Virus record (IMG/VR): IMGVR_UViG_2531839530_000005
Location: 1 to 40,441 of that record
Length of the DNA: 40,441 nt
Origin: a virus
Taxonomy: Duplodnaviria > Heunggongvirae > Uroviricota > Caudoviricetes
Strand: one strand, 5' to 3'
Part shown: in pieces, positions 1-40,441 of the stretch
Position numbering within the stretch: the first letter of the stretch is position 1
How the letters are laid out: each line of letters opens with the position of its first letter
The notes under the pieces: model-generated
Seen by the model: the letters and a program-made list of their open reading frames with translations, nothing else
The model's database searches: none
Told to the model about the DNA's origin: nothing
Translations under genes and position numbers: made by a program

Positions 1-9188: not shown

Positions 9189-10219
9189 TCTACATCTCCG
9201 ACTTTGTCCAAAGTGCCTTTTGCCAATAGTTCTTTGCCACCTTTAGCCAGGCAAAGCAGGTCCATATACCACGCCTGCCCTCGGGTGTCGCCAGTATAAT
9301 CAATGCTGCCCACAATGTAATCACCGTCAGTATTAATGCTGGCAGACTGTGACATGCCTGGCAGACCGTTAACGTAGAGATTACCGTCGCTTTCAGACTC
9401 ATCCAGTCGTGCTGGCGATTTCGCTACCTGGTCATTACTCAAAGAGACACGGTATACAGATGCCTGATCCAGACGAATAAGCCCACCGAGCTTAATATTT
9501 GGATTAATCAGGCATCTGACATTTACGCCAGCTCCCATCGTCTGTTGTGGCATACCGATAAGCCCGGTGTTAGCATTCAACACCGTAGCAACACCAATAT
9601 ATTTATCTTCAGGAACAATATTTACCAGATTATTTTCATACCACCAGTTAGCCTTACACTGCCCTGCGATATGATTCATCAACCTTGATGTGTTTTGATA
9701 AACAACGCGACCCCGGGGAAATACCGTTTCAGGCATGTCAGGAACTGCGCCGGATTCGATGCCATATGGTTCGAATGATTTCATACCCAGACTGAAAAGA
9801 TCTCTGTACTTCCAGCCAGCTGCCACTGTGGTTTTCACACTTGCGTTCAGGTGGCCTTCCCAGCTGTCAATACACTGCAACATGATCCAACTGTCTGTGG
9901 CATTATCTTTACCAGTGACAGTAAAACGGATATCTCCATTGAATATCATACCAACGTTTTCATCAAGATAATTACCTGCTGCATCCGGTTGCCCCTTGTA
10001 TCCGGCAATAACCTGTATACGCGAAAACTCCTTCTGCATAATCCGGTTCTGAGTGGTAGGAGACAGGTTATAAACCTTAAAATTTCCAACGAATCCATTA
10101 AATATGGTCGCAGGCATTTTCTGAATATTGAAAGTGACTTTAAGCTCAGAAATTTTTATCCCGTCGCCCTTATCATCAACAAGCAATAATTCAAAGTGAC
10201 GCATCCAGTTTTTCGACAT
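9185..10219 (-). CDS. Tail/baseplate hub protein (P2 gpD / Mu gp44-like position)
   Basis: Position between tape measure region and gpV-like gene; start set at Met preceded by GGAG. Confidence 0.45.
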   Translation of the reverse strand: MSKNWMRHFELLLVDDKGDGIKISELKVTFNIQKMPATIFNGFVGNFKVYNLSPTTQNRIMQKEFSRIQVIAGYKGQPDAAGNYLDENVGMIFNGDIRFTVTGKDNATDSWIMLQCIDSWEGHLNASVKTTVAAGWKYRDLFSLGMKSFEPYGIESGAVPDMPETVFPRGRVVYQNTSRLMNHIAGQCKANWWYENNLVNIVPEDKYIGVATVLNANTGLIGMPQQTMGAGVNVRCLINPNIKLGGLIRLDQASVYRVSLSNDQVAKSPARLDESESDGNLYVNGLPGMSQSASINTDGDYIVGSIDYTGDTRGQAWYMDLLCLAKGGKELLAKGTLDKVGDVE

Positions 10220-10523
10220 TGTTACTCCGTAAAACATAGAGGTGTGAGAGCGTTCCAAGATCGAATTGCGTCGGATTCTCCTGCCCTGCCACGTCGCAGA
10301 GCACCACCAGAGAAAAACCCAGATCCATATATCGATACTGTGCCAGCAGGTCAGCCCCAGTAATCATCGGTATACCTGATATAATGGCGGAGCCATTGCT
10401 GTCAGCAAGATCCAGAACCCAGTACTCGCCTCGCCAGATGACAGACAGGTGATAAACCGAACCGTTAATTGTGGTGGCAAAAGTCTGATTGTCAGCAACC
10501 AGTGGGATTTCTACGGCTTGCAT
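10191..10523 (-). CDS. Tail protein (small, post-tape-measure)
   Basis: Position only. Confidence 0.35.
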   Translation of the reverse strand: MQAVEIPLVADNQTFATTINGSVYHLSVIWRGEYWVLDLADSNGSAIISGIPMITGADLLAQYRYMDLGFSLVVLCDVAGQENPTQFDLGTLSHLYVLRSNNVEKLDASL

Positions 10524-10526
10524 GAA

Positions 10527-11177
10527 TCACCTTCCCAGAAATAAATTGCTCAAATACCCATCAACAGTGGAGATACCTTCTTGCGCCATCTGTGGCAGCG
10601 ATTTCAGAATGGAATTATTCGGCAGCACCGTTGTTTTGGTGCCTGTATTCTGCACAGCAGACGTTCCGACTCCCTCGGTCATATTGTTTTTCGGGGCAAC
10701 CCTGACTGACTGCGTGGAGGTAATAATTACTTCCCTGAGGGTAAGTGTCGCCAGAAGCACATTTTCACTACTCTTATCGGTCGTAACCTCCAGCGTTTTT
10801 ATCAACATATTGTTGTAAATACGCTTGCCGGTTGTCACATCGAAAGGAATACGATTCCGCTGCAGGTTAAGCAGTTCCTGATACAGTTCTTTCGGGCTCA
10901 GCCCCAGTAAACTGGTAGCCGTCAGGTTACTGGCAAAATCAAGCAGCGATCCGCCTCCGGAAAAACCGGTTTCCATCACAACCTCAGAAGGGCGCCTGAA
11001 TGCGTGTTCTGATATATAACCAGCGCCCTCACCACTGGCACCAGCATTCGTGGGCTGTTCAACCGGATGTTCCGTAATTTCCAGGGCGTCAGTGTGCTTT
11101 TCGGTAATAACCACATCAGGAATAATGATTCCTATTGAGCGGGTTCGCTGCTGCAGTAAAACAGATAAAAAGTCCAT
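10527..11177 (-). CDS. Tail protein (post-tape-measure)
   Basis: Position; start overlaps tape-measure stop. Confidence 0.35.
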   Translation of the reverse strand: MDFLSVLLQQRTRSIGIIIPDVVITEKHTDALEITEHPVEQPTNAGASGEGAGYISEHAFRRPSEVVMETGFSGGGSLLDFASNLTATSLLGLSPKELYQELLNLQRNRIPFDVTTGKRIYNNMLIKTLEVTTDKSSENVLLATLTLREVIITSTQSVRVAPKNNMTEGVGTSAVQNTGTKTTVLPNNSILKSLPQMAQEGISTVDGYLSNLFLGR

Positions 11178-13204
11178 TACGCAGGTCCTTTTAATTGCTG
11201 TACCGCCCTGGCATTTACAGCCCCCTGCTTGTCAGCGATCAGATTAGCCGCCTCCTGAGGGTTGTTAACTCCATGAACATTTATAACAGTCTGCTGGTTA
11301 AGGCTGCCAGCGGCGGCCTGATACGCCAGCGGGCTGTTCCAGTTTGAATAACCTTCTTTGCGCGCCATCGACTGCATCAATGCTCCCATAGTCTGGGGAT
11401 CTGTAAGATTCAATATTGCATTCGGTGATACTCCCATCCATTTCGCAACATCCTGTGCATACTTTTTCGGATCGTTGTTATCACCTGCCGGGGCCCAGGT
11501 ACTGACAATATCCTGAATAGTCTGTAATGCTCGTCCGGTTGTTTTCCCGGTAAAGTAACGCATGAGCTGGTTTTTCATCGCCTCCCAGCCCTCAAGAGCT
11601 GATTCGAAAAACCGGAACCCTTTACCGCTCACCGGGCGAATGTTCCCGGGGTTATTGTTGCGATCAGCAAGAGTACCGCCGCCGGGGATGTCGGGCTGGA
11701 CGTTGGAGCCATGCACTACACCGTTACTCTGTCCCTGCCGGATAACTTTACCGGGTCCCCCGTGCAACCAGTCCATCCACGCAGGCCATTCACGGACCTC
11801 ACTGACATCCCTGCGTCCGATATCTGTTTTTATACCAATAGCAGCCAGCGTGTCGCCGATAATTCGCTTCGTATACCTCAGTGAAGATTTTGCGCTATCG
11901 GCAATATTTTCTCTGTCACTAACAATATAGCCCGCGTAAAGCGCCCACAATTTAAGCCAGGGTGGGACCGGTAAACCTGATATTTTTCCGAAAGCCCCCA
12001 GAACCCTGGATACCCAGACACCCGCGATGAATGTACCGAGGATTTCCAGTGCATTTTGCCAGCCGCCAACACCATCTTTTAGTTCCAGAAGGTGATCACG
12101 AAGCCAGGTGATCGCATCCTTCGCTTTATCTATTGCCGGTTGCCATTTTTCCCAGTCGATAAGACTGTTACCGCCTTCTTTCCATGTTTTGTAGTCTTCC
12201 CACAAGAGACCGAGAGCCACGATCAGACCGGTAATCAGCCCTATAGGTGACATCCAGAAAGTAGAGTTAAGTATCCGCATGGCGACAACCAGACCGCCGA
12301 TAACCTCTATCAGGGTTTTCGTTTCGGCATCCAGTTTCCCCCACCACTCGATGATATCGCCGACACCATCGACTATCCGAAATGCTACCCGCCCGACTAT
12401 CTCACCCAGCCAGAGGATCCCCTTTATGACCTTTGTGATGGTGACTTCAATTTTGGGAAAATTTTCAATTATCTTTTTGCGCAGGTTATCAATCTGCCCC
12501 GCCAGTCCGTCCGCAAGATTCGATCCGATTTTGTCCCGCGCCATCCCGGCCATTTCACCGAGCGATTTCAGCGAGGTCATAAACCGGTTTGACGATAAGG
12601 CAGCCTGATCGGCATTAAATCCGATCGCTTTCACCATTTCTGAATACTGAGCGCTGAACTGCCCCACACCACGACGCATGGCCATCAGGGTATTTTCGTC
12701 AATGCCCAGCATCTGCGCATACTGGTTAGCCCGGTAATACGGCATACCGCTGAGCTTCTGGCCTACACCTGTAAAAATAGCGGCCATGTCACGCATGTTG
12801 CCGCTGGCATCACGGGTCTGTACGCCCAGGCGATTCAGAAAGCCTTCTGCTCCGGGATTGTTACGAATAAACCGGGAGAGGCTTTCCAGAGAAGATCGCG
12901 CAGCGTCCACACTGCCGCCAACCTGCGAAACCGCATAGCCAATAGACTGAATTCCCTGGACTGTCGCGCCGGTGCGCAGTGACGCCCAGTAAAGATTATC
13001 CAGACCAGAGGCGATCTTAGCCGTGAAAGCCACCACGGACAGCGCAGCTCCTTCGACGGCCAGCCCCATTTTGATGACATTTGCAGTTGTACCGGCGAGG
13101 ACAGAACCGAACTTTTTCGCTCCTGCATCATCCACACTGAAGCCAAGCGAGACGAGGAAATCTTTAATAGTCTCGGCGTTCATTATCCTCTCTCCATTTC
13201 TCAA
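11177..13204 (-). CDS. Tail tape measure protein with C-terminal NNNPGNIRP-containing domain
   Basis: 675-aa protein with hydrophobic central segments, directly downstream of chaperone pair. Confidence 0.7.
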   Translation of the reverse strand: MRNGERIMNAETIKDFLVSLGFSVDDAGAKKFGSVLAGTTANVIKMGLAVEGAALSVVAFTAKIASGLDNLYWASLRTGATVQGIQSIGYAVSQVGGSVDAARSSLESLSRFIRNNPGAEGFLNRLGVQTRDASGNMRDMAAIFTGVGQKLSGMPYYRANQYAQMLGIDENTLMAMRRGVGQFSAQYSEMVKAIGFNADQAALSSNRFMTSLKSLGEMAGMARDKIGSNLADGLAGQIDNLRKKIIENFPKIEVTITKVIKGILWLGEIVGRVAFRIVDGVGDIIEWWGKLDAETKTLIEVIGGLVVAMRILNSTFWMSPIGLITGLIVALGLLWEDYKTWKEGGNSLIDWEKWQPAIDKAKDAITWLRDHLLELKDGVGGWQNALEILGTFIAGVWVSRVLGAFGKISGLPVPPWLKLWALYAGYIVSDRENIADSAKSSLRYTKRIIGDTLAAIGIKTDIGRRDVSEVREWPAWMDWLHGGPGKVIRQGQSNGVVHGSNVQPDIPGGGTLADRNNNPGNIRPVSGKGFRFFESALEGWEAMKNQLMRYFTGKTTGRALQTIQDIVSTWAPAGDNNDPKKYAQDVAKWMGVSPNAILNLTDPQTMGALMQSMARKEGYSNWNSPLAYQAAAGSLNQQTVINVHGVNNPQEAANLIADKQGAVNARAVQQLKGPA

Positions 13205-13361
13205 TGCGCCGCTGGTTATCCGCTTTTACCGCCAGATGGTCATTCAAGAGAGCAATGTCGTACAAATCGACAGAGCCATCTTTAAGTGATGTATAAGGAA
13301 TTAACCCGGCGTCAACCGGATTGAGAAGGTAGGACAGCCCGTCCGGCAGGCTGTTAAACAT
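13164..13361 (-). CDS. Tail assembly chaperone frameshift extension (gpT-like part of G/GT)
   Basis: Reading frame is open upstream through the 3' end of the chaperone gene in the -1 frame; start overlaps chaperone stop (TGATG). Confidence 0.5.
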   Translation of the reverse strand: MFNSLPDGLSYLLNPVDAGLIPYTSLKDGSVDLYDIALLNDHLAVKADNQRRIEKWREDNERRDY

Positions 13362-13813
13362 CAGCCCTGTTGCAGGCTCTGCGTCGTGCTGGTAAGGGGT
13401 GTAGGCAAAAAATTTCCCAGCGAATCGGCGACCACCCGCGCCACCAGCTGCAGCATGACCAGCAAGTCAATATCATCAAACATCAGTTCGCCCTGGGTAA
13501 ATACCGGCACCCATCCATCCATATGACGCCGCGACACCACCGCAAGACAGGGATGAATAATCGCATCGGTGTCATCTTCGGTCAGGGAAGACAGTTCCTC
13601 AGCGATACGCGGGAGCATGGTTTCAAACACCGGTTTTAACTGCTCGAATTTCACGGTGTCGATTTTGCCGTCAGCAGGCAAACGGGAGCGAATGCTCCCG
13701 AAATCTGACATCATTCCCGCCAGTACCGGCAGAAGTTTGCGGGTCACTTTCAGCTGGTCAAAAACGCTGAGTTTTGCCACGCGATATTTCACGCCTTTGA
13801 TTTCGAATTCCAT
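13361..13813 (-). CDS. Tail assembly chaperone (gpG-like)
   Basis: Acidic 150-aa protein immediately upstream of tape measure, with frameshift-compatible downstream ORF. Confidence 0.55.
   Translation of the reverse strand: MEFEIKGVKYRVAKLSVFDQLKVTRKLLPVLAGMMSDFGSIRSRLPADGKIDTVKFEQLKPVFETMLPRIAEELSSLTEDDTDAIIHPCLAVVSRRHMDGWVPVFTQGELMFDDIDLLVMLQLVARVVADSLGNFLPTPLTSTTQSLQQG
13406..13412 (-). other. Candidate -1 ribosomal slippery site (minus strand T_TTT_TTG within GGGAAATTTTTTGCC)
   Basis: Homopolymeric run near 3' end of chaperone; -1 frame from here is stop-free into ORF 13164-13361. Confidence 0.4.
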
Positions 13814-13816
13814 GTA

Positions 13817-14551
13817 TTAAAACTCCCCGAGAACCTGGTCAATCTTGCCGCAGTCAAACACCCACGGCATCGTATTACCGGTTTTAGCGTTGGCGTTACC
13901 CGCAGATGAAACGATGATGCTGGACAACAGAGCAAACTGTTCAGGCGGGATCAGCAAATCACGCGGGACCACAGAGTAACCAGAAGCGGCCCACGCATCA
14001 GACAGCACCTGGTTAATGCTTGCGCGGATTTCGTCCGGTGTTGAGGTTGCCCACGTTTTGGCAGCGTTGTTGACAGGCACGCCGTCCAGGGTAACAAGGC
14101 CTTTCAGGTTTAATGCGGAATCGCCAACATATACCTGTTCATCGTTATCCATCTGCCATTTCAGTTGCATCCCGTCATACTTCTGCGTATCAATCGGGCG
14201 GCCGACCTGCTGAGCAGCCTGCAATTCTATGACCGTCCAGCCAAGTTCCATCCCCCACAGGTTCAGCGGGTTACCGGATTTGCCGGTATCCACGTTCACG
14301 CCAGCAATAGCGGTTGAGTCTTTGCCTACCCAGTTTTTGCCATTCGGATTTGCACCAGTACCCGCAGCGGCGAAGCTGGTATTCGTCCAGCTGGAAATGT
14401 CATCTGCGATAGAGACATCTTCACGCAACTGAATATCGCGGGTCCAGGTGTACCCCACCAGTGGCAGGTTCAGCGTCTGGTCGAGTCGCTCCAGCTCCCC
14501 GATGAGAAAGGCACCAGAGCTGTCAACGGTTGCCTGATCAAAAGTAATCAT
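13817..14551 (-). CDS. Major structural protein: major tail (tube) protein by position, or small HK97/encapsulin-like major capsid protein
   Basis: 244 aa; sits between head genes and G/GT chaperone; identity unresolved. Confidence 0.45.
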   Translation of the reverse strand: MITFDQATVDSSGAFLIGELERLDQTLNLPLVGYTWTRDIQLREDVSIADDISSWTNTSFAAAGTGANPNGKNWVGKDSTAIAGVNVDTGKSGNPLNLWGMELGWTVIELQAAQQVGRPIDTQKYDGMQLKWQMDNDEQVYVGDSALNLKGLVTLDGVPVNNAAKTWATSTPDEIRASINQVLSDAWAASGYSVVPRDLLIPPEQFALLSSIIVSSAGNANAKTGNTMPWVFDCGKIDQVLGEF

Positions 14552-14562
14552 TCGTCTGTTCC

Positions 14563-15069
14563 TTAAATCTTCCAGGAAATTTCTGCATTGCCGTTAGCAT
14601 CACCGGCACCTGTGAATTCAGCGTTGGTCAGCACCACATTTTTGCCACTGACTGACGTGGACATGAATCCACCCAGCGGCACTTTCATGGATTCATCAGT
14701 GGAGACGACAACGTATACCGGGTCGCCTTTTTTGATAGTGCTGGCATCAAAATCAGAACCGAGATTAACGGTCACGTAGCCACGCTTCATGGCGTCGCCC
14801 GGGAAGTTCTTGCCTGTTCCCACCTAGCGAACCATGTCCGGCTGCGACGTGGTCGGATAAGGGCGCACGTAGATCCCCTTCACCTTGTCTGCGGTATCAC
14901 CATCTGCCAGCGGCACGAAAAAACCGTCATCATCGTATTTACCAGCCAGCCCATAGGCAGCGAAGGCGTTATCGGATTTAAGGACCACCGGTTCGACGGT
15001 TAAGTCCTGCGGGCGAGAGACAGCCCCGGCAATACCAACAGGCATCCGGTACAGAAATACATTATTCAT
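14563..15069 (-). pseudogene. Head structural/decoration-like gene interrupted by in-frame TAG (81 aa + amber + 86 aa)
   Basis: TAG at 14824-14826 separates two ORFs in the same frame; no SD before downstream GTG. Confidence 0.4.
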
Positions 15070-15072
15070 TTT

Positions 15073-16293
15073 TTACCCTTTACGGTTTGCCCAGAATTCA
15101 GCGTTTTGTTTGTTCAGGGAAGCGATACTGGTCATGCCCATGTTTAGGCGCTGTGCATCGCCGGTGGTGGCGCGGGTGTTTCGCCCTTTGGCAATCTCAG
15201 ACACGGCATTAAACGCCATGTCGACCGATTGTTTCGGCAATTTGCGGATATCCGCATCACCAACTATCTGGCGAACCAGCGTTTTGTCAGCGGAAGCCAG
15301 AACCTCGCGTTTGAACGCGGTCGGTTTCATCTTACGGCTCAGATCGATACCCGGAACAATAACTTCGGCACGCCAGGCTGAGTCACCAGTAATCGTGGTT
15401 TCCTCTTCATCGTCCTCGCCGTCACCGGTCGGATTATCGTCAGGCTTATTATCGTTATCGCCCGTGGCATTTCCTTCCAGCTTAGCCAGCAGGGCTTTCA
15501 GTAATGTTTTGAGGTCATCATCACTGTCGCCGGTTGGGCCTCCCCCCATCTCTGGTGCTTTGTCCGGTAGTGGTTGCTGCGGGGACAGGTTGATATTGAG
15601 ATTAACGCCCTGCGGCAAATCCCCCTCATCTCCTGTAACCGATGCGGGAGCCGACTCCACCAGTTCGTTCATGGTGTCGGCATCTCCTGTCTTGATGGCC
15701 GCACGCATGCGGTTCCACCAGTTTTTCTTTTGATTTGCCATTGTGTCTCTGTCTCCAATTGCACAACGATTTCCGGCTCTGCCTTTAGGGACAAGAGCCA
15801 CATGGTTTCCGGTAATATCGACCTGCTCAGCTTTACCTGGCTCGGTCTGCTCGTACTCCGCGTCATAGCCGCACGACACTTCGCGCAGGCCATCTTCGAT
15901 AAGCTGAATGGCGTTTTCGTCTTTGACGATAAGGTCAGCCAGCATCAAATCAGACTGCTCACCCATCCCGCGCCGGACATTCTGGAGGTGCCCGACAGCA
16001 AGCTCTTTCCAGTTCTCGGGATTTACCAGCCGCACATTCCCGTTTTCATCTTCAGGATGCAGAATCGTGATGCTCATCCCTTCGAATGAGGCAAGCGTGG
16101 CCGGATGGAATACCTGCTCAGGAGAACGCGTGACGACTATTTCACCGAACTTATCGGGTTTCAGTTTTGGCAGGTCATCAGCACCATAGAGCTGCTTACC
16201 TGTTCGTCCTATCGGCACGTCTCTGCACAGCAACGAGCCGTCAGCCAGCTGATAGCGGGTTTCCCCCAGCCGGGTATTGAAAAAATATTTCAT
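15073..16293 (-). CDS. Putative prohead protease/scaffold protein with acidic low-complexity linker
   Basis: Conserved N-terminal domain, Asp/Glu-rich middle, position after head-morphogenesis gene. Confidence 0.5.
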   Translation of the reverse strand: MKYFFNTRLGETRYQLADGSLLCRDVPIGRTGKQLYGADDLPKLKPDKFGEIVVTRSPEQVFHPATLASFEGMSITILHPEDENGNVRLVNPENWKELAVGHLQNVRRGMGEQSDLMLADLIVKDENAIQLIEDGLREVSCGYDAEYEQTEPGKAEQVDITGNHVALVPKGRAGNRCAIGDRDTMANQKKNWWNRMRAAIKTGDADTMNELVESAPASVTGDEGDLPQGVNLNINLSPQQPLPDKAPEMGGGPTGDSDDDLKTLLKALLAKLEGNATGDNDNKPDDNPTGDGEDDEEETTITGDSAWRAEVIVPGIDLSRKMKPTAFKREVLASADKTLVRQIVGDADIRKLPKQSVDMAFNAVSEIAKGRNTRATTGDAQRLNMGMTSIASLNKQNAEFWANRKG

Positions 16294-16307
16294 GTGTTAC
16301 CTGCGAT

Positions 16308-17042
16308 TCAGGCGGGATAAGATTGGGAGGTGGGAAAAACGATTTCTTTATAACAGCGACAATTCGGGAGCTCGCCAGCGTGACCTGTCATGCCGTCAAG
16401 CGTTGGAGGTTTGCCCCATTCGACAAATTTACCTTCCATTTCCCGATGAGAATGCCTGACGTCACCATCTTCGGCTGTACGCCAGATATAACCATTCGAA
16501 CCAATTGACAGCGCACGCGCCTGATCCAGCGCGCCGGTTGCACGTCCAAGTTCAGTACGGGCAATCAGGTCAGCTCTGGACTTTGCTATATCACCCGATG
16601 CGGCTATTTCTTTAGCAAAATATTCTGCTCTCCCACCGGTCACAACAGCTTCTGTCGCCCGATTCTGGATGTCGTACACCCTGTCAGCCGCCTCGAGGGG
16701 GAGCGATTTGATGTACTTGACCTGTTCGGCGATGATGGATTGCATCACCTGGCCCACAGGAGCGCTTTCCACAAGATTGCGGAGCTCGCGACTGATGTTC
16801 TTGCTGTGTTGCCGCCAAACTTTCTCGTTCTGCCGGGTTAGGTCCGCAGTAAAGTTTTCCGCGACCTTTGTCGCCCAGGGGGGGATGATTTCACTGTAGC
16901 GTTCCAGCGCCTCAATAATTTCCGTGATACTGTCATTTGAACCATCGTAGCGACCATTTACGATGTCTCCGACCGCCCGCGCTATCCTGCGTAGGCTGGT
17001 TCGATAGCGGATTTCCGCCTGACGGTTCCTGCGGTTCGTCAT
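16308..17042 (-). CDS. Head morphogenesis protein (Mu gpF / SPP1 gp7 family)
   Basis: C-terminal HSHREMEGK...CRCYKEIVFP motif characteristic of Mu F-like minor head proteins. Confidence 0.65.
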   Translation of the reverse strand: MTNRRNRQAEIRYRTSLRRIARAVGDIVNGRYDGSNDSITEIIEALERYSEIIPPWATKVAENFTADLTRQNEKVWRQHSKNISRELRNLVESAPVGQVMQSIIAEQVKYIKSLPLEAADRVYDIQNRATEAVVTGGRAEYFAKEIAASGDIAKSRADLIARTELGRATGALDQARALSIGSNGYIWRTAEDGDVRHSHREMEGKFVEWGKPPTLDGMTGHAGELPNCRCYKEIVFPTSQSYPA

Positions 17043-18399
17043 CAGATTCGCCGATGCCGGGCGGCGCTTCATCTTCGGCATTCTCGATGTCCTCGTCGGT
17101 AATGGATGCCCCGATGCCGGTTACGTCAGAATTTTCGCGCAAATCAGTCATAGCGGCTTTCAGTGTCATCAGACCATCACCCAGCGCCGTACTGATTGCG
17201 TTGGTAGTGTTTAACGCCACCGTTGAGCGATCGACATCAGACATTTGCCAGAGCGGGTTAAACTCAAACGTGAAATCATCCGGGAGCGGCTTGCCAAGTT
17301 CCGAACGATGCATGATGTCCAGTATCCGACGCACCGGAAGACGTAAACGCCTCTCCTGCAACGAACTGATGCGGTCGTAATAGTTGGCAAGATCTGCATC
17401 ACCGGTAGAAAATCCTTTCGGGGACTGTCCGAACAACCGCACCAGTGGAATACCAACAGCGCCACTAATCTGTTCTGCAAACTGCGATAGGATGTCATCC
17501 AGACCACTGAAGCTGTACTGATGCGTTTCAAACTTATCCCGCGAGTCCATGAGCGTCATGCCTTCATTGCTCTGGAACTGTCGAATCAGGTCGATATTCT
17601 TCAGCAACGCTTCATACGCAGGACCACCAAGTGCGATAAGCTCGCGTAGCTTCTCCACGCTGTAGGTACGCAAATGCGCCTTGTAGACCAGCTGCGCCGC
17701 GCCGACAGTAGCGCTGTCGAACGCGGTAAGACGATCCCAGATACGCTCTACAACCGACATTCCCCATTCGTTCTCGGTCATCTTCTGCTGAAATGGCAGC
17801 GTGACGCCATCAAAGCGAATCAGGCGACTGTGATGAATGCGCCAGGCAGGAATTCCCGTTGCTGTGGTCACCACATCGTAAAACTCAGGTTTACCCAGGT
17901 CCGGCCCCATATCTTTAATGCGGCGGGTCAGTACCGGGTCGATCATCCAGCGGTCGAGCGGGAGAATCCCCTTAAACTTGCCCTTACAGATGGTTTCGGG
18001 TCGCAGCGGGGTCATTGGTGCCTGCCCCTCAATCATGATGAAACCCACCGCGCCGCCGTAGAGGCGCGACCATTTCAGCACGTCATTCAGCGCATCCCAG
18101 ATTTGCAACTCATCCAGTTGTGATTCGAGAATGCCACGATCTTTTGCATCAATTTCCGAAGTGATGCGAATGCCTTTGCGGGTCATATCATCCGGGATAG
18201 CATCGACTGCTTCACCGATGATCCAGGATGAACGATAGGACCATTCCACCAGCATGCGGTTACGACTGGTGAAATTAGCCCGGTAGGTGGATGCTGAGTG
18301 CTGGTTAGGTGTCTGCATCCCTACGCGGGCAATAAAATTCTCATAACCATCAGCTGTAGCCTGCGCAGTTCGCCGCAGGGCTTGTTTGTTTCGTGCCAT
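16933..18399 (-). CDS. Portal protein
   Basis: 488 aa immediately downstream of large terminase; acidic C-terminus. Confidence 0.65.
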   Translation of the reverse strand: MARNKQALRRTAQATADGYENFIARVGMQTPNQHSASTYRANFTSRNRMLVEWSYRSSWIIGEAVDAIPDDMTRKGIRITSEIDAKDRGILESQLDELQIWDALNDVLKWSRLYGGAVGFIMIEGQAPMTPLRPETICKGKFKGILPLDRWMIDPVLTRRIKDMGPDLGKPEFYDVVTTATGIPAWRIHHSRLIRFDGVTLPFQQKMTENEWGMSVVERIWDRLTAFDSATVGAAQLVYKAHLRTYSVEKLRELIALGGPAYEALLKNIDLIRQFQSNEGMTLMDSRDKFETHQYSFSGLDDILSQFAEQISGAVGIPLVRLFGQSPKGFSTGDADLANYYDRISSLQERRLRLPVRRILDIMHRSELGKPLPDDFTFEFNPLWQMSDVDRSTVALNTTNAISTALGDGLMTLKAAMTDLRENSDVTGIGASITDEDIENAEDEAPPGIGESDDEPQEPSGGNPLSNQPTQDSAGGRRHRKWSLRWFK

Positions 18400-20021
18400 C
18401 AGGCCTGTCTCCCTAGCAGCTCCCAGATGTTCAGGGCTGAATTCATTGGGGCATAGTTGATCATCACCGAGTCGGCAAGGTTTGGCGACCGGGTTCCATC
18501 AGGCTGTTTATCAATAACGATTTTTCCCACACTATTAATGGAATAGGTCGGCTGCGAAAGCTCGATGATGAGTTTATCTTTGAGTGCCATGCTACTGCTG
18601 ATTGAGATGATCTCGTCCGGGTTGTAAGCCATACCTTCAACCACGGCGCGCCAGGTATTCTGAAAAAGTTTACGTAACCGCCACCAGCTCTGGGCTTTGG
18701 CGTTAGCGAAGAAGTCCTTGTTCAGACGTGCGGCTTGCCCGTTGTCCCCGCGAACAGCTTCATCATCCGGATCAAATACCGCGCCACTACCTCGAAACGG
18801 TGTGGCAAGTATTGACGGTCGACGCGCAGCGTTACGCAGTTCGTTGATAGCGCGTGCATCGCCGCGAACGCCAGCGCCCAGCCCGTCCTCGTCAAAGCGA
18901 AACTCTTCGAGGTTGTCCTGTTCGCAAAAGCCGAAAACCTTCTCAACGGACTGATAAATGTCGCTGCCCACACCGGACCATTCCCGCACATTCTCCAGGA
19001 GGAAGCCATGACGGGTGGAAAAGGCATTTTTGTCCCTGCCTTCGTCGGCGACATCCATCGCGCCAAGTCGTTTGCCTGTTGGCTGGATACCCAGTTTGAT
19101 ATGCGCATCAACTGCAGCCTGTACCCATTCGGATGGAATCAGGACGCCTTCCGCTGATGCGCTGTAGTTCAGATCAAGTTCCTGTGCCACCACCACCGGA
19201 TTATCGATTTTCTCGCATTCCCTGCGATACCACTCTTCATCCTTGCGAAGATCATCTCGCCAGTGGAATGTGAATACCGGTATCTTCCCGCCATGACGCT
19301 TCTGAGCGAACGGGTTCGCCATGCCGTTAACTGAACTCAGGTCAATACGGCAACGCGTCGTTTGTGACAACGCCGCATCAATCAGCAGAGGACGCTGAAG
19401 GAATGCAGCCTCATCAACCAGATAAAGCGTGGTACGGTCACCACGACCAATATTATCGCCAGCCTCGCCTTTGATAACGGCACCAGTTTCAGGAAACTCA
19501 ACACGCATATATGGCGCGTGCTTCTTCTCGCTCCACGAACCGCGAAACTCTACAGGTAGCGTTTCCACGAACTTGCGCGCCTTCCAGAACAATGCTTTCG
19601 GGTCACCAGTGCTGTCGACGTATTCCTCTTTACGGGAGCCGAAACCGATAACCATTTCTTTGTTGAAGAGACAAAGCGAGCAGGCCAGTCCGATCGCGGT
19701 CCAACTGAGCCCCATTTCACGGGATTTTTCGGTAATACCATTCTCCCGATTGCTCCAGCGTTCCATAATCCAGTGGATCCACTCCTCCTGCTTAGGGAAG
19801 AGTAAAAACGGAATGGTCACCGGCAGGCCATAATCAATATTACGCGGGTCCGTTGTCATGCCCCAGTCGATGATGAACTGAGCCGGATTAGTTCGGTAAA
19901 ACTGTTTTAGTGCAGGCAATATTTCAGGATTCTGGCGAATGCGCTGTAGGCGTTCCATCCGCCATTCAAAAACCATCTGGTAATCAGGATGTTTAAAATC
20001 GAAGGGGAATGGTAACGGCAT
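18399..20021 (-). CDS. Terminase large subunit
   Basis: 540 aa; Walker-like region and nuclease-like C-terminus; position after small subunit. Confidence 0.8.
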
Positions 20022-20023
20022 AC

Positions 20024-20575
20024 TTAGCCCATTATTTTTCTATACGCCTCTGCAGCCTGCTCCGGCGTTAAGTTGGTAATTTCTGTTCTGACTGGTCCTC
20101 CATCAGCGCCAGTCACTTCATTTTTGACGTTGTCTTTAAACGCCTGAACAGAAACATGACGCCCAAGCAACTCAAGGTTTTTAACCTTATCAGGCCATTT
20201 GATTTTCTTCAGAAGTGCGGCGCTATCTGCGGATACCATCTCCACGACATCCATTCCTGATAGCGTTGTGCGCCATACCTTAGGCCAGTCTTTAATGGGC
20301 TTTAGCTCACCGTTTTGCAGGAGAATGTCGAGCACATCCATCTGGTCGATTTCAATAAGGCGATTAAGTACATATTCTGCATTAATACCAACAAGATCAT
20401 TGCGTTGCGCTTTCAGTTCGGCGATTCTTAACTTGATGTCAGGTTTTGACAGGTTTTCGGATGCGGTACGGTTAGCTGTCTTTGCGCTGTACCCCGCCCG
20501 AATAGCCGCTTGCGTGGCGTTTAAATCGATGAGGTACTCGCGACAGAACATCTCTTGTTTGTCGGTGAGTGCCAT
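20024..20575 (-). CDS. Terminase small subunit
   Basis: N-term [33 protein letters not shown] typical of terminase small subunits. Confidence 0.65.
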
Positions 20576-20599
20576 GACAAAGTCTCAATTGGATTGAAA

Positions 20600-20872
20600 A
20601 TGAGTGATTTATTACTAATTAAAAACTGGTTAATTGACCATCATGCACTATCGATTTTCTTTGGGTTTTTATCGGCTGGGGTATGGATCAAATCAGCAAC
20701 AGCCAAAGTCAAAACAGGTAGAAGCACCGTTGTAGCAATTACATTTGATGATCCCAAAAAAAATGTAGATCTTCACGAATTTTTCTTAACTGCGCGGTTA
20801 CAGTCTAAATATAACTCATATGCAGCTTTCGCTGCTGCTGTAACTGTGATTTTGCAAATGGCTGGCTATTAG
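20600..20872 (+). CDS. Hypothetical small membrane protein
   Basis: ORF with hydrophobic segment; weak RBS. Confidence 0.25.
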   Translation: MSDLLLIKNWLIDHHALSIFFGFLSAGVWIKSATAKVKTGRSTVVAITFDDPKKNVDLHEFFLTARLQSKYNSYAAFAAAVTVILQMAGY

Positions 20873-21188
20873 AAAACCTTAACCAGGATATTATTTACCT
20901 TTATCAATATCAGTTAACGGCTCAAAGTGTAATGGTTCCACATTCTCCTAATGGAGTTATTTACTCGCCCGTCTCGGTAGCCAGCTGCATAAAGCCATTA
21001 ACCAGCTCAGGCTGACGTCGTGACGTCTTGCCCGTAAAGGTTTCGCCTGTTTGGGTTTGGTAGATGTCGGACATTGAGAGCCTCTTTATCTGCTTGTGGG
21101 GATATATGGTTAATTATCCTCTGTAGGGGATACTGCCATCACAATGGGGAGAATCATCGTAATGGCAATAAAAACCGCCCATAGGCAG

Positions 21189-21596
21189 TTAATCTGAAAG
21201 ACCAAATTTCTTTTTTGCGTAGGATTTTAGAAGCTCTACACCAACATCTTTCAATACCGATAATGGTTGATCGCTAATTGTTTTTAGCTTCTTAAAAACA
21301 TCCTTTTGTTGAAGGGTTTCTGCAAACTCTTGGCCTGATGACGTGAGTCTTACATTGGCTGGCCATTCACGGATTTCATTAAGCCCAATAGTAAGTCCTA
21401 ATTTCTTAGGATCGCCTATTTCTAGAAAATGGTTACTGATATAACCTCTCTCAATCAATTGGTAGTAATGAAAGAGTCCTTTATCGCTGCTTATTTCGTA
21501 TCCAGCTTTTTTAAGGTCATTAGCTGATATCAATGGTCCGCCAGCCTTAATAAAGACCCCTAACATTCCCTTCAAGTATTCCAGATCGGTCTGCAT
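21189..21596 (-). CDS. Hypothetical protein, AT-rich accessory gene between Rz and terminase
   Basis: 135-aa ORF, low GC relative to neighbours. Confidence 0.45.
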   Translation of the reverse strand: MQTDLEYLKGMLGVFIKAGGPLISANDLKKAGYEISSDKGLFHYYQLIERGYISNHFLEIGDPKKLGLTIGLNEIREWPANVRLTSSGQEFAETLQQKDVFKKLKTISDQPLSVLKDVGVELLKSYAKKKFGLSD

Positions 21597-21654
21597 AAAT
21601 TACCTCCATCCTGAGAAATAGAGATAATATTACCCTTAAAATTCTTCATTAACA

Positions 21655-22116
21655 CTAATTTGAACACTGCTCTTTGATGTAGTCCTGCAAGTAGCCGACC
21701 TGCTTCGTCACTGTGACGATTCGCTCTCTGAGGGGGAAATAATCCCGTTCAGCGGAGTCAGTAAGTCCGGGGCTGGAAGCATCGCCCAAGCTGCCGGTGC
21801 CGGTCTTTCCGCTCGCTGGACATCGGGCATTGAAGTGCAGCCCACACTTGCCAGTGCGAACACAACGCTGCAGATCATCAAGCTGCTTTTTCGCATCAGC
21901 TAGTTCTCCGGTGTATTTAGCATCGAGTGCATCAGCATCACGCTGGCGCTGCTGCATGTCAGTAATTGCCGCGTTCGCCAGCTTCAGTTCTCTGGCATTT
22001 TTGTCGCGCTGGGCTTTGTAGGTAATGGCGTTATCACGGTAATGATTAACAGCCCATGACAGGCAGACGATGATGCAGATAACCAAAGCGGAGATAATCG
22101 CGGTGACTCTGCTCAT
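21655..22116 (-). CDS. Rz i-spanin
   Basis: N-terminal TM anchor, coiled-coil, similarity to lambda Rz; start overlaps endolysin stop. Confidence 0.8.
21708..21896 (-). CDS. Rz1 o-spanin lipoprotein embedded in Rz (+1 frame)
   Basis: Lipobox-like SVGC, Pro-rich [26 protein letters not shown] matching lambda Rz1. Confidence 0.7.
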
Positions 22117-22589
22117 ACCTCAATCTCTCTGACCGTTCCGCCAGCTTTTTTAAATCGGGCAATCAGGTCACCGATTTTATGTTCATACTGACCGTAACCT
22201 GCACCAGGTAACGACGCCCAGATATTGCTGCAACGGTCGATTGCCTGACGAATACTGCCGCGGTCAATCATCGGTAAAGCACCACGTTCTTGAATCTGCT
22301 GCAGAGCTACAGCGTCCTGACTTTCTGGAGAAAAATCTTTCAGGCCAAGCTGTTTACGGTAAGCATCCCACCAGCGTGAAAGAAGCTGGTAACGTCCGGC
22401 GGCTGTTGATTTGAGTTTGGGGTTTAGCGTGACAAGTTTGCGGGGGTGATCGGAGTAATCAGTGAACAGTTCGCCACCAACAATAACATCATAACCGTGG
22501 TTACGTGTCGGTTGTCGCCCGTTATCCGTTCCTTCTGACCATGCCACCATATCCAGGAAAGCTTTACGCTGTGAATTTAGTGCCTGCAT
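22113..22589 (-). CDS. Endolysin, lambda R-type lytic transglycosylase
   Basis: Near-identity to recalled lambda R ([44 protein letters not shown]). Confidence 0.9.
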
Positions 22590-22592
22590 AAA

Positions 22593-22943
22593 TTACTCCT
22601 TCGATCTACCAAATTTGTTACCGATTACTCGCATTGCAGCCCCACGAATAGCATCGACACCGATCAGCCCCACGCCACCACCAATGGCAACAGAAAGCGA
22701 TTTAGGCCATCCAACATACTCAAGAGCGGATGCAAAGGTCAGCGTCAGAGCGCCACATAGCAAAATCTCGAGCGTTTTTCGCTTCCAGCCACCACCACCG
22801 CCAAAATAGGCGATGCGCAACCCAGCCATAACGATCGACATAATCACTGCGCCCAGCGGTGTGTCTCCACGCCACCAACTTTGTAAGAGTTCCAGTAAGT
22901 CAGGCCAGGAATGAGGGACATTGTGCATTTTCATAAGCCTCAC
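22593..22943 (-). CDS. Holin with dual-start motif (MRLMKMH)
   Basis: TM segments; immediately upstream of endolysin; Met-Lys-Met dual start. Confidence 0.65.
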   Translation of the reverse strand: MRLMKMHNVPHSWPDLLELLQSWWRGDTPLGAVIMSIVMAGLRIAYFGGGGGWKRKTLEILLCGALTLTFASALEYVGWPKSLSVAIGGGVGLIGVDAIRGAAMRVIGNKFGRSKE

Positions 22944-23151
22944 CTCCGAAAGTTCGGATGGTGCTAAATGTAAGATTCAGGCTCTCTGGCTTGCTCACAA
23001 GAAGTCGAGGATGTTTCCGGAGCCTAACAACGAAAAAGCCCCGGGACATGCCAGGGCCAGATGGAGTACCAGATTAAGCTTCTGGCGGTATATCCTCGTG
23101 TTTGATATCGTTAAATCGCCAAAAGTAACCATATCAATTAAAGGAGTATAT

Positions 23152-23430
23152 ATGGCTAGTTTTACTGTCCGCGTTGAGCTTGTGGGTGCATCATCCGATG
23201 ACTACGCTCGCCTTCATGAGGCGATGGAATCCCGAAGATACTTTCGCGAAATTCAAGATGGAGCAGGAAACTGGTTTTATCTTCCAGACGCTGAGTACAC
23301 AGCCGAAAAAAACGCATCTGCTCGCGCAGTCCGAGAAGAAGTTGTAGCCATCGCTGGGACAATAAAAAAGAACCCTCGGGTGCTAGTCACTCAAGCGGCA
23401 GATCGCTCATGGCATTTAATCAAGAAGTGA
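23152..23430 (+). CDS. Hypothetical protein (93 aa)
   Basis: Strong SD AAGGAG before ATG at 23152; opposite strand to late operon. Confidence 0.4.
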   Translation: MASFTVRVELVGASSDDYARLHEAMESRRYFREIQDGAGNWFYLPDAEYTAEKNASARAVREEVVAIAGTIKKNPRVLVTQAADRSWHLIKK

Positions 23431-23646
23431 GTTTTGATCGCCATTAACGGGTATTCCGTTCCCGCTACGCCCCTCACCAACCTCAGGGGCGCTTTCATAG
23501 CGCTCCATCGCAATAAACGCGGCAGCGATGCAATGCCCCAAATTTTCAAAATCATCCACCCCCGGGTTAGCCCGAGCCACAATGAACTGACCCAGTGTGA
23601 TTTTGGCCTGAGATCGGGAATCAGAAGATAATTCATAAAATTTCAT
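23416..23646 (-). CDS. Hypothetical small protein (76 aa, MKFYELSSDS...)
   Basis: SD GGAGA before ATG; immediately after a terminator hairpin. Confidence 0.35.
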   Translation of the reverse strand: MKFYELSSDSRSQAKITLGQFIVARANPGVDDFENLGHCIAAAFIAMERYESAPEVGEGRSGNGIPVNGDQNSLLD

Positions 23647-23660
23647 GGGTGTTCTCCAGA

Positions 23661-23689
23661 AACAACAAAACCCGCTCAATGGCGGGTTC
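23661..23689 (-). terminator. Rho-independent terminator downstream of KilA-N gene
   Basis: Stem AACCCGC / GCGGGTT with loop TCAATG followed by TTTTGTTGTTT on minus strand. Confidence 0.45.
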
Positions 23690-23783
23690 TGGTAAAGTTC
23701 ATGCGCTTGGTTCGCCTCGCGATACAGCTTTGCGAAGCGTACCGGGATTGAAGCAGTTTATGTGCAAAAATGCAAGAACTTTT

Positions 23784-24359
23784 TTAAAGCTGCATCAACC
23801 TTTCCACCAGTTTATCTCTGCGAACAACAAACCAACCATTGGCTCTCGCCAGTTCCAGCCATGACTCAAGGGAAATAACAATATCATCATCCCGTAACTG
23901 AATTGTGGAAACAGTGACACCGCCTCTCTGATAACAGAGAACTCGCGTGTCGTAACTTTTCTGGCATGAAACTGGCGTTGACGGATCCTTTTGACTGAAA
24001 TAGCAGTCTTCCAGTTTTTCGAACACATCCCATGCCTGATCGGTTTCGAGCATTTTGGCGTGGCGTGCTGCGCCTCGTTCTGTCCAGAGGATGAGGGAGC
24101 GGGCTTTGGGTGAAACTGGATTTTGTGAGTAGTTTAAAGCGACCCGCAATTCTTTAAGGTCATTACCAACAACTTTGAAAAAGTGTTTCCCTTCAACGAA
24201 GCGTACTTTGTTCTCATGATGATTCTGGCGAATACGCACCGGCTCAGTGCCGTAAAGCTGCGCCAAAAGTTCGGTGGTAATAACAGGAATCTGGTTATGG
24301 GTGATCGGGGAGAGAGTTTCAACAGAGATTTGAGTGGTCATAACGATAACTCCGTACAT
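23784..24359 (-). CDS. KilA-N/ORF6N-domain protein (antirepressor-like moron)
   Basis: N-terminal ITTELLAQLYG...VRFVEGKHFFKV motif typical of ORF6N/KilA-N DNA-binding domains. Confidence 0.55.
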   Translation of the reverse strand: MYGVIVMTTQISVETLSPITHNQIPVITTELLAQLYGTEPVRIRQNHHENKVRFVEGKHFFKVVGNDLKELRVALNYSQNPVSPKARSLILWTERGAARHAKMLETDQAWDVFEKLEDCYFSQKDPSTPVSCQKSYDTRVLCYQRGGVTVSTIQLRDDDIVISLESWLELARANGWFVVRRDKLVERLMQL

Positions 24360-24503
24360 TTGGACATTATCGCCACCGTCAGGTGCTAATCATCGTGGTG
24401 GCGAACTGTGCGGGGTTAGCACTACCGGGTACGGAAACCGGCGAGCCTTTCGGCTCCCCCACACAGCCCGCCATAAATCGCGAATGTGACTGTGCAAACG
24501 ATA

Positions 24504-24527
24504 TGAAAAAAAGACGCGGGCGCGTCT
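24504..24527 (-). terminator. tR'-like terminator downstream of Q-like gene
   Basis: Palindrome AGACGCG-GG-CGCGTCT followed by T7 on minus strand, about 60 nt past the predicted promoter. Confidence 0.55.
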
Positions 24528-24589
24528 CATATCGCTCCGTAAACATCCGGGGTGCTAATCCCGACGCCAGATTTTGCTGGCGCGTGAGG

Positions 24590-24619
24590 AATATAGCCCC
24601 GGATAACAGATTGAGTCAA
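24590..24619 (-). promoter_or_regulatory. pR'-like late promoter (-35 TTGACT, 18-nt spacer, -10 TATATT)
   Basis: Read on minus strand; -35 overlaps the Q-like stop codon. Confidence 0.4.
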
Positions 24620-25038
24620 CAGACGGTTTTTAGATCCCCGGAAGAGAATGCATCACGCATCGGTAGATAGAGCATATATTCAGCAAGATTTAGCCATACA
24701 TCTACCCGACTGCAGCACGTCCGGAAACACCACTCGGGGTGTGCATCATTCAACAGTTCAGCCATTTTGCGCTTGGTCATCCCCCTCCCTTCATAGCGTT
24801 GCCGGAGAATGCAAATCAATCCTGGATGCTCTGCCAGCACCTCACTTATGACTCGATCAATACATAACGCCTCTGCATCAGTACAATGCGCCAGCCAGCT
24901 CTTTTGCTTGCCGTTGATCATCTCTCTCAAAAACGCTTCCAGCTCAGCTTTCTCTATTCCCGCTTTTTTCATTCTGCGCAGGGCTTCATTGATGGCTGTT
25001 TTCGTCAATTTTTTGGATGCCAACAACTGATTGAACAT
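24616..25038 (-). CDS. Putative late-gene antiterminator (Q-like)
   Basis: Position upstream of promoter/terminator unit and lysis genes; HTH-like C-terminus; start chosen at Met with AGGA RBS. Confidence 0.45.
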   Translation of the reverse strand: MFNQLLASKKLTKTAINEALRRMKKAGIEKAELEAFLREMINGKQKSWLAHCTDAEALCIDRVISEVLAEHPGLICILRQRYEGRGMTKRKMAELLNDAHPEWCFRTCCSRVDVWLNLAEYMLYLPMRDAFSSGDLKTVC

Positions 25039-25166
25039 ATTTCCTGACCTGCCACCGCCAATATACGACCAGCGCCCCCACATACGCAGTTTGCCCCGAA
25101 TCCAGACACTTTCCAGCGTGGTGAGACGAAGGTGTTCTCCGCTTTTTCCTGTATTCGTTGGGTAAA

Positions 25167-25457
25167 TCACAAATATCCCTCCTTTCTCCAGATTTCTTGT
25201 GTGCGAAAAACACCTTCTGCATGCATCAGGCGTAATTCTTCTTTGGTGTAATCGCTGGTTTTTACCCGCCCGTCGATTAAATCGTGGCATGAGCTACAGG
25301 CAATCGCTGCCTGCATATCGTGTGGTTTTGTCGCTGTTCCGCACGTCCCCGCCAGCCTGTAATGCGCCAGCACAGACGTTTCGGGATTGTGATTGCAGTA
25401 GCCAGGGATTCTGACCTGGCACATCTGGCCCCGCGCCGCTTTACGTAAATCCACCAT
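25167..25457 (-). CDS. Cys-rich nin-region protein (DUF1364/YbcO-like)
   Basis: Cys cluster CQVRIPGYCNH...CSSCHDLIDGR. Confidence 0.5.
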   Translation of the reverse strand: MVDLRKAARGQMCQVRIPGYCNHNPETSVLAHYRLAGTCGTATKPHDMQAAIACSSCHDLIDGRVKTSDYTKEELRLMHAEGVFRTQEIWRKEGYL

Positions 25458-26056
25458 TACGCAAACTCCAGCAGCTGCACGGCCACATTTTCGACTTCCT
25501 CCGGAGAGGAAAATTTACGGAACAGGATCCAGTTCCACAGCACATTCAGTACAGATTTATAAACCTGCTGAAACTCGGTTTCGTCCATGTTCGCAAATGC
25601 GATAGATTTTGCCCTGCGCCCACGACTACCATCAGGATAAATATGCTCGGTGTAAAATCCGGCCTGAATGGTTACCCACTCGCGGAAAGCGTCAAACGAC
25701 TTTAGCAATGCCGTATCCCGGGTTCTGCATGTCGCAACTGTATTAAGGTATTGCTCTGCGGCATCACTCAGGGCTGGAGTGTGTTCCCGACCTACTGATT
25801 CGCACAGGTAATCAACGAAGCCTGATACCAGTTTTCGTTCGCGAGGCGTGATCGCCCCACCGACCGGAGTCCAGTAATCGAATCCCAGTTGCAGGAGTTT
25901 GAAAAAACGCTTGTGAAATGCGTAGTTACGCACACGCTTAAAGTCTGCGTGTATCCACTCACCTATTTTGATTTGATGCAAAAAATCGCAACTCTCCGGC
26001 GTCGCCGGGAGAAGTAATCCGGAAGAGGTTTGTTTGACCAGTTGTATATGCGCCAT
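25457..26056 (-). CDS. nin-region protein (DUF1367-like)
   Basis: 199-aa ORF in conserved lambdoid position upstream of Q. Confidence 0.5.
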   Translation of the reverse strand: MAHIQLVKQTSSGLLLPATPESCDFLHQIKIGEWIHADFKRVRNYAFHKRFFKLLQLGFDYWTPVGGAITPRERKLVSGFVDYLCESVGREHTPALSDAAEQYLNTVATCRTRDTALLKSFDAFREWVTIQAGFYTEHIYPDGSRGRRAKSIAFANMDETEFQQVYKSVLNVLWNWILFRKFSSPEEVENVAVQLLEFA

Positions 26057-26127
26057 CGTAGTTCTCCGCTGGCGCAGTAGAATGGGTGTTCAGCCCGTTA
26101 TGTAGTATACCAGAATTAATGCCAATA

Positions 26128-26379
26128 CTAACATGATGCTCTGACTCGCAATTCATCCAGCAGTTTATCATTTCCCATAATGTCACTTACCCTCATCGGT
26201 AAAAAAATTGCCTTTCGACCATTACGATACATCATTGATTTTGGGGTTTCAGGGAAGTAATCCATTTCGACTATAACTGACAGGTCATCACGACGTATGA
26301 CTGCGTATTTGCTACTAAATAGTCTCTTTATTTTTTCCACGATGCTTCCAGGTTTATAAGTACAAACGGTTATATCCAC
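26128..26379 (-). CDS. Hypothetical protein (Rem-like position), AT-rich
   Basis: 83-aa ORF between hok and nin genes. Confidence 0.35.
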   Translation of the reverse strand: MDITVCTYKPGSIVEKIKRLFSSKYAVIRRDDLSVIVEMDYFPETPKSMMYRNGRKAIFLPMRVSDIMGNDKLLDELRVRASC

Positions 26380-26524
26380 ATAGAGACAAAAATATTAATC
26401 TGAAAAATATTTATTTCACGCCGTATATTTGATTGTTTAATGTGCAGGTACAATGACTTTTATTTTTTGTTGTGTATATAATCAAATATATGGTTATTTT
26501 TCACCCTGCGCATTCAGCGCGCAA

Positions 26525-26548
26525 CAAAAAACCCGCCGAAGCGGGTTT
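26525..26548 (-). terminator. Rho-independent terminator of hok transcript
   Basis: Stem AAACCCGC / GCGGGTTT with loop CGAA followed by T-run on minus strand. Confidence 0.45.
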
Positions 26549-26615
26549 AGTGCGGGTGCGTTGAGGATGCCTGACACATGAGAGGTGGCGAGGGATTTCT
26601 CCCCCGCCTGGTCTC

Positions 26616-26771
26616 TTACTCCTCAGATTCGTAAGCTGTGAAGACAGCAACCTCCGTCTGGCCGGTACGGATTCGTACCTCGCAGAGGTCTTTCCTCGTT
26701 ACCAGTGCCGTCACTATGACGGTTAAACAGATGACGATCAGGGCGATTAACATCGCCTTTTGCTGCTTCAT
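26616..26771 (-). CDS. hok: Hok/Gef-family type I toxin (51 aa)
   Basis: Translation MKQQKAMLIALIVICLTVIVTALVTRKDLCEVRIRTGQTEVAVFTAYESEE; not in the >=60-aa ORF track. Confidence 0.85.
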   Translation of the reverse strand: MKQQKAMLIALIVICLTVIVTALVTRKDLCEVRIRTGQTEVAVFTAYESEE

Positions 26772-26981
26772 AGCCTGCTTCTCCTTGACCTTTCGGTCCG
26801 TAAGAGGCTAATCTCTATGTGTCGCATAGATATGGCCTCAGATTAATGTTAAGCGTCTTGCAGGACGCGTAATGTTAACTGGGGCTTTTCTCTATCTGCC
26901 GTTGGTGTTCATGCCCGAGGCAGATAGCCTCAAGCACCCGCAGCAATTCTACTTAACTCCCGTCACCTCGCCAATATGAAA

Positions 26982-27071
26982 TCAATCAGAAAGGCGATCC
27001 ATAAGAACAACAGCAAGACAATAAATTGCCATTACAGCCGCAATAGCCAGCGCACATTTCAGAACCAGCAC
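26982..27071 (-). CDS. Candidate 29-aa hydrophobic peptide (GTG start, SD GGGAGG)
   Basis: VLVLKCALAIAAVMAIYCLAVVLMDRLSD; strong SD 5 nt upstream. Confidence 0.3.
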   Translation of the reverse strand: MLVLKCALAIAAVMAIYCLAVVLMDRLSD

Positions 27072-27232
27072 GATGACCTCCCATATTTGACGTACACGCG
27101 CATGATTCAATATGCAGCAACCTATTTCCTGCTTCAATATAAAATCAGGTATTGTTGTATAACTATTTAACTAACTCCCTATCCCCACATCTCAGGCGCT
27201 CAACGTCTGTGTGCGGGGCGTTTTTTAATACC

Positions 27233-27316
27233 TTACCCCCAGCGGCAAATCGCATACACCACCAGCGCCACCGCCATTGCAATTCCTACCGTTGTGAATG
27301 CTTCAGGCCATGTCAT
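27233..27316 (-). CDS. Candidate 27-aa hydrophobic peptide (SD GGAGG)
   Basis: MTWPEAFTTVGIAMAVALVVYAICRWG; SD about 10 nt upstream. Confidence 0.3.
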   Translation of the reverse strand: MTWPEAFTTVGIAMAVALVVYAICRWG

Positions 27317-27437
27317 CGTAAAACATCCTCCACACCAACCAGTCCGTTCTGCTTCAGATATTCCATCGCATTATCAGGTAGATTGCTTGATTTATTGACG
27401 CTTTTTAACGAACTGGCTAATCGCTTAACCAACATTG

Positions 27438-27848
27438 TTAATTCGTTAACCTGTTTTCCGGATGCTTGTGGATTGTCAGTTTACCAGAAGTGGCGGTACA
27501 GTCGGCGTTCCCACTCTTATCCTCCTGCGACGGTTTTGCTGCCAACTGACTGGCATATTTGTTAATGGTAACGATAAGCTCTTGCTCGGCCTCATCCAGA
27601 CAATCACCGATACCTCGCCTGTCACCGTCAAAATCATCGAAATCGGCACGAATCCTGGCAACCTCCCGGATTGCGGACAACACTTCACCAGGAATAAGCG
27701 GAGAGTTGCCCGATAGTGCATTCTGCTCCAGTGATGCCAGTGCAATCCGTGCCAGCTCACGAATCTCACCGCCGTCTATATCGTCAATGTCATCACGGCC
27801 AGAAATGTTAGCCAGCCATTGCAGTCGCTCTTTGGTAATAGTGGTCAT
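27438..27848 (-). CDS. Hypothetical acidic protein (Ea22-like position)
   Basis: 136-aa ORF in nin-like region. Confidence 0.4.
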   Translation of the reverse strand: MTTITKERLQWLANISGRDDIDDIDGGEIRELARIALASLEQNALSGNSPLIPGEVLSAIREVARIRADFDDFDGDRRGIGDCLDEAEQELIVTINKYASQLAAKPSQEDKSGNADCTATSGKLTIHKHPENRLTN

Positions 27849-27858
27849 GTGTTACTCC

Positions 27859-28122
27859 TTAACCCGCTGTGCTTTCAACTGACGAGGGGAACAAAATCTT
27901 TTCTTCAAATCCGGCATTCATATCATGGACAGCAACACACCAATCCATTGACGAACGATTATCAAGAGCCTCCATGATTTCATCCATGCGGCGTATGTCA
28001 TACAGGTAAATGTTTTTATCGCCAATGGTGTAAAAACCAATTTTTTTCGGTGACGGGCAGCGATCAAGAACGTTCTGTAATTCGCTCAACCATGCCTGTT
28101 CCTTTTTTGTCAAAGTTGCCAT
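27859..28122 (-). CDS. Hypothetical protein
   Basis: ORF from Met MATLTKKEQAWL. Confidence 0.35.
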   Translation of the reverse strand: MATLTKKEQAWLSELQNVLDRCPSPKKIGFYTIGDKNIYLYDIRRMDEIMEALDNRSSMDWCVAVHDMNAGFEEKILFPSSVESTAG

Positions 28123-28179
28123 ATCACTCTCCTTTGATGCGAATGCCAGCGGCAATTGAAGCCTGATAGTTAATCTCGC

Positions 28180-28470
28180 TCACTGCGCCACCTCCTGAAA
28201 AATCACCTGATGCCCCAGTTTCTCCGCCAGCGCCAGTTCCGCCCTCGCCCCCGCTGACTGGTACCAGTTTCTCAGCATGTAAACCGCCTCCACGCTGCGA
28301 ATCATCGCCATGCAGATATCCATGTAGTGCGACTGTGTCAGCCCGTCCGGGAGCACTGCCGGGTTTAAGACGGTGTGCCCTTCCCGTTTCAGTTCCTCTT
28401 CCGCCTTGTGAAATGCTTCACGGTTAAAGTTTTCATAACCGGTCATCGGCCCTGCGACATAAACCTTCAT
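28180..28470 (-). CDS. DUF4406-like protein (nucleoside 2-deoxyribosyltransferase-like fold)
   Basis: N-term MKVYVAGPMTG... characteristic of this family. Confidence 0.5.
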   Translation of the reverse strand: MKVYVAGPMTGYENFNREAFHKAEEELKREGHTVLNPAVLPDGLTQSHYMDICMAMIRSVEAVYMLRNWYQSAGARAELALAEKLGHQVIFQEVAQ

Positions 28471-28892
28471 ATCGTTTTTACTGACCCTTTATTGCCCCTG
28501 TAAAACATCAAAACTCGCTGCATAACATCGCTATTCCGGCACTCGCTACAGATTATGTTCTGACGCCTGTCGTAGCGGCGTATTTCTCCGTCTGGTAATG
28601 ACCAGATAAGGTCCGGATCAACTACAGATGGTTTCTTCAGATTTGCCCTTGAGAGTTTTTTACGGGCGTTTTGCCAGTCCTTACGCGCCTGTTCAGACGG
28701 GAATAACCCGTAACCAGAGTTGTATACATCGCCACTGGCAACCAACTCTCTGGCGAGAACACTCATCAGATATCTTGTCGTACCTGTCTTGGCTTCCAGT
28801 TGCCGTAACGTCTCGCGACCGCTCAGACGTACAAGTTCAACAACCTGCCCTTTAATTTTTTCCCGCTCTTCTGGTGTAAATACTTTTGCCAT
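28467..28892 (-). CDS. Winged-helix DNA-binding protein
   Basis: HTH-like RETLRQLEAKTGTTRYLMSVLARELVASG. Confidence 0.4.
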   Translation of the reverse strand: MAKVFTPEEREKIKGQVVELVRLSGRETLRQLEAKTGTTRYLMSVLARELVASGDVYNSGYGLFPSEQARKDWQNARKKLSRANLKKPSVVDPDLIWSLPDGEIRRYDRRQNIICSECRNSDVMQRVLMFYRGNKGSVKTI

Positions 28893-28907
28893 AAGCGCCT
28901 CCGGCAA

Positions 28908-29669
28908 TCACTTTTCCGATGCAACACAGCGAGAAGAATCAGTAATCTGTCGAACAATATCCCGGTGCTTGTTCAGTTCCCGCAGCGCAGCACAGACTCG
29001 TTCCCACTTCTGGACATGACTTTTCGCCCGACGCAGTTCGCGGTTTGCCATATGCAGCGATGGTAAAACCAGGTCATCCGCTCGCGTTTCAGTAAACGAT
29101 GGCAGCGACTGCACAATGTCCGCCACAGTTTCTGTTTTAATATCTTCCTGTGTTGCAGCCTCACGTACTGGTAACGCAACACCTGCGGGCTGAGGAAAGG
29201 CCTTACCATCAGTTTCCGCTACCGATGCTGCTTTCGGCTCTGCTGGTAAATTATCGCCCGGTATGCAGTAACGAAATTTACCGCCCTGATTTACGCGAAT
29301 CAGACGACCTTTGCTGATTGCCATTGCCAGCGTTGAAGCCACTTTGCGTGATGTGGTACCAAACAATGTAGCCAGCTCATCAGCCGTTTGTGGTCCGCGT
29401 TGTTCAATCGTCGCGGTTAAATCGCACTCTGAGATTTTCGCTACTGTTGCTGTGGTGGTTTCTTCCGGCAGTTCTGCCTGCGCTGGCTGTTCCTGCTGAA
29501 CGTTGTTATCAGCCACACGCCAGGTGTACGCGCTTTTATCAACAAAACCAGCCTTTTTCAGTTCCCATAGTTCGTTCAGCACTTCTTCACGACTGATATC
29601 AAGTCGCGCAGCCAGTTCTACCGACGTGGCTTTTCCCATTGCTTTCAGTGCGTCAAAAACAGTCTCCAT
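28908..29669 (-). CDS. Protein with two winged-helix-like domains, downstream of replication genes
   Basis: Two MarR-like segments ([28 protein letters not shown] and [28 protein letters not shown]). Confidence 0.4.
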
Positions 29670-29691
29670 TAAAATTTCCTCCCGGTAAAAA

Positions 29692-30438
29692 TCACTTCGC
29701 AATTCCTGGCTGGACGACATTCGGACGCCAGCTCTCCCAGTTAAAATTCACCCATCGCCCGCCGTTCATGGTCATGCGATCCATAATCCTCTCGCCGAGC
29801 AATGTTTTCATGGCCTCATAGTTCAGGTTTGTCAGCATCCCCACGCTGCGCATCGACGCTGTCCGGCGATCAACAATCTGGTGCAGCACCACCTGCTCGT
29901 TTTTTGTCTCGCGCTGAATGCCAATTTCATCAAGAACCAGCAGATCCACTTCGCACAGCTCCCGCAAAAATTTTTCGCCTGACTGCCCGTCGTCATAGCT
30001 GGCGTGCAGGGCGCTCATAACATCAGCCACGGTAACCACAATCACTGTCTGACCGTCTTTCAGCAGGCGATTCCCGATAGCTGCCGCTAAGTGATTCTTC
30101 CCGGTACCAGGTTTTCCGCTGAACGCAAAATTTGTACACCCGGTCATCAGTTCATCGGTGATGGATTTCGCCTGGCTTAACGCGTATCGCTGGCCGTCGT
30201 TCTGCACCTGGTAATTCGCAAACGAGCATTTACGGTGCAACGGCTGGATGCCAGAGCGATTCAGAATTTTTTCCACCCGCAACTGACGATTCAGGCGGTT
30301 GATCTCCTCGCAACGTTTCTGGCCTTCAGCAAGTTGCCACTCACGCCACTCCGCAACCGTTCTGAATGGGGCGGTTACATGTGGTGGGGTCAGTCTGCGG
30401 ATACGCTCCAGAACGCCGCCTGTCGCAATATTTTTCAT
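29692..30438 (-). CDS. DnaC-like helicase loader (IstB-type AAA+ ATPase)
   Basis: Walker [16 protein letters not shown] and Walker B LLVLDEIG. Confidence 0.8.
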
Positions 30439-30444
30439 GGTCTG

Positions 30445-31239
30445 TTACCCCCTGAAGCCTGGCGGGATCGCACTGTCCGGCAACGAGACGGTGTTAACCT
30501 GTCGGAGCAACGTCTCAGGCCGAACACCTTTCGGTGCGAACAAGCCCTGGTATTCATTGGCGATGCTGTGTCGAATCACCTGCTCAGGTGTAAAACCCTG
30601 CTGACGGAATTTTTCCAGTTCCCGTATCGCCCCGTTAGCGCCCTGCTCCGTTCGAATCGGTTTTCGCAATGCCTGTCTGAACCGGACCCACTCATGCCAG
30701 AGTGTTTCCGGCAACCAATCAGGCAGCTCAATAGCCTCCGGCTCGAATTTTTTAGACGCTCGTTTTTGGCGAGGGGGATTTAGGGGGAGATCAGTATTTA
30801 GATCTTCCTCTTCCTCTTCCTCTTCCTCTGGTAACGCTTTTTGATCCGTTTGTGTAACGCTGGCAGCGTTACCTTTTCGTTTCAGTTCGCGTATTTTTGT
30901 AACTCGCTCGTTTGTAACCGCCCGTTTTTTAGAGCTTTTTCCGTTATGACGTTCAAAGTTAGGTAGAGAAAGCCCAACGTCATTTTCGACCAGCCATCCA
31001 ACCTGAATTAACGCATCAGCAAAACCAGCCATAAAAGTGATGCGATCTATTGCACTTTTTGTAACGCCGCGAGCGTTACAATCTGCATTACCGTCTATCA
31101 TTTGTTGATCCGCCCATGCCCAGAAGCGAATAACCTTCCCTAATGCGGCATCTGGATCAATATTCAGAATCTCAGCAAGCCTGAATATTTCCGGCTTATC
31201 CGGCGTAATAACCTCGAGCTTTATCCAGTTTGAAGCCAT
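30445..31239 (-). CDS. Replication initiation protein (lambda O / YdaU-like) with internal poly-Glu linker
   Basis: Position upstream of DnaC-like gene; palindromic sites within coding sequence; EEEEEEEED encoded by GAAGAG repeat. Confidence 0.5.
   Translation of the reverse strand: MASNWIKLEVITPDKPEIFRLAEILNIDPDAALGKVIRFWAWADQQMIDGNADCNARGVTKSAIDRITFMAGFADALIQVGWLVENDVGLSLPNFERHNGKSSKKRAVTNERVTKIRELKRKGNAASVTQTDQKALPEEEEEEEEDLNTDLPLNPPRQKRASKKFEPEAIELPDWLPETLWHEWVRFRQALRKPIRTEQGANGAIRELEKFRQQGFTPEQVIRHSIANEYQGLFAPKGVRPETLLRQVNTVSLPDSAIPPGFRG
30854..30872. repeat. 19-bp palindrome GTAACGC-TGGCA-GCGTTAC (copy 1)
   Basis: Perfect 7-bp arms; inside replication gene. Confidence 0.6.
31061..31079. 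repeat. 19-bp palindrome GTAACGC-CGCGA-GCGTTAC (copy 2)
   Basis: Perfect 7-bp arms; inside replication gene. Confidence 0.6.
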
Positions 31240-31252
31240 TTGTTTTCACCTT

Positions 31253-31271
31253 GTAACGCTCGCAGCGTTAC
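31253..31271. repeat. 19-bp palindrome GTAACGC-TCGCA-GCGTTAC (copy 3)
   Basis: Perfect 7-bp arms; just upstream of replication gene start. Confidence 0.6.
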
Positions 31272-31316
31272 ATTTAACTGATACCGAACAAAACAATCCG
31301 GCACGATTAATTTCAA

Positions 31317-31739
31317 TCAATGCACTACGACAGAATCGCCGGGCGACCCACCACCGCTGAAATGTGCTTTCCGGTAAACGGCCTGGACTGCATCATCATG
31401 CGCATCAATTGCCGTACTCAACGCTTCCTGCGCCGCCAGTAATGCACGGCGCTCCAGGGTATCGAAGATGCAGATTCGGTGACGCAGCTCGCGCGGAAGA
31501 ATTGCCAGAACCGCAGGGATCAGTTTCTGAATTTTTTCCCTTTGCGCTTTCGTTTCACCTTTCAACCAACGGTGATAGATATTCTGCTGATTGTTCCAGT
31601 CCTTGCCTGGTACAAGGGGCAATTCGCCGCCCCCCTGGCGCAGATATTCTTCAGTAATTGCGTTAGCGACCCACGCCTGCCCTTTTTCGGCTGCCAGGGC
31701 TAACAACACTGATTCGATGTGCTCATGCCTGATTTTCAT
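31317..31739 (-). CDS. YdaT-like protein (CII-type regulator analogue of Rac prophage)
   Basis: 140-aa ORF recalled as near-identical to Rac YdaT (MKIRHEHIESVLLALAAEKGQAWVANAITEEYLRQGGGELPL...). Confidence 0.55.
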   Translation of the reverse strand: MKIRHEHIESVLLALAAEKGQAWVANAITEEYLRQGGGELPLVPGKDWNNQQNIYHRWLKGETKAQREKIQKLIPAVLAILPRELRHRICIFDTLERRALLAAQEALSTAIDAHDDAVQAVYRKAHFSGGGSPGDSVVVH

Positions 31740-31978
31740 GAATCAACCGCTCCTATGCTGTTTTCGCTATGCTTACCGCCTGGGGGGAATACATCGTCAA
31801 GTCCACAATGAGCGCCAAGCCGATTAAGGGTAGAAACAATTTTTCTGCACTCCTCTAGTCCAGGGGTACGAAAATTTGCTTCGTAATTTGCCAGTCGGCT
31901 TTGTATCCACCCTAACTGAACAGCAAGTTGTCTTTGAGACAGCCCAAGCTGTTTTCGATATGTTGAAATTTTGTTCAT
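31736..31978 (-). CDS. YdaS-like Cro-type HTH regulator
   Basis: HTH LGLSQRQLAVQLGWIQSRLANYE; divergent from repressor; SD GGAGG. Confidence 0.6.
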   Translation of the reverse strand: MNKISTYRKQLGLSQRQLAVQLGWIQSRLANYEANFRTPGLEECRKIVSTLNRLGAHCGLDDVFPPGGKHSENSIGAVDS

Positions 31979-32074
31979 TGAAAACCTCCGATGACAATTT
32001 TAAACACATCTTGTGTTATATGGTCAAGCTGTTTTGTGTTTTATGTAAATCACGATTCGTGATACAAGGATGCA
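31979..32074. promoter_or_regulatory. Divergent immunity promoter/operator region
   Basis: Palindromes AACACATCTTGTGTT (32003-32017) and ATCACGATTCGTGAT (32049-32063) between divergent regulator genes. Confidence 0.45.
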
Positions 32075-32494
32075 ATGGAAAAAGAAAACGAAAAAATTGC
32101 CGCTAGTAGGCTCAATGACAAAATTGCAATGCGTCTTAAAGAGCGCAGGCAGAAGCTTGGTTTATCTCAAGGAAAACTTGCTGAAATCTGCGGATGGACG
32201 CAATCGCGTATAGGTAACTATGAGGCGGGCAGCAGAAATGTTGGAGTGCATGACGCTGTCGTATTGGGAAAGGCTCTTGGCATATCTCCTCCTGAGCTCC
32301 TCTTTGGAGAACAGGAATCTTCTGAATTGTGGTTAAATGAATCCCAACGAAAACTTCTTGAGTTGTTTAACCAGCTACCGGGCTCAGAACAACAACGAAT
32401 GATTGAGCTATTTGAAGTCCGGCTAAAAGAAATCGATGAGTATGTAGAAAAATATTTGAGAGGCAGGCTTAAAGATAATCCCCCACCGGAGTAA
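32075..32494 (+). CDS. Prophage repressor (RacR/CI-like, XRE HTH)
   Basis: HTH LGLSQGKLAEICGWTQSRIGNYEAG; divergent from cro-like gene. Confidence 0.7.
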   Translation: MEKENEKIAASRLNDKIAMRLKERRQKLGLSQGKLAEICGWTQSRIGNYEAGSRNVGVHDAVVLGKALGISPPELLFGEQESSELWLNESQRKLLELFNQLPGSEQQRMIELFEVRLKEIDEYVEKYLRGRLKDNPPPE

Positions 32495-32523
32495 TGATCT
32501 TGCTATCACAGTAATATGCCAAT

Positions 32524-32549
32524 CAGCCCGCTATCAGCGGGCTTTTTTT
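32524..32549 (+). terminator. Rho-independent terminator after repressor gene
   Basis: Stem GCCCGC / GCGGGC with loop TATCA followed by T7. Confidence 0.5.
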
Positions 32550-32578
32550 GTACCATCATCATATGACACCCACCACAA

Positions 32579-32620
32579 AACACATTTCGTGTTGACACAA
32601 GAAAACACATTGTGTTTAAT
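32579..32620 (+). promoter_or_regulatory. pL-like early-left promoter (-35 TTGACA, -10 TTTAAT) flanked by AACAC-N-GTGTT operators
   Basis: TTGACA at 32592-32597, 17-nt spacer, TTTAAT at 32615-32620; palindromes at 32579-32593 and 32603-32617. Confidence 0.45.
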
Positions 32621-32794
32621 AAGCATATCCAAACAACGCCCCACCAGAGAACGGCAGGACAATACCTCGAGTTATCCAGCCACTGAACAGGGCTAAGTAG
32701 CCAGCCTGAGGCATACGAACATGACGGCAGTTGTTGATTGATACAAAGCGCAGTAGATAAAACGTTCCGCCACCCGGCGTTAAGGGGAAAAAAG

Positions 32795-33013
32795 ATGGTT
32801 GGTGAAGATCTGGTTGTTATTAACGGTCAATTGTGCAGCAAAGATGTGGCAGCCATGCTTATTAGCAAGGTTCTTCCAACTGTGCTGGATGTCATTGCAG
32901 AAAAAGTAAAGGCTGGTCGTCCAGACAAGGAAGTTGAAGAGGCGGCAAAAACAGTTGTTCATGCCGCTACAGAAGCAATTATTTTGAAGAGCCTAGTTTC
33001 GCCCAAGCCTTAA
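32795..33013 (+). CDS. Hypothetical early protein (72 aa)
   Basis: SD AAGGGG before ATG; first gene after pL-like promoter. Confidence 0.35.
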   Translation: MVGEDLVVINGQLCSKDVAAMLISKVLPTVLDVIAEKVKAGRPDKEVEEAAKTVVHAATEAIILKSLVSPKP

Positions 33014-33173
33014 GTGAATCGGCGCTTTTTTTAGCATCACGTTCATTGAGTAGTGACAAAAACTCATTCTCAGCATTCTCGATTTCCGAGAAAAATTCTT
33101 GATGAGTTGTTTCTCGCTGCGATCTGATGCTGAAAGCTAAAGCAAGTAGCCAGGCTTTGTCTTTATTATCCAT
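32979..33173 (-). CDS. Hypothetical small protein on opposite strand to early-left operon
   Basis: 64-aa ORF with plausible SD. Confidence 0.3.
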   Translation of the reverse strand: MDNKDKAWLLALAFSIRSQRETTHQEFFSEIENAENEFLSLLNERDAKKSADSLKAWAKLGSSK

Positions 33174-33568
33174 CGGAATACCTTATTACTGGTTGTGTGA
33201 GAACTCCAGTATACCACCGAGCCTGAAGTGGTAAAAAGACAGGCGCACAACACGAAGGCGCATTTCCGGTATTCATAAAGAGTCGGTCTTGTCTGTTAAA
33301 TTTAAATGGTGGGAGTGCGCCTCCGGTTGTAAATAACGACATTGCTATGTGTAGTCTTTGGCGGCATCAGTTCTACTCCGTGGCTGCCCTGTCGCCCCTT
33401 TTTAAAGTGAATTTTGTGATGCGGTGAATGCGGCTAAGCGCACGCGGCACAGTTAAAAGCATCAGTGTTATGGGTGGATTATCCGGCGTTAATTGTTAAC
33501 TGGTTAACGTCACCTGGAGGCACCAGGCACCGCATCGACAAAATTCATTTGTAAAAATGGAGATAATT

Positions 33569-33790
33569 ATGATTGCTCATCACTTCGGAACTGATGAAAT
33601 ACCACGTCAGTGTGTGACCCCTGGCGATTATGTTCTTCATGAAGGTCGGACATATATCGCCTCGGCAAACAATATTAAAAAGCGAAAACTTTATATTCGT
33701 AGCCTGACTACAAAAACATGCATTTCTGACTGCATGATTAAAGTCTTCCTCGGTCGTGATGGTTTACCTGTAAAGGCGGAGTCATGGTAA
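33569..33790 (+). CDS. kilR: KilR-like cell-division (FtsZ) inhibitor
   Basis: [44 protein letters not shown]... recalled as near-identical to Rac KilR. Confidence 0.8.
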
Positions 33791-33960
33791 TGACTAAGAA
33801 AATAAAATGTGCTTATCACCTTTGCAATAAAGAAATTGAAGAAAGCAAAATCATTACAAGACCACTTCATTTCATGCGTGGAGTTATACCAACGACGGAA
33901 ATGAAAAAATATTGTAGTGAAATCTGTGCCGAAAAAGACCAGATGGCACACGAACTTTAA
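33790..33960 (+). CDS. ydaE: YdaE-like small Cys-rich protein (56 aa)
   Basis: [20 protein letters not shown]...YCSEICAEKDQMAHEL; not in ORF track; coordinates approximate to within 1-2 nt. Confidence 0.45.
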   Translation: MTKKIKCAYHLCNKEIEESKIITRPLHFMRGVIPTTEMKKYCSEICAEKDQMAHEL

Positions 33961-34034
33961 TTAACTGACTATCCGAAACTGAATTTATGCCAGCAATGGC
34001 AGGGATTCGCTCAACCTTAATTAAGGAGAAAAAC

Positions 34035-34310
34035 ATGATTACCAGTTATGAAGCCACTGTTGTTACTACTGATGACATTGTTCACGAAGTCAGCCTGGAA
34101 GGAAAGCGTATTGGCTACGTGATTAAAACAGAAAATAAAGAAGCCCCTTTCACTGTGGTTGATATCGACGGTCCATCAGGCAACGTTAAAACACTTAACG
34201 AAGGCGTCAAAAAAATGTGCCTAGTGCATATCGGAAAGAATCTGCCCGCAGAAAAAAAAGCCGAATTTCTGGCAACTCTGATTGCAATGAAATTAAAAGG
34301 GGAAATCTGA
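34035..34310 (+). CDS. racC: RacC-like protein
   Basis: MITSYEATVVTTDDIVHEV... recalled as matching Rac RacC. Confidence 0.7.
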   Translation: MITSYEATVVTTDDIVHEVSLEGKRIGYVIKTENKEAPFTVVDIDGPSGNVKTLNEGVKKMCLVHIGKNLPAEKKAEFLATLIAMKLKGEI

Positions 34311-34409
34311 AGAAATAGCCTGCGTATGACGCAGGCTATGAACAGTGTGTATCCGGCAAGATTATTCACTGAACAAACGAATTTTAATCTGAGTTGAGGT
34401 TAAAAAACA

Positions 34410-37043
34410 ATGAGCACCGATAAACAAGTTTACCCACTGTATTACGAAGCAAAAAATGACAAAGTAAGAAAACGTCTCGGTATTAAAGGCGGTTTTTACT
34501 GGGCTGAAGCGAAAAAATTATCCATTGCCATCTCCCGTGGTGCTGTTGCGATTGACGATGCTGGCTACGATGAAGATGACTTCAAAAAACCTGTTCGCGT
34601 CAATTTGCCCGTTGTTGATGACCTCCCGCCAGAAGGCGTATTTGATACGGAATTCTGCAACCGTTACGAAAAAGGCGGGGAAGATGGCATCACAATGGTA
34701 TTTATCGCGCCCTCACCCTCTGCGCAGGGCAAACCAGCCAGCACTGACAACACCAATGTTAATGGCGAAGACATGACGGAGATTGAGGAGAATATGCTAC
34801 TCCCGATTTCTGGCCAGGAGCTGCCCATTCGCTGGCTTGCTCAACACGGCAGCGAAAAACCGGTAACGCACGTTTCACGCGACGAACTCCAGGCATTACA
34901 CATTGCACGGGCTGAGGAACTACCAGCTGTTACTGCCCTGGCTGTTTCCCACAAAACCAGCCTGCTCGATCCGCTGGAAATTCGCGATCTCCACAAACTG
35001 GTGCGTGATACTGACAGAGTTTTCCCTAATCCAGGCAATTCAAGCCTGGGGCTGATGACTGCTTTTTTCGAAGCATACATGGACGCAGACTACACCGATC
35101 GCGGTCTGCTGACAAAAGAGTGGATGAAAGGAAATCGTGTTTCACGCATCACGCGCACGGCTTCCGGCGCTAATGCTGGCGGCGGGAACCTCACCGATCG
35201 CGGCGAAGGTTTCGTTCACGATCTGACGTCACTGGCGCGCGACGTAGCCACTGGCGTACTGGCCCGTTCAATGGACGTGGACATTTATAACCTTCATCCG
35301 GCACACGCTAAACGTGTCGAGGAAATTATCGCTGAAAATAAACCGCCCTTTTCTGTTTTCCGCGACAAATTCATCACCATGCCTGGCGGGCTGGATTATT
35401 CCCGTGCCATCGTGGTTGCGTCCGTAAAAGAAGCACCAATTGGGATCGAGGTTATCCCCGCACACGTCACTGAATATCTGAACAAAGTACTGACTGAAAC
35501 TGATCATGCCAACCCTGATCCAGAAATCGTGGATATTGCCTGCGGTCGTTCCTCTGCCCCGATGCCGCAGCGTGTAACAGAAGAAGAAAAACAGGATGAT
35601 GAAGAAAAACTGCAACCATCTTGCGCAATGGCAGATGAACAGGCAACGGCTGAAACAGTGGAACCGGATGCAACTGAACATCATCAGGACACGCAGCCGC
35701 TGGATGCTCAGTCACAGGTAAATTCTGTTGATGCGAAATATCAGAAACTGCGGGCAGAACTCCATGAAGCCCGGAAAAACATTCCGCCCAAAAATCCTGT
35801 CGATGCAGACAAATTACTGGCTGCCTCTCGCGGAGAATTTGTTGAAGGGATTAGCGACCCGAACGATCCGAAATGGGTTAAGGGGATCCAGACTCGCGAT
35901 TCTGTGTACCAGAACCAGCCAGAAACGGAAAAAATCAGCCCGGATGCGAAACAACCTGAGCCAGTAGTGCAACAGGAACCGGAAATAGTCTGCAATGCCT
36001 GCGGTCAGACTGGCGGGGATAACTGCCCTGACTGTGGTGCGGTGATGGGCGACGCAACATACCAGGAAACATTCGGTGAAGAGAATCAGGTTGAAGCTAA
36101 GGAAAAAGATCCGGAGGAAATGGAAGGCGCTGAACATCCGCACAATGAGAATGCTGGCAGCGATCCGCATCGCGATTGCAGTGATGAAACTGGCGAAGTC
36201 GCAGATCCCGTAATCGTAGAAGACATAGAGCCAGGTATTTATTACGGAATTTCGAATGAGAATTACCACGCGGGTCCCGGTGTCAGTAAGTCTCAGCTCG
36301 ATGACATTGCTGATACTCCGGCACTGTATTTGTGGCGTAAAAATGCCCCCGTGGACACTACAAAGACAAAAACGCTCGATTTAGGAACCGCTTTCCACTG
36401 CCGGGTACTTGAACCGGAAGAATTCAGTAACCGCTTTATCGTAGCACCTGAATTTAACCGCCGTACAAACGCCGGAAAAGAAGAAGAGAAAGCGTTTCTG
36501 ATGGAATGCGCAAGCACAGGAAAAACGGTTATCACTGCGGAAGAAGGCCGGAAAATTGAACTCATGTATCAAAGCGTTATGGCTTTGCCGCTGGGGCAAT
36601 GGCTTGTTGAAAGCGCCGGACACGCTGAATCATCAATTTACTGGGAAGATCCGGAAACAGGAATTTTGTGTCGGTGCCGTCCGGACAAAATTATTCCTGA
36701 ATTTCACTGGATCATGGACGTGAAAACCACAGCGGATATTCAACGATTCAAAACGGCTTATTACGACCACCGCTATCACGTTCAGGATGCATTCTACAGT
36801 GACGGTTATGAAGCACAGTTTGGCGTGCTGCCAACTTTCGTTTTTCTGGTTGCCAGCACAACTGTTGAATGCGGACGTTACCCGGTTGAGATTTTCATGA
36901 TGGGCGAAGAAGCAAAACTGGCAGGCCAGCAGGAATATCACCGCAATCTGAGGACCCTGGCTGACTGCCTGAATACCGATGAATGGCCAGCTATTAAAAC
37001 GTTATCACTGCCCCGCTGGGCTAAGGAGTATGCAAATGACTAA
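34410..37043 (+). CDS. recE: Exonuclease VIII (RecE)
   Basis: 877-aa ORF with long stretches recalled as matching K-12 RecE, including C-terminal nuclease domain. Confidence 0.9.
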
Positions 37044-37845
37044 GCAACCACCTATCGCAAAAGCCGATCTGCAAAAAACCCAGGGAAACCGTGCACCAGC
37101 AGCAGTAAAAAATAACGACGTGATCAGCTTTATTAATCAGCCATCAATGAAAGAGCAACTGGCAGCAGCTCTCCCACGCCATATGACGGCTGAACGAATG
37201 ATACGTATCGCCACCACAGAAATTCGTAAGGTTCCGGCGCTAGGAAACTGTGACACCATGAGTTTTGTCAGTGCGATCGTTCAGTGTTCACAGCTCGGCC
37301 TTGAGCCAGGTAGCGCCCTCGGCCACGCATATTTACTGCCTTTTGGTAATAAAAACGAAAAGAGCGGTAAAAAGAACGTTCAGCTAATCATTGGTTATCG
37401 CGGCATGATTGATCTGGCTCGCCGTTCTGGTCAAATCGCCAGCCTGTCAGCCCGTGTTGTCCGTGAAGGTGACGAGTTTAGTTTTGAATTTGGCCTTGAT
37501 GAAAAGTTAATACACCGCCCGGGAGAAAACGAAGATGCACCAGTGACCCACGTCTATGCTGTCGCAAGACTGAAAGACGGAGGGACTCAGTTTGAAGTTA
37601 TGACGCGCAAACAGATTGAACTGGTGCGCAGCCAGAGTAAGGCTGGTAATAACGGGCCATGGGTAACTCACTGGGAAGAAATGGCAAAAAAAACGGCTAT
37701 TCGTCGCCTGTTTAAATACCTGCCTGTCTCAATTGAAATCCAGCGTGCAGTATCAATGGATGAAAAGGAACCACTGACAATCGATCCGGCAGACTCCTCT
37801 GTATTAACCGGGGAATACAGTGTAATCGATAATTCAGAAGAATAA
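37036..37845 (+). CDS. recT: RecT single-strand annealing protein
   Basis: [26 protein letters not shown]...; SD AAGGAG; overlaps recE stop. Confidence 0.9.
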
Positions 37846-37901
37846 TTCAGCCTGGCGGTGTAATGCACCGCCAACGTGAGACAGTTTTTATGACAAAAAT
37901 T

Positions 37902-38096
37902 ATGAGATATGACGATGTTAAACCATGTCCGTTTTGTGGTTGTCCATCTGTTACGGTGAAAGCAATTTCAGGATATTACCGGGCAAAATGCAACGGATGC
38001 GAATCCCGAACTGGCTATGGTGGAAGTGAAAAAGAAGCACTCGAAAGATGGAATAAACGAACTACTGGAAATAATAATGGAGGTGTTCATGTATAA
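37902..38096 (+). CDS. ralR: RalR/Lar restriction-alleviation protein
   Basis: MRYDDVKPCPFCGCPSVTVKAISGYYRAKCNGCESRTGYGG... recalled as matching Rac RalR. Confidence 0.8.
   Translation: MRYDDVKPCPFCGCPSVTVKAISGYYRAKCNGCESRTGYGGSEKEALERWNKRTTGNNNGGVHV

Positions 38097-40441: not shown

What the first reader, a model, noticed from the sequence alone, without database searches (positions are those of the whole stretch)
13164..13813. Candidate programmed -1 frameshift in the tail chaperone pair
The chaperone gene ends with a slippery run (minus strand GGGAAATTTTTTGCC, heptamer T_TTT_TTG at 13406-13412). The -1 frame from there is stop-free and runs straight into the 65-aa ORF that overlaps the tape-measure start. 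This is the conserved G/GT arrangement of tailed phages. The heptamer ends in G, which is not the most canonical slip codon, so efficiency is uncertain.
Basis: seen in the sequence. Interest (0 to 1): 0.5.

Follow-up and report, generated by a model that had tools for sequence, protein, structure and literature searches.

The report
Tail-chaperone −1 frameshift signal, defective prophage
This is an ordinary but genuine example of the programmed −1 ribosomal frameshift that tailed phages use to make a long and a short tail-assembly chaperone from one gene, sitting intact inside an E. coli-type prophage that has lost its tail sheath and tube genes.

Summary
On the minus strand, a 150-aa tail assembly chaperone gene (13813..13361) contains GGGAAATTTTTTG (13418..13406). 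The −1 frame is stop-free from there to 13164 and ends 20 nt inside the tape-measure gene.

- The run holds three nested in-frame heptamers: G_GGA_AAT, A_AAT_TTT and T_TTT_TTG.
- In 52 non-redundant homologues (48–100% aa identity), the codons GGA-AAT-TTT-TTG are fixed at 90–100%. The same amino acids elsewhere in the gene vary freely in codon choice.
- The −1 peptide (Pfam DUF6889) is better conserved in the overlap than the 0-frame tail, and it has no conserved start codon.
- TTTTTTG is the reported phage P2 E/E+E' shift site, so the terminal G is not a concern.
- No downstream RNA structure is conserved. A conserved Shine-Dalgarno-like element (GGGTGGTC, 13437..13430) lies 11–17 nt upstream.
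- A homologous phage record (Klebsiella phage Mulock) already annotates this frameshift.

The predicted fusion is 216 aa.

In this window the prophage is defective. About 4 kb (neck, sheath, tube) is deleted and the cement gene carries an amber codon.

Verdict: a real member of a known kind, of low interest.

The parts
13361..13813 (-). Tail assembly chaperone gene, the 'G-like' 0-frame product of 150 aa.
13406..13418 (-). Slippery run GGGAAATTTTTTG. The 0-frame is (CT)G GGA AAT TTT TTG. It holds three nested heptamers: G_GGA_AAT (13418..13412), A_AAT_TTT (13415..13409) and T_TTT_TTG (13412..13406).
   Evidence: Sequence. In 52 non-redundant homologues: GGA 90%, AAT 100%, TTT 100%, TTG 100% at these columns. 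At other conserved columns, TTT is 30-48% of Phe codons and TTG 0-26% (about 12%) of Leu codons. T_TTT_TTN is kept in 51/52.
13430..13437 (-). Internal Shine-Dalgarno-like element GGGTGGTC (within CGGGUGGUCG). It lies 11, 14 and 17 nt 5' of the three heptamers and is a candidate upstream frameshift stimulator.
   Evidence: Strongest anti-SD pairing anywhere in the gene, averaged over 52 homologues: -9.8 kcal/mol against a gene mean of -2.3 (sd 1.6). It is stronger than synonymous-codon resampling of the same peptide (-10.4 vs -6.7; 45/52 below expectation). In the window it forms 8 bp at -12.7 kcal/mol. Arg126 is CGG in 33/46, whereas CGC dominates the other Arg columns. The function is inferred and untested.
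13164..13406 (-). −1-frame extension, the 'T-like' part: 80 codons plus stop, containing DUF6889. The mechanical ORF with an ATG is 13361..13164.
   Evidence: Open −1 frame. PF21829 DUF6889 E=4e-21 and phrog_4364 E=8e-24. The −1 peptide 'FFARTPxQRD...' is conserved from the slip site onward. Predicted fusion is 136+80 = 216 aa.
13361..13405 (-). Dual-coding overlap between the slip site and the 0-frame stop. The 0-frame tail is poorly conserved and predicted disordered. The −1 frame is the better conserved one.
   Evidence: Mean pairwise identity is 0.41 in the 0 frame and 0.60 in the −1 frame. pLDDT is below 50 for residues 136-150.
11177..13183 (-). Tape measure protein gene with a C-terminal lytic transglycosylase-like part. 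Its start overlaps the end of the −1 ORF by 20 nt, and its RBS (GGAGAGAGG) lies inside the −1 ORF.
   Evidence: phrog_2276 E=2e-247. Annotated 'lytic transglycosylase catalytic' in the E. coli relative. Sequence.
13895..13902 (-). Deletion junction. About 4.0 kb is missing relative to intact relatives: the 3' part of the major capsid gene, the head-tail/neck genes, the sheath DUF3383 and most of the tube DUF3277. The result is a 244-aa chimeric ORF (14551..13817) directly upstream of the chaperone gene.
   Evidence: BLAST of the window against L002: L002 1950 is joined to 5997. L002 annotation. Pfam on the 244-aa ORF shows a major-capsid N-terminal part plus a KPP10_Orf10 C-terminal end. TAAC microhomology at the junction.

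Best explanation
This is the programmed −1 ribosomal frameshift cassette of a contractile-tailed, SEN34/Mulock-like enterobacterial prophage.

Most ribosomes translate the chaperone gene to its stop and make a 150-aa protein. A minority slip back one nucleotide on the run G GGA AAU UUU UUG. They then continue in the −1 frame for 80 codons and make a 216-aa fusion: the chaperone core plus the DUF6889 domain.

The slip can occur on any of three nested heptamers. Slipping on G_GGA_AAU or A_AAU_UUU gives ...SLGNFFAYTP. Slipping on U_UUU_UUG gives ...SLGNFLAYTP.

The slip is probably helped by pairing of the 16S rRNA 3' end with an internal Shine-Dalgarno-like GGGUGGUC 11-17 nt upstream. No downstream RNA structure appears to be involved.

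By analogy with lambda gpG/gpGT and P2 E/E+E', the shared N-terminal part would coat the tape measure protein. The −1 domain would recruit the tube protein. Neither product would be in the virion.

What is shown here: the sequence anatomy, the family assignments, and nucleotide-level conservation of the run and the SD-like element. What is inferred: that frameshifting happens, its efficiency, the exact slip codon, and the roles of the two products.

In this window the cassette is intact, but the prophage lacks its sheath and tube genes. Here it is most likely an unused relic.
For: - **Anatomy.** In-frame heptamers and an open −1 frame.
- **Gene identities and order.** Tube, then TAC, then DUF6889, then TMP.
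- **Synonymous-site fixation.** Confined to codons 132-136 in 52 homologues below 95% identity.
- **−1 ORF length.** Nearly constant at 182-197 nt after the stop, while the +1 frame closes quickly.
- **−1 peptide.** Conserved from the slip site on, and more conserved than the 0-frame tail (0.60 vs 0.41).
- **No conserved start.** The junction codon is ACG in 102/149 loci and ATG in only 5. Some loci have no start at all. PGAP resorts to a CTG start.
- **Natural in-frame fusion.** P0004 (213 aa) carries PF21822 plus PF21829 and reads ...GNFFAYTPY, which corresponds to a T7 run.
- **Existing annotation.** Klebsiella phage Mulock (67% nt identity, identical run) is annotated with a 'tape measure chaperone frameshift product'.
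- **Precedent.** The P2 E/E+E' −1 shift occurs at TTTTTTG, without a downstream structure (PMC3091744).
- **E. coli motif rules.** R_RR.U_UU.Y motifs are shift-prone, and SD-like stimulators act 6-17 nt upstream (PMC4066793).
- **SD-like element.**
- **Domain boundary.** The slip site lies exactly at the end of the folded domain.
Against: - There is no experimental evidence for a fusion protein from this family in the literature I could search.
- By E. coli rules, U_UUU_UUG and G_GGA_AAU are not among the most efficient heptamers. UUG and AAU are 'heterogeneous' A-site codons.
- No conserved downstream stimulatory structure was found: mean z −0.1, alifold −0.29 kcal/mol.
- The SD-like signal partly follows from the conserved peptide ARVV. 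The homologues are phylogenetically related, so the resampling test overstates independence.
- In this window an ATG overlapping the stop (UGAUG) could allow separate expression of the 65-aa ORF.
- The prophage is defective, so there is no present selection for tail assembly here.
Confidence: 0.88

Rival explanations
1. Transcriptional slippage produces the fusion. RNA polymerase would stutter on the T6 run and add one U to a fraction of transcripts. Standard translation of those transcripts would then give the same ...GNFFAYTP fusion.
For: The T run is the most conserved part of the motif (51/52), and some lineages have T7 (5 of 149 loci). A one-T insertion gives exactly the in-frame fusion seen in P0004.
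Against: From general knowledge of bacterial transcriptional slippage, six residues is shorter than the runs of about 8-9 A/T that are known to give appreciable slippage. Slippage does not explain the fixation of GGA and AAT upstream of the T run. It does not explain the conserved anti-SD complementarity. It does not explain L107, where the T run is broken (AAT ATT TTG) but G_GGA_AAT and an intact −1 domain persist.
Confidence: 0.05
2. The 65-aa ORF is an independent gene. It would be translated from its own ATG (13361) by termination-reinitiation at the UGAUG overlap and make a free DUF6889 protein. On this view the slippery run is incidental.
For: In this window the ATG overlaps the TGA by one base. 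RefSeq annotation of relatives lists a separate 'DUF6889 family protein'.
Against: The ATG is present in only 5 of 149 homologous loci, and most have ACG. No SD precedes it, and some loci have no start codon at all in the −1 ORF. PGAP has to use CTG as the start. The −1 peptide upstream of the ATG is conserved (FFARTPxQRD). The run is fixed at synonymous sites. Reinitiation could coexist with frameshifting in this one strain.
Confidence: 0.05
3. The signal is a fossil with no current function in this genome. It is inherited intact but irrelevant, because the element can no longer build a tail.
For: A ~4.0-kb deletion removes the 3' part of the capsid gene, the neck genes, the sheath and most of the tube. 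There is a CAG-to-TAG amber at codon 82 of the cement gene. The deletion junction is absent from 5,426 complete E. coli genomes.
Against: This does not conflict with the mechanism; it concerns only present use. The cassette (SD-like element, run, −1 ORF, TMP start) has no lesion and is 98-99% identical to that of inducible phages such as vB_EcoM-606R2. If transcribed, it would still frameshift.
Confidence: 0.7

Closest known systems
Phage lambda gpG/gpGT tail assembly chaperone frameshift (Levin 1993; Xu, Hendrix & Duda 2004, 2013, 2014, as summarised in PMC5009743)
   Same: Two overlapping ORFs sit between the tail tube gene and the tape measure gene. [quoted passage not shown] One of the heptamers here (G_GGA_AAU) differs from lambda's G_GGA_AAG by a single base. 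The shift sits at the boundary of the folded chaperone domain.
   Different: There is no detectable sequence homology to lambda G or T; the Pfam families differ (PF21822 and DUF6889). The host phage has a contractile tail. The run contains three nested heptamers and ends in U_UUU_UUG. A conserved upstream SD-like element is present.
Phage P2 E / E+E' frameshift (Christie et al. 2002, as cited in PMC3091744)
   Same: It is in a contractile-tailed enterobacterial phage. The same heptamer, TTTTTTG, is the reported −1 shift site. No downstream RNA structure is involved.
   Different: Homology of the proteins to P2 E/E' was not tested here. The P2 products are smaller (91 and 142 aa, against 150 and 216 aa here). 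The additional GGGAAA heptamers and the SD-like element have not been checked in P2.
Klebsiella phage Mulock CPT_Mulock_014/015 'tape measure chaperone' and its 'frameshift product' (GenBank MN098327)
   Same: It is a true homologue, with 58% aa and 67% nt identity. It has the identical GGGAAATTTTTTG run at the same codon positions and the same −1 DUF6889 extension. The −1 frameshift is already annotated as a joined CDS.
   Different: Mulock is an intact lytic or temperate isolate with sheath and tube genes. Its −1 ORF has no ATG at the junction. The annotation is computational; I found no paper reporting experimental proof.
E. coli dnaX and IS911/IS3-type −1 frameshift signals with an upstream Shine-Dalgarno-like stimulator (PMC4066793)
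   Same: An internal SD-like sequence lies 6-17 nt 5' of the heptamer. This is the range in which stimulation has been demonstrated.
   Different: dnaX and the IS signals also use a downstream hairpin or pseudoknot, and usually A_AAA_AAG. No downstream structure is found here. The SD-like role here is only inferred.

Membership tests
G/GT-type tail assembly chaperone −1 programmed frameshift of tailed phages | Two overlapping ORFs located between the major tail (tube) gene and the tape measure gene. | tested here: met
   The order in the intact relative L002 is DUF3383 sheath, DUF3277 tube, TAC, DUF6889, TMP. The window has TAC 13813..13361, the −1 ORF running to 13164, and TMP from 13183. In the window the tube gene is mostly deleted.
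G/GT-type tail assembly chaperone −1 programmed frameshift of tailed phages | [quoted passage not shown] | tested here: met
   There are three nested heptamers at 13418..13406. The −1 frame is open from 103 nt before the stop to 197 nt after it.
G/GT-type tail assembly chaperone −1 programmed frameshift of tailed phages | The slippery site and the two-ORF arrangement are conserved among homologues beyond what the protein sequence requires. | tested here: met
   In 52 non-redundant homologues: AAT, TTT and TTG 100%, GGA 90%. The constraint is confined to codons 132-136. The −1 ORF length is nearly constant.
G/GT-type tail assembly chaperone −1 programmed frameshift of tailed phages | The downstream ORF has no translation start of its own. 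| tested here: met
   No conserved ATG/GTG/TTG with an SD is present. The junction codon is ACG in 102/149 loci. The window itself is an exception, with an ATG but no SD.
G/GT-type tail assembly chaperone −1 programmed frameshift of tailed phages | A fusion protein is made at a low, fixed ratio and is required for tail assembly; neither product is in the virion. | not testable with these tools
   This needs a reporter assay, mass spectrometry and genetics in an intact relative.
Tail assembly chaperone protein family (Pfam PF21822 Phage_TAC_15; HK97-TAC-like fold) | Sequence match above the curated threshold, and a TAC-like fold. | tested here: met
Pfam PF21829 DUF6889 | Sequence match above the curated threshold. 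| tested here: met
   It scores 74.9 bits against a cut-off of 23.9, over residues 22-60 of the 65-aa ORF.
SD-stimulated −1 frameshift signals (dnaX / IS911 type) | An SD-like sequence 6-17 nt 5' of the heptamer that pairs with the 16S 3' end. | tested here: met
   GGGUGGUC lies 11, 14 and 17 nt upstream and pairs at −12.7 kcal/mol. It is the deepest anti-SD minimum in the gene across 52 homologues and exceeds the synonymous resampling control. The spacing range is taken from PMC4066793. This is met in silico only.
SD-stimulated −1 frameshift signals (dnaX / IS911 type) | A downstream stimulatory hairpin or pseudoknot 5-9 nt after the heptamer. | tested here: not met
   The mean MFE z-score of the 70 nt downstream is −0.1 over 52 sequences. 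The alifold consensus is −0.29 kcal/mol with no helix.
Programmed transcriptional slippage | A homopolymeric A/T run long enough for RNA polymerase stuttering (about 8-9 or more, from general knowledge). | tested here: not met
   The run is T6 in 143 of 149 loci and T7 in 5.
Phage P2 E/E+E' family | Protein homology to P2 gpE / gpE+E'. | not tested
   Only the shared TTTTTTG heptamer is documented. No P2 sequence was compared.

The most novel reading that the evidence does not exclude
The 13-nt run is a deliberately redundant, three-heptamer slip site driven by an upstream anti-SD interaction rather than a downstream structure. It would give a frameshift efficiency well above lambda's ~3-4% and two fusion isoforms (…GNFF… and …GNFL…). 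If so, the 'family of unknown function' DUF6889 is the tube-recruiting T-domain of a large group of SEN34/Mulock-like enterobacterial myophages, and RefSeq systematically mis-annotates it as a separate gene with a CTG start.
Probability: 0.3. Interest if true: 0.35.

Novelty: new member of a known kind. Interest (0 to 1): 0.22.

Why it matters
The main value is for annotation. In RefSeq E. coli genomes this pair is annotated as 'phage tail assembly chaperone' plus a separate 'DUF6889 family protein' with an unlikely CTG start. The evidence here says DUF6889 is the −1-frame C-terminal domain of the frameshifted chaperone, the counterpart of lambda's T domain. That assigns a role to a domain of unknown function and gives the correct 216-aa product.

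It also adds a well-conserved natural example of nested heptamers with an upstream Shine-Dalgarno-like element and no downstream structure. That could be a convenient test case for bacterial −1 frameshifting rules.

It does not change what is known about phage tail assembly.

Tried and rejected
- **Downstream stimulatory RNA structure.** I folded the 70 nt after the run in each of 52 homologues and compared them with shuffles (mean z −0.1; 2 of 52 below −2). I also ran RNAalifold on 90 nt downstream and on the −60..+40 region. No consensus helix appeared. Rejected.
- **+1 frame as the target.** It closes 7 nt after the stop in the window and is short in the homologues. Rejected.
- **Independent start for the −1 ORF.** I scanned ATG/GTG/TTG with SD-like motifs in 52 homologues. 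Nothing is conserved.
- **PDB sequence relatives of the chaperone.** Searched with a profile; only noise hits with E>0.1. The fold comparison was needed instead.
- **Literature.** Searches for 'DUF6889', 'Mulock + frameshift' and 'SEN34 + frameshift' found no paper describing this family's frameshift.
- **Deletion junction.** I searched for it in 5,426 complete E. coli genomes. None carries it, so I could not identify the source strain.
- **Failed call.** One similarity search exceeded the length limit.
- **Viral-contig scan.** It returned only relatives at 95-100% identity. These were useless for the conservation tests, so I used genome contigs with a profile.
Full report
**1. The observation**

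On the minus strand the window reads ...GAT TCG CTG GGA AAT TTT TTG CCT ACA..., with GGGAAATTTTTTG at 13418..13406. The upstream ORF (13813..13361) encodes 150 aa and ends ...SLGNFLPTPLTSTTQSLQQG*.

In its frame the run reads (CT)G GGA AAT TTT TTG. So are A_AAT_TTT (13415..13409) and G_GGA_AAT (13418..13412).

The −1 frame is open from 103 nt before the 0-frame stop to 13164. It reads ...FFAYTPYQHDAEPATGLMFNSLPDG...EKWREDNERRDY*. The +1 frame closes after 7 nt. The mechanical 65-aa ORF (13361..13164) begins with an ATG that shares its A with the TGA. It ends 20 nt inside the next gene, whose ATG at 13183 is preceded by GGAGAGAGG.

**2. What the genes are**

- The 150-aa product is a tail assembly chaperone: PF21822 Phage_TAC_15 (E=2e-31) and phrog_1688 (E=2e-65).
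- The 65-aa ORF is PF21829 DUF6889 (E=4e-21) and phrog_4364.
- The 668-aa product downstream is the tape measure protein (phrog_2276, E=2e-247).
- It is followed by Dit-like, plug and hub baseplate proteins.

In an intact E. coli relative (TUM1880, 99.4% identical over the region) the order is sheath (DUF3383), tube (DUF3277), chaperone, DUF6889, tape measure. This is the canonical position of a G/GT pair.

**3. Conservation**

I collected homologous loci from three sources: phage records, IMG/VR and one genome per species. That gave 149 loci and 52 representatives below 95% amino-acid identity, reaching down to about 48% identity to the window protein.

*The slippery run*

- GGGAAATTTTTTG is identical in most loci, including ones where the flanks are only about 65% identical, such as Mulock and EKP1.
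- At codon level, F135 is TTT in 51/51. Other conserved Phe columns show 30-48% TTT.
- L136 is TTG in 48/48. Other Leu columns show 0-26% TTG.
- N134 is AAT in 48/48 and G133 is GGA in 47/52.
- The excess synonymous conservation is confined to codons 132-136.

*Which heptamer is kept*

- T_TTT_TTN is kept in 51/52.
- G_GGA_AAT is lost in several lineages (CTC GGA, GGC GGT, GGT GAT).
- One lineage (L107, Salmonella) has AAT ATT TTG. It keeps only G_GGA_AAT but still has an intact −1 domain.

This pattern suggests redundancy among the heptamers.

*The −1 ORF*

- Its length after the stop is almost constant (182-197 nt).
- The −1 peptide is conserved from the slip site onward: FFARTP(R/Y)QRD..GL.L.SLPDGED.L.RPV.AG.I.Y.ALKDGSVDL.DIA.MND.L..KADN..RI..WR..NER.
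- In the overlap it is more conserved than the 0-frame tail (0.60 vs 0.41 mean pairwise identity).

*No start of its own*

- The junction codon is ACG in 102/149 loci and ATG in 5, one of which is the window.
- Some loci have no start codon at all.
- RefSeq's 'DUF6889 family protein' is annotated from a CTG.

*Two independent pointers to the fusion*

- A database protein of 213 aa (P0004) carries both Pfam domains and reads ...GNFFAYTPY. This corresponds to a T7 allele or a sequencing error.
- The GenBank record of Klebsiella phage Mulock already annotates a joined 'tape measure chaperone frameshift product'.

**4. Stimulatory elements**

No downstream structure was found. The per-sequence MFE z-scores average −0.1, and RNAalifold finds no helix. 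The same is reported for P2.

Upstream, GGGTGGTC (13437..13430) can form 8 base pairs with the 16S rRNA 3' end at −12.7 kcal/mol.

- Averaged over the 52 representatives, this position is by far the deepest anti-SD minimum in the gene: −9.8 kcal/mol against a gene mean of −2.3 (sd 1.6).
- It is stronger than expected when the same peptide is re-encoded with the family's own codon usage: −10.4 vs −6.7, with 45/52 below expectation.
- Arg126 uses CGG in 33/46, whereas CGC dominates the other Arg columns.
- The spacing to the three heptamers (11, 14, 17 nt) lies within the 6-17 nt range in which SD-like stimulation of −1 frameshifting has been demonstrated in E. coli (PMC4066793).

This is suggestive but not proof. 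The sequences are related, and the peptide ARVV itself favours G-rich codons.

**5. Mechanism**

The best explanation is ribosomal −1 frameshifting of the G/GT type, producing a 150-aa chaperone and a 216-aa chaperone-DUF6889 fusion.

The P2 E/E+E' shift is reported at TTTTTTG.

By the E. coli motif survey, A-site UUY codons in R_RR.U_UU.Y motifs are shift-prone, and heterogeneous codons such as UUG and AAU are less so. A_AAU_UUU may therefore contribute as much as U_UUU_UUG.

The alternatives can be told apart by the junction peptide: GNFF or GNFL.

The roles of the two products (binding the tape measure, recruiting the tube protein) are inferred by analogy with lambda (PMC5009743).

**6. Rivals**

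- **Transcriptional slippage on T6.** It would give the same GNFF fusion. It does not explain the fixed GGA AAT, the SD-like element, or L107, and the run is short.
- **Independent initiation at the UGAUG overlap.** This is possible in this strain only, because the ATG is not conserved.
- **No current function here.** This is a caveat rather than a rival, and it is covered in the next section.

**7. Context in this window**

The prophage is defective.

- Relative to TUM1880, about 4.0 kb is deleted (L002 1950 is joined to 5997, with TAAC microhomology). The deletion fuses the N-terminal two-thirds of the major capsid gene to the last ~28 codons of the tube gene. It removes the neck genes, the sheath and most of the tube.
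- The cement-protein gene carries CAG-to-TAG at codon 82 (14826..14824).
- The junction is absent from 5,426 complete E. coli genomes.

The frameshift cassette itself has no lesion.

**8. Verdict**

This is a genuine, conserved member of a well-known class, and it is already annotated in one homologous phage record.

The small additions are:
- three nested heptamers rather than one;
- a candidate upstream SD-like stimulator;
- identification of DUF6889 as the frameshift-encoded T-like domain.

Interest is low.

Noticed in passing
window 13895-13902 (junction); chimeric ORF 13817-14551, minus strand: About 4.0 kb is deleted relative to intact E. coli relatives. The deletion fuses the major capsid gene (DUF2184) to the 3' end of the tail tube gene (DUF3277). 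It removes the neck genes, the sheath (DUF3383) and most of the tube. The junction has TAAC microhomology and is not found in any of 5,426 complete E. coli genomes.
   Followed up: yes
window 14824-14826, minus strand (between ORFs 14827-15069 and 14566-14823): The cement or minor-capsid protein gene (Gp24-like, 168 aa in relatives) is split by an in-frame amber codon, CAG to TAG at codon 82.
   Followed up: yes
window 13359-13363, minus strand: The ATG of the 65-aa ORF overlaps the chaperone TGA (UGAUG). This ATG is present in only 5 of 149 homologous loci; most have ACG. It could allow some termination-reinitiation in this strain.
   Followed up: partly
window 13164-13175, minus strand: The −1 ORF is three codons longer here (…NERRDY*) than in most relatives (…NER*). 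A synonymous GCT-to-GCC change in codon 3 of the overlapping tape-measure gene removes the usual TGA.
   Followed up: partly
L107 (Salmonella enterica strain s1, CP191473.1), around locus positions 1890-1900: This is the only representative with a broken T run (GGA AAT ATT TTG). G_GGA_AAT and a full-length conserved −1 domain persist, which hints that the first heptamer can serve alone.
   Followed up: partly
P0004 (213-aa database protein, 16 member sequences): It is a single-ORF fusion of PF21822 and PF21829 reading …GNFFAYTPY…, which corresponds to a T7 instead of a T6 run. It could be a real in-frame allele or a homopolymer sequencing error.
   Followed up: no
L002 6562-6735 (E. coli TUM1880) and other RefSeq E. 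coli records: RefSeq/PGAP annotates the −1 ORF as a separate 'DUF6889 family protein' starting at a CTG codon. In some records the same ORF is labelled 'NTP pyrophosphohydrolase'. Both look like annotation artefacts.
   Followed up: partly
L005 (Elizabethkingia phage EKP1, OM284015) and L099 (Chryseobacterium sp. 18061): These records are attributed to Bacteroidota hosts, yet they carry enterobacterial-type copies of this tail module (70% nt and 72% aa identity). This suggests contamination or host mis-assignment.
   Followed up: no

What the first reader, a model, noticed from the sequence alone, without database searches (positions are those of the whole stretch)
13361..16293. Structural module appears to lack either a major capsid or a tail tube gene
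Between the portal/head-morphogenesis genes and the tape measure I can account for a protease/scaffold-like protein, the split small structural gene, one 244-aa protein and the G/GT chaperones. By position the 244-aa protein is the major tail protein, which leaves no recognisable major capsid protein or head-tail connector. If it is instead an encapsulin-like capsid protein, there is no tube protein. Either the phage has an unusual structural repertoire or a deletion has occurred.
Basis: inference. Interest (0 to 1): 0.45.

Follow-up and report, generated by a model that had tools for sequence, protein, structure and literature searches.

The report
Deletion-crippled prophage: capsid fused to tail tube
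A roughly 4-kb deletion in an E. coli prophage joined the front of its capsid gene to the last 25 codons of its tail-tube gene and removed everything between, so this is an ordinary dead prophage, not a phage with an unusual set of parts.

Summary
Its cause is a deletion. The 244-aa ORF (13817-14551, minus strand) is an in-frame chimera. Residues 1-219 are the N-terminal 70% of a 313-aa PF09950/DUF2184 HK97-type major capsid protein. Residues 220-244 are the last 25 residues of a 146-aa DUF3277/KPP10_Orf10 tail tube protein. The junction lies at 13895-13902, in an 8-bp imperfect microhomology. Intact relatives are over 300 E. coli prophages, phage vB_EcoM-611R5 and the myovirus SEN34. They carry 3.9-4.05 kb here: the capsid C-terminus, STY1053, DUF4054, a Neck1-like protein, a 129-aa head protein, the tail terminator, the sheath and the tube. 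None of these is elsewhere in the window. The "split" gene is a cement protein with a CAG-to-TAG amber mutation. All other structural genes are intact (93-100% aa). The same junction and TAG occur in independent assemblies, so this is not an assembly error. None of 5,426 complete E. coli genomes has the junction. A 99.9%-identical sister prophage carries a different structural deletion, and one sub-lineage has a second one. Verdict: a recently inactivated SEN34-like temperate myovirus prophage. Low interest.

The parts
13817..14551 (-). 244-aa in-frame chimeric ORF: capsid N-terminus fused to tube C-terminus (a pseudogene product)
   Evidence: Pfam Major_capside covers residues 73-221, profile positions 4-158 of 251 (E=3e-49). 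KPP10_Orf10 covers residues 218-242, profile positions 120-144 of 144. phrog_264 is matched over positions 16-235 of 321.
13895..14551 (-). Capsid-derived part (codons 1-219 of a 313-codon DUF2184/PF09950 HK97-type major capsid gene)
   Evidence: This stretch belongs to blocks that are 99.1% identical to L001 and 99.9% identical to L003, where the gene is 942 nt. The intact homologue matches the Pam3 major capsid 8hdt_A at E=9e-19.
13817..13894 (-). Tail-tube remnant (last 25 codons plus stop of a 146-codon DUF3277/KPP10_Orf10 gene)
   Evidence: tblastn: tube residues 121-146 of L002 are 100% identical to window 13897-13820. The intact tube matches the Pam3 tube 8hdr at E=8e-10.
13895..13902 (.). 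Deletion junction. The microhomology is GTTACCCG on the + strand. The capsid parent has GTTACCCG and the tube parent GTTATCCG, so the crossover lies within GTTA (13895-13898).
   Evidence: The two BLAST blocks against L001 and L002 overlap by 8 bp at the junction.
14563..15069 (-). Cement (decoration) protein gene, 168 codons, interrupted by an amber codon
   Evidence: PF23982 XM1_gp53_minor_capsid and PF22758 Phage_cement match the two halves at profile positions 1-75 and 83-153. The gene is intact, at 168 aa, in L001, L002 and L003.
14824..14826 (-). TAG nonsense codon (Gln82 CAG to TAG, a single C-to-T change)
   Evidence: Codon comparison with L001 and L002. The same TAG is present in three independent assemblies.
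15073..16293 (-). 406-aa DUF2213/Pa193_gp24 protein: putative scaffolding protein or head maturation protease, intact
   Evidence: PF09979 E=3e-42. phrog_1961 E=1e-198, and phrog_12864 and phrog_530 'head maturation protease'. Pa193 gp24 was identified as a putative scaffold (PMC11456595). It is 98.5% aa identical to L002 with no stops.
13361..13813 (-). Tail assembly chaperone (G-like), intact
   Evidence: PF21822 Phage_TAC_15 E=2e-31 and phrog_1688 E=2e-65.
13164..13361 (-). DUF6889 ORF in the -1 frame of the chaperone (T-like extension)
   Evidence: PF21829 E=4e-21. The -1 frame is open from 13466, and the tandem slippery heptamers G_GGA_AAT and T_TTT_TTG at about 13406-13418 are in the correct register.
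11177..13204 (-). Tape measure protein with a C-terminal lytic domain, intact
   Evidence: phrog_2276 E=1e-247. It is 99.85% aa identical to L002.
16308..17081 (-). Mu F-like head morphogenesis protein, intact
   Evidence: PF04233 E=2e-17 and phrog_324 E=1e-89.
16933..18399 (-). Portal protein, intact
   Evidence: PF06381 E=2e-105.

Best explanation
The window holds a temperate SEN34-like (Brunovirus-related) myovirus prophage integrated between pphA and yebY of an E. coli chromosome. A single deletion of about 4 kb has inactivated it. The deletion arose by illegitimate recombination at an 8-bp imperfect microhomology (gene orientation: CGGGTAAC in the capsid gene, CGGATAAC in the tube gene). 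It joined codon 219 of the major capsid gene in frame to codon 122 of the tail tube gene. Lost were the capsid C-terminal 94 residues, STY1053, the DUF4054 protein, the Neck1-like protein, a 129-aa head protein, the tail terminator, the DUF3383 sheath and the first 121 codons of the tube. Without these the prophage cannot build heads, necks or tails (inferred). A later CAG-to-TAG mutation in the cement gene fits relaxed selection. Everything else in the morphogenesis operon is still intact, so the loss is recent. Shown here: the chimera, the breakpoints, the missing gene set, the nonsense codon, and recurrence of the junction in independent assemblies. Inferred: the deletion mechanism, the loss of virion production, and the order of the two lesions.
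For: (1) Profile matches split the 244-aa ORF into capsid (Major_capside positions 4-158 of 251, E=3e-49) and tube C-terminus (KPP10_Orf10 positions 120-144 of 144). phrog_264 is matched over 16-235 of 321. (2) Against intact prophages the window aligns in two blocks that abut at 13895-13902. The relatives have 4,054 bp (L001) or 3,908 bp (L002) between the blocks. The fusion reads capsid ...SSAGN then tube ANAKTGNTMPWVFDCGKIDQVLGEF*. (3) The missing interval in relatives encodes STY1053, DUF4054, Neck1-like (phrog_222), a head protein (phrog_939), the tail terminator PF23961, the sheath DUF3383 (phrog_205) and the tube. The sheath, tube and capsid match solved Pam3 and XM1 virion proteins. 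(4) The isolated phage vB_EcoM-611R5 (97% identity) has the full block. SEN34 (82% identity) has a contractile tail by electron microscopy (PMC5261728). (5) tblastn with all L002 structural proteins finds every other gene full-length without stops at 93-100% aa identity (one moron, hyp111, is 61%). It finds nothing for the missing genes. The cement gene has one stop, which is CAG to TAG. (6) The exact chimeric protein is on 14 contigs. Three independent assemblies (two NCBI, one Logan/SRA) have an identical junction and TAG. (7) The 99.9%-identical sister prophage in strain 300709, at the same site, has an intact capsid and cement gene but a different deletion. ERR1937495 adds a second deletion, from spike to tape measure.
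Against: No direct evidence was found against it. Loss of particle production is inferred from gene content, not observed. Only 40 kb of the genome is visible, so a co-resident related prophage that could supply the missing parts in trans cannot be excluded. The fusion is in frame, which happens by chance about one time in three but would also fit a retained function. The single-sequence AlphaFold model of the chimera was uninformative (pLDDT 32), so the truncation of the fold rests on sequence alignment to Pam3 gp7.
Confidence: 0.95

Rival explanations
1. This is a functional phage with an unusual, reduced structural repertoire. Either the 244-aa protein serves as an encapsulin-like capsid and there is no tube, or it serves as a tail protein and the capsid is unrecognisable.
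For: The ORF is in frame, starts normally and is well spaced from its neighbours.
Against: The ORF is a chimera of two unrelated genes whose parents are found intact, at 97-100% identity, in over 300 genomes and in an isolated myovirus. The capsid profile is matched over only 155 of its 251 positions. The cement gene also carries a nonsense codon.
Confidence: 0.01
2. The deletion is an assembly artefact: a collapsed or misjoined contig.
For: None of 5,426 complete E. coli genomes, and no species-representative genome, has the junction.
Against: An identical junction and an identical TAG occur in two separate NCBI assemblies and in a Logan assembly of a separate sequencing run. In all, 14 contigs encode the exact chimera. 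An 8-bp microhomology is far too short to collapse an assembly.
Confidence: 0.01
3. The element is a domesticated or satellite-like derivative under selection. It might rely on a helper SEN34-like phage for capsid, neck, sheath and tube. Or the truncated capsid-tube chimera might poison assembly of related superinfecting phages.
For: The fusion is in frame. Terminase, portal, scaffold, baseplate, lysis and early genes are all retained intact. Three different structural-module deletions occurred in the same prophage lineage. Many E. coli strains carry related prophages that could serve as helpers or targets.
Against: The lineages differ by only about 0.05% (15 mismatches in 32 kb), so intact flanking genes are expected without any selection. 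An additional nonsense mutation and further deletions look like decay, not refinement. No satellite hallmarks, such as capsid-size redirection or helper-sensing genes, were seen. Independent deletions with different endpoints are what random decay of a non-essential operon predicts.
Confidence: 0.03

Closest known systems
Escherichia phage vB_EcoM-611R5 (also 606R2, 683R1, 689R2) and the SEN34-like prophages of E. coli O103:H2 12009, ETEC H10407 and IGC_RcoliRes_1.1
   Same: The morphogenesis module is collinear from small terminase to baseplate and 97-99% identical in nucleotides. The families match: DUF1073 portal, Mu F, DUF2213, cement, DUF2184 capsid, TAC_15/DUF6889, tape measure, Dit-like, Pam3-type plug, spike, baseplate J and DUF2612.
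   Different: They carry the seven-gene block from capsid C-terminus to tube (3.9-4.05 kb) that the window lacks, and an uninterrupted cement gene.
Salmonella phage SEN34 (Brunovirus SEN34)
   Same: It has the same head and tail gene set at 82% nucleotide identity over 63% of the module, with a lambdoid early region. Electron microscopy shows an icosahedral head and a contractile tail.
   Different: SEN34 is a viable phage with an intact capsid, neck, sheath and tube. It also has a different host and different accessory genes.
Cyanophage Pam3, a 'minimal myophage' (PDB 8hdt, 8hdr, 8hdw)
   Same: It is the nearest solved virion. The intact relatives' capsid (E=9e-19), tube (E=8e-10) and sheath (E=4e-24) match the Pam3 proteins. 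The plug gp18 and cement families are also shared.
   Different: The sequence relationship is distant. Pam3 is a lytic cyanophage and serves here only as a structural reference for what the deleted parts do.
Cryptic (defective) prophages of E. coli such as Rac, e14, DLP12 and Qin (own knowledge; general literature on prophage decay and domestication)
   Same: It is an integrated prophage that lost essential morphogenesis genes by deletion and point mutation. It retains integrase, recET/kilR/ralR-type early genes, toxin-antitoxin genes and a lysis cassette (mapping).
   Different: It is much younger. Only one deletion and one nonsense codon separate it from a complete genome, and the deletion endpoints are still readable as a chimeric ORF.

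Membership tests
PF09950 Major_capside / DUF2184 (HK97-fold major capsid protein) | Significant match to the family profile | tested here: met
   E=3e-49, 168 bits against a cut-off of 26.8. phrog_264 'major head protein' E=6e-66.
PF09950 Major_capside / DUF2184 (HK97-fold major capsid protein) | Full-length coverage of the fold (about 313 aa in this clade, profile 1-251) | tested here: not met
   Only profile positions 4-158 of 251 are matched. The intact relative matches 4-251. Residues 220-313 are missing, and these align to Pam3 gp7 at about 216-309. The window ORF is therefore a capsid gene fragment, not a capsid protein.
PF11681 KPP10_Orf10 / DUF3277 (myovirus tail tube) | Full-length match to the 144-position profile | tested here: not met
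   Only positions 120-144 are matched (E=9e-4, below the cut-off). The intact 146-aa relative matches 1-144 at E=5e-61 and matches the Pam3 tube 8hdr.
Phage cement/decoration protein (PF22758 Phage_cement, PF23982 XM1_gp53) | Single uninterrupted ORF of about 168 aa covering the profile | tested here: not met
   The two halves match profile positions 1-75 and 83-153 and are separated by an in-frame TAG. Relatives have CAG at that codon.
Defective (cryptic) prophage | Integrated in the chromosome with integrase and flanking host genes | tested here: met
   The window ends match the yebW/pphA and yebY sides of the chromosome. Integrase lies at 38631-39707.
Defective (cryptic) prophage | Loss of genes essential for virion formation relative to viable relatives | tested here: met
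   The capsid is truncated. The neck, terminator and sheath genes are absent and the tube is truncated. All are present in vB_EcoM-611R5 and in over 300 prophages.
Defective (cryptic) prophage | Failure to produce infectious particles on induction | not testable with these tools
   This needs induction followed by electron microscopy and plaque assay.
SEN34-like temperate myoviruses (genus Brunovirus and relatives) | Collinear morphogenesis module with nucleotide similarity to SEN34 | tested here: met
   82% identity over 63% of window 5400-20600. This supports relatedness. Genus-level membership (about 70% genome-wide identity) was not computed.
SEN34-like temperate myoviruses (genus Brunovirus and relatives) | Contractile tail genes (sheath and tube) present | tested here: not met
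   These genes are deleted in the window. The window is a derivative of such a phage, not a working one.
Lambda-type G/GT tail chaperone pair | Chaperone ORF followed by a -1 frame extension, with a slippery heptamer in register, upstream of the tape measure | tested here: met
   G_GGA_AAT and T_TTT_TTG are in register. The -1 frame is open from 13466 into DUF6889. The site is conserved in L001, L002 and L004, which are close relatives. Actual frameshifting cannot be tested here.
Phage satellite (PICI/P4-like) | Lacks a structural module as a designed state, and carries helper-exploitation genes | tested here: not met
   It retains terminase, portal, scaffold, tape measure and a complete baseplate. 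The gap is a fresh deletion with readable parental ends.

The most novel reading that the evidence does not exclude
The in-frame capsid(1-219)-tube(122-146) chimera is expressed from the late operon and acts as a dominant-negative assembly poison against superinfecting or co-resident SEN34-like phages. On this reading, the three different structural-module deletions seen in this one prophage lineage reflect selection for a disarmed but still useful element, not neutral decay.
Probability: 0.03. Interest if true: 0.5.

Novelty: new member of a known kind. Interest (0 to 1): 0.08.

Why it matters
It matters little beyond annotation. The 244-aa ORF should be annotated as a capsid/tube fusion pseudogene and the cement gene as a pseudogene. 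The prophage should be scored as defective in prophage or induction surveys. The case is a clean, datable example of prophage decay: one microhomology-mediated deletion plus one amber codon, with sister lineages carrying different deletions. It could be useful for teaching or for estimating deletion rates. It does not reveal a new virion architecture.

Tried and rejected
(1) A single-sequence AlphaFold2 model of the 244-aa chimera gave mean pLDDT 32 and pTM 0.25. It was unusable, so no fold search was run. Sequence matches to the solved Pam3 proteins were used instead.
(2) An exact-match scan for the 37-bp junction in one-genome-per-species contigs found nothing. This was expected, because the deletion is clone-specific.
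(3) Junction-spanning searches in 5,426 complete E. coli genomes gave no spanning hits. The lineage was then found through an exact protein look-up.
(4) Six antisense ORFs in 13361-16293 were checked as hidden capsid or tube candidates and had no PHROG match.
(5) I looked for a suppressor tRNA that could read the amber codon. There are no tRNA genes in the window.
(6) Loci L005-L007 could not be read from the script sandbox. They were compared with DNA alignment and get_sequence instead.
(7) Relocation of the missing genes elsewhere in the window was considered and rejected on the tblastn result.
(8) The large protein-database searches were not run, because they could not have changed the conclusion.
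Full report
**Observation**

All genes in the flagged interval are on the minus strand. In order of transcription they are listed below.

| Window coordinates | Product | Family evidence |
|---|---|---|
| 16933-18399 | Portal | PF06381, E=2e-105 |
| 16308-17081 | Mu F-like head morphogenesis protein | PF04233 |
| 15073-16293 | 406-aa DUF2213/Pa193_gp24 protein | E=3e-42; PHROGs 'head maturation protease' |
| 14824-15069 and 14563-14823 | Two abutting in-frame ORFs of 81 and 86 aa | N- and C-terminal halves of the cement profiles PF23982 and PF22758 |
| 13817-14551 | 244-aa ORF | see next section |
| 13361-13813 | 150-aa tail assembly chaperone | PF21822 |
| 13164-13361 | 65-aa DUF6889 ORF | PF21829 |
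| 11177-13204 | Tape measure | phrog_2276, E=1e-247 |

The family of the 406-aa protein was identified structurally as a putative scaffolding protein in phage Pa193 (PMC11456595), so 'protease/scaffold-like' is fair.

**What the 244-aa ORF is**

- Pfam Major_capside (PF09950, formerly DUF2184) matches residues 73-221 at E=3e-49, but only over profile positions 4-158 of 251.
- phrog_264 'major head protein' matches over positions 16-235 of 321.
- Residues 218-242 match the last 25 positions (120-144 of 144) of KPP10_Orf10 (PF11681).

The ORF is thus a chimera of two unrelated genes.

A megablast of 13100-15100 against 5,426 complete E. coli genomes found 373 genomes with matches, and none that spans the junction. 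Every match to the head side stops at window 13895. A 601-bp query centred on the junction gave the same result.

**Mapping the deletion**

- Against the prophage of E. coli O103:H2 12009 (L001), window 12136-13902 aligns to L001 6188-7954, and window 13895-20212 aligns to L001 12001-18319. L001 holds 4,054 bp that the window lacks.
- Against strain IGC_RcoliRes_1.1 (L002, 97-98% identical across the whole module), the missing segment is 3,908 bp.
- The two blocks overlap by 8 bp, at 13895-13902. The window reads GTTACCCG. The capsid parent has GTTACCCG and the tube parent GTTATCCG.
- In gene orientation the protein reads capsid ...IIVSSAGN followed by tube ANAKTGNTMPWVFDCGKIDQVLGEF*. This corresponds to capsid residues 1-219 of 313 and tube residues 122-146 of 146.
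- A short imperfect microhomology at the junction is the usual signature of illegitimate (slippage-type) deletion. This step is inferred.

**What was lost**

In L001, L002 and the isolated phage vB_EcoM-611R5 (L004), the interval between the capsid gene and the chaperone encodes the genes below.

| Missing gene | Size | Family |
|---|---|---|
| Capsid C-terminus | 94 aa | PF09950 |
| STY1053-family protein | 73 or 122 aa | STY1053 family |
| DUF4054 protein | 135 aa | phrog_302, virion structural |
| Neck1 / tail completion-like protein | 184 aa | phrog_222 |
| Head protein | 129 aa | phrog_939 |
| Neck/tail terminator | 182-187 aa | PF23961 |
| Tail sheath | 381 aa | DUF3383, phrog_205 |
| Tail tube | 146 aa | DUF3277/KPP10_Orf10 |

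The functional names rest on solved virions:

- The intact capsid matches the Pam3 major capsid 8hdt at E=9e-19.
- The tube matches the Pam3 tube 8hdr at E=8e-10.
- The sheath matches the XM1 sheath 7kh1 at E=5e-41 and the Pam3 sheath at E=4e-24.
- Pam3 gp7 has a canonical HK97 fold and gp6 is the cement trimer (PMC9942802).

The element therefore derives from a contractile-tailed phage. Its relative SEN34 (82% nucleotide identity over 63% of the module; genus Brunovirus) has an icosahedral head and a contractile tail by electron microscopy (PMC5261728).

tblastn with all L002 structural proteins shows that the missing genes are nowhere else in the 40-kb window.

**The split gene**

The two small ORFs are one 168-codon cement gene with CAG (Gln82) changed to TAG at 14824-14826. 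L001, L002 and L003 all have CAG at that codon.

**State of the rest of the module**

Every other structural protein of L002 is found full-length and without stops, at 93-100% amino-acid identity. One inter-baseplate moron is 61% identical. The intact genes include both terminase subunits, portal, Mu F, DUF2213, chaperone, DUF6889, tape measure, Dit-like protein, Pam3-type plug, hub, spike, the gpW-like protein, baseplate J and DUF2612. Inactivation is therefore recent.

**The deletion is real, not an artefact**

An exact look-up of the chimeric protein finds it on 14 contigs. Three independent records carry a base-identical junction and the same TAG. They are NCBI GCA_049980305.1, NCBI GCA_000356185.2 and a Logan assembly of run ERR1937495. 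The deletion is thus a heritable marker of a small clone. It is absent from the 5,426 complete genomes and from the species representatives.

**Decay in progress**

- Strain 300709 (L003) carries the same prophage at the same site, between pphA and yebY. It is 99.89-99.94% identical, with 15 mismatches in 32 kb.
- Strain 300709 has an intact capsid, STY1053, DUF4054 and cement gene. It lacks everything from inside the Neck1-like gene to inside DUF2612, which corresponds to window 5586-13894. That is an independent deletion with different endpoints.
- The ERR1937495 contig has the window's junction plus a second deletion, from inside the spike gene to inside the tape measure gene (window about 8265-12734), at a 4-bp microhomology.
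- Three different deletions and one nonsense mutation in near-identical copies are what neutral erosion of a no-longer-needed operon predicts.

**Mechanism and consequence**

What is shown is the genotype. What is inferred is the phenotype.

- A capsid protein lacking its last 30% cannot complete the HK97 fold. In the HK97 topology that stretch includes part of the A-domain and the C-terminal P-domain strands.
- With no adaptor, connector, terminator, sheath or tube, neither heads nor tails can be finished.
- The element may still excise, replicate and lyse, but it should release no infectious particles unless a related helper supplies the parts.

**Rivals**

- An unusual functional repertoire is rejected by the chimeric nature of the ORF and by the intact parents found in relatives.
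- An assembly artefact is rejected by the recurrence of the junction in independent assemblies.
- A selected or domesticated state, either helper-dependent or with the chimera acting as an assembly poison, cannot be excluded. It has no positive support beyond the in-frame fusion and the recurrent deletions.

**Comparison and novelty**

This is a new instance of a very familiar thing: a cryptic prophage produced by deletion. All the gene families are known and are annotated in relatives. A specialist would not be surprised.

**Not informative**

The single-sequence AlphaFold model of the chimera had a pLDDT of 32 and could not be used.

Noticed in passing
window 13361-13480 (minus strand), with the DUF6889 ORF at 13164-13361: The chaperone gene ends with two tandem slippery heptamers in the correct register, G_GGA_AAT and T_TTT_TTG, at about 13406-13418. 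The -1 frame is open from 13466 into the DUF6889 ORF. This fits a lambda G/GT-type programmed -1 frameshift. PGAP annotates DUF6889 in relatives as a separate 54-aa gene.
   Followed up: partly
L003 (E. coli 300709, NZ_CP025903.1) 8198-9773, equivalent to window 5586-13894: A sister prophage at the same pphA-yebY site is 99.9% identical. It carries an independent, larger deletion from inside the Neck1-like gene to inside DUF2612, but has an intact capsid and cement gene.
   Followed up: yes
L006 (Logan ERR1937495 contig) 4700-4960, equivalent to window about 8265-12734: This sub-lineage has the same capsid-tube junction and the same TAG. It has a second deletion of about 4.5 kb that fuses the tape measure gene to the spike gene at a 4-bp microhomology.
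   Followed up: yes
window 1398-5451: The tail-fibre end of the prophage is scrambled. It holds a pinE-type invertase (1398-1988) and a gp53-like C-terminal fragment (1979-2371). Next come remnants annotated in the sister strain as a partial tail fibre assembly protein, a partial integrase and a partial LexA/S24 repressor. A low-GC (30%) Acyl_transf_3 gene lies at 3045-4094 on the opposite strand, next to a 388-aa fibre with a glycine-rich C-terminus (4285-5451). No intact fibre assembly gene is present. It looks like an insertion or recombination with another prophage's int-repressor-acyltransferase (O-antigen modification-like) segment.
   Followed up: partly
window 23784-39707: The early region is lambdoid and Rac-like. 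Mapped through the 99.9%-identical L003 annotation, it carries recE (34410-37043), recT, kilR, ralR, hokD, ydaT/ydaV homologues, excisionase and integrase (38631-39707). The element is therefore a mosaic of a Rac-type early region and a SEN34/Pam3-type myovirus morphogenesis module.
   Followed up: no
window 8474-9188: Two small non-structural ORFs sit between the baseplate hub and spike genes. One is a 79-aa DUF4282 membrane protein (8474-8713). The other is a 111-aa protein with a signal-peptide-like N-terminus (8853-9188) that is only 61% identical to its counterpart in L002, whereas the flanking genes are 97-100% identical. It looks like a variable moron slot.
   Followed up: no
L001 (E. 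coli O103:H2 12009) 14414-15149: In this otherwise 'intact' reference prophage the Mu F-like minor head gene is annotated as frameshifted. Some of the relatives used for comparison are therefore themselves decaying.
   Followed up: no

What the first reader, a model, noticed from the sequence alone, without database searches (positions are those of the whole stretch)
14563..15069. Head gene split by a single in-frame TAG
ORFs 14824-15069 and 14563-14823 are in the same frame and separated only by TAG at 14824-14826. The downstream part begins with GTG and has no Shine-Dalgarno sequence, so independent initiation is unlikely. It is either a nonsense mutation, suggesting the prophage is partly defective, or requires amber suppression or readthrough.
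Basis: seen in the sequence. Interest (0 to 1): 0.5.

Follow-up and report, generated by a model that had tools for sequence, protein, structure and literature searches.

The report
Amber mutation in prophage capsid-cement gene
A single C-to-T change at a DNA-methylation hotspot has put a stop codon in the middle of a capsid "cement" protein gene of an already crippled E. coli prophage; this is ordinary gene decay, not a recoding signal.

Summary
On the minus strand, 15069..14563 is one 168-codon gene interrupted only by TAG at 14826..14824. The joined protein matches phage capsid cement/decoration families over its full length. All 40 aligned homologues are single chains.

The closest relative, E. 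coli 300709, carries the same prophage at the same site. It differs in 2.4 kb only at this base, reading CAG (Gln82). The ancestral context CGC-CAG-GTG contains CCAGG, a Dcm methylation site, and the mutated base is the methylated inner C. CCAGG to CTAGG is the classic 5-methylcytosine deamination amber hotspot.

The same TAG sits on five different haplotypes, including the Shigella dysenteriae remnant and three apparently intact prophages. Each haplotype is closer to a CAG haplotype than to any other TAG haplotype, so the mutation recurs. Two of three other nonsense mutations in related head modules are also CCTGG to CCTAG.

There is no suppressor tRNA in the window, and the stop is not conserved.

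The window prophage also carries a 3.9 kb deletion beside the gene. It fuses the truncated major capsid gene to the tail-tube 3' end and removes the connector and sheath genes. The prophage is therefore defective regardless of the amber codon.

Ordinary pseudogenisation; low interest.

The parts
14563..15069 (-). Capsid cement/decoration protein gene, 168 codons plus stop. It is a pseudogene because of an internal amber codon.
   Evidence: Pfam PF23982 XM1_gp53_minor_capsid (E=1.7e-30, residues 1-165 on profile 1-153/154) and PF22758 Phage_cement for the joined protein. PHROG 563 virion structural protein. The AF2 model matches the capsid entries of XM1, Pam3, T1 and E217. Intact 507-nt CDS in E. 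coli 300709 and phage vB_EcoM-606R2.
14824..14826 (-). Amber codon TAG replacing CAG (Gln82). This is a single C>T change at 14826 on the coding strand (G>A on the + strand).
   Evidence: It is the only difference from E. coli 300709 in 801 nt and in 2399 nt. Homologues read CAG in 126 of 138 loci held; all 12 TAG loci were ascertained by TAG.
14823..14827 (-). CTAGG, the mutated remnant of the Dcm site CCAGG. The T at 14826 occupies the position of the methylated inner cytosine.
   Evidence: Context GTTCGC-CAG-GTGGG in CAG relatives against GTTCGC-TAG-GTGGG here. Literature on lacI amber hotspots at CCAGG and on VSP repair.
14827..15069 (-). N-terminal fragment, 81 codons. It is the only part expected to be translated efficiently.
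   Evidence: Matches PHROG 563 positions 4-81 of 173. The exact product is recorded on 132 contigs.
14563..14823 (-). C-terminal fragment, codons 83-168. It has no start signal of its own.
   Evidence: Matches PHROG 563 positions 86-163. No SD-like sequence lies upstream of GTG 14823.
13817..14551 (-). Truncated major capsid protein gene (DUF2184). It is fused in frame to the last ~25 codons of the tail-tube gene and encodes 244 aa instead of 313.
   Evidence: Pfam Major_capside positions 4-158 of 251 only, plus a weak match to the tube C-terminus. BLAST against phage 606R2. The exact fusion protein is EMZ82963.1 of E. coli 2722950, recorded on 9 contigs.
13895..13902 (.). Junction of a ~3.9 kb deletion at a short microhomology (GTTAYCCG). 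The missing DNA is phage 606R2 coordinates 15071-18970: capsid C-terminus, head-tail connector genes, tail terminator, sheath and most of the tube.
   Evidence: No place in any of 5426 complete E. coli genomes covers 80% or more of a 1.8 kb query that spans the junction.
15073..16293 (-). Upstream neighbour: DUF2213 (Pa193_gp24-type) head scaffold/protease-like gene. It is intact.
   Evidence: Pfam PF09979, E=2.6e-42.
13361..13813 (-). Tail assembly chaperone gene, now directly downstream of the capsid-tube fusion.
   Evidence: Pfam PF21822 Phage_TAC_15, E=2.1e-31.

Best explanation
The two ORFs are the halves of one capsid cement (decoration) protein gene. The gene was inactivated by a single CAG-to-TAG (Gln82-to-amber) transition. 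The mutated cytosine is the inner C of a Dcm site (CCAGG). In E. coli that base is 5-methylcytosine, and its spontaneous deamination gives thymine. If very-short-patch repair misses the T:G mismatch, the result is CTAGG and hence an amber codon. A silent prophage is not under selection for its late genes, so the mutation persists. Ribosomes should terminate after residue 81, about half of a single conserved fold, so no functional cement protein is expected. Shown here: the gene identity, the single-base difference, the Dcm context, the recurrence on different backgrounds, and the adjacent deletion that makes this prophage defective anyway. Inferred: methylation of this site in the host, deamination as the chemical cause, and loss of protein function.
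For: The joined 168-aa protein matches cement-protein families end to end. Its AF2 model (pLDDT 81.7) aligns over about 167 columns with chains of the XM1, Pam3, T1, FCWL1 and E217 capsid entries. Forty homologues from many Enterobacterales are single chains of 163-174 aa with a continuous, conserved PDMVRQVG motif across the site. E. coli 300709 carries the same prophage at the same pphA/yebY site at 99.9% identity, and it reads CAG with no other difference in 2399 nt. The ancestral context is CCAGG and the change is at the inner C. TAG occurs on five haplotypes, each nearer to a CAG haplotype than to any other TAG haplotype. For example, L007 is identical to UPEC 26-1 apart from TAG, yet differs from the window haplotype at 37 sites. 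Fitch parsimony gives a minimum of 5 changes. Any tract shared between the window and the other TAG haplotypes is at most 29-184 nt. Among about 130 related loci not selected for stops, 2 of 3 other nonsense mutations are CCTGG-to-CCTAG. Only 9 of 753 possible nonsense changes are of that type (P about 4e-4). CTAG is depleted in the window (13 observed against 157 expected), as expected under VSP repair. Literature: lacI amber hotspots at CCAGG, and VSP repair.
Against: Dcm methylation of this site in the source strain could not be checked, because the host genome is not available. The TAG loci were ascertained through TAG. The family is mosaic, and 6 of 100 other biallelic columns also need at least 5 steps on the same tree. 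Some of the five 'origins' (L008, L011, the Shigella haplotype) could therefore reflect recombination rather than new mutation. Three TAG-bearing prophages look intact in the 20 kb held, so loss of the cement protein may not be lethal to the phage, or those mutations are simply recent. Loss of function of the truncated protein is inferred, not measured.
Confidence: 0.85

Rival explanations
1. There was one ancient TAG allele, spread among mosaic prophages by recombination. This would imply that phages carrying it are viable, for example because the cement protein is dispensable.
For: The family recombines: 6 of 100 other biallelic columns need at least 5 steps on the tree. L007, L008 and L011 share a local haplotype right next to the TAG and look intact in the 20 kb held.
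Against: The window and L007 are each identical over 2399 nt to a CAG relative, yet differ from each other at 37 sites. A transferred tract would have to be at most 29 nt from the L007 type or at most 184 nt from the Shigella type. The site is a textbook hotspot.
Confidence: 0.07
2. The TAG is decoded, either by programmed readthrough or by a host or phage amber suppressor, so that full-length cement protein is still made.
For: The GTG and the rest of the frame are intact. A Gln-inserting supE-type suppressor would restore the wild-type protein exactly (from my own knowledge). Some TAG-bearing prophages look otherwise intact.
Against: There is no tRNA gene in the window. The stop is a rare derived allele, 1 TAG against at least 120 CAG contigs in IMG/VR, and no exact TAG 61-mer of two haplotypes was found in 5426 complete E. 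coli genomes. TAG haplotypes have no accompanying sequence change that could act as a signal. All 40 distant homologues have a sense codon here. In this window the prophage also lacks capsid, sheath and tube sequence, so readthrough would serve nothing.
Confidence: 0.03
3. The TAG is a sequencing or base-calling artefact. Nanopore base-callers are known to err at Dcm motifs (from my own knowledge).
For: The site is a Dcm motif. Several of the other differences between the window and strain 300709 look like G/T calls within G-runs.
Against: The same TAG is in independent assemblies from different technologies and years. These include S. dysenteriae Sd197 (CP000034), strain 1617, several draft genomes and Logan assemblies of sequencing runs. 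In all it is recorded on 132 contigs.
Confidence: 0.02
4. There are two functional genes: ribosomes terminating at TAG re-initiate at the adjacent GTG, and the two halves assemble into a working protein.
For: The stop and the GTG abut, an arrangement that can allow low-level termination-reinitiation (from my own knowledge). Gene callers annotate two ORFs.
Against: There is no SD-like sequence. GTG is simply the ancestral Val83 codon, present in all CAG alleles. Every homologue is a single chain. Both halves map to one profile, and the model aligns over its full length to cement-protein chains in solved capsid structures.
Confidence: 0.02

Closest known systems
lacI amber hotspots at CCAGG (Coulondre, Miller et al. 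1978) and lambda cI amber mutations at Dcm sites, which were used to define very-short-patch repair
   Same: The sequence change is the same: CCAGG to CTAGG at the inner, Dcm-methylated cytosine, converting CAG (Gln) to TAG. It also recurs.
   Different: Here it is seen in natural prophage populations rather than in laboratory mutant collections. Methylation and deamination are inferred, not demonstrated.
Capsid cement/decoration proteins XM1 gp53, Pam3 gp6 and E217 gp24 (Pfam PF23982 and PF22758)
   Same: The joined protein gives a full-length sequence-profile match and has a similar predicted fold. The gene lies between the DUF2213 scaffold-like gene and the DUF2184 major capsid gene.
   Different: This copy is cut at codon 82 of 168. 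Sequence identity to the solved proteins is only 14-19%.
Split cement ORFs annotated in the Shigella dysenteriae Sd197 prophage remnant (ABB62208.1)
   Same: The 81-aa N-terminal product is identical, and the TAG is at the same codon.
   Different: It has a different haplotype (22 differences in 1.1 kb). It sits at a different chromosomal site and is flanked by IS1 copies. This points to an independent origin.
Defective prophages of E. coli that decay by deletion and point mutation
   Same: This prophage combines a nonsense mutation with a microhomology-mediated deletion. The sister strain 300709 carries a different deletion in the same prophage.
   Different: Nothing notable.

Membership tests
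Phage capsid cement/decoration protein (PF23982 XM1_gp53_minor_capsid / PF22758 Phage_cement) | Sequence match above the curated threshold across the whole domain | tested here: met
   106.4 bits against a cut-off of 27, residues 1-165 on profile 1-153/154. PF22758 scores 77.6 bits. The two fragments match the two halves of PHROG 563.
Phage capsid cement/decoration protein (PF23982 XM1_gp53_minor_capsid / PF22758 Phage_cement) | Fold like that of the cement proteins in solved capsid structures | tested here: met
   The AF2 model of the intact allele P0017 has pLDDT 81.7 and pTM 0.78. Foldseek top hits are 7kmx_a (XM1, TM 0.65), 9kzj_I (T1), 8hdt_G (Pam3, TM 0.65), FCWL1, 8frs_f (E217) and Pa193.
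Phage capsid cement/decoration protein (PF23982 XM1_gp53_minor_capsid / PF22758 Phage_cement) | Gene placed in the head module next to the major capsid gene | tested here: met
   The gene order is portal, Mu-F-like, DUF2213, cement, DUF2184 capsid, both in the window and in relatives.
Phage capsid cement/decoration protein (PF23982 XM1_gp53_minor_capsid / PF22758 Phage_cement) | Protein bound on the capsid surface and stabilising it | not testable with these tools
   This needs virion proteomics or cryo-EM of an intact relative.
5-methylcytosine (Dcm) deamination hotspot mutation | Ancestral sequence is CCWGG and the changed base is the inner C, as a C-to-T transition | tested here: met
   GTTCGC-CAG-GTG in 126 loci against GTTCGC-TAG-GTG in 12 loci. 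On the + strand this is CCTGG to CCTAG.
5-methylcytosine (Dcm) deamination hotspot mutation | Independent recurrence at the same base | tested here: met
   There are five TAG haplotypes. Two of them are identical to CAG relatives over 2399 nt. Fitch parsimony gives a minimum of 5 changes. Caveat: there is some recombination noise.
5-methylcytosine (Dcm) deamination hotspot mutation | Excess of mutations at Dcm sites compared with other sites | tested here: met
   2 of 3 unselected nonsense mutations in related head modules are CCTGG to CCTAG, while only 9 of 753 possible nonsense changes are of that type. The sample is small.
5-methylcytosine (Dcm) deamination hotspot mutation | Host encodes an active Dcm and the site is methylated | not testable with these tools
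   The host genome outside the window is not available. CTAG depletion (13 against 157 expected) is only indirect evidence.
Programmed stop-codon readthrough or suppressor-dependent gene | The stop codon is conserved among homologues | tested here: not met
   CAG is found in at least 120 IMG/VR contigs against 1 with TAG. All 40 protein homologues have a sense codon here.
Programmed stop-codon readthrough or suppressor-dependent gene | A suppressor tRNA is carried by the element | tested here: not met
   ARAGORN finds no tRNA gene in the window.
Programmed stop-codon readthrough or suppressor-dependent gene | A dedicated sequence or structure signal accompanies the stop | tested here: not met
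   TAG alleles are identical to CAG alleles over 2.4 kb apart from the one base.
Defective (cryptic) prophage | Loss of genes essential for virion assembly | tested here: met
   A 3.9 kb deletion relative to phage vB_EcoM-606R2 and to L007, L008 and L011 removes the capsid C-terminus, connector genes, tail terminator, sheath and most of the tube.

The most novel reading that the evidence does not exclude
The amber allele may not be a dead end. Three otherwise intact-looking prophages carry it. The cement protein could therefore be dispensable or needed only under some conditions. Alternatively, recurrent Dcm-hotspot ambers in head genes could be favoured in lysogens as a quick route to prophage disarmament. 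In that case, in-frame C-CAG-G and CC-TGG codons would act as built-in weak points that shape how prophages decay.
Probability: 0.05. Interest if true: 0.45.

Novelty: already known. Interest (0 to 1): 0.15.

Why it matters
This matters little on its own. It shows that this prophage is a decaying remnant and that the split ORFs should be annotated as one pseudogene. The modest added value is a natural-population example of the classic Dcm amber hotspot. It recurs in several E. coli and Shigella prophages, and similar CCTGG-to-CCTAG hits occur in the portal and capsid genes. This suggests that Dcm sites may be a common first point of failure when prophage late genes drift without selection.

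Tried and rejected
- **Direct PDB sequence search.** A search with the joined protein found nothing useful. A fold search of an AF2 model was used instead.
- **GTDB representative genomes.** Scanning them for the TAG 20-mer gave only one hit, in a Planctomycetota MAG. About one chance match is expected for a 20-mer in 596 Gb, so I treated it as chance without inspecting the locus. The source genome is not a species representative.
- **Extending contig L008.** I tried to extend it to see whether it is a free phage genome.
- **61-mer searches of complete E. coli genomes.** No exact TAG allele was found for two haplotypes. These searches cannot exclude TAG on other local haplotypes.
- **Records naming the gene 'hypothetical protein'.** I checked whether H131 and H136, which carry this label instead of 'cement protein', hide split genes. 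Both are intact 507-nt CDSs.
- **Nanopore Dcm-motif base-calling artefact.** Considered and rejected because the TAG appears in many independent assemblies.
- **Apparent internal stops.** Those at MCP codon 255 and MuF codon 209 were not taken as point nonsense mutations. MCP 255 lies in gapped, indel-shifted alignments. MuF 209 in L018 (annotated 'internal stop' in RefSeq) was not resolved.

Full report
**Observation**

The genes here run on the minus strand. ORF 15069..14824 (81 codons plus TAG) and ORF 14823..14563 (86 codons from GTG) are in one frame and touch each other. The whole span is 507 nt. No Shine-Dalgarno-like run precedes the GTG. The description is accurate.

**What the gene is**

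- With Gln at the stop, the joined 168-aa protein matches Pfam XM1_gp53_minor_capsid (E=1.7e-30, profile 1-153/154) and Phage_cement (E217 gp24/Pam3 gp6) end to end.
- The two fragments hit the two halves of PHROG 563, 'virion structural protein'.
- Forty homologues from E. coli, Hafnia, Serratia, Rahnella, Edwardsiella, Pantoea, Xenorhabdus, Morganella and others are all single chains of 163-174 aa. They have a conserved, continuous ...PDMVRQVG... across the site.
- An AlphaFold model of the intact allele (pLDDT 81.7, pTM 0.78) aligns over its full length with chains of the XM1, T1, Pam3, FCWL1, E217 and Pa193 capsid entries.
- The gene lies between a DUF2213 scaffold-like gene and the DUF2184 major capsid gene.
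- It is therefore a capsid cement/decoration gene, and the stop falls half-way through a single conserved fold.

**What happened to it**

- In E. coli 300709 and in phage vB_EcoM-606R2 the gene is an intact 507-nt CDS. The codon there is CAG.
- Strain 300709 carries the same prophage at the same chromosomal site, between pphA/yebW and yebY, with 100% identical flanks and 99.9% identity overall.
- Across 2399 nt of the head module, the only difference from the window is this base.
- The lesion is a C-to-T transition at 14826 on the coding strand.

**Why this base**

- The ancestral sequence is CGC-CAG-GTG. It contains CCAGG, a Dcm site, and the mutated base is the inner cytosine that Dcm methylates.
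- Deamination of 5-methylcytosine gives thymine. CCAGG to CTAGG is the change that produced the dominant amber hotspots in lacI.
- Very-short-patch repair counteracts these T:G mismatches but does not remove all of them.
- The window shows the usual E. coli CTAG depletion, 13 observed against 157 expected.

**Recurrence**

Looking up the exact 81-aa product returned many contigs:

- A near-identical assembly with the same layout as the window (L005).
- The IS1-flanked prophage remnant of Shigella dysenteriae (Sd197, 1617 and others), at a different chromosomal site.
- Three prophages (L007, L008, L011) whose head and tail modules look complete in the 20 kb held.

These fall into five haplotypes. 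Each is closer to a CAG haplotype than to any other TAG haplotype.

- L007 is identical to UPEC 26-1 over 2399 nt except for TAG. It differs from the window haplotype at 37 sites.
- Any tract shared between the window and the other TAG types is at most 29 nt (L007 type) or at most 184 nt (Shigella type).
- On a neighbour-joining tree of the flanking 1.1 kb, the amber column needs five changes. Six of 100 other biallelic columns need as many, so recombination adds some noise.
- At least two origins are secure, and five are likely.

The allele is rare overall:

- One TAG contig against at least 120 CAG contigs in IMG/VR.
- No exact TAG 61-mer of two haplotypes in 5426 complete E. coli genomes.

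**Control for the mechanism**

- About 130 related loci were not selected for stops. Three other nonsense point mutations appear in their head modules.
- Portal W59 (TCC-TGG to TCC-TAG) and capsid W187 (GCC-TGG to GCC-TAG) are both CCTGG to CCTAG, that is, Dcm sites. Portal Q126 is not at a Dcm site.
- Only 9 of 753 possible single-base nonsense changes in these genes are of the Dcm type, which gives P of about 4e-4 for 2 of 3.
- The sample is small.

**State of the prophage**

- Relative to phage 606R2 the window lacks about 3.9 kb (phage coordinates 15071-18970). The junction is at 13895-13902, at a short microhomology.
- The deletion removes the last third of the major capsid gene, the connector genes, the tail terminator, the sheath and most of the tube. 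It leaves a 244-aa in-frame capsid-tube fusion.
- That exact fusion protein is recorded for E. coli 2722950 and is found on nine contigs.
- No place in any complete E. coli genome covers 80% or more of a 1.8 kb query spanning this junction.
- Strain 300709 has a different deletion in the same prophage, removing the tail and baseplate region.
- The element is therefore decaying in several ways, and the amber codon is not what decides its viability.

**Alternatives**

- Readthrough or suppression is not supported. There is no tRNA gene in the window, the stop is not conserved, and nothing accompanies it that could act as a signal.
- A sequencing artefact is excluded by the many independent assemblies that share the TAG.
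- Re-initiation at GTG to give two working halves has no support.
- A single origin spread by recombination is unlikely for the window and L007. It cannot be fully excluded for the other haplotypes.

**Verdict**

This is an ordinary amber pseudogene in a defective E. coli prophage, with a well-understood mutational cause. The mechanism is already known, so the interest is low. The only small point of note is the natural recurrence of the hotspot.

Noticed in passing
window 13817-14551 and junction 13895-13902: A 3.9 kb deletion fuses the truncated major capsid gene in frame to the last ~25 codons of the tail-tube gene, giving a 244-aa chimera. The exact protein is annotated in E. coli 2722950.
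   Followed up: yes
window 5586-13894 vs L004 (E. coli 300709) 5586-7007: The sister strain has the same prophage at the same site but a different, larger deletion that removes the baseplate, tape measure and chaperone region. These are two independent decay routes from one ancestor.
   Followed up: partly
L140 (IMGVR_UViG_2681813271_000001), portal gene; L026 (IMGVR_UViG_3300045988_012260), capsid gene: Other amber mutations occur at Dcm sites in related prophages: portal W59 TCC-TGG to TAG, and capsid W187 GCC-TGG to TAG. L140 also has a non-Dcm amber at portal Q126.
   Followed up: partly
L007, L008, L011 (Logan assemblies ERR1822450, SRR29658272, SRR6362209): These prophages carry the same amber codon but have complete-looking head and tail modules in the 20 kb held. 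Whether they still form particles is unknown. The L008 contig is 39.5 kb, about phage-genome size.
   Followed up: partly
window 2607, 16883, 20681, 21340, 21735, 34301 and others vs L004: Many of the few differences from strain 300709 are G in the window against T in 300709, mostly within G-rich runs. This pattern looks like systematic sequencing error in one of the two assemblies.
   Followed up: no
window 30803-30808: There is a 6-bp insertion (TCTTCC, beside a TCTTCC copy) relative to strain 300709. It lies within the ORF at 30445..31239 (-).
   Followed up: no
window 24394-24596 (-), 26769-26939 (-), 33346-33397 (+), 38095-38273 (-), 39835-39979: Rfam gathering-level hits were found: C4 antisense RNA with its a1/b1 targets and isrK, sok, DicF, RalA, and the chromosomal SraC/RyeA-SdsR/RyeB pair next to yebY.
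   Followed up: no
whole window: CTAG occurs 13 times against about 157 expected from base composition. CCWGG occurs 91 times against about 67 expected.
   Followed up: partly
window 1398-2371 and 3045-4094: A Pin-type invertase sits next to a short tail-fibre (gp53-like) fragment. The segment also holds fragments of integrase, LexA-like and tail-fibre-assembly genes and an acyltransferase gene. It is a scrambled tail-fibre end of the prophage, as annotated in strain 300709.
   Followed up: no

What the first reader, a model, noticed from the sequence alone, without database searches (positions are those of the whole stretch)
23152..23689. Convergent pair of small genes between holin and the KilA-N gene
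A 93-aa plus-strand ORF with a strong SD and a 76-aa minus-strand ORF overlap at their 3' ends (23416-23430) and sit between two terminators. Neither matches anything I recognise. Convergent overlapping small genes in a moron slot could be an antisense-regulated toxin/immunity or exclusion pair.
Basis: inference. Interest (0 to 1): 0.5.

Follow-up and report, generated by a model that had tools for sequence, protein, structure and literature searches.

The report
Convergent GhoS-like gene pair in prophage
Two small genes that face each other and overlap at their ends, in an E. coli prophage, are a real cassette that recurs in many enterobacterial prophages (E. coli K-12's uncharacterised ymfI-ymfJ has the same layout); one protein has the fold of the RNA-cutting antitoxin GhoS, and what the pair does has never been tested.

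Summary
ORF A (23152-23430, +, 92 aa) and ORF B (23416-23646, -, 76 aa) overlap by 15 nt between two minus-strand terminator-like hairpins, in the Q-to-holin slot of a Rac-like lambdoid prophage. Both are real genes: PGAP annotates them, and dN/dS is 0.10 for A and 0.16-0.35 for B.

A is not an orphan. It is a distant YmfI-family protein with a confident ferredoxin-like model, and its best solved match is GhoS, followed by Cas2 proteins. B is an acidic two-helix hairpin with a disordered tail, from a very small family with no known relative.

The main finding is the architecture:
- 50 of 60 distinct A homologues in viral contigs have a small convergent ORF ending at A's stop, against 18% of control ORFs.
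- The partners fall into at least three unrelated families, including YmfJ.
- The partner always runs with the phage's lytic operon and A runs against it.
- A carries a conserved extended -10-like motif. B has no promoter and sits 20 nt behind a terminator.

My best reading is an RNase-fold protein made in the lysogen and shut off during lytic growth, by head-on transcription and possibly by the partner protein. A toxin/immunity or exclusion role is plausible but unproven. Interest is moderate.

The parts
23152..23430 (+). ORF A: 92-aa YmfI-family protein with a GhoS/Cas2-like ferredoxin fold
   Evidence: - ORF and AGGAG Shine-Dalgarno.
- PGAP protein WP_001519807.1.
- phrog_8894, E = 3e-38.
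- NCBIfam YmfI_phage at 59 bits, E = 4.8e-16, below the 140-bit cutoff.
- hhalign to K-12 YmfI, 94%.
- AlphaFold2 model with pLDDT 94.8.
- Best PDB match is GhoS 2LLZ (E = 3.8e-4, TM 0.68), followed by Cas2 proteins.
- dN/dS 0.10 against the Klebsiella aerogenes copy.
23416..23646 (-). ORF B: 76-aa acidic protein, a two-helix hairpin (residues 8-25 and 33-49) with a disordered Gly/Asp-rich tail; conserved motif AAAFIAMERxDSAP
   Evidence: - ORF.
- PGAP protein WP_000675202.1.
- phrog_26625, E = 4.8e-49.
- No match in Pfam, NCBIfam, PADLOC or PDB.
- Only 32 clusters among 1.84 billion representative proteins.
- Structure model.
- pI 4.6 and dN/dS 0.16-0.35.
23416..23430 (.). 15-nt overlap of the 3' ends of the two coding sequences
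   Evidence: The overlap is read directly from the sequence. In related loci the overlap is 4-30 nt, most often 4 nt.
23103..23111 (+). Candidate extended -10 promoter element for A (TGATATCGT), 49 nt upstream of the ATG
   Evidence: The motif TGnTAnnnT occurs at -39 to -51 from the ATG in 40 of 59 distinct A loci, against about 4% of random windows of the same size. It is also present upstream of e14 ymfI (TGGTATGCT). Promoter function is inferred, and the two-hexamer promoter scan did not call it.
23142..23146 (+). Shine-Dalgarno sequence of A (AGGAG)
   Evidence: Read from the sequence. In the fold of 23060-23170 it pairs with 23087-23097 (z = -2.27), but that upstream segment may lie before the transcription start.
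23656..23691 (-). Terminator-like hairpin plus T-tract about 20 nt upstream of B's start codon; there is no room for a promoter between it and B
   Evidence: Found by the scan. The same hairpin sits upstream of B in the Klebsiella aerogenes and Kluyvera copies. A 45-nt segment containing it is found in 586 of 5426 complete E. coli genomes.
23027..23058 (-). Second minus-strand terminator-like hairpin plus T-tract, downstream of the antisense of A and upstream of the holin
   Evidence: Found by the scan. The flank is conserved in related phages.

Best explanation
The locus is a two-gene accessory cassette of lambdoid prophages. It has the same architecture as e14 ymfI-ymfJ.

Shown:
- A is a small protein with a ferredoxin-like fold closest to the endoribonuclease GhoS and to Cas2.
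- A lies against the direction of the phage's lytic transcription and carries a conserved extended -10-like motif.
- B is a small acidic helical protein that lies in the direction of the late operon. It has no promoter and sits directly behind a terminator.
- The two coding sequences overlap at their 3' ends, and this geometry is conserved across many prophages with interchangeable partner families.

Inferred mechanism:
- In the lysogen, host RNA polymerase transcribes A. Having no terminator, the A transcript runs antisense across B.
- A acts on RNA. It either excludes incoming phage or destroys leaky lytic transcripts just upstream of the lysis genes.
- After induction, Q-modified polymerase reads through both terminators. 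It makes B and, by head-on collision and antisense pairing, silences A.
- B protein probably also neutralises the A protein already present.

The pair would thus be an RNase-and-antidote module that is on in lysogeny and off in lytic growth.
For: Fold and family of A:
-.
- A GhoS-fold RNase becomes a toxin with only two substitutions (PMC4010927).
- A low-confidence alignment places the key GhoS residue R28 opposite the invariant H22 of the A family, and the acidic residue at the end of strand 1 opposite the near-invariant E9.

Conserved geometry:
- 50 of 60 distinct A loci against 18% of controls.
- The same arrangement occurs in e14, Cronobacter phage phiES15 and Aeromonas phage pAEv1818, and in Klebsiella, Kluyvera and Serratia.
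- Every further B-family gene I looked up has a convergent A-family gene with a 4-nt overlap directly after Q.

Orientation and expression signals:
- In 39 of 55 loci where both flanks could be judged, both flanking large ORFs are on the partner's strand.
- Promoter-like motif for A.
- Terminator directly upstream of B, and no plus-strand terminator.
- In e14, ymfJ is strongly induced late in the SOS response and ymfI much less (PMC11002266). ymfJ follows a consensus promoter with repeated operator-like sites. Both transcripts overlap in at least half of 58 MG1655 transcriptomes (PMC12288877).

Distribution: within complete E. coli genomes, A is never found without B (18 of 18), while B occurs alone in 5. 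That is the pattern expected if B is the harmless component.
Against: - No activity, toxicity, interaction or transcript has been measured for this locus.
- A does not reach the curated cutoff of either YmfI_phage or Pfam GhoS.
- GhoS itself is not toxic.
- The partner families are unrelated (hhalign probability below 1%) and are swapped between A proteins as close as 71% identical. That is hard to reconcile with a specific protein-protein fit.
- About one in six A homologues in phage contigs has no partner, and A homologues in Alphaproteobacteria, Acidobacteria and other phyla have different neighbours.
- There is no PADLOC match.
- The promoter is a motif match only, and the same upstream block occurs in E. 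coli prophages that lack A.
Confidence: 0.35

Rival explanations
1. Type V-like guard, with the roles reversed. The partner, or the lytic genes downstream of it (holin and endolysin here; kil, gam, xis and int in e14-type phages), is the harmful component. A is an antitoxin-like RNase that cleaves those transcripts in the lysogen, as GhoS cleaves ghoT mRNA. Induction swamps and silences A.
For: - A's closest solved structure is the type V antitoxin GhoS, and NCBI names relatives as GhoS or DUF2622.
- The partner is always the first gene of a lytic operon, directly after a promoter or terminator, where leaky read-through would matter.
- The cassette sits immediately upstream of lysis or kil genes.
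- Partner families can be swapped, which is easier if A recognises RNA rather than a protein surface.
Against: - B and the other partners are acidic, soluble, helical proteins and not GhoT-like membrane peptides.
- B occurs without A in 5 E. coli genomes and in L102 without evident harm.
- No conserved RNA target has been identified.
- The genes are convergent, not in one operon as in ghoST.
Confidence: 0.2
2. The two genes are independent neighbours. A is a solitary antisense moron that tends to recombine in at the 3' end of whichever small gene opens a lytic operon. The overlap and the shared short tails would then be by-products of phage genome compaction and mosaic recombination, with no functional link between the proteins.
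For: - Partner families are unrelated and are exchanged between close A proteins.
- The break point of the B-only variant lies exactly at A's stop codon.
- Only 15-35 nt downstream of A's stop travels with A.
- Both genes occur alone in some genomes.
Against: - The B family is tiny and is almost always next to an A-family gene, including a very divergent YmfI-like A' in Enterobacter and Kluyvera ascorbata.
- 83% against 18% for the convergent overlap.
- Partners are uniformly small (45-95 aa).
- The geometry holds in two different genome positions: the Q-to-holin slot and the repressor-proximal early operon.
Confidence: 0.2
3. One of the two ORFs is not a gene. It would be a shadow ORF or annotation artefact, with the real downstream partner of A being the plus-strand ORF 23434-23631.
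For: - Small ORFs are often spurious.
- The plus-strand frame antisense to B is open for 65 codons.
- One database protein is a read-through fusion of A with that frame (P0002).
Against: - dN/dS is well below 1 for both A and B at moderate divergence.
- Both have multi-genus families with conserved motifs.
- The plus-strand frame opposite the partner is interrupted in Klebsiella aerogenes and in most other loci.
Confidence: 0.03

Closest known systems
e14 prophage ymfI-ymfJ of E. coli K-12 (b1143/b1144), both uncharacterised
   Same: - YmfI is a detectable homologue of A (hhalign 94%; NCBIfam E = 4.8e-16).
- ymfI and ymfJ are convergent and overlap at their 3' ends, by 63 nt.
- ymfJ runs with the lytic early-left operon and ymfI runs against it.
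- An extended -10-like motif lies upstream of ymfI.
- YmfJ-like proteins are partners of A homologues in 9 of the distinct phage loci.
   Different: - A scores far below the curated YmfI cutoff (59 against 140 bits).
- B is unrelated to YmfJ (hhalign 0.1%).
- The window's cassette lies between Q and the holin, not next to the repressor.
- K-12 YmfI lacks the residues R7, E9 and H22 that are invariant or near-invariant in the A family.
GhoS/GhoT type V toxin-antitoxin system (GhoS, PDB 2LLZ, Pfam PF11080)
   Same: - The fold is the same. GhoS is the best solved match to the A model.
- 11 of 19 A-family members hit Pfam GhoS weakly.
- Both are small, stand-alone proteins paired with a second small gene.
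   Different: - A's partner is a soluble acidic protein, not a membrane peptide.
- The genes are convergent, not in one operon.
- The window protein itself has no Pfam GhoS hit.
- RNase activity is untested.
Cas2 / VapD RNase-fold proteins, including the VapD-VapX toxin-antitoxin pair (from my own knowledge, not tested here)
   Same: - Ferredoxin-like fold, with Cas2 structures at TM 0.5-0.55.
- VapD is a Cas2-fold toxin neutralised by a small protein. That is the logic I propose for A and B.
   Different: - No cas genes or CRISPR array appear in the annotated prophage.
- VapD was not among the top 50 structural matches.
- As I recall it, vapX-vapD is a co-directional operon.
Excludons and convergent type I toxin-antitoxin loci with 3' overlap (for example prophage txpA/RatA of Bacillus subtilis; from my own knowledge)
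   Same: Convergent transcription units overlap at their 3' ends, so expression of one opposes the other. ymfI-ymfJ is listed in the MG1655 core set of overlapping convergent transcripts.
   Different: Both partners here encode conserved proteins, so neither is a non-coding antitoxin RNA.

Membership tests
YmfI family phage protein (NCBIfam NF051477) | Full-length match to the family profile above the curated cutoff (140 bits) | tested here: not met
   The match is 59 bits (E = 4.8e-16) and covers residues 1-89 of the protein and positions 1-88 of the 89-position profile. A is homologous but outside the equivalog.
YmfI family phage protein (NCBIfam NF051477) | Detectable homology to E. coli K-12 YmfI itself | tested here: met
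   hhalign of the A-family alignment against YmfI gives probability 94% (E = 9e-8) over 81 columns.
YmfI family phage protein (NCBIfam NF051477) | Genomic setting as in e14: a convergent small gene overlapping the 3' end, inside a prophage | tested here: met
   The setting recurs in 50 of 60 distinct loci.
GhoS (Pfam PF11080, type V antitoxin) | Sequence match to the Pfam GhoS profile | tested here: not met
   The window protein has no hit at E <= 1. Eleven of 19 relatives hit weakly, best E = 8.7e-5. A profile search of PDB sequences did not recover 2LLZ.
GhoS (Pfam PF11080, type V antitoxin) | GhoS-like ferredoxin fold | tested here: met
   The model has pLDDT 94.8. Its top Foldseek match in the PDB is 2LLZ, with E = 3.8e-4, TM 0.68 and rmsd 2.7 over 81 columns.
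GhoS (Pfam PF11080, type V antitoxin) | Co-transcribed downstream GhoT-like small hydrophobic membrane toxin | tested here: not met
   B is convergent, acidic (pI 4.6) and hydrophilic (GRAVY -0.29), and is predicted to be a soluble helical hairpin. The plus-strand ORF downstream of A is not conserved.
GhoS (Pfam PF11080, type V antitoxin) | Sequence-specific endoribonuclease activity on the partner's mRNA | not testable with these tools
   This needs in vitro cleavage assays or in vivo RNA end mapping.
Cas2 (CRISPR adaptation) | Encoded next to cas1 and a CRISPR array | tested here: not met
   No cas gene appears among the 64 annotated features of the identical 40-kb region. The structural similarity is only moderate (TM 0.5-0.55).
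Known anti-phage defence systems (PADLOC-DB v2) | Match of either protein to a defence-system profile | tested here: not met
   No family matched A or B at E <= 1.
Excludon / antisense-coupled convergent pair | Overlapping convergent transcription units | tested here: inconclusive
   The coding sequences overlap by 15 nt and no plus-strand terminator follows A, so the transcripts must overlap if both genes are transcribed. No transcript data exist for this locus. For ymfI-ymfJ the overlap is reported in at least half of 58 transcriptomes.

The most novel reading that the evidence does not exclude
The YmfI/GhoS-fold protein and its interchangeable small acidic partners form a previously unrecognised class of two-protein, convergently overlapping toxin-antidote or exclusion modules in enterobacterial temperate phages, including e14 ymfI-ymfJ in K-12. 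In this reading an RNA-cleaving effector is armed in the lysogen. It is disarmed on induction both by head-on lytic transcription and by a partner protein whose short C-terminal tail is encoded in the effector's own 3' flank.
Probability: 0.22. Interest if true: 0.7.

Novelty: new variant of a known kind. Interest (0 to 1): 0.52.

Why it matters
If the reading is right, it gives a function and a regulatory logic to a recurrent, unnamed prophage cassette. Two E. coli K-12 genes have sat uncharacterised for decades (ymfI and ymfJ), so the idea can be tested at once in the best-equipped model organism.

It would also extend the GhoS/Cas2 RNase fold from a single chromosomal type V toxin-antitoxin system to a phage-borne family with a different partner type and a different control principle: convergent overlap that toggles between lysogeny and lytic growth. 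And it would add an RNA-targeting candidate to the accessory genes that lambdoid prophages keep between Q and the lysis genes, the slot where Shiga toxin genes sit in Stx phages (PMC8065619 abstract).

If the rival reading of independent neighbours is right, the finding is an ordinary pair of small phage genes.

Tried and rejected
Searches on B that found nothing:
- Pfam, NCBIfam and PADLOC gave nothing credible.
- A profile search of PDB sequences returned only a chance MotA match.
- Foldseek of the B model against the PDB found nothing.
- tblastn against 50,697 phage genomes found nothing.

Searches on A that added nothing:
- Foldseek against BFVD viral models gave no annotated match.
- A profile search of PDB sequences did not reach GhoS.

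Partner families:
- hhalign between the three main partner families, to test whether they are one fast-evolving family, gave probabilities below 1%.
- B against YmfJ gave 0.1%.
- PHROGs and Pfam on representatives of all partner classes returned only 'unknown function'.

RNA elements:
- Rfam found nothing in 22900-23800 apart from a sub-threshold STnc370 match, and nothing in the leaders of related loci.
- RNAalifold on the two leader alignments predicted only the first hairpin.
- Single-sequence folds of eight leaders mostly scored no better than shuffles.
- The long anti-Shine-Dalgarno helix in the window's leader probably lies upstream of the transcription start, so I do not rely on it.

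Promoters: the two-hexamer promoter scan found no promoter for either gene.

Rejected idea: the plus-strand ORF 23434-23631 as a co-directional GhoT-like partner of A. It is not conserved and is not hydrophobic.

Literature:
- No paper in the library contains 'DUF2622'.
- Searches for ymfI/ymfJ returned only data-table listings of the genes, with no functional study.
- Searches on GhoS/Cas2 with phage defence and convergent genes, and on convergent antisense morons, found nothing on such a pair.
- The original GhoS paper is not held in the library.

Full report
**Context.** The window is 100% identical, over the 601-nt query taken from this region, to a Rac-like lambdoid prophage of E. coli strain 300709, which lies between the chromosomal genes pphA and yebY. 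Its lytic genes run on the minus strand in this order:
- a Q-like DUF1133 antiterminator (about 24616-25170);
- an isrK / c4-a1b1 / C4 RNA block (24394-24596);
- an ORF6N-domain, anti-repressor-like gene (23784-24359);
- the region of the finding;
- a lambda-family holin (22593-22943), then the endolysin and Rz.

The finding therefore sits in the Q-to-holin accessory slot. Related E. coli phages share both flanks but carry other cargo there.

**Observation.** ORF A is 23152-23430 (+) and is 92 aa, not 93. AGGAG lies 5 nt upstream of its ATG. ORF B is 23646-23416 (-) and is 76 aa. The coding sequences overlap by 15 nt. Two terminator-like hairpins bracket the pair, at 23691..23666 and 23058..23037. 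Both are on the minus strand, and no plus-strand terminator-like site was found between 22500 and 24600. PGAP annotates both ORFs as hypothetical proteins. The complete cassette is present in 18 of 5426 complete E. coli genomes at 97.7-100% identity. Five further genomes have only B, with the break point at window position 23432, directly after A's stop codon. In those genomes B has a different, longer C-terminus and is followed by a co-directional predicted membrane protein.

**Are they genes?** Both have homologues in several genera.
- Against the Klebsiella aerogenes copy, dN/dS is 0.10 for A and 0.35 for B.
- Against Enterobacter-type copies, dN/dS for B is 0.16-0.22.
- The plus-strand frame antisense to B (23434-23631) is open in E. 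coli, but it is interrupted in K. aerogenes and in most other loci, so it is a shadow ORF.

**ORF A.** The evidence from sequence and structure is as follows:
- It matches phrog_8894 (E = 3e-38).
- It matches NCBIfam 'YmfI family phage protein' over its full length with E = 4.8e-16, but at 59 bits against a 140-bit cutoff.
- A 19-member alignment (A1) aligns to K-12 YmfI with 94% probability.
- The AlphaFold2 model is confident (pLDDT 94.8) and has a ferredoxin-like strand-helix order.
- Its best match among solved structures is GhoS, the type V antitoxin endoribonuclease (2LLZ, E = 3.8e-4, TM 0.68). Several Cas2 proteins follow.
- Eleven of 19 family members give weak Pfam GhoS hits, and NCBI names two relatives GhoS and DUF2622.
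- The invariant or near-invariant polar residues are R7, E9, D17, Y18, H22, E48, Y49, T80 and R85.

A low-confidence alignment puts H22 opposite GhoS R28. That residue is reported as the most important one for GhoS activity (PMC4010927). The same paper shows that two substitutions turn GhoS into a growth-inhibiting RNase, so the fold sits close to the line between harmless and toxic.

**ORF B.** B has no Pfam, NCBIfam, PADLOC or PDB relative. An exhaustive profile search of 1.84 billion representative proteins found only 32 clusters. These share a roughly 55-residue N-terminal domain (MKFxEL ... AAAFIAMERxDSAPD) and have variable tails. The model shows two helices (residues 8-25 and 33-49) and a disordered tail. 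The protein is acidic, with pI 4.6. The overlap with A falls in the variable tail.

**The conserved architecture.** In E. coli K-12, ymfI (+) and ymfJ (-) are also convergent and overlap by 63 nt. The A homologues of K. aerogenes, Serratia and Kluyvera each have a small convergent gene overlapping their stop codon. I then examined 79 viral-contig loci that encode A relatives.
- 50 of 60 distinct A proteins have a convergent ORF of at least 40 aa ending between -36 and +10 nt of A's stop. The figure for control ORFs in the same loci is 145 of 817 (Fisher p = 1e-25).
- The overlap is most often 4 nt.
- The partners cluster into the B family (20), a second family with the motif EEGISF (14), a YmfJ-like family (9) and a few minor types. 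The three main families are not detectably related, and none has a known function.
- Partner type is only loosely tied to the A phylogeny. A proteins that are 71% identical can have unrelated partners.
- In the other direction, B proteins 82% identical to the window's are paired with a very different, YmfI-like A'.
- Every additional B-family gene I looked up (Enterobacter ludwigii, Citrobacter amalonaticus, Kluyvera ascorbata) is followed by a convergent A-family gene with a 4-nt overlap, directly after a Q gene.
- Only the first 15-35 nt beyond A's stop are shared between cassettes with different partners, so unrelated partners of one A clade end in the same few residues.

**Range of the pairing.** The pairing appears confined to Enterobacterales and their neighbours. 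The Xenorhabdus, Kluyvera, Silvania and Symbiopectobacterium genomes keep it. A homologues in Alphaproteobacteria, Acidobacteria and other phyla have other neighbours.

**Orientation and expression signals.**
- In 39 of 55 loci where both flanks could be judged, the flanking large ORFs on both sides are on the partner's strand. A is thus a lone gene set against a one-directional operon.
- The partner is the first gene after a lytic control point. In the window it starts 20 nt after a terminator hairpin that is conserved in K. aerogenes and Kluyvera.
- In e14 it follows a consensus promoter (TTGACA, 17 nt, ATAATG) with repeated TGTACC sites, just beyond the repressor gene's terminator.
- In Cronobacter phage phiES15 and Aeromonas phage pAEv1818 the order is repressor, YmfJ-like gene, convergent A, then the remaining early-left genes, which in phiES15 are kil and gam.
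- A carries a conserved extended -10-like motif, TGnTAnnnT, at -39 to -51 from its ATG in 40 of 59 loci, against about 4% of random windows. In the window it is TGATATCGT at 23103-23111.

Published transcript data exist only for e14. ymfJ is strongly induced late in the SOS response and ymfI much less (PMC11002266). ymfI-ymfJ belongs to the set of convergent pairs with overlapping transcripts in at least half of 58 MG1655 transcriptomes (PMC12288877).

**Interpretation.** These points are shown: two real genes, a GhoS/Cas2-like fold for A, a recurrent convergent overlap with interchangeable small partners, and opposite orientation relative to the lytic operon.

These steps are inferred:
- A is expressed in the lysogen from its own promoter, and its unterminated transcript is antisense to B.
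- B is made only when antiterminated (or, in e14-type phages, derepressed) lytic transcription arrives.
- That same transcription silences A.
- A acts on RNA.
- B may also neutralise A protein.

I give this lysogeny-on, lytic-off RNase-and-antidote reading a confidence of about 0.35. There are two serious rivals, each at about 0.2. The first reverses the roles: A, like GhoS, is a guard that cleaves leaky lytic transcripts. The second treats A and its partners as independent neighbours brought together by mosaic recombination. The swapping of unrelated partners argues against a tight protein-protein fit. The near-exclusive association of the tiny B family with A-family genes, and the constancy of the geometry in two different genome positions, argue against coincidence.

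**Comparison with known systems.** The closest relative is the uncharacterised e14 ymfI-ymfJ pair.
- Membership of the curated YmfI equivalog and of Pfam GhoS was tested and not met at the sequence level, although homology to YmfI and the fold match to GhoS are met.
- The defining GhoT-like partner is absent.
- No defence-system profile matches.
- I found no paper that describes this cassette.

I therefore class it as a new variant of a known kind: the GhoS/Cas2-fold small RNase family, with a new partner type and a new control geometry. Interest is moderate, and the function remains to be tested.

Noticed in passing
window 24394-24596 (-): Rfam places isrK (24507-24583), the c4-a1b1 target element (24544-24596) and a C4 antisense RNA (24394-24478) between the Q-like gene and the ORF6N anti-repressor-like gene. 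That layout resembles the phage P1 immI region (c4 RNA controlling ant) and sits at the head of a lambdoid late operon.
   Followed up: no
window 23656-23700: A 45-nt segment holding the terminator hairpin upstream of B is present at 100% identity in 586 of 5426 complete E. coli genomes, including O157:H7 strains. Only 23 of those genomes carry B. It is therefore a common backbone element of lambdoid late regions, independent of the cassette.
   Followed up: partly
L021-L088 (alignment A5), about 105 nt upstream of A homologues: Many A homologues have a conserved leader with a direct repeat, TTCCACAGTCAA. One copy overlaps the -35 region and the other lies in the 5' UTR inside a hairpin whose 3' arm is the Shine-Dalgarno sequence. 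Further upstream are two overlapping inverted repeats that co-vary. With my four helices, 78.5% of cells pair, against 72.1% in shuffles (0 of 500 shuffles reached it), and the covariation score is 0.192 against 0.111. This could be an operator, a translational control hairpin, or both. The window's own leader is of a different type.
   Followed up: partly
L005 3420-3497 (e14) and alignment A4: A second leader type, shared by e14 ymfI and 11 other loci, has a hairpin ending at the Shine-Dalgarno sequence. Its stem sequence differs between loci while staying complementary (CTTGGT/ACCAAG, GCTGG/CCAGC, CCTCTT/AAGAGG, CCTTGC/GCAAGG), and its loop contains CCACA. I judged this by eye only, because the alignment register shifts between loci.
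   Followed up: partly
L002 2317-3215 and L003, L098: In five E. coli genomes A is replaced by a co-directional 189-209-aa predicted membrane protein, and B has a different 90-aa form with a new C-terminus. The exchange point is the nucleotide after A's stop codon.
   Followed up: partly
L006 4687-6021 (Klebsiella aerogenes prophage): In the same Q-to-holin slot, next to the A/B cassette, lies a 444-aa KAP-family P-loop NTPase gene that is also oriented against the late operon. This is a second antisense accessory gene, of a kind often linked with defence.
   Followed up: no
L116 2001-2255 (Cronobacter phage phiES15, NC_018454 6014-6268): The A homologue of this UV-inducible phage is not annotated in the RefSeq record. 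Its convergent YmfJ-like partner (gp10) is annotated.
   Followed up: no
L107 and L109 (Allosphingosinicella, Sphingobium), 1220-2803: In sphingomonads, distant A homologues lie directly downstream of, and co-directional with, a roughly 415-aa ORF with no convergent small gene. In an Acidobacteria contig (L110), A overlaps the start of a co-directional 371-aa protein. I did not run these larger neighbours through any family library, so their functions are unknown. The family evidently has other partnerships outside enterobacterial phages.
   Followed up: no
window 26769-26939, 33346-33397, 38095-38273, 39835-39979: The window also contains other known RNA elements: sok (next to hokD), DicF, RalA (next to ralR) and, in the chromosomal flank, SraC/RyeA with SdsR/RyeB. 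The prophage therefore already carries two classical type I toxin-antitoxin loci.
   Followed up: no
protein P0002 (159 aa, E. coli): One database protein is A fused to the plus-strand frame antisense to B. The stop codon is replaced by Trp (TGA to TGG), which is a natural read-through variant of A.
   Followed up: no

Follow-up and report, generated by a model that had tools for sequence, protein, structure and literature searches.

In several temperate phages, a small RNA from the same operon pairs with sites upstream and/or downstream of it and silences antirepressor or replication genes in the lysogen, e.g. sar/ant of P22 and the CI RNA (seqA/seqC) of P4. The P4 CI RNA leads to transcription termination, sar is a true cis-antisense RNA, and the RNA families of both differ from C4. 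The immI region of P1 and P7 has the order P51b, a1 b1, c4, a2 b2, icd, ant1/2. In the prophage Gifsy-1, with the order antQ-isrK-orf45(STnc1160)-anrP-isrJ, the promoter P_isrK drives anrP through terminator read-through, and translation is off until IsrK is given in trans (PMC4825925). AnrP raises the transcripts of the antQ operon and induces the prophage (PMC4825925), and the Gifsy-1 homologue therefore acts upstream of Q. The late-promoter slot of Stx phages is arranged as Q, pR′, tR′/StxS, tRNAs and stx (PMC7547250).

The window, i.e. the whole stretch of 40,441 nt of prophage DNA analysed here, carries on its minus strand a locus that belongs to the known kind of P1 immI and Gifsy-1 isrK-anrP, which is widespread in E. 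coli. Positions 24619-23784 quite probably represent a self-contained immI-like antirepressor cassette, situated between a Q-like gene and a probable late promoter (Table 1). The RefSeq annotation of the locus includes none of these RNAs.

Table 1. Features of the cassette locus and of the repressor region in the window; elements within a minus-strand feature are given in the direction of transcription.
Feature	Position	Strand	Remarks
Q-like antiterminator gene	24616-25170	minus	DUF1133 family, 184 aa; GTG start
isrK promoter (P_isrK)	24590-24619	minus	-35 TTGACT (24619-24614), 18-nt spacer, -10 TATATT (24595-24590)
IsrK-like leader small RNA	24506-24583	minus	Rfam isrK, RF01394
IsrK hairpin 1	24583-24564	minus	
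IsrK hairpin 2	24563-24547	minus	
Site a1	24558-24552	minus	UUAGCAC, in the loop of IsrK hairpin 2
Site b1	24541-24535	minus	UACGGAG, in the IsrK linker
IsrK intrinsic terminator	24528-24506	minus	stem 24528-24511, then T-run
C4-type antisense RNA	24394-24478	minus	Rfam C4, RF01695
C4 outer stem	24472-24457 with 24415-24400	minus	16-17 bp; ACCA next (24399-24396)
C4 hairpin 1	24456-24443	minus	
C4 hairpin 2	24442-24424	minus	
Site b′	24437-24429	minus	UUUCCGUAC, C4 loop
Site a′	24422-24416	minus	GUGCUAA, single-stranded
31-codon uORF	24379-24474	minus	AUG at C4 5′ end; in the place that orf45 has in Gifsy-1
Downstream C4 target sites a2 + b2	24350-24389	minus	read directly from the sequence
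Site a2	24389-24383	minus	UUAGCAC
Site b2	24357-24350	minus	GUACGGAG; includes Shine-Dalgarno GGAG (24353-24350), 8 nt before ATG 24341
ORF6N-domain protein gene	23784-24341	minus	AnrP-like putative antirepressor, 185 aa; RefSeq WP_001737244.1
Second promoter/leader/terminator unit	23659-23775	minus	positional analogue of Gifsy-1 isrJ; conserved adjacency
Promoter of second unit	23775-23747	minus	-35 TTGCAT (23775-23770), 17-nt spacer, extended -10 TGcTTCAAT (23755-23747)
Transcribed segment of second unit	23738-23713	minus	GCTTCGCAAAGCTGTATCGCGAGGCG
Terminator of second unit	23691-23666	minus	then T tract
Prophage repressor candidate	32075-32494	plus	139 aa, HTH only; putative antirepressor target
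Cro-like gene	31978-31736		divergent from the repressor candidate

The GTG start of the Q-like gene overlaps the YbcO stop, and the TGA at its end is embedded in the -35 hexamer of P_isrK. A previous reading made from the letters of the window (the sequence-only reading) had set this coding sequence at 25038-24616, which is too short: the real one runs from the GTG start over 25170-24616, and its product was aligned with Pfam DUF1133 over positions 1-175/176 (E 1.6e-105). Judged by this match, DUF1133 is the true family of the protein. The PHROG ‘anti-termination protein Q-like’ also matched (6.4e-80), and PF06530 (Q21 family) gave a weak match of 24.6 bits, just below the 26-bit cutoff, which the orthologue at locus L001 exceeded with 27.4 bits. 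With phmmer, weak matches to the Q21 structures 6P18 and 6JNX were obtained (E 0.017), and NCBIfam contained no model for the protein. The adjacent promoter/terminator unit had been taken to support the Q assignment and adds nothing to it; the assignment rests on homology, i.e. on DUF1133 together with the weak matches to PF06530 and to the Q21 structures in the PDB.

The ORF, the promoter-like site and the two terminators (stem 24528-24511, and 23691-23666) of the sequence-only reading were all present. The hexamers of P_isrK match the sigma-70-like consensus in 10 of 12 positions, and the predicted transcription start is G24583. The Rfam isrK model begins at 24583, 7 nt past the -10, and coincides with the mapped start position of Gifsy-1, where the equivalent base was worked out from the mutation numbering in the paper. 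Consensus matches taken alone are in no excess over chance, as two promoter-like sites were found against 2.7 +/- 1.6 in shuffles, and four terminators against 2.4 +/- 1.6. The significance of the unit comes from the Rfam matches, from dozens of loci that have kept this promoter and leader, and from the start of the isrK model at 24583. The hexamers and spacer core, TTATCCGGGGC, are kept in Gifsy-1, in Stx2a phages and in about 50 loci with a DUF1133 Q.

Within the 240 nt between the Q-like and ORF6N genes, three Rfam families exceeded their curated thresholds: isrK (74.4 bits, cutoff 50, E 3.6e-15, full-length model), c4-a1b1 (RF03163; 49.8 bits, cutoff 46.7, E 1.1e-10, at 24596-24544) and C4 (78 bits, cutoff 45, E 1.1e-14, full-length model). 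Their order is identical to that in P1 and Gifsy-1. The C4 RNA and its target sites had escaped the sequence-only reading. The promoter and the terminator, the latter placed at 24504-24527 by that reading, are retained, and their designation as pR′ and tR′ is replaced by that of an isrK gene.

It is unlikely that P_isrK is a Q-dependent pR′, with 24528-24506 as tR′ and the ORF6N gene as the first cargo of the late operon, abundant only after Q. The unit does begin exactly at the Q stop codon, like pR′ in lambdoid phages, and this juxtaposition of Q and P_isrK recurs in Gifsy-1 beside a different and unrelated Q family (PF06323); Q proteins, however, are specific for their own promoter, and a near-identical promoter and leader at two unrelated Q families speaks against such a partnership. 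In Stx phages, moreover, the P_isrK-isrK-C4-ORF6N module is located in the nin region, ca. 3 kb upstream of Q. On account of both arrangements, the P_isrK unit is not regarded as cognate to Q. A short RNA ending at a terminator comes after the promoter, comparable to lambda 6S or StxS (PMC7547250), and a -10-like CAAAAT at +7 to +12 could, speculatively, cause a sigma-dependent pause, but the full C4 antisense system in the leader would be left without explanation. The ORF6N gene is also situated as a late cargo would be, with the Q-like gene on one side and the lysis genes, including the holin gene, on the other.

In about 35 loci with the same DUF1133 Q and without the cassette, Q is directly joined to the downstream unit at 23775-23659, which stands right after the Q stop in L001, L008, L009, L012-14 and L067-L096. 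P_isrK is entirely absent from the cassette-less DUF1133-Q loci, among them that of vB_EcoS-666R9, an isolated phage, and in all complete cassette-bearing loci the downstream unit sits after the cassette. A parallel case is provided by Gifsy-1, whose counterpart isrJ is the element that abuts the PF06323 Q stop in cassette-less phages. Each of these patterns counts against a Q-dependent P_isrK. Because Q is joined to the downstream unit in the cassette-less loci, the ORF6N gene lies most likely upstream of the late promoter and not in the stx slot, and the downstream unit is, by its conserved adjacency, the more likely and best candidate for pR′/tR′. The gene had been proposed as an stx-equivalent late cargo with strong expression only on induction; the comparison instead puts the Q-associated unit after it, and the gene follows its own isrK promoter with C4 and the target sites in between, which makes both parts of that proposal unlikely.

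The transcribed segment of the downstream unit was almost invariant between loci. Its promoter hexamers are weak (3/6 and 4/6), aided by the TG of the extended -10, and were missed by the consensus scan. Neither isrJ (RF01393) nor any other Rfam family gave a match at E≤1 within 23800-23640. In DLP12, the related gene quuD is presumably followed at once by a small RNA, IpeX; a literature search for IpeX/DLP12 returned nothing. A promoter/terminator-like element ahead of the holin (23135-23030) was considered as an alternative late promoter and rejected as the general partner of Q, as many loci with the same Q are without it.

The leader fold had a z-score of -5.19, and the C4 consensus fold of 13 variants, P1 c4 included, had compensatory double changes in 10 of its 27 pairs. 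The acceptor-like end GCCACCA was rejected as a tRNA, since it is part of C4 and a tRNA scan of the whole window gave none. Site a′ of C4 is complementary to both a1 and a2, and b′ to b1 (UACGGA) and to b2 (GUACGGA), and on the minus strand of the 40-kb window the motif pair a...b occurs only twice. Among the 13-14 distinct leader variants, at least six a-classes and about 5-6 b-classes were distinguished. The three copies of a site change together in most classes, with the exception of the GGUUUC b′-loop class, in which complementarity to b1 is down to 3-4 nt. Cognate complementarity had a mean of 27.3 nt against 16.8 +/- 1.3 nt for permuted partners, and 0 of 20000 permutations came up to the cognate value. 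In RNAduplex calculations with the C4 core, cognate pairs had the better mean energies, at -31.6 against -24.0 kcal/mol where the target sites were those of IsrK and at -24.5 against -18.4 kcal/mol where they were the downstream ones. The RNAduplex matrix was noisy because GC-rich hairpin stems pair as well, and exact-complement tables with the permutation test were used in its place. A literature search for papers joining isrK with C4 produced nothing but an unrelated list.

This conservation bears on the Gifsy-1 model as published, in which alternative folds of a long isrK-uORF-ORF6N mRNA are combined with translational coupling from an upstream ORF (orf45), the ribosome-binding site of the uORF is made accessible in trans by short IsrK, and no processed C4 takes part. 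Its transfer to the window is very unlikely. An AUG is present at the same place, the 5′ end of C4, and in Gifsy-1 the IsrK-dependent activation of anrP is lowered when the start codon of orf45 is mutated or a stop codon is placed early in it, and IsrK helps 30S to bind at orf45 (PMC4825925). Over the variants, however, the uORF ranges from 14 to 60 aa or is open-ended, and its conservation as a coding gene is improbable. In the window its stop is 37 nt upstream of the ORF6N ATG, so that stop/start coupling of the Gifsy-1 type cannot operate. The conserved parts are the RNA fold and the three-way sites, including a2 and b2 at the Shine-Dalgarno, of which the coupling model makes no use, and in Salmonella a stable processed RNA of ca. 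80 nt (STnc1160) exists.

The start of the ORF6N gene at ATG 24341 is the same in the PGAP annotation, and an alternative ATG is found at 24359. ORF6N is a family related to KilA-N, yet separate. The 185-aa protein matched Pfam ORF6N (PF10543, E 2.7e-20), its sole Pfam match at E<0.01, and the KilA-N model (PF04383) gave none at this threshold; of the earlier name KilA-N/ORF6N, the second half is kept and the first dropped. PHROG phrog_2379 ‘anti-repressor’ matched with E 3.2e-94, and all top PHROG families of the protein carry the anti-repressor annotation. Gifsy-1 AnrP (STM2616) was 57% identical over the full length (E 7e-66), a similarity with which the suggested antirepressor role agrees (PMC4825925). 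Residues 119-185, the C-terminal third, were poorly conserved in relation to AnrP, and for this reason the target of the protein could differ from that of AnrP.

It is rather unlikely that the RNA control operates as described and the ORF6N protein is another DNA-binding regulator, an actor on co-resident prophages only, or a toxic effector of the abortive-infection type. ORF6N is a predicted DNA-binding module in many contexts, and the divergent C-terminal third agrees with a different role, as do the lack of a matching solved structure (no match at E≤1 in a PDB sequence search) and of a matching NCBIfam model. The gene is broken in several related loci, which could mean a cost of carriage. 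Against these points stand the PHROG annotations and the nearest studied homologue, which brings about induction of its prophage and higher levels of early-operon transcripts (PMC4825925), and in P1 and P7 it is antirepressor genes to which C4-type control is attached. A self-cleavage domain, furthermore, is missing from the resident repressor: in Pfam, the candidate at 32075-32494 matched HTH_3 (4.7e-13) and gave no match to an S24 peptidase domain. Such an HTH-only repressor fits induction by way of an antirepressor, and it is probably the target of the ORF6N protein.

In the switch proposed for the immI-like cassette, P_isrK would fire and most transcripts would end at the terminator 24528-24506, giving an IsrK RNA of ca. 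77 nt with a1 and b1. The read-through fraction would carry the C4-type RNA with its acceptor-stem-like helix and ACCA, and C4 would presumably be excised from this transcript by RNase P, as in P1. Loop b′ would then pair with b2, and the single-stranded a′ with a2, both on mRNA of this same species, and because this pairing would cover the Shine-Dalgarno, no ORF6N protein would be made in the lysogen. Excess IsrK may compete for C4 through a1 and b1 and so relieve the block. The ORF6N protein would act as an antirepressor, probably against the non-cleavable HTH repressor, and inactivation of the repressor would lead to early transcription, to Q, and to late genes from the unit 23775-23659. 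RNA processing, translational repression, the decoy action of IsrK, and the activity and target of the antirepressor are here modelled on the P1 and Gifsy-1 homologues.

Published data on Gifsy-1 bear on this switch in both directions. The reported pairs G28-C162 and G31-C159 (PMC4825925) fall exactly on a1-a′. Compensatory double mutants failed to restore repression, with 224 and 327 units against 4 in the wild type (PMC4825925), as would be expected if a′ must pair with the unmutated a2 as well. Against a pure decoy, the a1 mutation G28A in cis increased the basal translation of anrP from 4 units to 93 (PMC4825925), which the authors explained through an intramolecular inactive fold; a1 and b1 may thus act mainly in cis. 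A further point against the proposed switch is that co-expression of the C4-containing fragment (orf45/STnc1160) with IsrK gave a stronger growth arrest, not a weaker one (PMC4825925). The prophage from which the window comes seems to be degraded in part, and its circuit may therefore have ceased to result in phage particles.

About 2000 of the 5426 complete genomes of E. coli carried the cassette, whole or in part, Stx phages included; the induction of prophages and the release of toxin could therefore be influenced by it. The a-classes and b-classes were freely recombined between loci. Tentatively, the IsrK leaders could form a three-copy, two-element address code together with the C4 RNAs and with the target sites where the effector gene starts, and antirepressor cassettes would thereby have private immunity types in the lambdoid prophages that E. 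coli, Shigella and Salmonella carry. If so, IsrK would be a class-specific decoy for C4, prophages of the same class in one cell would cross-silence or cross-induce each other with other classes insulated, and Gifsy-1 IsrK/orf45 and P1 c4, which a 2025 review places side by side (PMC12197685), would be one system. That the cassette has come to lie between Q and the late promoter again and again may then have a function, e.g. with early read-through feeding antirepressor synthesis. For annotation, the apparent late cargo is more likely an RNA-gated switch atop the induction cascade, and the apparent pR′ more likely a small-RNA promoter. The comparison ties Gifsy-1 IsrK to P1 immI and offers a simple account of the failed published compensatory mutants.

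Compared with the late-promoter slot of Stx phages (PMC7547250), the locus likewise has a gene between Q and the lysis genes with a short terminated RNA ahead of it. In contrast to that slot, the unit partnering the DUF1133 Q lies downstream of the ORF6N gene here, and the Stx phages themselves keep the isrK-C4-ORF6N cassette elsewhere, upstream of Q.

With immI of P1 and P7 the RNA architecture is shared, i.e. a promoter, a two-hairpin a1/b1 leader, a terminator-like hairpin, C4 with a′ and b′, a2, and b2 on the Shine-Dalgarno. Both the C4 of the window and P1 c4 belong to Rfam C4 and have the consensus fold in common, and, as in P1/P7 heteroimmunity, the sequence of the sites sets specificity classes. 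Neither the RNA family of sar nor that of P4 CI was detected at the window locus. Unlike in immI, it is the effector gene's own Shine-Dalgarno that b2 covers, and no icd gene is present; this absence, and an ORF6N effector unrelated to Ant1/Ant2 of P1 and P7, count against the cassette model. In BLASTP, P1 Ant1 had no similarity to the ORF6N protein (E 13), so the cassette is not a full homologue of immI. The element is a lambdoid (Rac-like) prophage with no C1 operator evident, unlike the P1 plasmid prophage.

The closest likeness is to Gifsy-1 (PMC4825925), from which the locus differs in several respects. The Q protein is of DUF1133 here and of PF06323 (Q82-type) in Gifsy-1, and the a/b classes are UUAGCAC/UACGGA and UUGGCGU/UCACCG, respectively. 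The uORF, of 31 codons, is not coupled to the ORF6N gene, whereas orf45 has 45 codons and its stop overlaps the anrP ATG. The downstream unit is without an Rfam isrJ match, and the C-terminal third of the protein diverges. The gene order is nevertheless the same, directly after Q, and in both the Q stop lies inside the -35. Both also have a full-length isrK model match with a near-identical promoter, a C4-type RNA in the orf45/STnc1160 position, an AnrP-type protein, and a second promoter/small-RNA/terminator unit after the gene. The predicted long transcript is ca. 920 nt here, against ca. 910 nt reported for Gifsy-1 (PMC4825925).

The window was 100% identical to the chromosome of E. coli strain 300709, and its prophage is Rac-like and lambdoid, lying between yebY and pphA. 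The 185-aa ORF matched Pfam ORF6N (2.7e-20) and PHROG phrog_2379 "anti-repressor" (3.2e-94), with no KilA-N match in the Pfam search. No RNA genes are annotated at the locus in RefSeq, which names this protein "ORF6N domain-containing protein" and the Q-like one "DUF1133 family protein". The ORF, the promoter-like site and both terminators of the sequence-only reading were borne out by the ORF, Pfam and PHROG matches and a sequence scan; its Q-like coding sequence from 25038 was not, the start being a GTG further upstream. As consensus promoter and terminator matches in the window did not outnumber those in shuffled sequence, the reality of these elements must rest on other evidence.

Features of the ORF6N locus and its flanks in the window
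Feature	Position	Strand	Sequence or score	Remark
hokD/sok module	26616-26939	-		type I toxin-antitoxin; Hok ORF 26771-26616
DUF1367 gene	26056-25457	-		first in gene order
YbcO-type nuclease gene	25457-25167	-
DUF1133 Q-like gene	25170-24616	-		GTG start at 25170
P_isrK promoter	24619-24590	-	TTGACT-18-TATATT	sigma-70-like
c4-a1b1 (Rfam)	24596-24544		49.8 bits, cutoff 46.7
isrK (Rfam)	24583-24507		74.4 bits, cutoff 50
a1	24558-24552		UUAGCAC	loop of IsrK hairpin 2
b1	24541-24535		UACGGAG	IsrK linker
Intrinsic terminator	24528-24511	-		stem, followed by T-run
C4 antisense RNA (Rfam)	24478-24394		78 bits, cutoff 45
b'	24437-24429		UUUCCGUAC	loop of C4 hairpin 2
a'	24422-24416		GUGCUAA	C4 single strand
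a2	24389-24383		UUAGCAC	downstream of C4
b2	24357-24350		GUACGGAG	includes GGAG Shine-Dalgarno, 8 nt before ATG 24341
ORF6N-domain ORF	24341-23784	-		185 aa
Second terminator	23691-23666	-
76-aa ORF	23646-23416	-		after second terminator; phrog_26625, function unknown
YmfI-family gene	23152-23430	+		opposite orientation, after 76-aa ORF
Terminator-like element	23058-23037			conserved, just upstream of holin
Holin, lysozyme, Rz/Rz1				beyond YmfI-family gene

Between Q and the ORF6N gene, an Rfam scan of window 22500-27500 gave three families above their curated thresholds, c4-a1b1, isrK and C4. The isrK model starts 7 nt past the -10 hexamer, and what had been read as a tR'-like terminator is its last helix. 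The fold of the 254-nt leader is far better than those of shuffled sequences (z = -5.19), and a tRNA scan found none. With sites named as in P1, the paired a...b motif occurs at only two places on the minus strand in 40 kb, as a1/b1 in the leader and a2/b2 before the ORF6N start, and in the same search its complement was confined to C4. The leader corresponds to an RNA regulatory system that is already known.

A sub-threshold "isrK" match at 26526-26607 (30.6 bits) was rejected, being merely the 3' hairpins and terminator of the hok mRNA; the hokD/sok module (sok, 101 bits in Rfam) lies upstream of the nin-like genes. On the other flank, in the interval that runs from the probable late promoter to the holin, the YmfI-family gene is antisense and convergent with the 76-aa ORF.

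The pairing sites were compared over 91 loci encoding DUF1133 Q relatives together with Gifsy-1, one Stx2a phage and P1. In the alignment of 27 distinct leaders the a1/a'/a2 and b sites change jointly, the a triplets being UUAGCAC/GUGCUAA/UUAGCAC, UUGGCGU/ACGCCAA/UUGGCGU, UUGGAAC/GUUCCAA/UUGGAAC, UUAGGAAC/GUUCCUAA/UUAGGAAC, UUUGCAC/GUGCAAA/UUUGCAC and UUGGUCU/AGACCAA/UUGGUCU, and the b classes about five (UACGGA, GAAAAAGG, UCACCG, UCGAAAC, UCAACC). In most classes each site is matched in all of leader, C4 loop and Shine-Dalgarno; variants with the GGUUUC loop have a b1 match of just 3-4 nt. The a classes are recombined with the b classes from one locus to the next. Cognate complementarity over four sites averaged 27.3 nt vs 16.8 +/- 1.3 with permuted partners, a value reached by none of 20000 permutations, and 10 of the 27 pairs of the C4 fold are kept through double changes. 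On comparative grounds there is thus strong evidence for functional pairing of C4 with both the leader and the start site. Two loci, one of them in Salmonella enterica (CP191473), each have one prophage bearing two isrK-C4-ORF6N cassettes, in the nin region and after Q, with differing a/b site classes.

In the proposed mechanism, C4 would be processed out of read-through transcripts and mask the ORF6N ribosome-binding site, IsrK would compete for C4, and the ORF6N protein would antagonise the prophage repressor. Encoded at 32075-32494, that repressor has HTH as its sole domain and lacks an S24 peptidase domain, so that an antirepressor would be needed for induction; Gifsy repressors reportedly have the same need (work cited in PMC4825925).

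The experimental homologue is Gifsy-1, with the order Q (PF06323), c4-a1b1/isrK, C4, STM2616 (anrP), isrJ. There, anrP is transcribed from P_isrK through read-through of the IsrK terminator, and its message goes untranslated unless IsrK is given in trans (PMC4825925). The same paper shows that AnrP induces the prophage and increases antQ-operon RNA, and that the "orf45" region yields STnc1160, a stable processed RNA of ~80 nt. AnrP and the window protein share 57% identity; the N-terminus and ORF6N core are conserved, and about the last third diverges. Once numbering was mapped onto the sequence, the validated pairs G28-C162 and G31-C159 of PMC4825925 proved to be exactly a1-a'. The compensatory doubles isrK-G28A/orf45-C162U and G31A/C159U failed to bring repression back, at 224 and 327 units vs 4 for wild type (PMC4825925 Table 1D), as expected if a' must pair with a2 too. 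The unmutated Gifsy-1 a2 (UUGGCGU, ~+190; locus L005 34316-34100) offers an explanation unconsidered in that paper. Stop-start coupling cannot be the general mechanism, because the "orf45" frame is unconserved (14-60 codons or open-ended across variants) and uncoupled in the window, where its 31-codon counterpart ends 37 nt before the ORF6N start. A pure decoy model leaves two Gifsy-1 results unexplained, namely that a cis a1 mutation raised basal translation and that STnc1160 co-expression enhanced toxicity (PMC4825925).

The ORF6N gene had been placed in an stx-equivalent late slot behind a pR'-like promoter. This framing stood in part: gene, promoter and terminators are present, but by sequence comparison P_isrK is probably not the late promoter. 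With its leader it adjoins an unrelated Q family in Gifsy-1 and lies in the nin region of Stx phages (NinE-like, isrK, C4, ORF6N genes, roi, ninG, Q, tRNAs); judged by these contexts, it is tied neither to one Q family nor to Q at all. DUF1133-Q loci take two forms, with Q followed by the cassette (~50 loci) or, within 26-90 nt, by the promoter-leader-terminator unit which in the window follows the ORF6N stop (~35 cassette-less loci, including the isolated phage vB_EcoS-666R9); Q proteins of the second form match up to residue ~176. This downstream unit (-35 TTGCAT/TTGATT, 17 nt, TGcTTCAAT) has an almost invariant transcribed segment, GCTTCGCAAAGCTGTATCGCGAGGCG, and a terminator of variable sequence with the hairpin kept, and is retained in every complete cassette-bearing locus; its promoter hexamers are weak, with no assignable Q-binding or pause element. 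The pattern recurs with Gifsy-1: in cassette-less phages the Gifsy-1 isrJ promoter and 5' part abut the PF06323 Q stop, just upstream of the holin. The simplest reading would make isrJ-type units family-specific pR'/tR' units, with short transcripts that would be counterparts of lambda 6S or StxS (PMC7547250), and would imply at least two insertions of the isrK-C4-ORF6N cassette between Q and pR'. In three of three contexts (window 24616-24619; Gifsy-1 34349-34354; comparison locus L001 3069-3073) the Q gene TGA forms part of the TTGA of the next promoter's -35, either P_isrK or the isrJ-like unit, which suggests that the -35 region may be a recombination joint for cassette insertion.

Of 5426 complete E. 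coli genomes, 127 had the exact window arrangement and 2013 had parts of it. The source prophage is probably defective; in NZ_CP025903.1 the tail region (32370-35921) has several PGAP pseudogenes or fragments, among them truncated structural genes and one integrase and one LexA-family fragment. Five loci (L006, L007, L018, L020, L023) have the ORF6N gene truncated or split by 0.8-2.4 kb of unrelated DNA, which could be IS insertion, with breakpoints that range from ~50 nt inside the ORF6N gene to positions ahead of its start codon; this points to repeated inactivation of the antirepressor gene. Stx2a phages (LC616031, 4000-5600) have a nin-region cassette whose two ORF6N genes stand in tandem; that at 4256-4621 comes first and is truncated, and the second, at 4887-5561, is preceded by an Rfam sRNA-Xcc1 match (4764-4847, 75.7 bits) that may be a second C4-like RNA. 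Two loci, "Actinobacillus phage vB_Apl-pPE4" (PP818812.1; hok/sok, YbcO, Q, isrK, C4, ORF6N) and a "Candidatus Nanosynbacter" MAG contig, contain DNA 89-96% identical to the E. coli prophage region; their stated hosts seem doubtful, and contamination or mis-assignment is possible.

This kind of system is already known from P1 immI and Gifsy-1 isrK-anrP, and the P1/Gifsy-1 unification, the multi-class address code and the Q/pR' insertion site are modest by-products, not categorically new. The authors of PMC4825925 drew their comparison with P4 CI RNA, not P1 c4, and a 2025 review still gives IsrK and c4 as separate systems (PMC12197685). The annotated P1 immI order is promoter, a1, b1, c4, a2, b2, icd, ant, and like the window it has a two-hairpin leader with a terminator-like hairpin; the window differs in that icd is absent, b2 lies on the effector gene's own ribosome-binding site, and the ORF6N protein is unrelated to Ant1.

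Follow-up and report, generated by a model that had tools for sequence, protein, structure and literature searches.

The window analysed here is the whole 40,441-nucleotide stretch of IMG/VR record IMGVR_UViG_2531839530_000005, which matches the E. coli 300709 chromosome (NZ_CP025903.1) at 100% identity; prophage annotation surrounds the region there. The locus lies in a lambdoid prophage of this strain, within the rightward early operon and past a cro-like gene, and carries on its minus strand a hok toxin gene and, upstream of it, two micro-ORFs of 29 and 27 aa. These elements had been described in a first-pass annotation made from the letters alone, and each of them was found where it had been placed.

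The hok gene (26616..26771, minus strand) encodes a 51-aa toxin of the HokD/HokW type, MKQQKAMLIALIVICLTVIVTALVTRKDLCEVRIRTGQTEVAVFTAYESEE, which matches Pfam HOK_GEF (PF01848) with E=1.2e-23 over model positions 1-42 of 42. The gene is named hokD in RefSeq and the exact protein sits in a HokD cluster; the NCBIfam Hok-family matches all fell under their cut-offs. A promoter scan placed the hok promoter (TTGGCG-17-TAGAAT; 26946..26974, minus strand) such that the -10 element ends 7 nt before the start of an Rfam match, and identical hexamers are present in mEp460. The match, to RF01794 (sok) on the hok sense strand, covers model positions 1-157 of 157 at 101.3 bits (E=3.9e-23; gathering score 59) and delimits a 171-nt mRNA leader (26769..26939, minus strand) that runs from the start GGGUGCUUGAGG (tac/5' element) to the hok AUG. 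The Rfam candidates isrK, rsmX and ceN48 on the hok 3' UTR or leader scored under their gathering thresholds and were rejected. At the other end of the transcript, the 3' UTR contains a fold-back inhibition (fbi) element, CCUCAACGCACCC (26554..26566, minus strand), complementary to the mRNA 5' end, followed by an intrinsic terminator (AAACCCGC-TTCG-GCGGGTTT, then a T run; 26529..26548, minus strand). In both the MFE and the centroid fold of the hok mRNA (-176.4 kcal/mol, z=-8.35), nucleotides 1-12 pair with CCUCAACGCACCC, and the terminator is the last hairpin of the MFE fold. The proposal of a 51-aa Hok/Gef gene that ends in a terminator thus agrees with Pfam and with the terminator scan. The proposed absence of relBE beside hok also held, as none of the ORFs out to 27848 matches RelB or RelE in Pfam and RefSeq has none.

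Within the leader lies a mok-like ORF of 19 codons, MRHIEISLLRTERSRRSRL (26768..26827, minus strand), which begins with the ATG at 26827 and whose TGA overlaps the hok ATG, giving the ATGA junction that had been noted previously. Its start falls within the Sok target region and corresponds in position to the mokW start annotated in 933W. The AUGA form is a recurrent minority allele, carried by 8 of 131 distinct leaders; in 102 of them the mok ATG is in frame with hok. On the plus strand, a Sok promoter (TTGACC-18 nt-TAATCT; 26785..26814) is predicted as the positional homologue of the 933W sokW promoter; with 8/12 matches to TTGACA/TATAAT by hand count, it lies under the threshold of our consensus promoter scan (9 of 12 matches). 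A Sok antisense RNA of ~69 nt (26821..26889, plus strand), mapped from 933W sokW, is predicted to comprise a single-stranded 5' tail, a long hairpin and a U tail (-32.2 kcal/mol, z=-5.9). With the predicted Sok and its promoter included, the regulatory set of a type I hok/sok cassette appears to be complete. The first-pass annotation had made its view of hok depend on antisense RNA and regulatory structure around the gene and had suggested a search for the Sok promoter and fold-back elements; as a predicted Sok promoter, the fold-back pairing and the terminator were all found, the cassette appears complete and this objection falls away.

The cassette is akin to hokW-mokW-sokW of the Stx2 phages 933W and Sp5 (Plunkett annotation AF125520; Takada et al. 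2021, PMC8621323), whose HokW shares 44% identity with R1 Hok (PMC8621323). The -10 region, leader, Sok hairpin, Hok core and fbi are nearly base-for-base alike, the fbi being identical in the window, 933W hokW and K-12 hokD; both cassettes reside in prophages, and in both the 27-aa ORF lies immediately upstream of hok, whereas the 29-aa ORF is absent from 933W. The differences concern the Sok 5' tail and mok start region, where the window carries several substitutions and -2/+1 indels, and because of these indels its mok is a 19-codon ORF ending in AUGA and not the 70-aa in-frame MokW. In addition, the window Hok ends in YESEE, as does HokD, compared with DYESEK in the hokW type. The 933W cassette adjoins an 8.4-kb ORF at the end of the record, and the window cassette is located in a nin-like region.

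Comparison with the K-12 Qin prophage revealed that its hokD (relF) product differs from the window Hok in a single residue (S49 versus P49), with a near-identical coding sequence and 97% identity over 259 nt of 3' UTR, fbi and terminator. Upstream, the two loci are alike for no more than 14 nt beyond the hok ATG; relE starts there, and relBE takes the place of the hok leader and promoter, the Sok region and the 29-aa ORF. The window preserves, intact, the ancestral state of a locus that is truncated in K-12 (hokD), and this intact form is common in other E. coli.

In the hok/mok/sok system of plasmid R1, established by the Gerdes laboratory, the 5' element pairs with fbi, the start of the leader ORF is the target of Sok, which has a single-stranded 5' tail and a hairpin, and translation of Hok depends on that of the leader. 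The window cassette shares this logic and the order of parts, in a prophage instead of on a plasmid. While R1 mok overlaps hok out of frame over most of its length, the leader ORF of the window terminates precisely where hok begins. Three natural coupling geometries, in frame (hokW), overlapping (R1) and stopping at the hok start (window), would therefore serve one mechanism, and the changed Sok target could insulate co-resident cassette copies from each other.

As to how the cassette may operate, the window provides the anatomy of sequence and fold, and plasmid R1 hok/sok and Sp5 hokW-sokW serve as models for the behaviour. The hok mRNA would be transcribed from its own promoter, starting at 26939, and be kept inert by base pairing between its 5' end and the 3' fbi. 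A short-lived Sok RNA (~26821-26889, plus strand) would pair with the leader across the start of the mok-like ORF, and Hok would be translated solely by ribosomes that finish the leader ORF and then restart at AUGA. Once Sok is gone, Hok would enter the inner membrane and cause its collapse; Sok might be lost along with the prophage or, as we infer, at induction, when early-operon read-through would collide with the Sok promoter. hokW-sokW is a working TA pair, in which a toxic Hok is neutralised by Sok, and speeds Sp5 release (PMC8621323). Cassettes of this type are already known and, because hokW-sokW has already been characterised, the one described here adds little; its modest value lies in representing the intact counterpart of the truncated K-12 hokD and in its recurrent leader allele stopping at the hok start. 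The more useful result concerns the micro-ORFs, which appear genuine but are almost never annotated, as predicted membrane-protein genes in about one in three complete E. coli genomes.

The 29-aa micro-ORF, V/MLVLKCALAIAAVMAIYCLAVVLMDRLSD (26982..27071, minus strand), starts with GTG rather than ATG and is preceded, with a 5-nt spacer, by the Shine-Dalgarno (SD) sequence GGGAGG (27077..27082, minus strand). The 27-aa micro-ORF, MTWPEAFTTVGIAMAVALVVYAICRWG (27233..27316, minus strand), starts with an ATG that overlaps the stop of an upstream 40-aa ORF (ATGA; 27313..27435, minus strand), itself the C-terminal module of phrog_660/phrog_924 proteins (E=1e-14, P0035), and its SD sequence GGAGG (27327..27331, minus strand) lies within this upstream coding sequence, 10 nt before the ATG. 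Both strong SD sequences were therefore as first described, and so was the single hydrophobic helix of each product: each has one 19-residue hydrophobic window, taken as a transmembrane helix, with mean Kyte-Doolittle values of 2.70 and 2.25. SD-led ORFs of such size are common by chance in any one sequence. It is the comparative data that make both micro-ORFs more than chance occurrences. Homologues of these short ORFs were sought with tblastn and with degenerate DNA patterns; since the patterns that yielded the sampled loci lie inside the ORFs, conservation in those stretches is biased upwards.

Among 110 IMG/VR loci, the 27-aa ORF has 27 codons in all but ~7, and two loci carry in-frame 6-nt deletions. 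Homologues with 55-78% identity occur in Stx, BP-4795, PhiR12 and Av-05 phages, the intact divergent ones keeping 27 codons in six of six cases, and dN/dS within the family ranges from 0.08 to 0.57, below 1 in 21/21 pairs. BLAST matches in other phages begin and stop exactly at the edges of the ORF. An SD sequence, GGAGG or in some cases AGAGG/AGAAGG, is present in all 15 of the commonest upstream contexts listed, and a GGAGG-type SD together with the ATGA overlap is kept in each of at least three upstream contexts that are unrelated to one another. The block occurs in 1637 of 5426 complete E. coli genomes, in up to seven places per record, and a scan of species-representative genomes with the 27-aa pattern found no family outside Escherichia/Shigella at that stringency. 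From these comparisons, the 27-aa gene appears to be conserved across many lambdoid and Stx phages; it would be the last, translationally coupled cistron of a string of early genes and encode a single-pass membrane protein. A 369-bp Acinetobacter contig that matches the 27-aa pattern is probably contamination, and an apparent fusion of the peptide to DUF551 proteins was rejected as a protein-clustering artefact.

For the 29-aa ORF, 27 nucleotide haplotypes in 90 distinct segments include no frameshift, no nonsense mutation and one stop loss. The dN/dS estimate comes from close relatives plus one divergent pair (0.45), and a divergent 34-aa homologue adjoins a divergent homologue of the 27-aa ORF. 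The GGAGG core of the SD sequence is 92-100% conserved and retained in all four 5'-UTR lineages, as GGAGA in the third (L087-type). In mEp460 and Tritos, the gene that precedes the 29-aa ORF is divergently oriented, which calls for a separate promoter there; a sigma-70-type one (TTGAAG-17 nt-CATATT; 27109..27137, minus strand) is predicted from conserved hexamers. The motif is present in 85/95 loci, with hexamers conserved at 88-100% and a 17-nt spacer that varies in sequence among the four lineages at constant length; matching the consensus at 8/12 positions by hand count, it was unreported by the scan. The 29-aa block occurs in 1927 of 5426 complete E. coli genomes. We propose that this gene would encode a single-pass membrane protein, be driven by its own sigma-70-type promoter, abut the hok promoter and be expressed in the lysogen.

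A sign of translation comes from the predicted microprotein cluster Escherichia_98807 of the Entero67K set (Fesenko et al., 'The Cryptic Bacterial Microproteome', PMC11188072), whose BL21 member, VLVLKCTLAIVAVMAIYCLVIVLMDHLSD, is a variant of the 29-aa ORF located upstream of hokD, at the same position as in the window. According to Table S4 of that paper, Ribo-RET in BL21 gave low counts for this ORF directly upstream of hokD (TIS count 13, RPF count 38). In the accessible text and supplement, the cluster figures as a table row only, with a Ribo-RET count and dN/dS, and no function, promoter or hok link was found for it there. Ribosome profiling, one of the checks first proposed for the micro-ORFs, thus offers a low-count initiation signal for the 29-aa ORF; the 27-aa family was not found in the searchable parts of PMC11188072, and neither a full-text peptide-string search nor the Sakai small-gene supplement gave a match.

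Frame, length and SD sequence are thus kept in both micro-ORFs with an excess of synonymous change, by which they appear to behave as genuine genes. Conceivably, neither is translated and the conservation reflects an RNA- or DNA-level function, such as upstream control of hok or an sRNA, or hitch-hiking with neighbours. Both are indeed unannotated in the RefSeq version of the window genome and in all but a few inspected records, including most phage records; the 29-aa block has promoter-like sequence and abuts the hok promoter; and its Ribo-RET counts are low. We nevertheless regard absence of translation as very unlikely, given near-constant length across homologues of 55-96% identity, in-frame indels and a dN/dS below 1 in every pair, a BLAST similarity that stops at ORF edges in mosaics, GGAGG-type SD sequences kept in unrelated contexts, a 64-aa antisense frame that is unconserved, and the initiation-site signal for the 29-aa ORF in Table S4 of PMC11188072.

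Accepting both micro-ORFs as genes, their relation to hok has to be considered, as the arrangement had been read as a cluster of small membrane toxins or modulators. The cluster of toxins was not borne out: the modules are separable, no antisense RNA signal was detected and neither micro-ORF has a highly structured mRNA. Each micro-ORF also occurs without hok, which leaves a toxin cluster unsupported: hok is absent from 45 of the 110 sampled 27-aa loci, the 29-aa ORF is absent from 59 of the 65 hok loci within this sample, and the 27-aa ORF lies nearby in just 7/95 of the 29-aa loci. The hok/sok cassette, the 27-aa ORF and the 29-aa ORF are modules mobile independently of one another.

TisB, ShoB, DinQ, Ibs and ZorO are toxins of 18-35 aa with a single hydrophobic helix, and the micro-ORF products are alike in length and in this helix. 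One or both might therefore be type I-like membrane toxins with unrecognised antitoxin RNAs, and the hydropathy computed here, the position beside a known type I toxin and a size, hydrophobicity and charged C-terminus that we take to resemble those of TisB, ShoB, DinQ and Ibs would agree with this. So would a terminator-like hairpin with T6 on the antisense strand between both ORFs (27183..27228, plus strand; -18.1 kcal/mol, z=-1.96). This hairpin, however, is confined to the window-type variant, about 10% of variants, and the consensus scan (threshold 9 of 12) detected no plus-strand promoter-like site from 26500 to 27400. No antitoxin RNA for the micro-ORFs was matched in Rfam, and neither the antisense frame nor the region stands out in conservation. 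Moreover, RNAalifold on 46 distinct 29-aa 5' UTRs yielded no conserved structure, and the fold of the 29-aa mRNA does not exceed that of shuffled sequences in stability (z=+0.33, compared with -8.35 for hok mRNA). Searches of Pfam, PHROGs, NCBIfam and PADLOC gave nothing significant for the 27-aa ORF, the 29-aa ORF or the 34-aa homologue. Unlike the toxins named above, the micro-ORFs thus come without a family match, a detected antitoxin RNA or a structured or long 5' UTR, and their expression would be operon-coupled or driven by a simple promoter. The 27-aa ORF is, in addition, ATGA-coupled to ordinary early genes in many phages, one of them virulent, and, according to Table S4 of PMC11188072, ribosomes initiate on the 29-aa ORF in growing BL21. 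Taken together, we consider such toxins highly improbable, the least probable of the explanations weighed here. Both microproteins are taken as non-toxic accessory membrane proteins; since overproduction of hydrophobic peptides this small is often toxic, the absence of toxicity is something that we infer. Homology of the micro-ORF products to Hok or to each other was rejected, Smith-Waterman scores being at best marginally above composition-matched shuffles (p=0.03-0.43 in eight uncorrected tests; 29-aa versus Hok, p=0.29).

The second part of the earlier proposal, a modulator, retains a small probability for the 29-aa protein because its ORF is tightly linked to hok. This protein could be a dedicated Hok partner (modulator, antagonist or helper), or its promoter could produce a 5'-extended hok transcript. 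In 86/95 loci, the distance from the 29-aa ORF to the downstream start of the hok mRNA is fixed at 42 nt, with an intact hok start following, a scan for terminators between the ORF and the hok promoter detected none, and the block, as frequent among E. coli genomes as given above, is directly upstream of hokD in all four inspected Qin-like contexts with an intact hokD. Such linkage could simply reflect common descent of one prophage block. The 59 of 65 independently sampled hok loci that lack the 29-aa ORF include the working hokW-sokW type (933W), seven loci keep the 29-aa ORF and its promoter intact with hok swapped for other cargo, and the similarity of the 29-aa protein to Hok is not above that of shuffles. 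A partnership with Hok is thus unlikely in our view.

These results favour a model in which the region consists of three adjacent, co-oriented and separable modules, the hok/sok cassette, the 27-aa gene and the 29-aa gene, with both microproteins being non-toxic accessory proteins, and we hold this reading to be probable. A further model, in which many prophage hokD loci are three-component systems of toxin, antisense RNA and small membrane modulator with the 29-aa transcript running into hok, and the 27-aa product (WPEAF...CRWG) is a widespread early-operon membrane factor of lambdoid phages with a host target, is a speculative one that we would not expect to hold. If the 29-aa protein did act on Hok, or the 27-aa protein did have a host target, both would offer easy genetic handles, and the micro-ORFs might throw light on the ways in which prophages adjust membrane integrity and the timing of lysis.

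Finally, a plus-strand 64-aa ORF (26976-27170) antisense to the 29-aa ORF was rejected as a gene, as neither its start nor its length is conserved. Frames like it are annotated as genes in phage HannyBb.

The 1051 bases around the hok region match the E. coli strain 300709 chromosome (NZ_CP025903.1) at 100% identity; there this query hits four places, and the surrounding RefSeq annotation is that of a lambdoid prophage. In this annotation a cI-like gene occupies the plus strand and all other listed prophage genes the minus strand: first cro-like, YdaT-like and replication genes, next DUF1627, DUF977 and DUF4406 genes with two hypothetical proteins, then the hok/micro-ORF region with hokD as its sole annotated gene, and last DUF1367, DUF1364 and DUF1133 genes followed by lysis genes and terminase. 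Given this gene order and the shared strand, the hok/micro-ORF region belongs to the rightward early operon and reads in its direction; a terminator scan of the minus strand from 27900 to hok found nothing stronger than one weak intragenic site. Upstream, a 136-aa ORF (27438–27848, minus strand; the only part of 27313–27848 annotated by RefSeq) and a 40-aa ORF (27313–27435) look like one frame-split gene. The 40-aa ORF matches phrog_660 and phrog_924 at their C-termini and forms the C-terminus of a 129-aa E. coli protein (P0035), whose junction (...VNELTMLVKRL...) can be read in the window too, in the 40-aa ORF frame.

The first-pass annotation had described a Hok toxin gene ending in a terminator, and both elements are in place: the 51-codon ORF (26616–26771, minus strand) matches Pfam HOK_GEF (E=1.2e-23), its exact protein falls in a large cluster named HokD, and the terminator scan located an intrinsic terminator at 26548–26529 (minus strand). 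Transcription is predicted to start from a promoter at 26974–26946 (minus strand, TTGGCG-17-TAGAAT), and the leader, from 26939 (seven bases past the −10 hexamer) to the hok AUG, matches the Rfam RF01794 "sok" model over its full length (E=3.9e-23; 101.3 bits, gathering score 59); as this match lies on the hok sense strand, the model describes the Sok-targeted hok leader. The 414-nt transcript folds at −176.4 kcal/mol (z=−8.35). In this predicted fold the 5′-terminal 12 nt (GGGUGCUUGAGG) base-pair with the 3′-UTR element CCUCAACGCACCC (26566–26554), the same fold-back (fbi) arrangement as in R1 hok mRNA.

The proposed search for a Sok promoter was likewise productive. In phage 933W, sokW is by annotation a plus-strand RNA of 71 nt with TTGCCT-17-TAACCT ahead of it, and the window carries a predicted counterpart, TTGACC-18-TAATCT, at 26785–26814 (plus strand). 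The corresponding Sok RNA, placed from sokW, would run from about 26821 to a U run at 26886–26889 and is predicted to fold into a long hairpin with a single-stranded 5′ tail (−32.2 kcal/mol, z=−5.9). Because the promoter was too weak for the consensus promoter scan, which missed it, we grade Sok as predicted by homology. On these grounds all regulatory parts of the hok cassette appear to be present.

The hok part of the region is already known. In alignments, the window leader is almost base-for-base equal to that of 933W hokW/mokW/sokW; relative to 933W-type loci, window segment 26959–27232 is inserted after the 27-aa ORF and ahead of the hok promoter. K-12 hokD shares 97% identity with the window across its coding region and 3′ UTR, but this likeness stops 14 nt upstream of the ATG, at the relE start; the remark that, unlike in Qin, no relBE lies beside hok was therefore correct. 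Alignment thus places the window locus between the 933W hokW type and K-12 hokD, and the window holds the intact form of a locus that K-12 carries truncated. The intact order (29-aa ORF, hokD, rem, DUF968, Q) is found in other E. coli, BL21 included. The hokW-sokW pair of phage Sp5 has been shown to function as a type I system: after mitomycin C treatment sokW RNA disappears and HokW rises in a RecA-dependent manner, and loss of the locus cuts phage release by half (PMC8621323). The cause of Sok removal was left open by those authors (PMC8621323). Since hok is co-oriented inside the early operon, we infer a simple candidate, namely that early-operon read-through would collide with the convergent Sok promoter and so remove Sok.

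The short mok-like frame reported ahead of hok is also real. It comprises 19 codons (ATG 26827 to TGA 26768, minus strand), its stop overlapping the hok start as AUGA, and its ATG sits where the mokW start is annotated in 933W, relative to which a deletion of 2 nt and an insertion of 1 nt alter the frame. The collected loci contain 131 distinct hok-leader sequences; in 102 of them the mok ATG is in frame with hok, giving a 70-aa N-extended Hok as in annotated MokW; eight, the window among them, have the 19-codon AUGA form, and a few have other stops. The AUGA form is hence a recurrent minority allele and not a private mutation. The mok peptide sequence is clearly not the conserved trait, which is an ORF that starts in the Sok target and would bring ribosomes to the hok start. 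The window-allele substitutions fall where the leader is complementary to the 5′ tail of Sok, so hokW-type copies at other places in the genome may not cross-react with this allele.

Two side observations concern hok itself. The Tyr47 codon (TAC, 26631–26633, minus strand) lies in the context UUACGAA, and according to a preprint, sites of this type have been reported to undergo A-to-I editing (Tyr to Cys) in hokB, hokC, hokD and hokE mRNAs (bioRxiv 10.1101/2025.08.07.668861). In E. coli 2017.03.02CC (L005, 2320–2648), the 29-aa ORF, hok promoter and leader are kept and hok itself is truncated at the ATG, with a transposase pseudogene of the ISEsa1 family beside it; such truncation is apparently common to many other strains.

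Turning to the micro-ORFs, the 27-aa ORF (27233–27316, minus strand) was sampled by means of a degenerate pattern covering codons 1–8, yielding 110 usable IMG/VR loci. Nearly all encode 27 residues, the exceptions being two in-frame 6-nt deletions, a few stop-loss extensions and one frameshift. At least three unrelated sequence classes lie upstream, each with a retained GGAGG-type SD and an ORF start that overlaps the preceding gene's stop as ATGA, and BLAST similarity to other prophages has both edges exactly at the ORF limits. Using the peptide in tblastn, we found 93 phage records with identity down to 55%; seven diverged sequences give the consensus M-x-W-P-[ED]-A-[FI]-x-x-[VL]-G-x(9)-[YF]-[AS]-[ILV]-[CF]-R-W-x. 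The ORF is unannotated in BP-4795, PhiR12_1, Stx2a_1447 and the virulent rV5-like Av-05, where it overlaps a preceding DUF551, Ea22, EaA or other gene by 4 nt and, in the temperate phages, precedes DUF4222-xis-int. A few GenBank records carry it as a hypothetical protein, Pfam, PHROG, NCBIfam and PADLOC gave no family match, and the block occurs in 1637 of 5426 complete E. coli genomes. These comparisons indicate that the 27-aa ORF is a genuine gene for a small membrane protein, widespread in the early operons of lambdoid phages. A hok leader lies within 700 nt downstream in 59/110 loci, as in 933W (41 nt past the stop codon in 47 of the 59), and 45/110 have no hok, so that adjacency to hok is frequent, not obligatory. 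The Av-05 homologue (L253, 701–784; 121-kb genome) is intact and 78% identical, and in the copy of Shigella phage POCJ13 (L254, 701–709) a nonsense mutation turns the third codon from TGG into TAG. Near-identical copies in an Acinetobacter idrijaensis contig (JQCU01000559.1; L249, 369 bp) and Actinobacillus phage vB_Apl-pPE4 (H69) more likely reflect contamination or mislabelling than real spread.

The 29-aa ORF (26982–27071, minus strand) starts with GTG, 5 nt past GGGAGG. Over 100 IMG/VR loci were collected with a pattern inside the ORF; 90 distinct 770-nt segments contain 27 haplotypes with no frameshifts, no premature stops and one stop loss, and replacements are conservative (A/V/T, V/I, D/E/N, R/H, M/T). 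A diverged homologue (L106), differing at 26/90 nt, has an ATG start five codons further upstream and encodes MSDDILLAMEGALAVVAVMAIYCLVVFLIDRRGG (34 aa, RefSeq WP_097921334.1); it lies 34 nt past an equally diverged 27-aa homologue and ahead of a hok leader remnant. Upstream of the ORF, four lineages share TTGAAx (TTGCTG in one) and CATATT, separated by a 17-nt spacer of constant length and variable sequence, the signature of a promoter, here predicted at 27137–27109 (minus strand); the motif is present in 85/95 loci. In phages mEp460 and Tritos the next gene upstream is divergent, and the ORF therefore needs its own promoter there. The predicted transcript is unstructured (z=+0.33), and alifold found no conserved 5′-UTR fold; at its predicted 5′ end, a GTGTACGTC motif (27089–27097, minus strand) is 88–99% conserved across otherwise diverged 5′-UTR lineages. 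Of 5426 complete E. coli genomes, 1927 carry the 29-aa block, with the ORF unannotated among the matches listed. In BL21, where it lies just upstream of hokD, Table S4 of a large published screen that analysed Ribo-RET data already catalogues it (NC_012971.2 1591437–1591524, VLVLKCTLAIVAVMAIYCLVIVLMDHLSD; TIS count 13, RPF count 38; cluster Escherichia_98807, dN/dS 0.46; PMC11188072).

Both micro-ORFs of the first-pass annotation are thus real, with frame, length and SD kept across loci and dN/dS of 0.08–0.57 for the 27-aa family (all 21 pairs) and 0.45 for the 29-aa ORF compared with its 34-aa homologue; they represent conserved, under-annotated small proteins. Its interpretation holds for hok/sok and for the reality of the micro-ORFs, but a cluster of small membrane toxins is not supported. 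In 86/95 loci the hok mRNA start lies a constant 42 nt past the 29-aa ORF and the hok start is intact; in seven of the 95 the ORF and its promoter are kept with other cargo replacing hok. The 29-aa ORF is absent from 59/65 hok loci sampled via the 27-aa pattern, a 27-aa ORF lies within 400 nt in only 7/95 29-aa loci, which makes the window's triple arrangement uncommon, and all three units co-occur in 6/110 27-aa loci. The three modules are thus separable. Given its strong linkage to hok, the 29-aa ORF may have a functional link with it; common descent would explain the linkage equally well.

As to whether the micro-ORFs themselves encode toxins, shortness and hydrophobicity (mean hydropathy 2.70 and 2.25 in the best 19-residue windows) are their only toxin-like trait. 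Scans and folding found no antisense promoter, Rfam match or structured mRNA for either, the 27-aa ORF is coupled within the operon in many phages, the 29-aa ORF has a plain predicted promoter and is initiated on in growing BL21 cells according to published Ribo-RET, and likeness to Hok or to each other is at best marginally over shuffled sequences. For these reasons we favour non-toxic accessory membrane proteins; as peptides of this type are often toxic when overproduced, we retain a toxin role as a very improbable reading.

On the opposite strand, a 64-aa frame antisense to the 29-aa ORF was rejected as a gene, being not conserved among relatives. The automated annotation of phage HannyBb (L007, 1423–1712) places two hypothetical genes on the plus strand, opposite the 29-aa ORF and the hok promoter, and omits the 29-aa ORF itself. 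Between the micro-ORFs, antisense to the early operon, lies a terminator-like hairpin with T6 (27183–27228, plus strand; −18.1 kcal/mol, z=−1.96), for which no plus-strand promoter was found. It occurs in only roughly 10% of variants, those with the window-type upstream segment, and might stop Sok read-through.

What the first reader, a model, noticed from the sequence alone, without database searches (positions are those of the whole stretch)
30831..31271. Dispersed 19-bp perfect palindromes in and upstream of the replication gene
GTAACGC-N5-GCGTTAC occurs three times with perfect 7-bp arms (30854-30872, 31061-31079, 31253-31271), about 190-200 bp apart, plus half-sites at 30831, 30899 and 30914. 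Two are inside the O-like gene and one is in its upstream intergenic region. Lambda-type origins have tandem iterons inside O, so this regular dispersed spacing is different. It could mark a looped origin or operator sites for one of the adjacent wHTH proteins.
Basis: seen in the sequence. Interest (0 to 1): 0.6.

Follow-up and report, generated by a model that had tools for sequence, protein, structure and literature searches.

The report
Replication-origin sites inside a phage initiator gene
The three 19-bp palindromes are real and are most likely the binding sites that a prophage replication-initiator protein carries inside and just before its own gene; this resembles phage lambda's origin in a large, unannotated protein family found across several bacterial phyla.

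Summary
Observation confirmed. GTAACGC-N5-GCGTTAC occurs three times, perfectly, at the stated coordinates; 0.05 such matches are expected by chance.

The palindromes lie in and just upstream of the minus-strand replication-initiator gene (30445-31239) of a Rac-type prophage module.

They are under nucleotide-level selection:
- In 64 non-redundant homologues from several phyla, the two intragenic sites recur at about +150 and +340 to +410 of the gene.
- The arms are fixed and the spacers vary freely.
- Wobble positions inside the arms are conserved.
- Site 2 occurs in all three reading frames.
- Arm variants (GTCACGC, GTTGCGC, CTAACGC; GTCCGC in epsilon15) change together at both sites of a genome.

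Across the family, site 2 is the core of a half-site array with a period of about 12 bp. The array abuts a conserved polypurine tract at the junction between the N- and C-terminal domains. This is where lambda's origin sits in gene O.

Only the initiator's N-terminal domain always co-occurs with the sites. The neighbouring wHTH proteins and YdaT do not. Two residues in a basic helix (T109, V113) co-vary with half-site base 3.

Best reading: these are cognate initiator-binding sites forming an origin embedded in the initiator gene, with auxiliary sites 200 bp away. Binding and origin activity are inferred, not shown. Verdict: a new variant of a known kind.

The parts
30445..31239 (-). Replication initiator gene (264 aa). 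The N-terminal domain is about aa 1-138, followed by a poly-Glu linker and a YdaU-type C-terminal domain.
   Evidence: ORF. PHROG 2509 'replication initiation protein', E=1e-90. No Pfam or NCBIfam model matches the N-domain. The C-terminal half is 86% identical at DNA level to K-12 Rac ydaU.
31253..31271 (.). Site 3: perfect palindrome GTAACGCTCGCAGCGTTAC. It lies in the ydaT-rep intergenic spacer and ends 14 nt before the ATG, just 5' of the AAGGTG Shine-Dalgarno sequence.
   Evidence: It is present at -32 to -44, or shifted to -76 in one locus, in 8 of the representatives. Inspection of 14 enteric loci shows a site there in 9, often with extra left half-sites. It is not detected outside Enterobacterales, apart from weak 2-mismatch hits at -21 and -57 in some Verrucomicrobiota loci.
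31061..31079 (.). Site 1: perfect palindrome inside the N-domain coding region (gene offset +160). It encodes N-A-R-G-V-T in a low-confidence loop between predicted helices.
   Evidence: It is conserved at +136 to +160 in 49 of 64 representatives, always in the same frame, with arm wobble positions conserved. The loop spans aa 47-60 in the AF2 model.
31085..31091 (.). Degenerate extra half-site (GTAATGC on the gene strand), 12 bp (start to start) upstream of site 1.
   Evidence: Enteric relatives have a perfect GTAACGC here. It arises from a 12-bp (4-codon) insertion that duplicates the left arm.
30854..30872 (.). Site 2: perfect palindrome at gene offset +367 (encodes N-A-A-S-V-T). It is the core of the origin-like half-site cluster at the end of the N-domain.
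   Evidence: It is conserved in 47 of 64 representatives, in all three reading frames. In relatives it is flanked by half-sites with a period of about 12 bp.
30831..30837 (.). Exact half-site (GCGTTAC on the gene strand, encoding A-L-P). It directly abuts the polypurine tract.
   Evidence: The terminal GCGTTACC followed by (GAR)n is the most constant feature of the cluster across phyla.
30899..30920 (.). Two degenerate half-sites: GTAACTC at 30899-30905 and GTAACCG at 30914-30920.
   Evidence: In several enteric relatives the nearer one is a perfect GCGTTAC (encoding R-V-T).
30803..30829 (-). A 27-nt all-purine tract on the gene strand, (GAGGAA)n, encoding the poly-Glu linker. It is the candidate unwinding element and is also the joint between the N- and C-domain modules.
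   Evidence: the longest purine run after site 2 has a median of 20 nt (range 11-33) in 45 loci, against a background median of 7 and a 99th percentile of 13; homology to K-12 ydaU ends at 30806, and homology to DnaT-type genes starts at 30809; strong strand asymmetry.
29692..30438 (-). ydaV-like DnaC/IstB-type AAA+ helicase-loader gene, the partner of the initiator's C-domain.
   Evidence: Pfam IstB_IS21 E=1.6e-19 and Bac_DnaA E=5e-8.

Best explanation
The palindromes are the cognate DNA-binding sites of the replication initiator whose gene contains them.

Proposed binding: a dimer of the N-terminal domain binds each 19-bp site. Each site consists of two 7-8 bp half-sites whose centres are about 11 bp apart. 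The N-terminal domain is a probable winged-helix core followed by a basic helix, K104-x-R106-x-x-T109-x-x-R112-V113.

Proposed origin: the site-2 cluster (30831-30920) together with the adjacent polypurine tract (30803-30829) forms the origin. It sits at the junction between the N- and C-domains, as ori-lambda does in gene O. Initiator assembly there would open the strand-asymmetric tract, and the C-terminal domain would recruit the DnaC-like YdaV to load host DnaB.

Proposed auxiliary sites: site 1 lies 207 bp upstream inside the gene, and site 3 lies 192 bp further, just before the Shine-Dalgarno sequence. Both would bind the same protein. They could join a looped higher-order complex, throttle read-through transcription of the initiator gene (autoregulation), or do both.

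Shown here:
- nucleotide-level selection on the sites;
- concerted evolution of the sites within a genome;
- exclusive association of the sites with the N-domain;
- the conserved cluster-plus-polypurine architecture.

Inferred, not shown: protein binding, origin firing, unwinding at the polypurine tract, looping and autoregulation.
For: 1. Conservation. At 85% aa identity, 49 of 64 representatives have site 1, 47 have site 2 and 43 have both. The proteins are down to about 40% identical to the query. Hosts include Enterobacterales, Pseudomonas, Burkholderiales, Planctomycetota, Verrucomicrobiota and isolated phages such as TL-2011b, CP2 and PAN70. Half-site 6-mers occur at 0.155 per kb in the flanks but are concentrated between -100 and +450 of the gene.

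2. Selection acts on DNA, not on protein. The arms carry about 1.2 to more than 1.8 bits, including their wobble positions 2, 5, 14 and 17, while spacer and flank wobble positions carry 0-0.8 bits. Site 2 is read in three frames: NAxxVT in 32 representatives, VTxxAL in 8 and SRxxRD in 7. Site 3 is non-coding.

3. Concerted evolution points to one trans-acting reader. GTCACGC, GTTGCGC, CTAACGC and GTTACGC variants occur in both arms and at both sites of the same genome. The mean site1-versus-site2 arm distance within a genome is 0.306, against 1.005 +/- 0.071 when genomes are permuted (0 of 5000 permutations reach it). Epsilon15 and phiPSA1, whose proteins are 33% identical to the query, keep the architecture with a different half-site, GTCCGC.

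4. Direct-orientation half-site arrays with a period of about 12 bp flank site 2, and the last half-site abuts a polypurine tract. A hairpin model cannot account for direct repeats.

5. Only the N-domain is common to the 58 loci tested.

6. Residues 109 and 113 co-vary with half-site base 3. T and V occur in 33 of 34 GTAAC loci. A/E/G/S and K/Q occur in 7 of 7 GTCAC loci. Two of those, L031 and L048, have a core domain that otherwise resembles the GTAAC class.

7. The unrelated DUF1376 N-domain of K-12 Rac YdaU carries its own repeat, ATGTTCAA, in the same layout: a linker cluster plus dispersed upstream copies.

8. The lambda paradigm: its origin lies in the middle of gene O, its iterons are inverted repeats bound by O dimers, and an AT-rich tract is adjacent (PMC7466680).
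Against: - There is no experimental evidence of binding or origin activity for any member of this family. I found no literature on it.
- This window has only one full palindrome plus half-sites at the putative origin, not a lambda-like array.
- The polypurine tract has about 45% GC, so it is not classically AT-rich.
- 11 of 64 representatives have no detectable sites.
- The protein-DNA covariation is confounded by phylogeny.
- Palindromic covariation is also what a hairpin would show, and each site can form an RNA hairpin of -11 kcal/mol.
- The site1-site2 distance (189-300 bp) shows no specific helical phasing.
Confidence: 0.72

Rival explanations
1. Autoregulatory operators only. The initiator binds the three palindromes to block transcription of its own gene, and the true origin lies elsewhere in the prophage.
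For: Site 3 sits immediately upstream of the Shine-Dalgarno sequence and ATG. The intragenic sites could act as roadblocks. Plasmid Rep proteins use inverted repeats as operators (my own knowledge: pSC101, R6K, pPS10).
Against: Site 3 is essentially confined to enteric members, whereas sites 1 and 2 are the conserved ones. The half-site array plus polypurine tract at the domain junction matches an origin layout. No promoter-like site overlaps any palindrome. No other repeat cluster in the window was linked to the replication genes.
Confidence: 0.12
2. Hairpin elements. The palindromes act as stem-loops in the mRNA (affecting stability or translation) or in single-stranded DNA (a priming or primosome-assembly signal), rather than as duplex binding sites.
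For: Each site folds into an RNA hairpin with an 8-10 bp stem at -10.9 to -11.9 kcal/mol, z -2.5 to -3.0. Arm changes are compensatory. Site 2 on the + strand followed by CTTTTCGTTT scores as terminator-like. Many relatives carry DnaT-like C-domains.
Against: A stem need not keep the same sequence across phyla, nor be identical at two or three sites within a genome, yet these do and they change in concert. Direct-repeat half-sites with a 12-bp period cannot pair. The innermost pair (positions 7 and 13) is often broken on one side only. There is no Rfam match. The T-run after site 2 is a by-product of Lys/Arg codons and is absent at sites 1 and 3.
Confidence: 0.08
3. Operators for a neighbouring regulator: the DUF1627 or DUF977/Ren-like wHTH proteins at 28467-29720, or YdaT, YdaS or the RacR-like repressor.
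For: These proteins are encoded nearby and have HTH-type folds.
Against: Co-occurrence with the palindromes in 58 loci is low: DUF1627 in 1, DUF977 in 0, YdaT in 4, YdaS in 2 and RacR-like in 5. YdaT recognises TTGATT-N6-AATCAA (PMC9986795). The best match to that motif in this window is at 31729-31746, not at the palindromes.
Confidence: 0.02
4. Coding by-product. A repeated peptide motif (N-A-x-x-V-T) happens to be encoded by a palindrome.
For: Both intragenic sites in this window encode NAxxVT in the same frame. G-N-A-x-x-V-T is nearly invariant in the protein alignment.
Against: Site 2 occurs in three different frames, encoding unrelated peptides. Arm wobble positions are conserved while spacer wobble positions are not. 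N to H changes are accompanied by the synonymous GTT to GTG change. Site 3 is non-coding.
Confidence: 0.01
5. Recombination or module-exchange signals. The conserved sequences serve as homology patches, or as targets for a recombinase, for swapping replication modules.
For: The N-domain together with its sites is found fused to different C-domains: YdaU-type, DnaT-type and others.
Against: The observed homology breakpoints fall in the polypurine tract (30806-30809), not at the palindromes. Site 1 is in the middle of the N-domain. Palindromic symmetry, a fixed 5-nt spacer and concerted arm changes are not expected of homology patches.
Confidence: 0.03

Closest known systems
[quoted passage not shown]
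   Same: - The origin lies inside the initiator gene, at the segment joining the DNA-binding N-domain to the C-domain that recruits the helicase loader.
- The repeated sites are about 19 bp long with dyad symmetry.
- A strand-asymmetric, easily opened tract is adjacent.
- The gene order is cro-like, cII-like, initiator, loader.
Sources: PMC7466680, PMC6022878.
   Different: - The N-domain has no detectable homology to lambda O: there is no Pfam Phage_rep_O hit.
- The sites are half-site arrays with a 12-bp period arranged head-to-head, not four spaced iterons.
- In this window only one full site is at the junction.
- Two further sites lie about 200 and 400 bp upstream.
- The adjacent tract is (GAR)n polypurine at about 45% GC, not AT-rich.
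- The loader is DnaC/IstB-like, not lambda P.
oriJ / ydaU-ydaV replication module of the E. coli K-12 Rac prophage
   Same: It has the same module order (racR, ydaS, ydaT, ydaU, ydaV). The C-terminal half of the initiator and ydaV are about 86% identical at DNA level. K-12 ydaU shows the same layout of a linker repeat cluster plus dispersed upstream copies. Rac is reported to have an active origin, oriJ (PMC3945230; Potrykus 2000 is cited in PMC11014345 but is not held).
   Different: The K-12 YdaU N-domain is DUF1376 (E=2.7e-26). It is unrelated by hhalign to the domain studied here. K-12 has no GTAACGC half-site; its repeats are ATGTTCAA(ACA). I could not read where oriJ was mapped at the sequence level.
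Iteron plasmids with split or auxiliary Rep sites (P1 incC/incA flanking repA; pSC101, R6K and pPS10 inverted-repeat operators) - from my own knowledge
   Same: One initiator reads several separated clusters around or in its own gene. Inverted repeats near the start of the gene serve autoregulation. Looping or handcuffing occurs between clusters.
   Different: No homology to those Rep proteins was detected. Here the conserved sites are palindromes inside the coding sequence. None of these functions has been tested here.

Membership tests
Lambda-type origin embedded in the initiator gene | The cis-element lies inside the initiator gene, at the junction between the N- and C-domains. | tested here: met
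   The site-2 cluster (30831-30920) encodes aa 107-137. The polypurine linker (30803-30829) follows it. The homology breakpoints to other C- and N-modules fall at 30806-30809.
Lambda-type origin embedded in the initiator gene | Repeated sites of about 19 bp with dyad symmetry, specific to the initiator's N-domain. | tested here: met
   Met at the sequence level only. There are three perfect 19-bp palindromes. They change in concert with the N-domain lineage. Physical binding was not tested.
Lambda-type origin embedded in the initiator gene | A tandem array of at least 4 iterons at one place. | tested here: not met
   In this window the cluster has one palindrome, one exact half-site and two degenerate half-sites. 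Relatives have 3-7 half-sites with a period of about 12 bp.
Lambda-type origin embedded in the initiator gene | An adjacent AT-rich unwinding tract. | tested here: inconclusive
   The conserved adjacent tract is all-purine on one strand (27 nt here; median 20 nt in 45 loci). GC is only 0.42-0.50 and AT skew is -0.45 to -0.60. Unwinding was not tested.
Lambda-type origin embedded in the initiator gene | The initiator is homologous to lambda O (Pfam Phage_rep_O). | tested here: not met
   The N-domain has no Pfam hit even at E<=10.
Lambda-type origin embedded in the initiator gene | Autonomous replication that depends on the sites and on the initiator. | not testable with these tools
   This needs origin cloning or marker-frequency analysis.
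Rac oriJ / YdaU family | YdaU-type C-terminal domain followed by the DnaC-like ydaV gene. | tested here: met
   About 86% DNA identity to K-12 over window 30400-30806. IstB/DnaC domains are found in the next gene.
Rac oriJ / YdaU family | DUF1376 N-terminal domain and its cognate repeats. | tested here: not met
   Pfam DUF1376 matches only the K-12 protein. hhalign finds no N-domain relationship. K-12 has no GTAACGC.
Winged-helix DNA-binding initiator domain | A winged-helix fold in the N-domain. | tested here: inconclusive
Intrinsic terminator or structured RNA | A conserved hairpin with a U-run, or a match to a known RNA family. | tested here: not met
   Only site 2 on the antisense strand scores as terminator-like. 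There is no Rfam match with E<0.5. Direct-repeat half-sites are incompatible with a hairpin.

The most novel reading that the evidence does not exclude
A portable replicon cassette consisting of a DNA-binding domain together with its own origin. It is conserved in more than 6,000 protein clusters across at least four bacterial phyla.

In this reading, the initiator's binding sites have shaped its own amino-acid sequence: the 'NAxxVT' motif, the 'ALP' motif and the EKRRE or poly-E linker would all be imprints of DNA elements read in whichever frame applies. Recognition would run through a basic helix with a simple two-residue code (T109/V113 paired with base 3 of the half-site). Two or three clusters about 200 bp apart would cooperate by looping, both to fire the origin at a mirror-repeat polypurine tract and to autoregulate the gene.
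Probability: 0.3. Interest if true: 0.72.

Novelty: new variant of a known kind. Interest (0 to 1): 0.6.

Why it matters
The initiator N-domain has no Pfam or NCBIfam model, and PGAP calls the gene 'hypothetical protein'. Yet it has 6,792 cluster representatives (at 50% identity) with E<=1e-3.

If the reading is right, four things follow:
- It defines the origin and the recognition sites for a very common prophage and phage replication module. Members include Rac-like prophages of E. coli and Shigella, epsilon15-like phages, Xanthomonas CP2-like phages, and Pseudomonas and Ralstonia phages.
- It gives a sequence signature that would allow origins to be annotated automatically: two 19-bp palindromes about 200 bp apart, followed by (GAGAA)n.
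- It offers a clean natural experiment in initiator-site co-evolution, with directly testable specificity swaps.
- It is a clear example of cis-elements constraining a protein sequence in three reading frames.

The concept itself follows the lambda paradigm, so it extends current understanding rather than overturning it.

Tried and rejected
- hhalign of the family profile against the K-12 YdaU DUF1376 domain found no N-domain relationship.
- The Rfam scan of 30300-31800 found nothing.
- There are no DnaA boxes in 30400-31300.
- The promoter scan found no sigma-70-like promoter overlapping any palindrome.
- The helical-phase (Rayleigh) test on site1-site2 distances gave similar R values for periods of 10-12 bp. 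It is therefore uninformative, and I make no claim about phasing.
- A strict column test for protein-DNA covariation recovered only the N to H change that the DNA itself forces. The T109/V113 signal came from inspecting each class separately and is not corrected for phylogeny.
- Literature: oriJ is mentioned only in passing in held papers. Potrykus et al. 2000 is not held. Searching for the motif strings returned only unrelated papers, with no origin or phage paper among those listed. Searching for epsilon15 origin returned nothing.
- I considered and rejected the YdaT operator, neighbouring-wHTH operator, coding by-product and recombination-patch readings (see rivals).
Full report
**1. Observation**

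The pattern GTAACGC-N5-GCGTTAC, searched with up to two mismatches, gives exactly three hits in the 40,441-bp window. All three are perfect, at 30854-30872, 31061-31079 and 31253-31271. Shuffles give 0.05 expected, and none of 100 reaches three. Start-to-start spacing is 207 and 192 bp.

The 7-mer GTAACGC occurs 13 times in the window against 3.5 expected, and seven of those lie in 30831-31271.

A further one-mismatch half-site at 31085-31091 lies 12 bp (start to start) from the 31061 palindrome.

**2. Context**

The region is a Rac-type immunity and replication module. Its parts are:
- a cI/RacR-like repressor, 32075-32494 (+);
- a cro/YdaS-like HTH protein, 31736-31978 (-);
- a cII-like YdaT, 31317-31739 (-);
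- a 264-aa replication initiator, 30445-31239 (-);
- a DnaC/IstB-like YdaV, 29692-30438 (-);
- DUF1627 and DUF977/Ren-like proteins downstream.

The closest relatives are Rac-like E. coli phages and prophages.

The initiator is modular. Its C-terminal half (window 30400-30806) is about 86% identical at DNA level to K-12 Rac ydaU. Its N-terminal half (30809-31228) is instead related, at 68-72% DNA identity, to genes that carry a DnaT-like C-domain and a lambda-P-like partner. The K-12 N-domain is DUF1376. The N-domain here matches no Pfam or NCBIfam model and shows no relationship to DUF1376 by hhalign.

In what follows I number the sites along the gene:
- site 3 is at -32 relative to the ATG (31253-31271);
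- site 1 is at +160 (31061-31079);
- site 2 is at +367 (30854-30872).

**3. The palindromes are conserved at the DNA level across phyla**

A profile of the N-domain retrieved 71 genomic and 80 viral loci. Scanning each locus of about 5.4 kb found the motif almost only at about +136 to +160 and +323 to +412 of the homologous gene. Hosts include Enterobacterales, Pseudomonas, Burkholderiales, Planctomycetota (Novipirellula, Stieleria), Verrucomicrobiota (Akkermansia) and an Ignavibacteriae MAG. Isolated phages TL-2011b, CP2 and PAN70 also carry it.

Among 64 representatives at 85% aa identity, 49 have site 1, 47 have site 2, 43 have both and 11 have neither. Half-site 6-mers occur at 0.155 per kb in the flanks but pile up between -100 and +450.

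Three results show that selection acts on nucleotides:
- The arms are nearly invariant while the 5-nt spacer varies freely. Wobble positions inside the arms (2, 5, 14, 17) carry about 1.2 to more than 1.8 bits. Wobble positions in the spacer and flanks carry 0-0.8 bits.
- Site 2 occurs in all three reading frames, encoding N-A-x-x-V-T (32 representatives), V-T-x-x-A-L (8) or S-R-x-x-R-D (7).
- Site 3 is non-coding.

The coding by-product explanation is therefore refuted.

**4. One trans-acting reader, co-evolving with the sites**

Variant arms appear symmetrically in both arms and at both sites of the same genome:
- GTCACGC...GCGTGAC in L049, L059, L066 and L068;
- GTTGCGC...GCGCAAC in L032;
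- CTAACGC...GCGTTAG in L051;
- GTTACGC...GCGTAAC in L030.

The within-genome arm distance between site 1 and site 2 is 0.306. It is 1.005 +/- 0.071 when genomes are permuted, and 0 of 5000 permutations reach the observed value.

Epsilon15 and phiPSA1, whose proteins are only 33% identical to the query, have the same layout with a different half-site. GTCCGC-N7-GCGGAC occurs at +65 and again at +344 or +365. Extra half-sites and the same polypurine tract are also present.

The unrelated DUF1376 N-domain of K-12 YdaU carries its own repeat, ATGTTCAA(ACA). It forms a linker cluster plus two dispersed upstream copies.

Within +/-2.5 kb, the only protein common to 58 palindrome-bearing loci is the N-domain itself. 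DUF1627 occurs in 1, DUF977 in 0, YdaT in 4, YdaS in 2, the RacR-like repressor in 5, a DnaC-like protein in 6 and the YdaU C-domain in 7. YdaT recognises TTGATT-N6-AATCAA (PMC9986795), which is a different motif.

The initiator N-domain is the obvious binder.

**5. Origin-like architecture**

Aligning the site-2 regions shows a common plan. One to four left half-sites (GTAACGC) repeat about every 12 bp. Then comes the palindrome, followed by one to three right half-sites (GCGTTAC). The last of these, GCGTTACC (encoding A-L-P), directly abuts a polypurine tract.

The tract is usually (GAGAA)n, read as EKRRE. In enterics it is (GAGGAA)n, read as poly-Glu. The longest purine run after site 2 has a median of 20 nt (range 11-33) in 45 loci. 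Background 90-nt windows have a median of 7 and a 99th percentile of 13.

In this window the tract is 30803-30829 (27 nt). The surrounding 30780-30960 has an AT skew of -0.45 to -0.60. The cluster here is reduced to one palindrome, one exact half-site and two degenerate half-sites.

In enterics, site 1 also carries a 12-bp duplication of the left arm. It is degenerate here, at 31085-31091. Site 3 often has extra left half-sites as well.

The cluster lies at the boundary between the N- and C-domains, which is where ori-lambda lies in gene O. There, iterons that are themselves inverted repeats bind O dimers next to an AT-rich tract (PMC7466680, PMC6022878).

**6. The protein**

The AF2 model of aa 1-138 has mean pLDDT 68, with the core at about 80. 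It shows four helices, a beta-hairpin and then a basic helical tail. Site 1 encodes a low-confidence loop, and site 2 encodes the disordered end of the domain. The DNA elements therefore sit where the protein tolerates sequence constraint.

In the basic helix K104-x-R106-x-x-T109-x-x-R112-V113, residues 109 and 113 co-vary with half-site base 3:
- T and V in 33 of 34 GTAAC loci;
- A/E/G/S and K/Q in 7 of 7 GTCAC loci;
- D and K in the GTCCGC loci;
- A and M in the GTTGC locus.

Two GTCAC loci, L031 and L048, have cores that are more similar to the GTAAC class (55-57% against 40-45%) but have the GTCAC-type tail. This is a lead and is not corrected for phylogeny.

The family is large. It has 6,792 cluster representatives (at 50% identity) with E<=1e-3, of which 4,245 have E<=1e-10.

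**7. Mechanism proposed**

Initiator dimers bind the 19-bp sites, whose half-site centres are about 11 bp apart. Assembly on the site-2 cluster opens the adjacent strand-asymmetric tract. The C-domain then brings in YdaV (DnaC-like) to load DnaB. Sites 1 and 3 bind the same protein and act as auxiliary or looping sites, as autoregulatory roadblocks, or as both.

Shown here: conservation, nucleotide-level selection, concerted evolution, exclusive association with the N-domain, and the architecture.

Inferred: binding, firing, unwinding, looping and autoregulation.

**8. Rivals**

- Hairpins are physically possible: about -11 kcal/mol, z -2.5 to -3.0. They do not explain identical arms across sites and phyla, the concerted changes or the direct-repeat half-sites. 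Rfam gives nothing.
- An operator-only role cannot be excluded. It fits site 3 better than it fits the conserved sites 1 and 2.
- Recombination patches are unlikely. The module breakpoints fall in the polypurine tract (30806-30809), not at the palindromes.

**9. Novelty and verdict**

An origin inside the initiator gene, made of dyad-symmetric initiator sites next to an unwinding tract, is the lambda paradigm. What is new here:
- the protein family, which has no curated model;
- the site sequence and its head-to-head half-site arrays with a 12-bp period;
- the conserved second site about 200 bp upstream inside the gene, plus a third site before the ATG in enterics;
- the polypurine rather than AT-rich tract;
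- the phylogenetic breadth.

I found no description of this in the searchable literature. The key oriJ paper could not be read.

Classification: new variant of a known kind. Interest is about 0.6.

Noticed in passing
window 31729-31746: CTGATTTTCATGAATCAA matches the YdaT operator consensus TTGATT-N6-AATCAA with one mismatch. It lies at the ydaS-ydaT gene junction, the same relative place as the high-affinity OM operator of CP-933P (PMC9986795). A weaker 2-mismatch match lies at 31303-31320, over the ydaT stop codon. The motif count in the window is not above chance (6 found, 4.1 expected).
   Followed up: partly
window 30803-30829: The polypurine or poly-Glu tract is the recombination joint of the mosaic initiator gene. 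Homology to K-12 Rac ydaU (C-domain) ends at 30806, and homology to DnaT-type replication genes (N-domain) begins at 30809. The conserved (GAR)n tract may supply the microhomology for swapping N-domain-plus-origin cassettes between loader-specific C-domains.
   Followed up: partly
window 30780-31280: There are six GATC (Dam) sites in this 500-bp region: 30789, 30801, 30843, 31044, 31107 and 31155. This is the highest density in the window (mean 1.7 per 500 bp; only 4 of 799 windows reach 6). One GATC between site 2 and the terminal half-site recurs in several enteric relatives. It may be a Dam/SeqA link, as at oriC and the P1 origin.
   Followed up: partly
L002 (E. coli K-12 Rac ydaU) 2945-3016, 3164-3175, 3249-3260: The DUF1376-type ydaU of K-12 carries five or more copies of (G)ATGTTCAA(ACA). 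They form a direct and inverted cluster just before the linker, plus two dispersed copies upstream in the N-domain coding region. These are candidate oriJ initiator sites with the same layout as the GTAACGC system.
   Followed up: partly
L155 (Salmonella phage epsilon15) +65 and +344 of gene 42; L158 (Pseudomonas phage phiPSA1) +65 and +365: GTCCGC-N7-GCGGAC palindromes, extra GTCCGC and GCGGAC half-sites and a (GAGAA)n tract lie inside the replication gene. No rep_origin feature is annotated there in the epsilon15 record.
   Followed up: partly
related loci, about 30-60 nt after site 2 (for example L015, L029, L054, L059): The polypurine tract is mostly a pentamer repeat, (GAGAA)3-6. In a coding region this cycles through all three frames to give E-K-R-R-E. 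It is a mirror repeat and so, in principle, could form H-DNA. It is conserved from Planctomycetota to epsilon15.
   Followed up: partly
window 30854-30882, + strand: Read on the strand antisense to the gene, site 2 followed by CTTTTCGTTT scores as an intrinsic-terminator-like site. This is probably a by-product of Lys/Arg codons, but it could stop antisense transcription entering the N-domain region.
   Followed up: no
L009 (Pantoea sp.), -56 to -12 versus +141 to +185 of the gene: The upstream site-3 segment is a near-exact copy, about 45 nt long, of the site-1 segment including its flanks (atcgacgGTAACGCaaataGTAACGCtgcgaGCGTTACaaaaagcg). This suggests that site 3 can arise by duplication of site 1.
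   Followed up: no
window 30445-31239: RefSeq/PGAP annotates this initiator as 'hypothetical protein' in E. coli genomes. Phage records call homologues 'primosomal protein I', 'pyocin large subunit' or 'hypothetical protein'. The N-domain lacks any Pfam or NCBIfam model despite 6,792 cluster representatives.
   Followed up: yes

What the first reader, a model, noticed from the sequence alone, without database searches (positions are those of the whole stretch)
31979..32620. Shared operator palindromes at both early promoters of the immunity region
AACAC-N-GTGTT palindromes occur in the divergent region between the repressor and cro-like genes (32003-32017), and twice around a pL-like promoter downstream of the repressor terminator (32579-32593 and 32603-32617, flanking -35 TTGACA and -10 TTTAAT). 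A different palindrome, ATCACGATTCGTGAT (32049-32063), sits next to the repressor start. This suggests two distinct DNA-binding specificities, for example repressor and Cro/CII-like.
Basis: seen in the sequence. Interest (0 to 1): 0.45.

Follow-up and report, generated by a model that had tools for sequence, protein, structure and literature searches.

The report
Prophage immunity-switch operators, right and left
These short palindromes are the operator sites of a lambda-style on/off switch in a Rac-like E. coli prophage; this is an ordinary arrangement, though the operator sequence of this immunity type does not seem to have been described.

Summary
The palindromes are real, non-random and conserved. 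Exact AWCAC-N5-GTGWT occurs three times in 40 kb (0.19 expected), and all three copies flank the repressor gene. Across 35 haplotypes of the divergent region, none of 25 arm positions varies, against 42 of 71 other positions.

They form a lambda-like layout:
- OR1 (32003-17), OR2 (half-site, 32026-40) and OR3 (32049-63) have centres 23 bp apart, between a cro-like gene and a small repressor gene.
- OL2 (32579-93) and OL1 (32602-16) sit on a TTGACA-17-TTTAAT promoter with geometry that mirrors P_R.

In relatives with different repressor recognition helices, the arms change together at OR and OL (AACAC, TTCAC, GACAC).

- The third palindrome has N3 spacing, and that reading is not conserved. The conserved unit is AAAAC-N5-GTGTT.
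- The repressor is not RacR-like and the cro-like protein is not YdaS-like. The repressor is DicA/Gifsy-type, and its DNA-binding domain is close to that of phage mEp213 cI.
- ATCAC-N5-GTGAT sits in the OR3 position of the same operator family. It may be the site Cro prefers.

YdaT has its own box at 31729-46. This is a new member of a known kind, of low to moderate interest.

The parts
31317..31739 (-). ydaT, a CII-like activator
   Evidence: Pfam PF06254. PHROG CII-like activator. 94% identical to K-12 Rac YdaT.
31729..31746 (.). YdaT box. Plus strand reads cTGATTttcatgAATCAA; minus strand reads TTGATTcatgaaAATCAg. It spans the ydaT ATG.
   Evidence: One mismatch to TTGATT-N6-AATCAA. Same CATGAA spacer as the footprinted Rac box (PMC11879457). 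Binding here is inferred.
31736..31978 (-). cro-like gene (80 aa, HTH_3)
   Evidence: Pfam HTH_3. 56% identical to mEp213 Cro. No similarity to YdaS. Its DNA-binding domain is 45% identical to the repressor's.
31999..32027 (-). P_R-like promoter for cro-ydaT and the replication genes. -35 TTGACC at 32027->32022; -10 TTTAAA at 32004->31999; 17-bp spacer.
   Evidence: Read from the sequence. GTCAA is present at this position in all related loci. Not mapped experimentally.
32003..32017 (.). OR1, AACACatcttGTGTT. It lies between the -35 and -10 of P_R.
   Evidence: arms invariant, spacer variable. Same position (-72/-73 from the repressor ATG) in relatives.
32026..32040 (.). OR2, a half-site (aagctgttttGTGTT). 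It overlaps the P_R -35 by 2 bp. Its centre is 23 bp from OR1 and from OR3.
   Evidence: Right arm invariant and left part variable in 35 haplotypes. Equivalent half-sites occur in relatives.
32049..32063 (.). OR3, ATCACgattcGTGAT. It overlaps the predicted P_RM -10.
   Evidence: Arms invariant, with spacer gattc, gaatc or gcatc in relatives. A site at -26/-27 from the repressor ATG occurs in every related locus.
32060..32068 (+). Predicted P_RM extended -10 (TGaTACAAG). It would start transcription at or next to the repressor ATG, giving a leaderless mRNA.
   Evidence: TGnTAnnnn lies 6-7 nt before the ATG in all related loci. Analogy to lambda cI and PaaR2 (PMC8630535). Inferred only.
32075..32494 (+). 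Immunity repressor (139 aa): an N-terminal HTH_3 domain plus a DicA-like C-terminal region, with no peptidase domain
   Evidence: Pfam. 29% identity to DicA over its full length, E = 2e-15. DNA-binding domain 58% identical to mEp213 cI. Not RacR-like.
32525..32551 (+). Intrinsic terminator of the repressor transcript
   Evidence: A hairpin of different sequence sits at the same place in Salmonella.
32579..32593 (.). OL2, AACACatttcGTGTT. It overlaps the P_L -35 by 2 bp.
   Evidence: arms invariant in 45 haplotypes. Arms co-vary with OR1 in relatives.
32592..32620 (+). P_L-like promoter, TTGACA-17-TTTAAT. It drives orf72, DicF, kilR, ydaE, recET, ralR and xis-int.
   Evidence: Sequence. Hexamers conserved. 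Downstream genes.
32602..32616 (.). OL1, AAAACacattGTGTT (N5 frame, one mismatch). It lies between the -35 and -10 of P_L, mirroring OR1 at P_R.
   Evidence: The N5-frame arms are kept while the N3-frame arm varies. Its centre is 23 bp from OL2.

Best explanation
The window carries a Rac-like lambdoid prophage, identical to one in E. coli strain 300709. The palindromes are the operators of its immunity switch.

Layout:
- A small non-cleavable repressor (139 aa, DicA/Gifsy type) and a divergent Cro-like protein (80 aa) have homologous DNA-binding domains with nearly the same recognition helix (TQSRIGNYE and IQSRLANYE).
- As dimers they recognise 15-bp sites of the form NNCAC-N5-GTGNN.
- OR1, OR2 and OR3 have centres 23 bp apart. 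OR1 and OR2 cover the leftward P_R promoter (cro, ydaT, replication genes). OR3 covers the -10 of the rightward repressor promoter.
- OL2 and OL1 cover the P_L promoter downstream of the repressor terminator, with geometry that mirrors OR2 and OR1.

Proposed mechanism:
- In the lysogen, repressor fills the AACAC/GTGTT sites. The strong site in each pair probably helps the adjacent half-site cooperatively.
- This shuts off P_R and P_L, and so silences kilR, DicF and recET.
- At high concentration the repressor also fills OR3 and limits its own synthesis.
- Cro acts in the opposite order. It most likely prefers OR3 (ATCAC/GTGAT) and shuts off repressor synthesis.
- YdaT, the CII analogue, works from its own box at the cro/ydaT junction, not from these palindromes.

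Status of each step:
- Shown here: presence, non-randomness, conservation, geometry, co-variation of the sites with the repressor, and homology of the proteins.
- Inferred: who binds where, the order of filling, cooperativity, and the leaderless P_RM transcript.
For: Non-randomness and conservation:
- Three exact sites against 0.19 expected.
- Arms 0/25 variable against 42/71 for other intergenic positions, p = 2e-8, with spacers free to change.

Geometry:
- OR centres lie at 32010, 32033 and 32056. OL centres lie at 32586 and 32609.
- At both P_R and P_L there is a 4-nt gap after the -35, a 2-nt overlap with the -10, and a second site that overlaps the -35 by 2 nt.

Co-variation across about 25 loci from Salmonella, Citrobacter, Klebsiella, Kluyvera, Kosakonia, Enterobacter, Pectobacterium and several phages:
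- Repressor helix [TA]QSRIGNYE goes with AACAC/GTGTT at OR1 and OL.
- SG[SA][SP]R[IVL]ANYE goes with TTCAC or CTCAC.
- ATASRVGNYE goes with GACAC/GTGTC.

Linkage of sites to the recognition helix:
- Against an E. coli prophage with another cassette, identity is 98% up to 31978.
- It breaks over 31979-32203, which is OR plus the repressor's DNA-binding domain through the recognition helix.

Homology:
- The repressor's DNA-binding domain is 58% identical to mEp213 cI, and Cro is 56% identical to mEp213 Cro.
- mEp213 has three such sites at OR and three at OL.
- The repressor's DNA-binding domain also matches the 434 repressor. 434 operators are ACAA-N6-TTGT (own knowledge).

Precedent:
- CP-933P (PMC8630535), Rac (PMC9638921) and Qin DicA/DicC (PMC10448788; operator-like repeats seen) have the same architecture.

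Cro and OR3:
- The same Cro pairs with two cassettes that share only the OR3 type.
- The variable 'n' of the OR3 arm GTGnT tracks the Cro helix: LANYE with A, LSNYE with G, and IGNYE with T in Pmp14, the one clear case.

YdaT:
- The YdaT box is at 31729-46 (PMC11879457, PMC9986795).
Against: - No binding or transcription data exist for this immunity type. I found no paper that describes these operators.
- OR2 and OL1 are only half-conserved. Their GTGTT arms abut promoter hexamers, so part of their conservation could reflect promoter constraints.
- The OR3 right arm overlaps the predicted P_RM -10. Its deviation from AACAC may be dictated by the promoter rather than by Cro.
- The helix-to-base correlation rests on few independent lineages. 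The Yersinia locus does not fit cleanly.
- By analogy with 434, a Cro carrying Q-S-R should prefer ACAC just as the repressor does.
- No antirepressor gene or LexA box was found in the window, so how the switch is induced is unknown.
- In Rac, YdaT also footprints in the intergenic region (PMC11879457), so some YdaT binding near OR cannot be excluded.
Confidence: 0.85

Rival explanations
1. There is one specificity only. Repressor and Cro both prefer AACAC/GTGTT. OR3 (ATCAC/GTGAT) is simply a weakened site whose right arm is set by the P_RM extended -10. It serves as a low-affinity autoregulatory site, not a Cro-tuned one.
For: - Both proteins share Q-S-R at the start of the recognition helix.
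- The OR3 right arm plus the next base forms TGnTA of the predicted -10 in every locus.
- mEp213 and mEpX1 mix AACAC and ATCAC arms within single operators. This suggests A or T at that position is tolerated.
Against: - The left arm of OR3 mirrors the right arm (ATCAC/GTGAT), although only the right arm touches the promoter.
- The 'n' of TGnTA is free for the promoter, yet it tracks the Cro helix type.
- The same Cro works with a cassette whose operators are all TCAC-type.
Confidence: 0.35
2. ATCACGATTCGTGAT is the binding site of the CII-like YdaT protein.
For: - In Rac, YdaT footprints in the racR-ydaS intergenic region as well as at its box (PMC11879457).
- The palindrome lies next to the repressor start, where an activator or repressor of repressor synthesis could act.
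Against: - YdaT here is 94% identical to Rac YdaT. Rac YdaT recognises ATGATT-N6-AATCAA, a 6-N6-6 site.
- A box with 11 of 12 matches lies at 31729-46.
- No match to the box with two or fewer mismatches occurs in the intergenic region.
- The OR3-position site changes with the repressor/Cro type in loci that carry YdaT-family genes.
- CP-933P YdaT does not bind the paaR2-ydaS region (PMC11879457).
Confidence: 0.05
3. The palindromes are chance matches in AT-rich intergenic DNA, or merely parts of promoters with no operator role.
For: - With one mismatch allowed, the pattern is not enriched over the whole window (7 hits against 4.7 expected).
- Several arms abut promoter hexamers.
Against: - Exact sites: 3 against 0.19 expected.
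- Arms are invariant while spacers and flanks vary, p = 2e-8.
- Arms co-vary at two loci 570 bp apart, in step with the repressor helix.
Confidence: 0.02

Closest known systems
Lambdoid coliphage mEp213 immunity region (cI, Cro, OR, OL)
   Same: - The cI N-terminal DNA-binding domain is 58% identical and Cro is 56% identical.
- Operators belong to the same A[A/T]CAC-N5-GTG[A/T]T family: three at OR and three at OL. One overlaps a TTGACA -35, as here.
   Different: - mEp213 cI carries a LexA-type cleavable C-terminal domain (213 aa). The repressor here has a short DicA-like C-terminus (139 aa).
- mEp213 uses lambda-type CII and N, where this prophage uses YdaT and has no N.
- mEp213 operators are AACAC/ATCAC hybrids.
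Qin prophage DicA/DicC and dicBp (E. coli K-12); Gifsy GfoR/GtgR-type small repressors
   Same: - The repressor is 29% identical to DicA over its full length, including the C-terminal LELFxxLPxSEQ motif.
- Both are small and lack a cleavage domain.
- The repressor gene is followed by a repressed promoter that drives an operon containing DicF.
- Palindromic repeats occur in both the divergent region and downstream of dicA.
   Different: - The recognition helix and operators differ (Qin has TGTTAG...CTAACA-like repeats).
- DicC is unrelated to this Cro.
- Qin has the antirepressor Rem (PMC10448788) and Gifsy phages have LexA-controlled antirepressors (PMC3121763). None was recognised here.
CP-933P PaaR2/YdaS/YdaT switch (E. 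coli O157:H7)
   Same: - A cI-like and a Cro-like regulator compete for shared operators at OR.
- Both also control a P_L-like promoter with matching OL sites.
- YdaT acts from a TTGATT-N6-AATCAA box at the cro/ydaT junction.
- The repressor mRNA is leaderless (PMC8630535, PMC9986795).
   Different: - The operator consensus is different (GTTTAGTAA palindromes), and it is absent from 31979-32074.
- paaR2 is followed by the paaA2-parE2 toxin-antitoxin genes, whereas here a terminator follows.
- Homology of PaaR2 and CP-933P YdaS to the proteins here was not tested.
K-12 Rac RacR/YdaS/YdaT
   Same: - Same prophage backbone: ydaT (94% identity), ydaV, kilR, ydaE, recET and ralR.
- The YdaT box has an identical spacer.
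- The overall divergent layout has three operators.
   Different: - RacR and YdaS are not homologous to the repressor and Cro here.
- RacR operators are (T/A)TAGGC-n3-GCCTA(T/A) (PMC9638921).
Phage 434 repressor/Cro and their operators
   Same: - Same HTH_3 fold, with recognition-helix pattern T-Q-x-x-I-x-x-x-E-x-G (E = 6.5e-4 to the 434 repressor).
- Repressor and Cro share the helix start and bind one family of sites with different preference order.
- The operator ACAA-N6-TTGT resembles ACAC-N5-GTGT (own knowledge).
   Different: - The site is 13/15 bp rather than 14 bp.
- Sequence similarity is distant.
- The 434 repressor is cleavable.

Membership tests
Lambda-type immunity region (OR between divergent repressor and cro genes, plus OL at P_L) | Divergently transcribed repressor and cro-like genes with DNA-binding domains | tested here: met
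   ORFs 32075-32494 (+) and 31736-31978 (-). Both match HTH_3.
Lambda-type immunity region (OR between divergent repressor and cro genes, plus OL at P_L) | Several related operator sites, about two helical turns apart, that overlap both divergent promoters | tested here: met
   Three sites with centres 23 bp apart. They overlap the P_R -35 and -10 and the predicted P_RM -10. The promoters themselves are predicted, not mapped.
Lambda-type immunity region (OR between divergent repressor and cro genes, plus OL at P_L) | The same operator type repeated at a second early promoter beyond the repressor gene | tested here: met
   OL2 and OL1 lie on TTGACA-17-TTTAAT. Arms co-vary with OR1 across relatives.
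Lambda-type immunity region (OR between divergent repressor and cro genes, plus OL at P_L) | Repressor and Cro both bind the operators, in opposite order of preference and with cooperativity | not testable with these tools
   Only indirect evidence: shared recognition-helix start, and the same Cro paired with two cassettes that share the OR3 type.
DicA/Gifsy-type small non-cleavable prophage repressors | [quoted passage not shown] | tested here: met
   139 aa. Pfam finds only HTH families. PMC3121763 and PMC10448788 define the class.
DicA/Gifsy-type small non-cleavable prophage repressors | Sequence homology to DicA, including the C-terminal region | tested here: met
   blastp against K-12 DicA: 29% identity over 129 aa, E = 2e-15. 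The C-terminal motif is invariant in the family alignment.
DicA/Gifsy-type small non-cleavable prophage repressors | A cognate antirepressor elsewhere in the prophage, often LexA-controlled | tested here: inconclusive
   No LexA box in the window. No antirepressor family among the small ORFs scanned. Only some ORFs were scanned, and such proteins are small and diverse.
   blastp E = 2.
   Absent from the 96-bp intergenic sequence as read. Consensus from PMC9638921.
   No blastp hit at E <= 10. The protein is instead 56% identical to mEp213 Cro.
YdaT (CII-analogue) family | PF06254 domain and homology to Rac YdaT | tested here: met
   Pfam E = 3.9e-11. 94% identity over 140 aa.
YdaT (CII-analogue) family | A TTGATT-N6-AATCAA box at the cro/ydaT junction | tested here: met
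   cTGATTttcatgAATCAA at 31729-46, one mismatch. The spacer is identical to that of Rac (PMC11879457). A single match at this stringency is not statistically unusual on its own (6 against 4.1 expected at two or fewer mismatches). The position is what matters.

The most novel reading that the evidence does not exclude
The immunity cassette (OR operators, the repressor's recognition helix and the OL operators) is exchanged between prophages without cro.
- One Cro protein therefore serves at least two heteroimmune repressor/operator sets.
- It can do so because OR3 is kept as a Cro-specific TCAC-N5-GTGAT site, distinct from the repressor's AACAC sites.
- In this window Cro would have essentially one good operator.
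- Prophages of different immunity that share this Cro could switch each other's repressor synthesis off in trans.
Probability: 0.35. Interest if true: 0.5.

Novelty: new member of a known kind. Interest (0 to 1): 0.3.

Why it matters
- The module is common. 153 of 5,426 complete E. coli genomes carry it, including O157:H7, O145, O121 and O55:H7 strains. Close relatives occur in Salmonella.
- It keeps the cell-division inhibitors KilR and DicF and the RecET recombinase silent.
- Knowing the operator code gives a simple way to assign immunity groups among Rac-like and Gifsy-like prophages. It also lets cross-immunity be predicted from sequence.
- If the Cro/OR3 idea holds, it offers a natural example of how a two-repressor switch tolerates module swapping.
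- Otherwise this is a textbook architecture and needs no new concept.

Tried and rejected
- RacR-like and YdaS-like labels: tested by blastp and rejected.
- N3-spaced reading of the third palindrome: rejected because it is not conserved.
- A third OL site 23 bp upstream of OL2 (about 32556-70): there is no match, and relatives have indels there.
- The tool's minus-strand promoter candidate TTGTCA-18-CAAAAT (31997->31968): rejected because it overlaps the cro start codon.
- LexA box and antirepressor search: nothing found.
- P_RE-like promoter inside cro reading towards the repressor: none was listed by the scan, so it is left open.
- IMG/VR scan for more diverse relatives: it returned only near-identical type-A loci. 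These were useful for conservation statistics but not for testing the helix-to-base code further.
- Idea that the conserved P_L leader is an HK022 put-like RNA: no HK022 hit, and only weak covariation (2 of 20 pairs).
- Rfam on 31200-33500: only DicF passes its threshold. The Trp_leader hit at 32464-32550 is sub-threshold and is just the terminator.
- Literature searches for these operators or for mEp213 immunity found nothing specific.
- No structure prediction was run, because it would not tell which protein binds which site.
Full report
**What the window is.** Window 31300-33100 is 100% identical to E. coli strain 300709 (NZ_CP025903.1). About 150 other complete E. coli genomes match it at 95-99%. 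The annotation around it is a Rac-like lambdoid prophage. To the left, on the minus strand, lie a cro-like gene, ydaT, a replication initiator and ydaV. To the right, on the plus strand, lie a repressor gene, a small ORF, kilR, ydaE, recE, recT, ralR, xis and int.

**Checking the observation.** Three of the four palindromes are exactly as described: AACACatcttGTGTT at 32003-17, AACACatttcGTGTT at 32579-93 and ATCACgattcGTGAT at 32049-63. The terminator (32525-43 plus a T-run) and the TTGACA-17-TTTAAT promoter (32592-97 and 32615-20) are also present. The fourth site, 32603-17, is AAACAC-att-GTGTTT, so its spacer is 3 bp, not 5 bp. In the 5-bp frame it reads AAAACacattGTGTT at 32602-16, with one mismatch.

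Exact AWCAC-N5-GTGWT occurs three times in 40,441 bp against 0.19 expected, and no shuffle out of 100 reached three. All three copies flank the repressor gene. With one mismatch allowed, the pattern is not enriched window-wide. The signal is therefore the exact, clustered sites.

**Conservation.**
- I collected 78 near relatives from IMG/VR plus E. coli and Salmonella loci.
- Among 35 distinct haplotypes of the 96-bp divergent region, none of the 25 arm positions varies. These are both arms of OR1, the right arm of OR2 and both arms of OR3. By contrast, 42 of the 71 remaining positions vary (Fisher p = 2e-8; for the four-sequence version).
- Spacers change freely: atctt, acctt, aattt or gattt in OR1, and gattc, gaatc or gcatc in OR3.
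- At OL, the OL2 arms are invariant in 45 haplotypes.
- At OL1, the right arm GTGTT and, in E. coli, the N5-frame left arm AAAAC are kept. The N3-frame 'AACAC' varies (AACGC, AACGT, AACAA, AACCA).

**Geometry.**
- The OR site centres lie at 32010, 32033 and 32056, 23 bp apart. The middle site (32026-40) is a half-site, with only GTGTT conserved.
- On the minus strand, P_R reads TTGACC (32027->22), 17 bp, then TTTAAA (32004->31999). OR1 starts 4 nt after the -35 and overlaps the -10 by 2 nt. OR2 overlaps the -35 by 2 nt.
- P_L has the same arrangement in mirror image: OL1 (32602-16) corresponds to OR1 and OL2 (32579-93) to OR2, with centres 23 bp apart.
- Each promoter therefore carries one perfect site and one degenerate site. 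This is what cooperative pairwise binding would need, but cooperativity is an inference.
- The OR3 right arm plus the next bases reads TGaTACAAG, an extended -10 ending 6 nt before the repressor ATG.
- The same TGnTAnnnn lies 6-7 nt before the ATG in every related locus. This predicts a leaderless repressor mRNA, as for lambda cI and PaaR2 (PMC8630535).
- With a start at 32075, OR2 would be centred at -42. I recall that as the position of lambda OR2 relative to P_RM (own knowledge). All of this is inference.

**The proteins.**
- The repressor (139 aa) has only an HTH_3 domain. It is 29% identical to Qin DicA over its full length, including the C-terminal LELFxxLPxSEQ motif (E = 2e-15).
- It therefore falls in the class of small non-cleavable DicA/Gifsy-type repressors (PMC3121763, PMC10448788).
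- Its DNA-binding domain (residues 12-80) is 58% identical to that of the cleavable cI of lambdoid phage mEp213. The Cro-like protein is 56% identical to mEp213 Cro.
- YdaT is 94% identical to Rac YdaT.
- The repressor and Cro DNA-binding domains are 45% identical to each other (E = 3e-10). Even their DNA forms a 30-nt, 83% inverted repeat (31921-50 with 32154-83). Their recognition helices read TQSRIGNYE and IQSRLANYE.

**Co-variation.** Relatives were fetched from genomes and phages. In every locus a CAC-N5-GTG site lies at about -73 and at -26 from the repressor ATG. Another follows the repressor terminator and overlaps a TTGAC -35. The outer two bases change with the repressor helix, and they change together at OR1 and OL:

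| Repressor recognition helix | Loci | Arms at OR1 and OL |
|---|---|---|
| [TA]QSRIGNYE | window, Salmonella, Citrobacter, Dryocola, Klebsiella, phage Chris1 | AACAC/GTGTT |
| SGSSRIANYE | Salmonella L028, phage vB_Apl-pPE4, E. coli PEC178 | TTCAC or CTCAC / GTGAG |
| SGA[PS]R[VL]ANYE | Kosakonia, Klebsiella, C. portucalensis | TTCAC/GTGAA |
| STSSRVANYE | Kluyvera L041 | TTCAC/GTGAA at OR1, CTCAC/GTGAG at OL |
| ATASRVGNYE | Pectobacterium, Enterobacter, Aeromonas phage pAEv1818 | GACAC/GTGTC |

mEp213 has three sites at OR and three at OL, and they mix AACAC and ATCAC arms.

Compared with an E. coli prophage that carries the SGSSR cassette, identity is 98% up to 31978. It then breaks over 31979-32203 and resumes at lower identity. 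That divergent stretch is the operators plus the repressor's DNA-binding domain through the recognition helix. This ties the sites to the repressor's recognition helix as firmly as sequence alone can.

**The 'different' palindrome.**
- ATCAC-N5-GTGAT occupies the OR3 position and shares core, frame and spacing with the other sites. It is a variant operator, not a separate kind of element.
- A YdaT role is unlikely. The experimentally defined YdaT box is 6-N6-6 (TTGATT-N6-AATCAA; PMC9986795, PMC11879457).
- A copy with one mismatch and the same CATGAA spacer as in Rac lies at 31729-46, over the ydaT ATG.

Whether OR3 is tuned to Cro is open, but the idea has support:
- The same Cro (98.8% identity) occurs with the SGSSR cassette. 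There every operator is TCAC-type, and the only operator type shared with this window is OR3, xTCAC-N5-GTGAT.
- The left arm of OR3 mirrors the right arm, although only the right arm touches the promoter.
- Across the loci the free base of GTGnT at OR3 tracks the Cro helix: LANYE with A, LSNYE with G, and IGNYE with T in Pmp14, the one clear case.

Points against the idea:
- Both proteins share Q-S-R.
- The independent lineages are few.
- One Yersinia locus is degenerate.

I put about 0.5-0.6 on Cro preferring OR3 and about 0.35 on the plain weak-site reading.

**Comparison with known systems.** The architecture matches lambda, 434, CP-933P (PMC8630535), Rac (PMC9638921) and Qin (PMC10448788). 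What is specific here is the operator sequence family. A mEp213-type DNA-binding module is also combined with a DicA-type C-terminus on a Rac backbone. I found no paper describing these operators in the searchable library. No LexA box or recognisable antirepressor lies in the window, so the induction route is unknown.

**Verdict.**
- The operator interpretation is well supported.
- The 'two specificities' idea survives only in a refined form, as Cro against repressor preference within one site family.
- The protein labels are two-thirds wrong.
- This is a new member of a known kind, with interest about 0.3.

Noticed in passing
window 33346-33397 (+): A DicF small-RNA homologue (Rfam RF00039, 55.3 bits against a gathering score of 48, E = 8e-11). 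It lies in the P_L operon between the first small ORF and kilR. The repressor here would therefore silence DicF as DicA does in Qin.
   Followed up: partly
window 31729-31746: A YdaT box (cTGATTttcatgAATCAA) over the ydaT start codon, with the same spacer as the footprinted Rac box. A weaker match (two mismatches) lies at 31303-31320, at the end of ydaT. No P_RE-like promoter inside cro was found by the simple scan.
   Followed up: partly
window 31921-31950 and 32154-32183: A 30-nt inverted repeat, 83% complementary. It is the DNA that encodes the first helix of the DNA-binding domain in both cro (QLGLSQRQLA) and the repressor (KLGLSQGKLA). The two divergent genes are paralogous even at the DNA level, which suggests duplication or gene conversion.
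   Followed up: partly
window 31979-32203 and about 32560-32622; L033, L031, L028: Mosaic boundary. An alternative immunity cassette (repressor 64% identical, TTCAC/CTCAC operators) replaces OR, the repressor's DNA-binding domain and the OL sites. The same cro, ydaT and P_L leader are kept. The left junction is exactly at the cro ATG (31978/31979). Nine of 162 E. coli genomes with this cro carry another cassette.
   Followed up: partly
window 32623-32794; L002, L004, L006, L009, L024, L026, L040, L042 downstream of P_L: A conserved transcribed leader follows P_L. Its blocks (AGTAGC, GGCATACGAA, CGCAGCAG, ACGTTCCGCC...GGCG) are shared across several genera and different immunity types. Predicted hairpins show little covariation, there is no Rfam family and no HK022 put match. 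Its function is unknown; it could be an antitermination or processing signal.
   Followed up: partly
L030 (Aeromonas phage pAEv1818), 94-108 nt after the repressor stop: ATCACtattcGTGAT sits 23 bp from a GACAC/GTGTC site at OL in a phage whose repressor sites are GACAC-type. The ATCAC palindrome therefore recurs as a second site type in another immunity group.
   Followed up: no
window 32979-33173 (-) and 32795-33013 (+): Two small conserved ORFs of unknown function (PHROG 22868 and 23495) overlap convergently at their 3' ends, just downstream of P_L.
   Followed up: no
L031 (PP818812.1, 'Actinobacillus phage vB_Apl-pPE4'): This record shares 95-100% identical segments with E. coli Rac-like prophages: ydaT, cro and the P_L leader. 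The host assignment to Actinobacillus looks doubtful.
   Followed up: no
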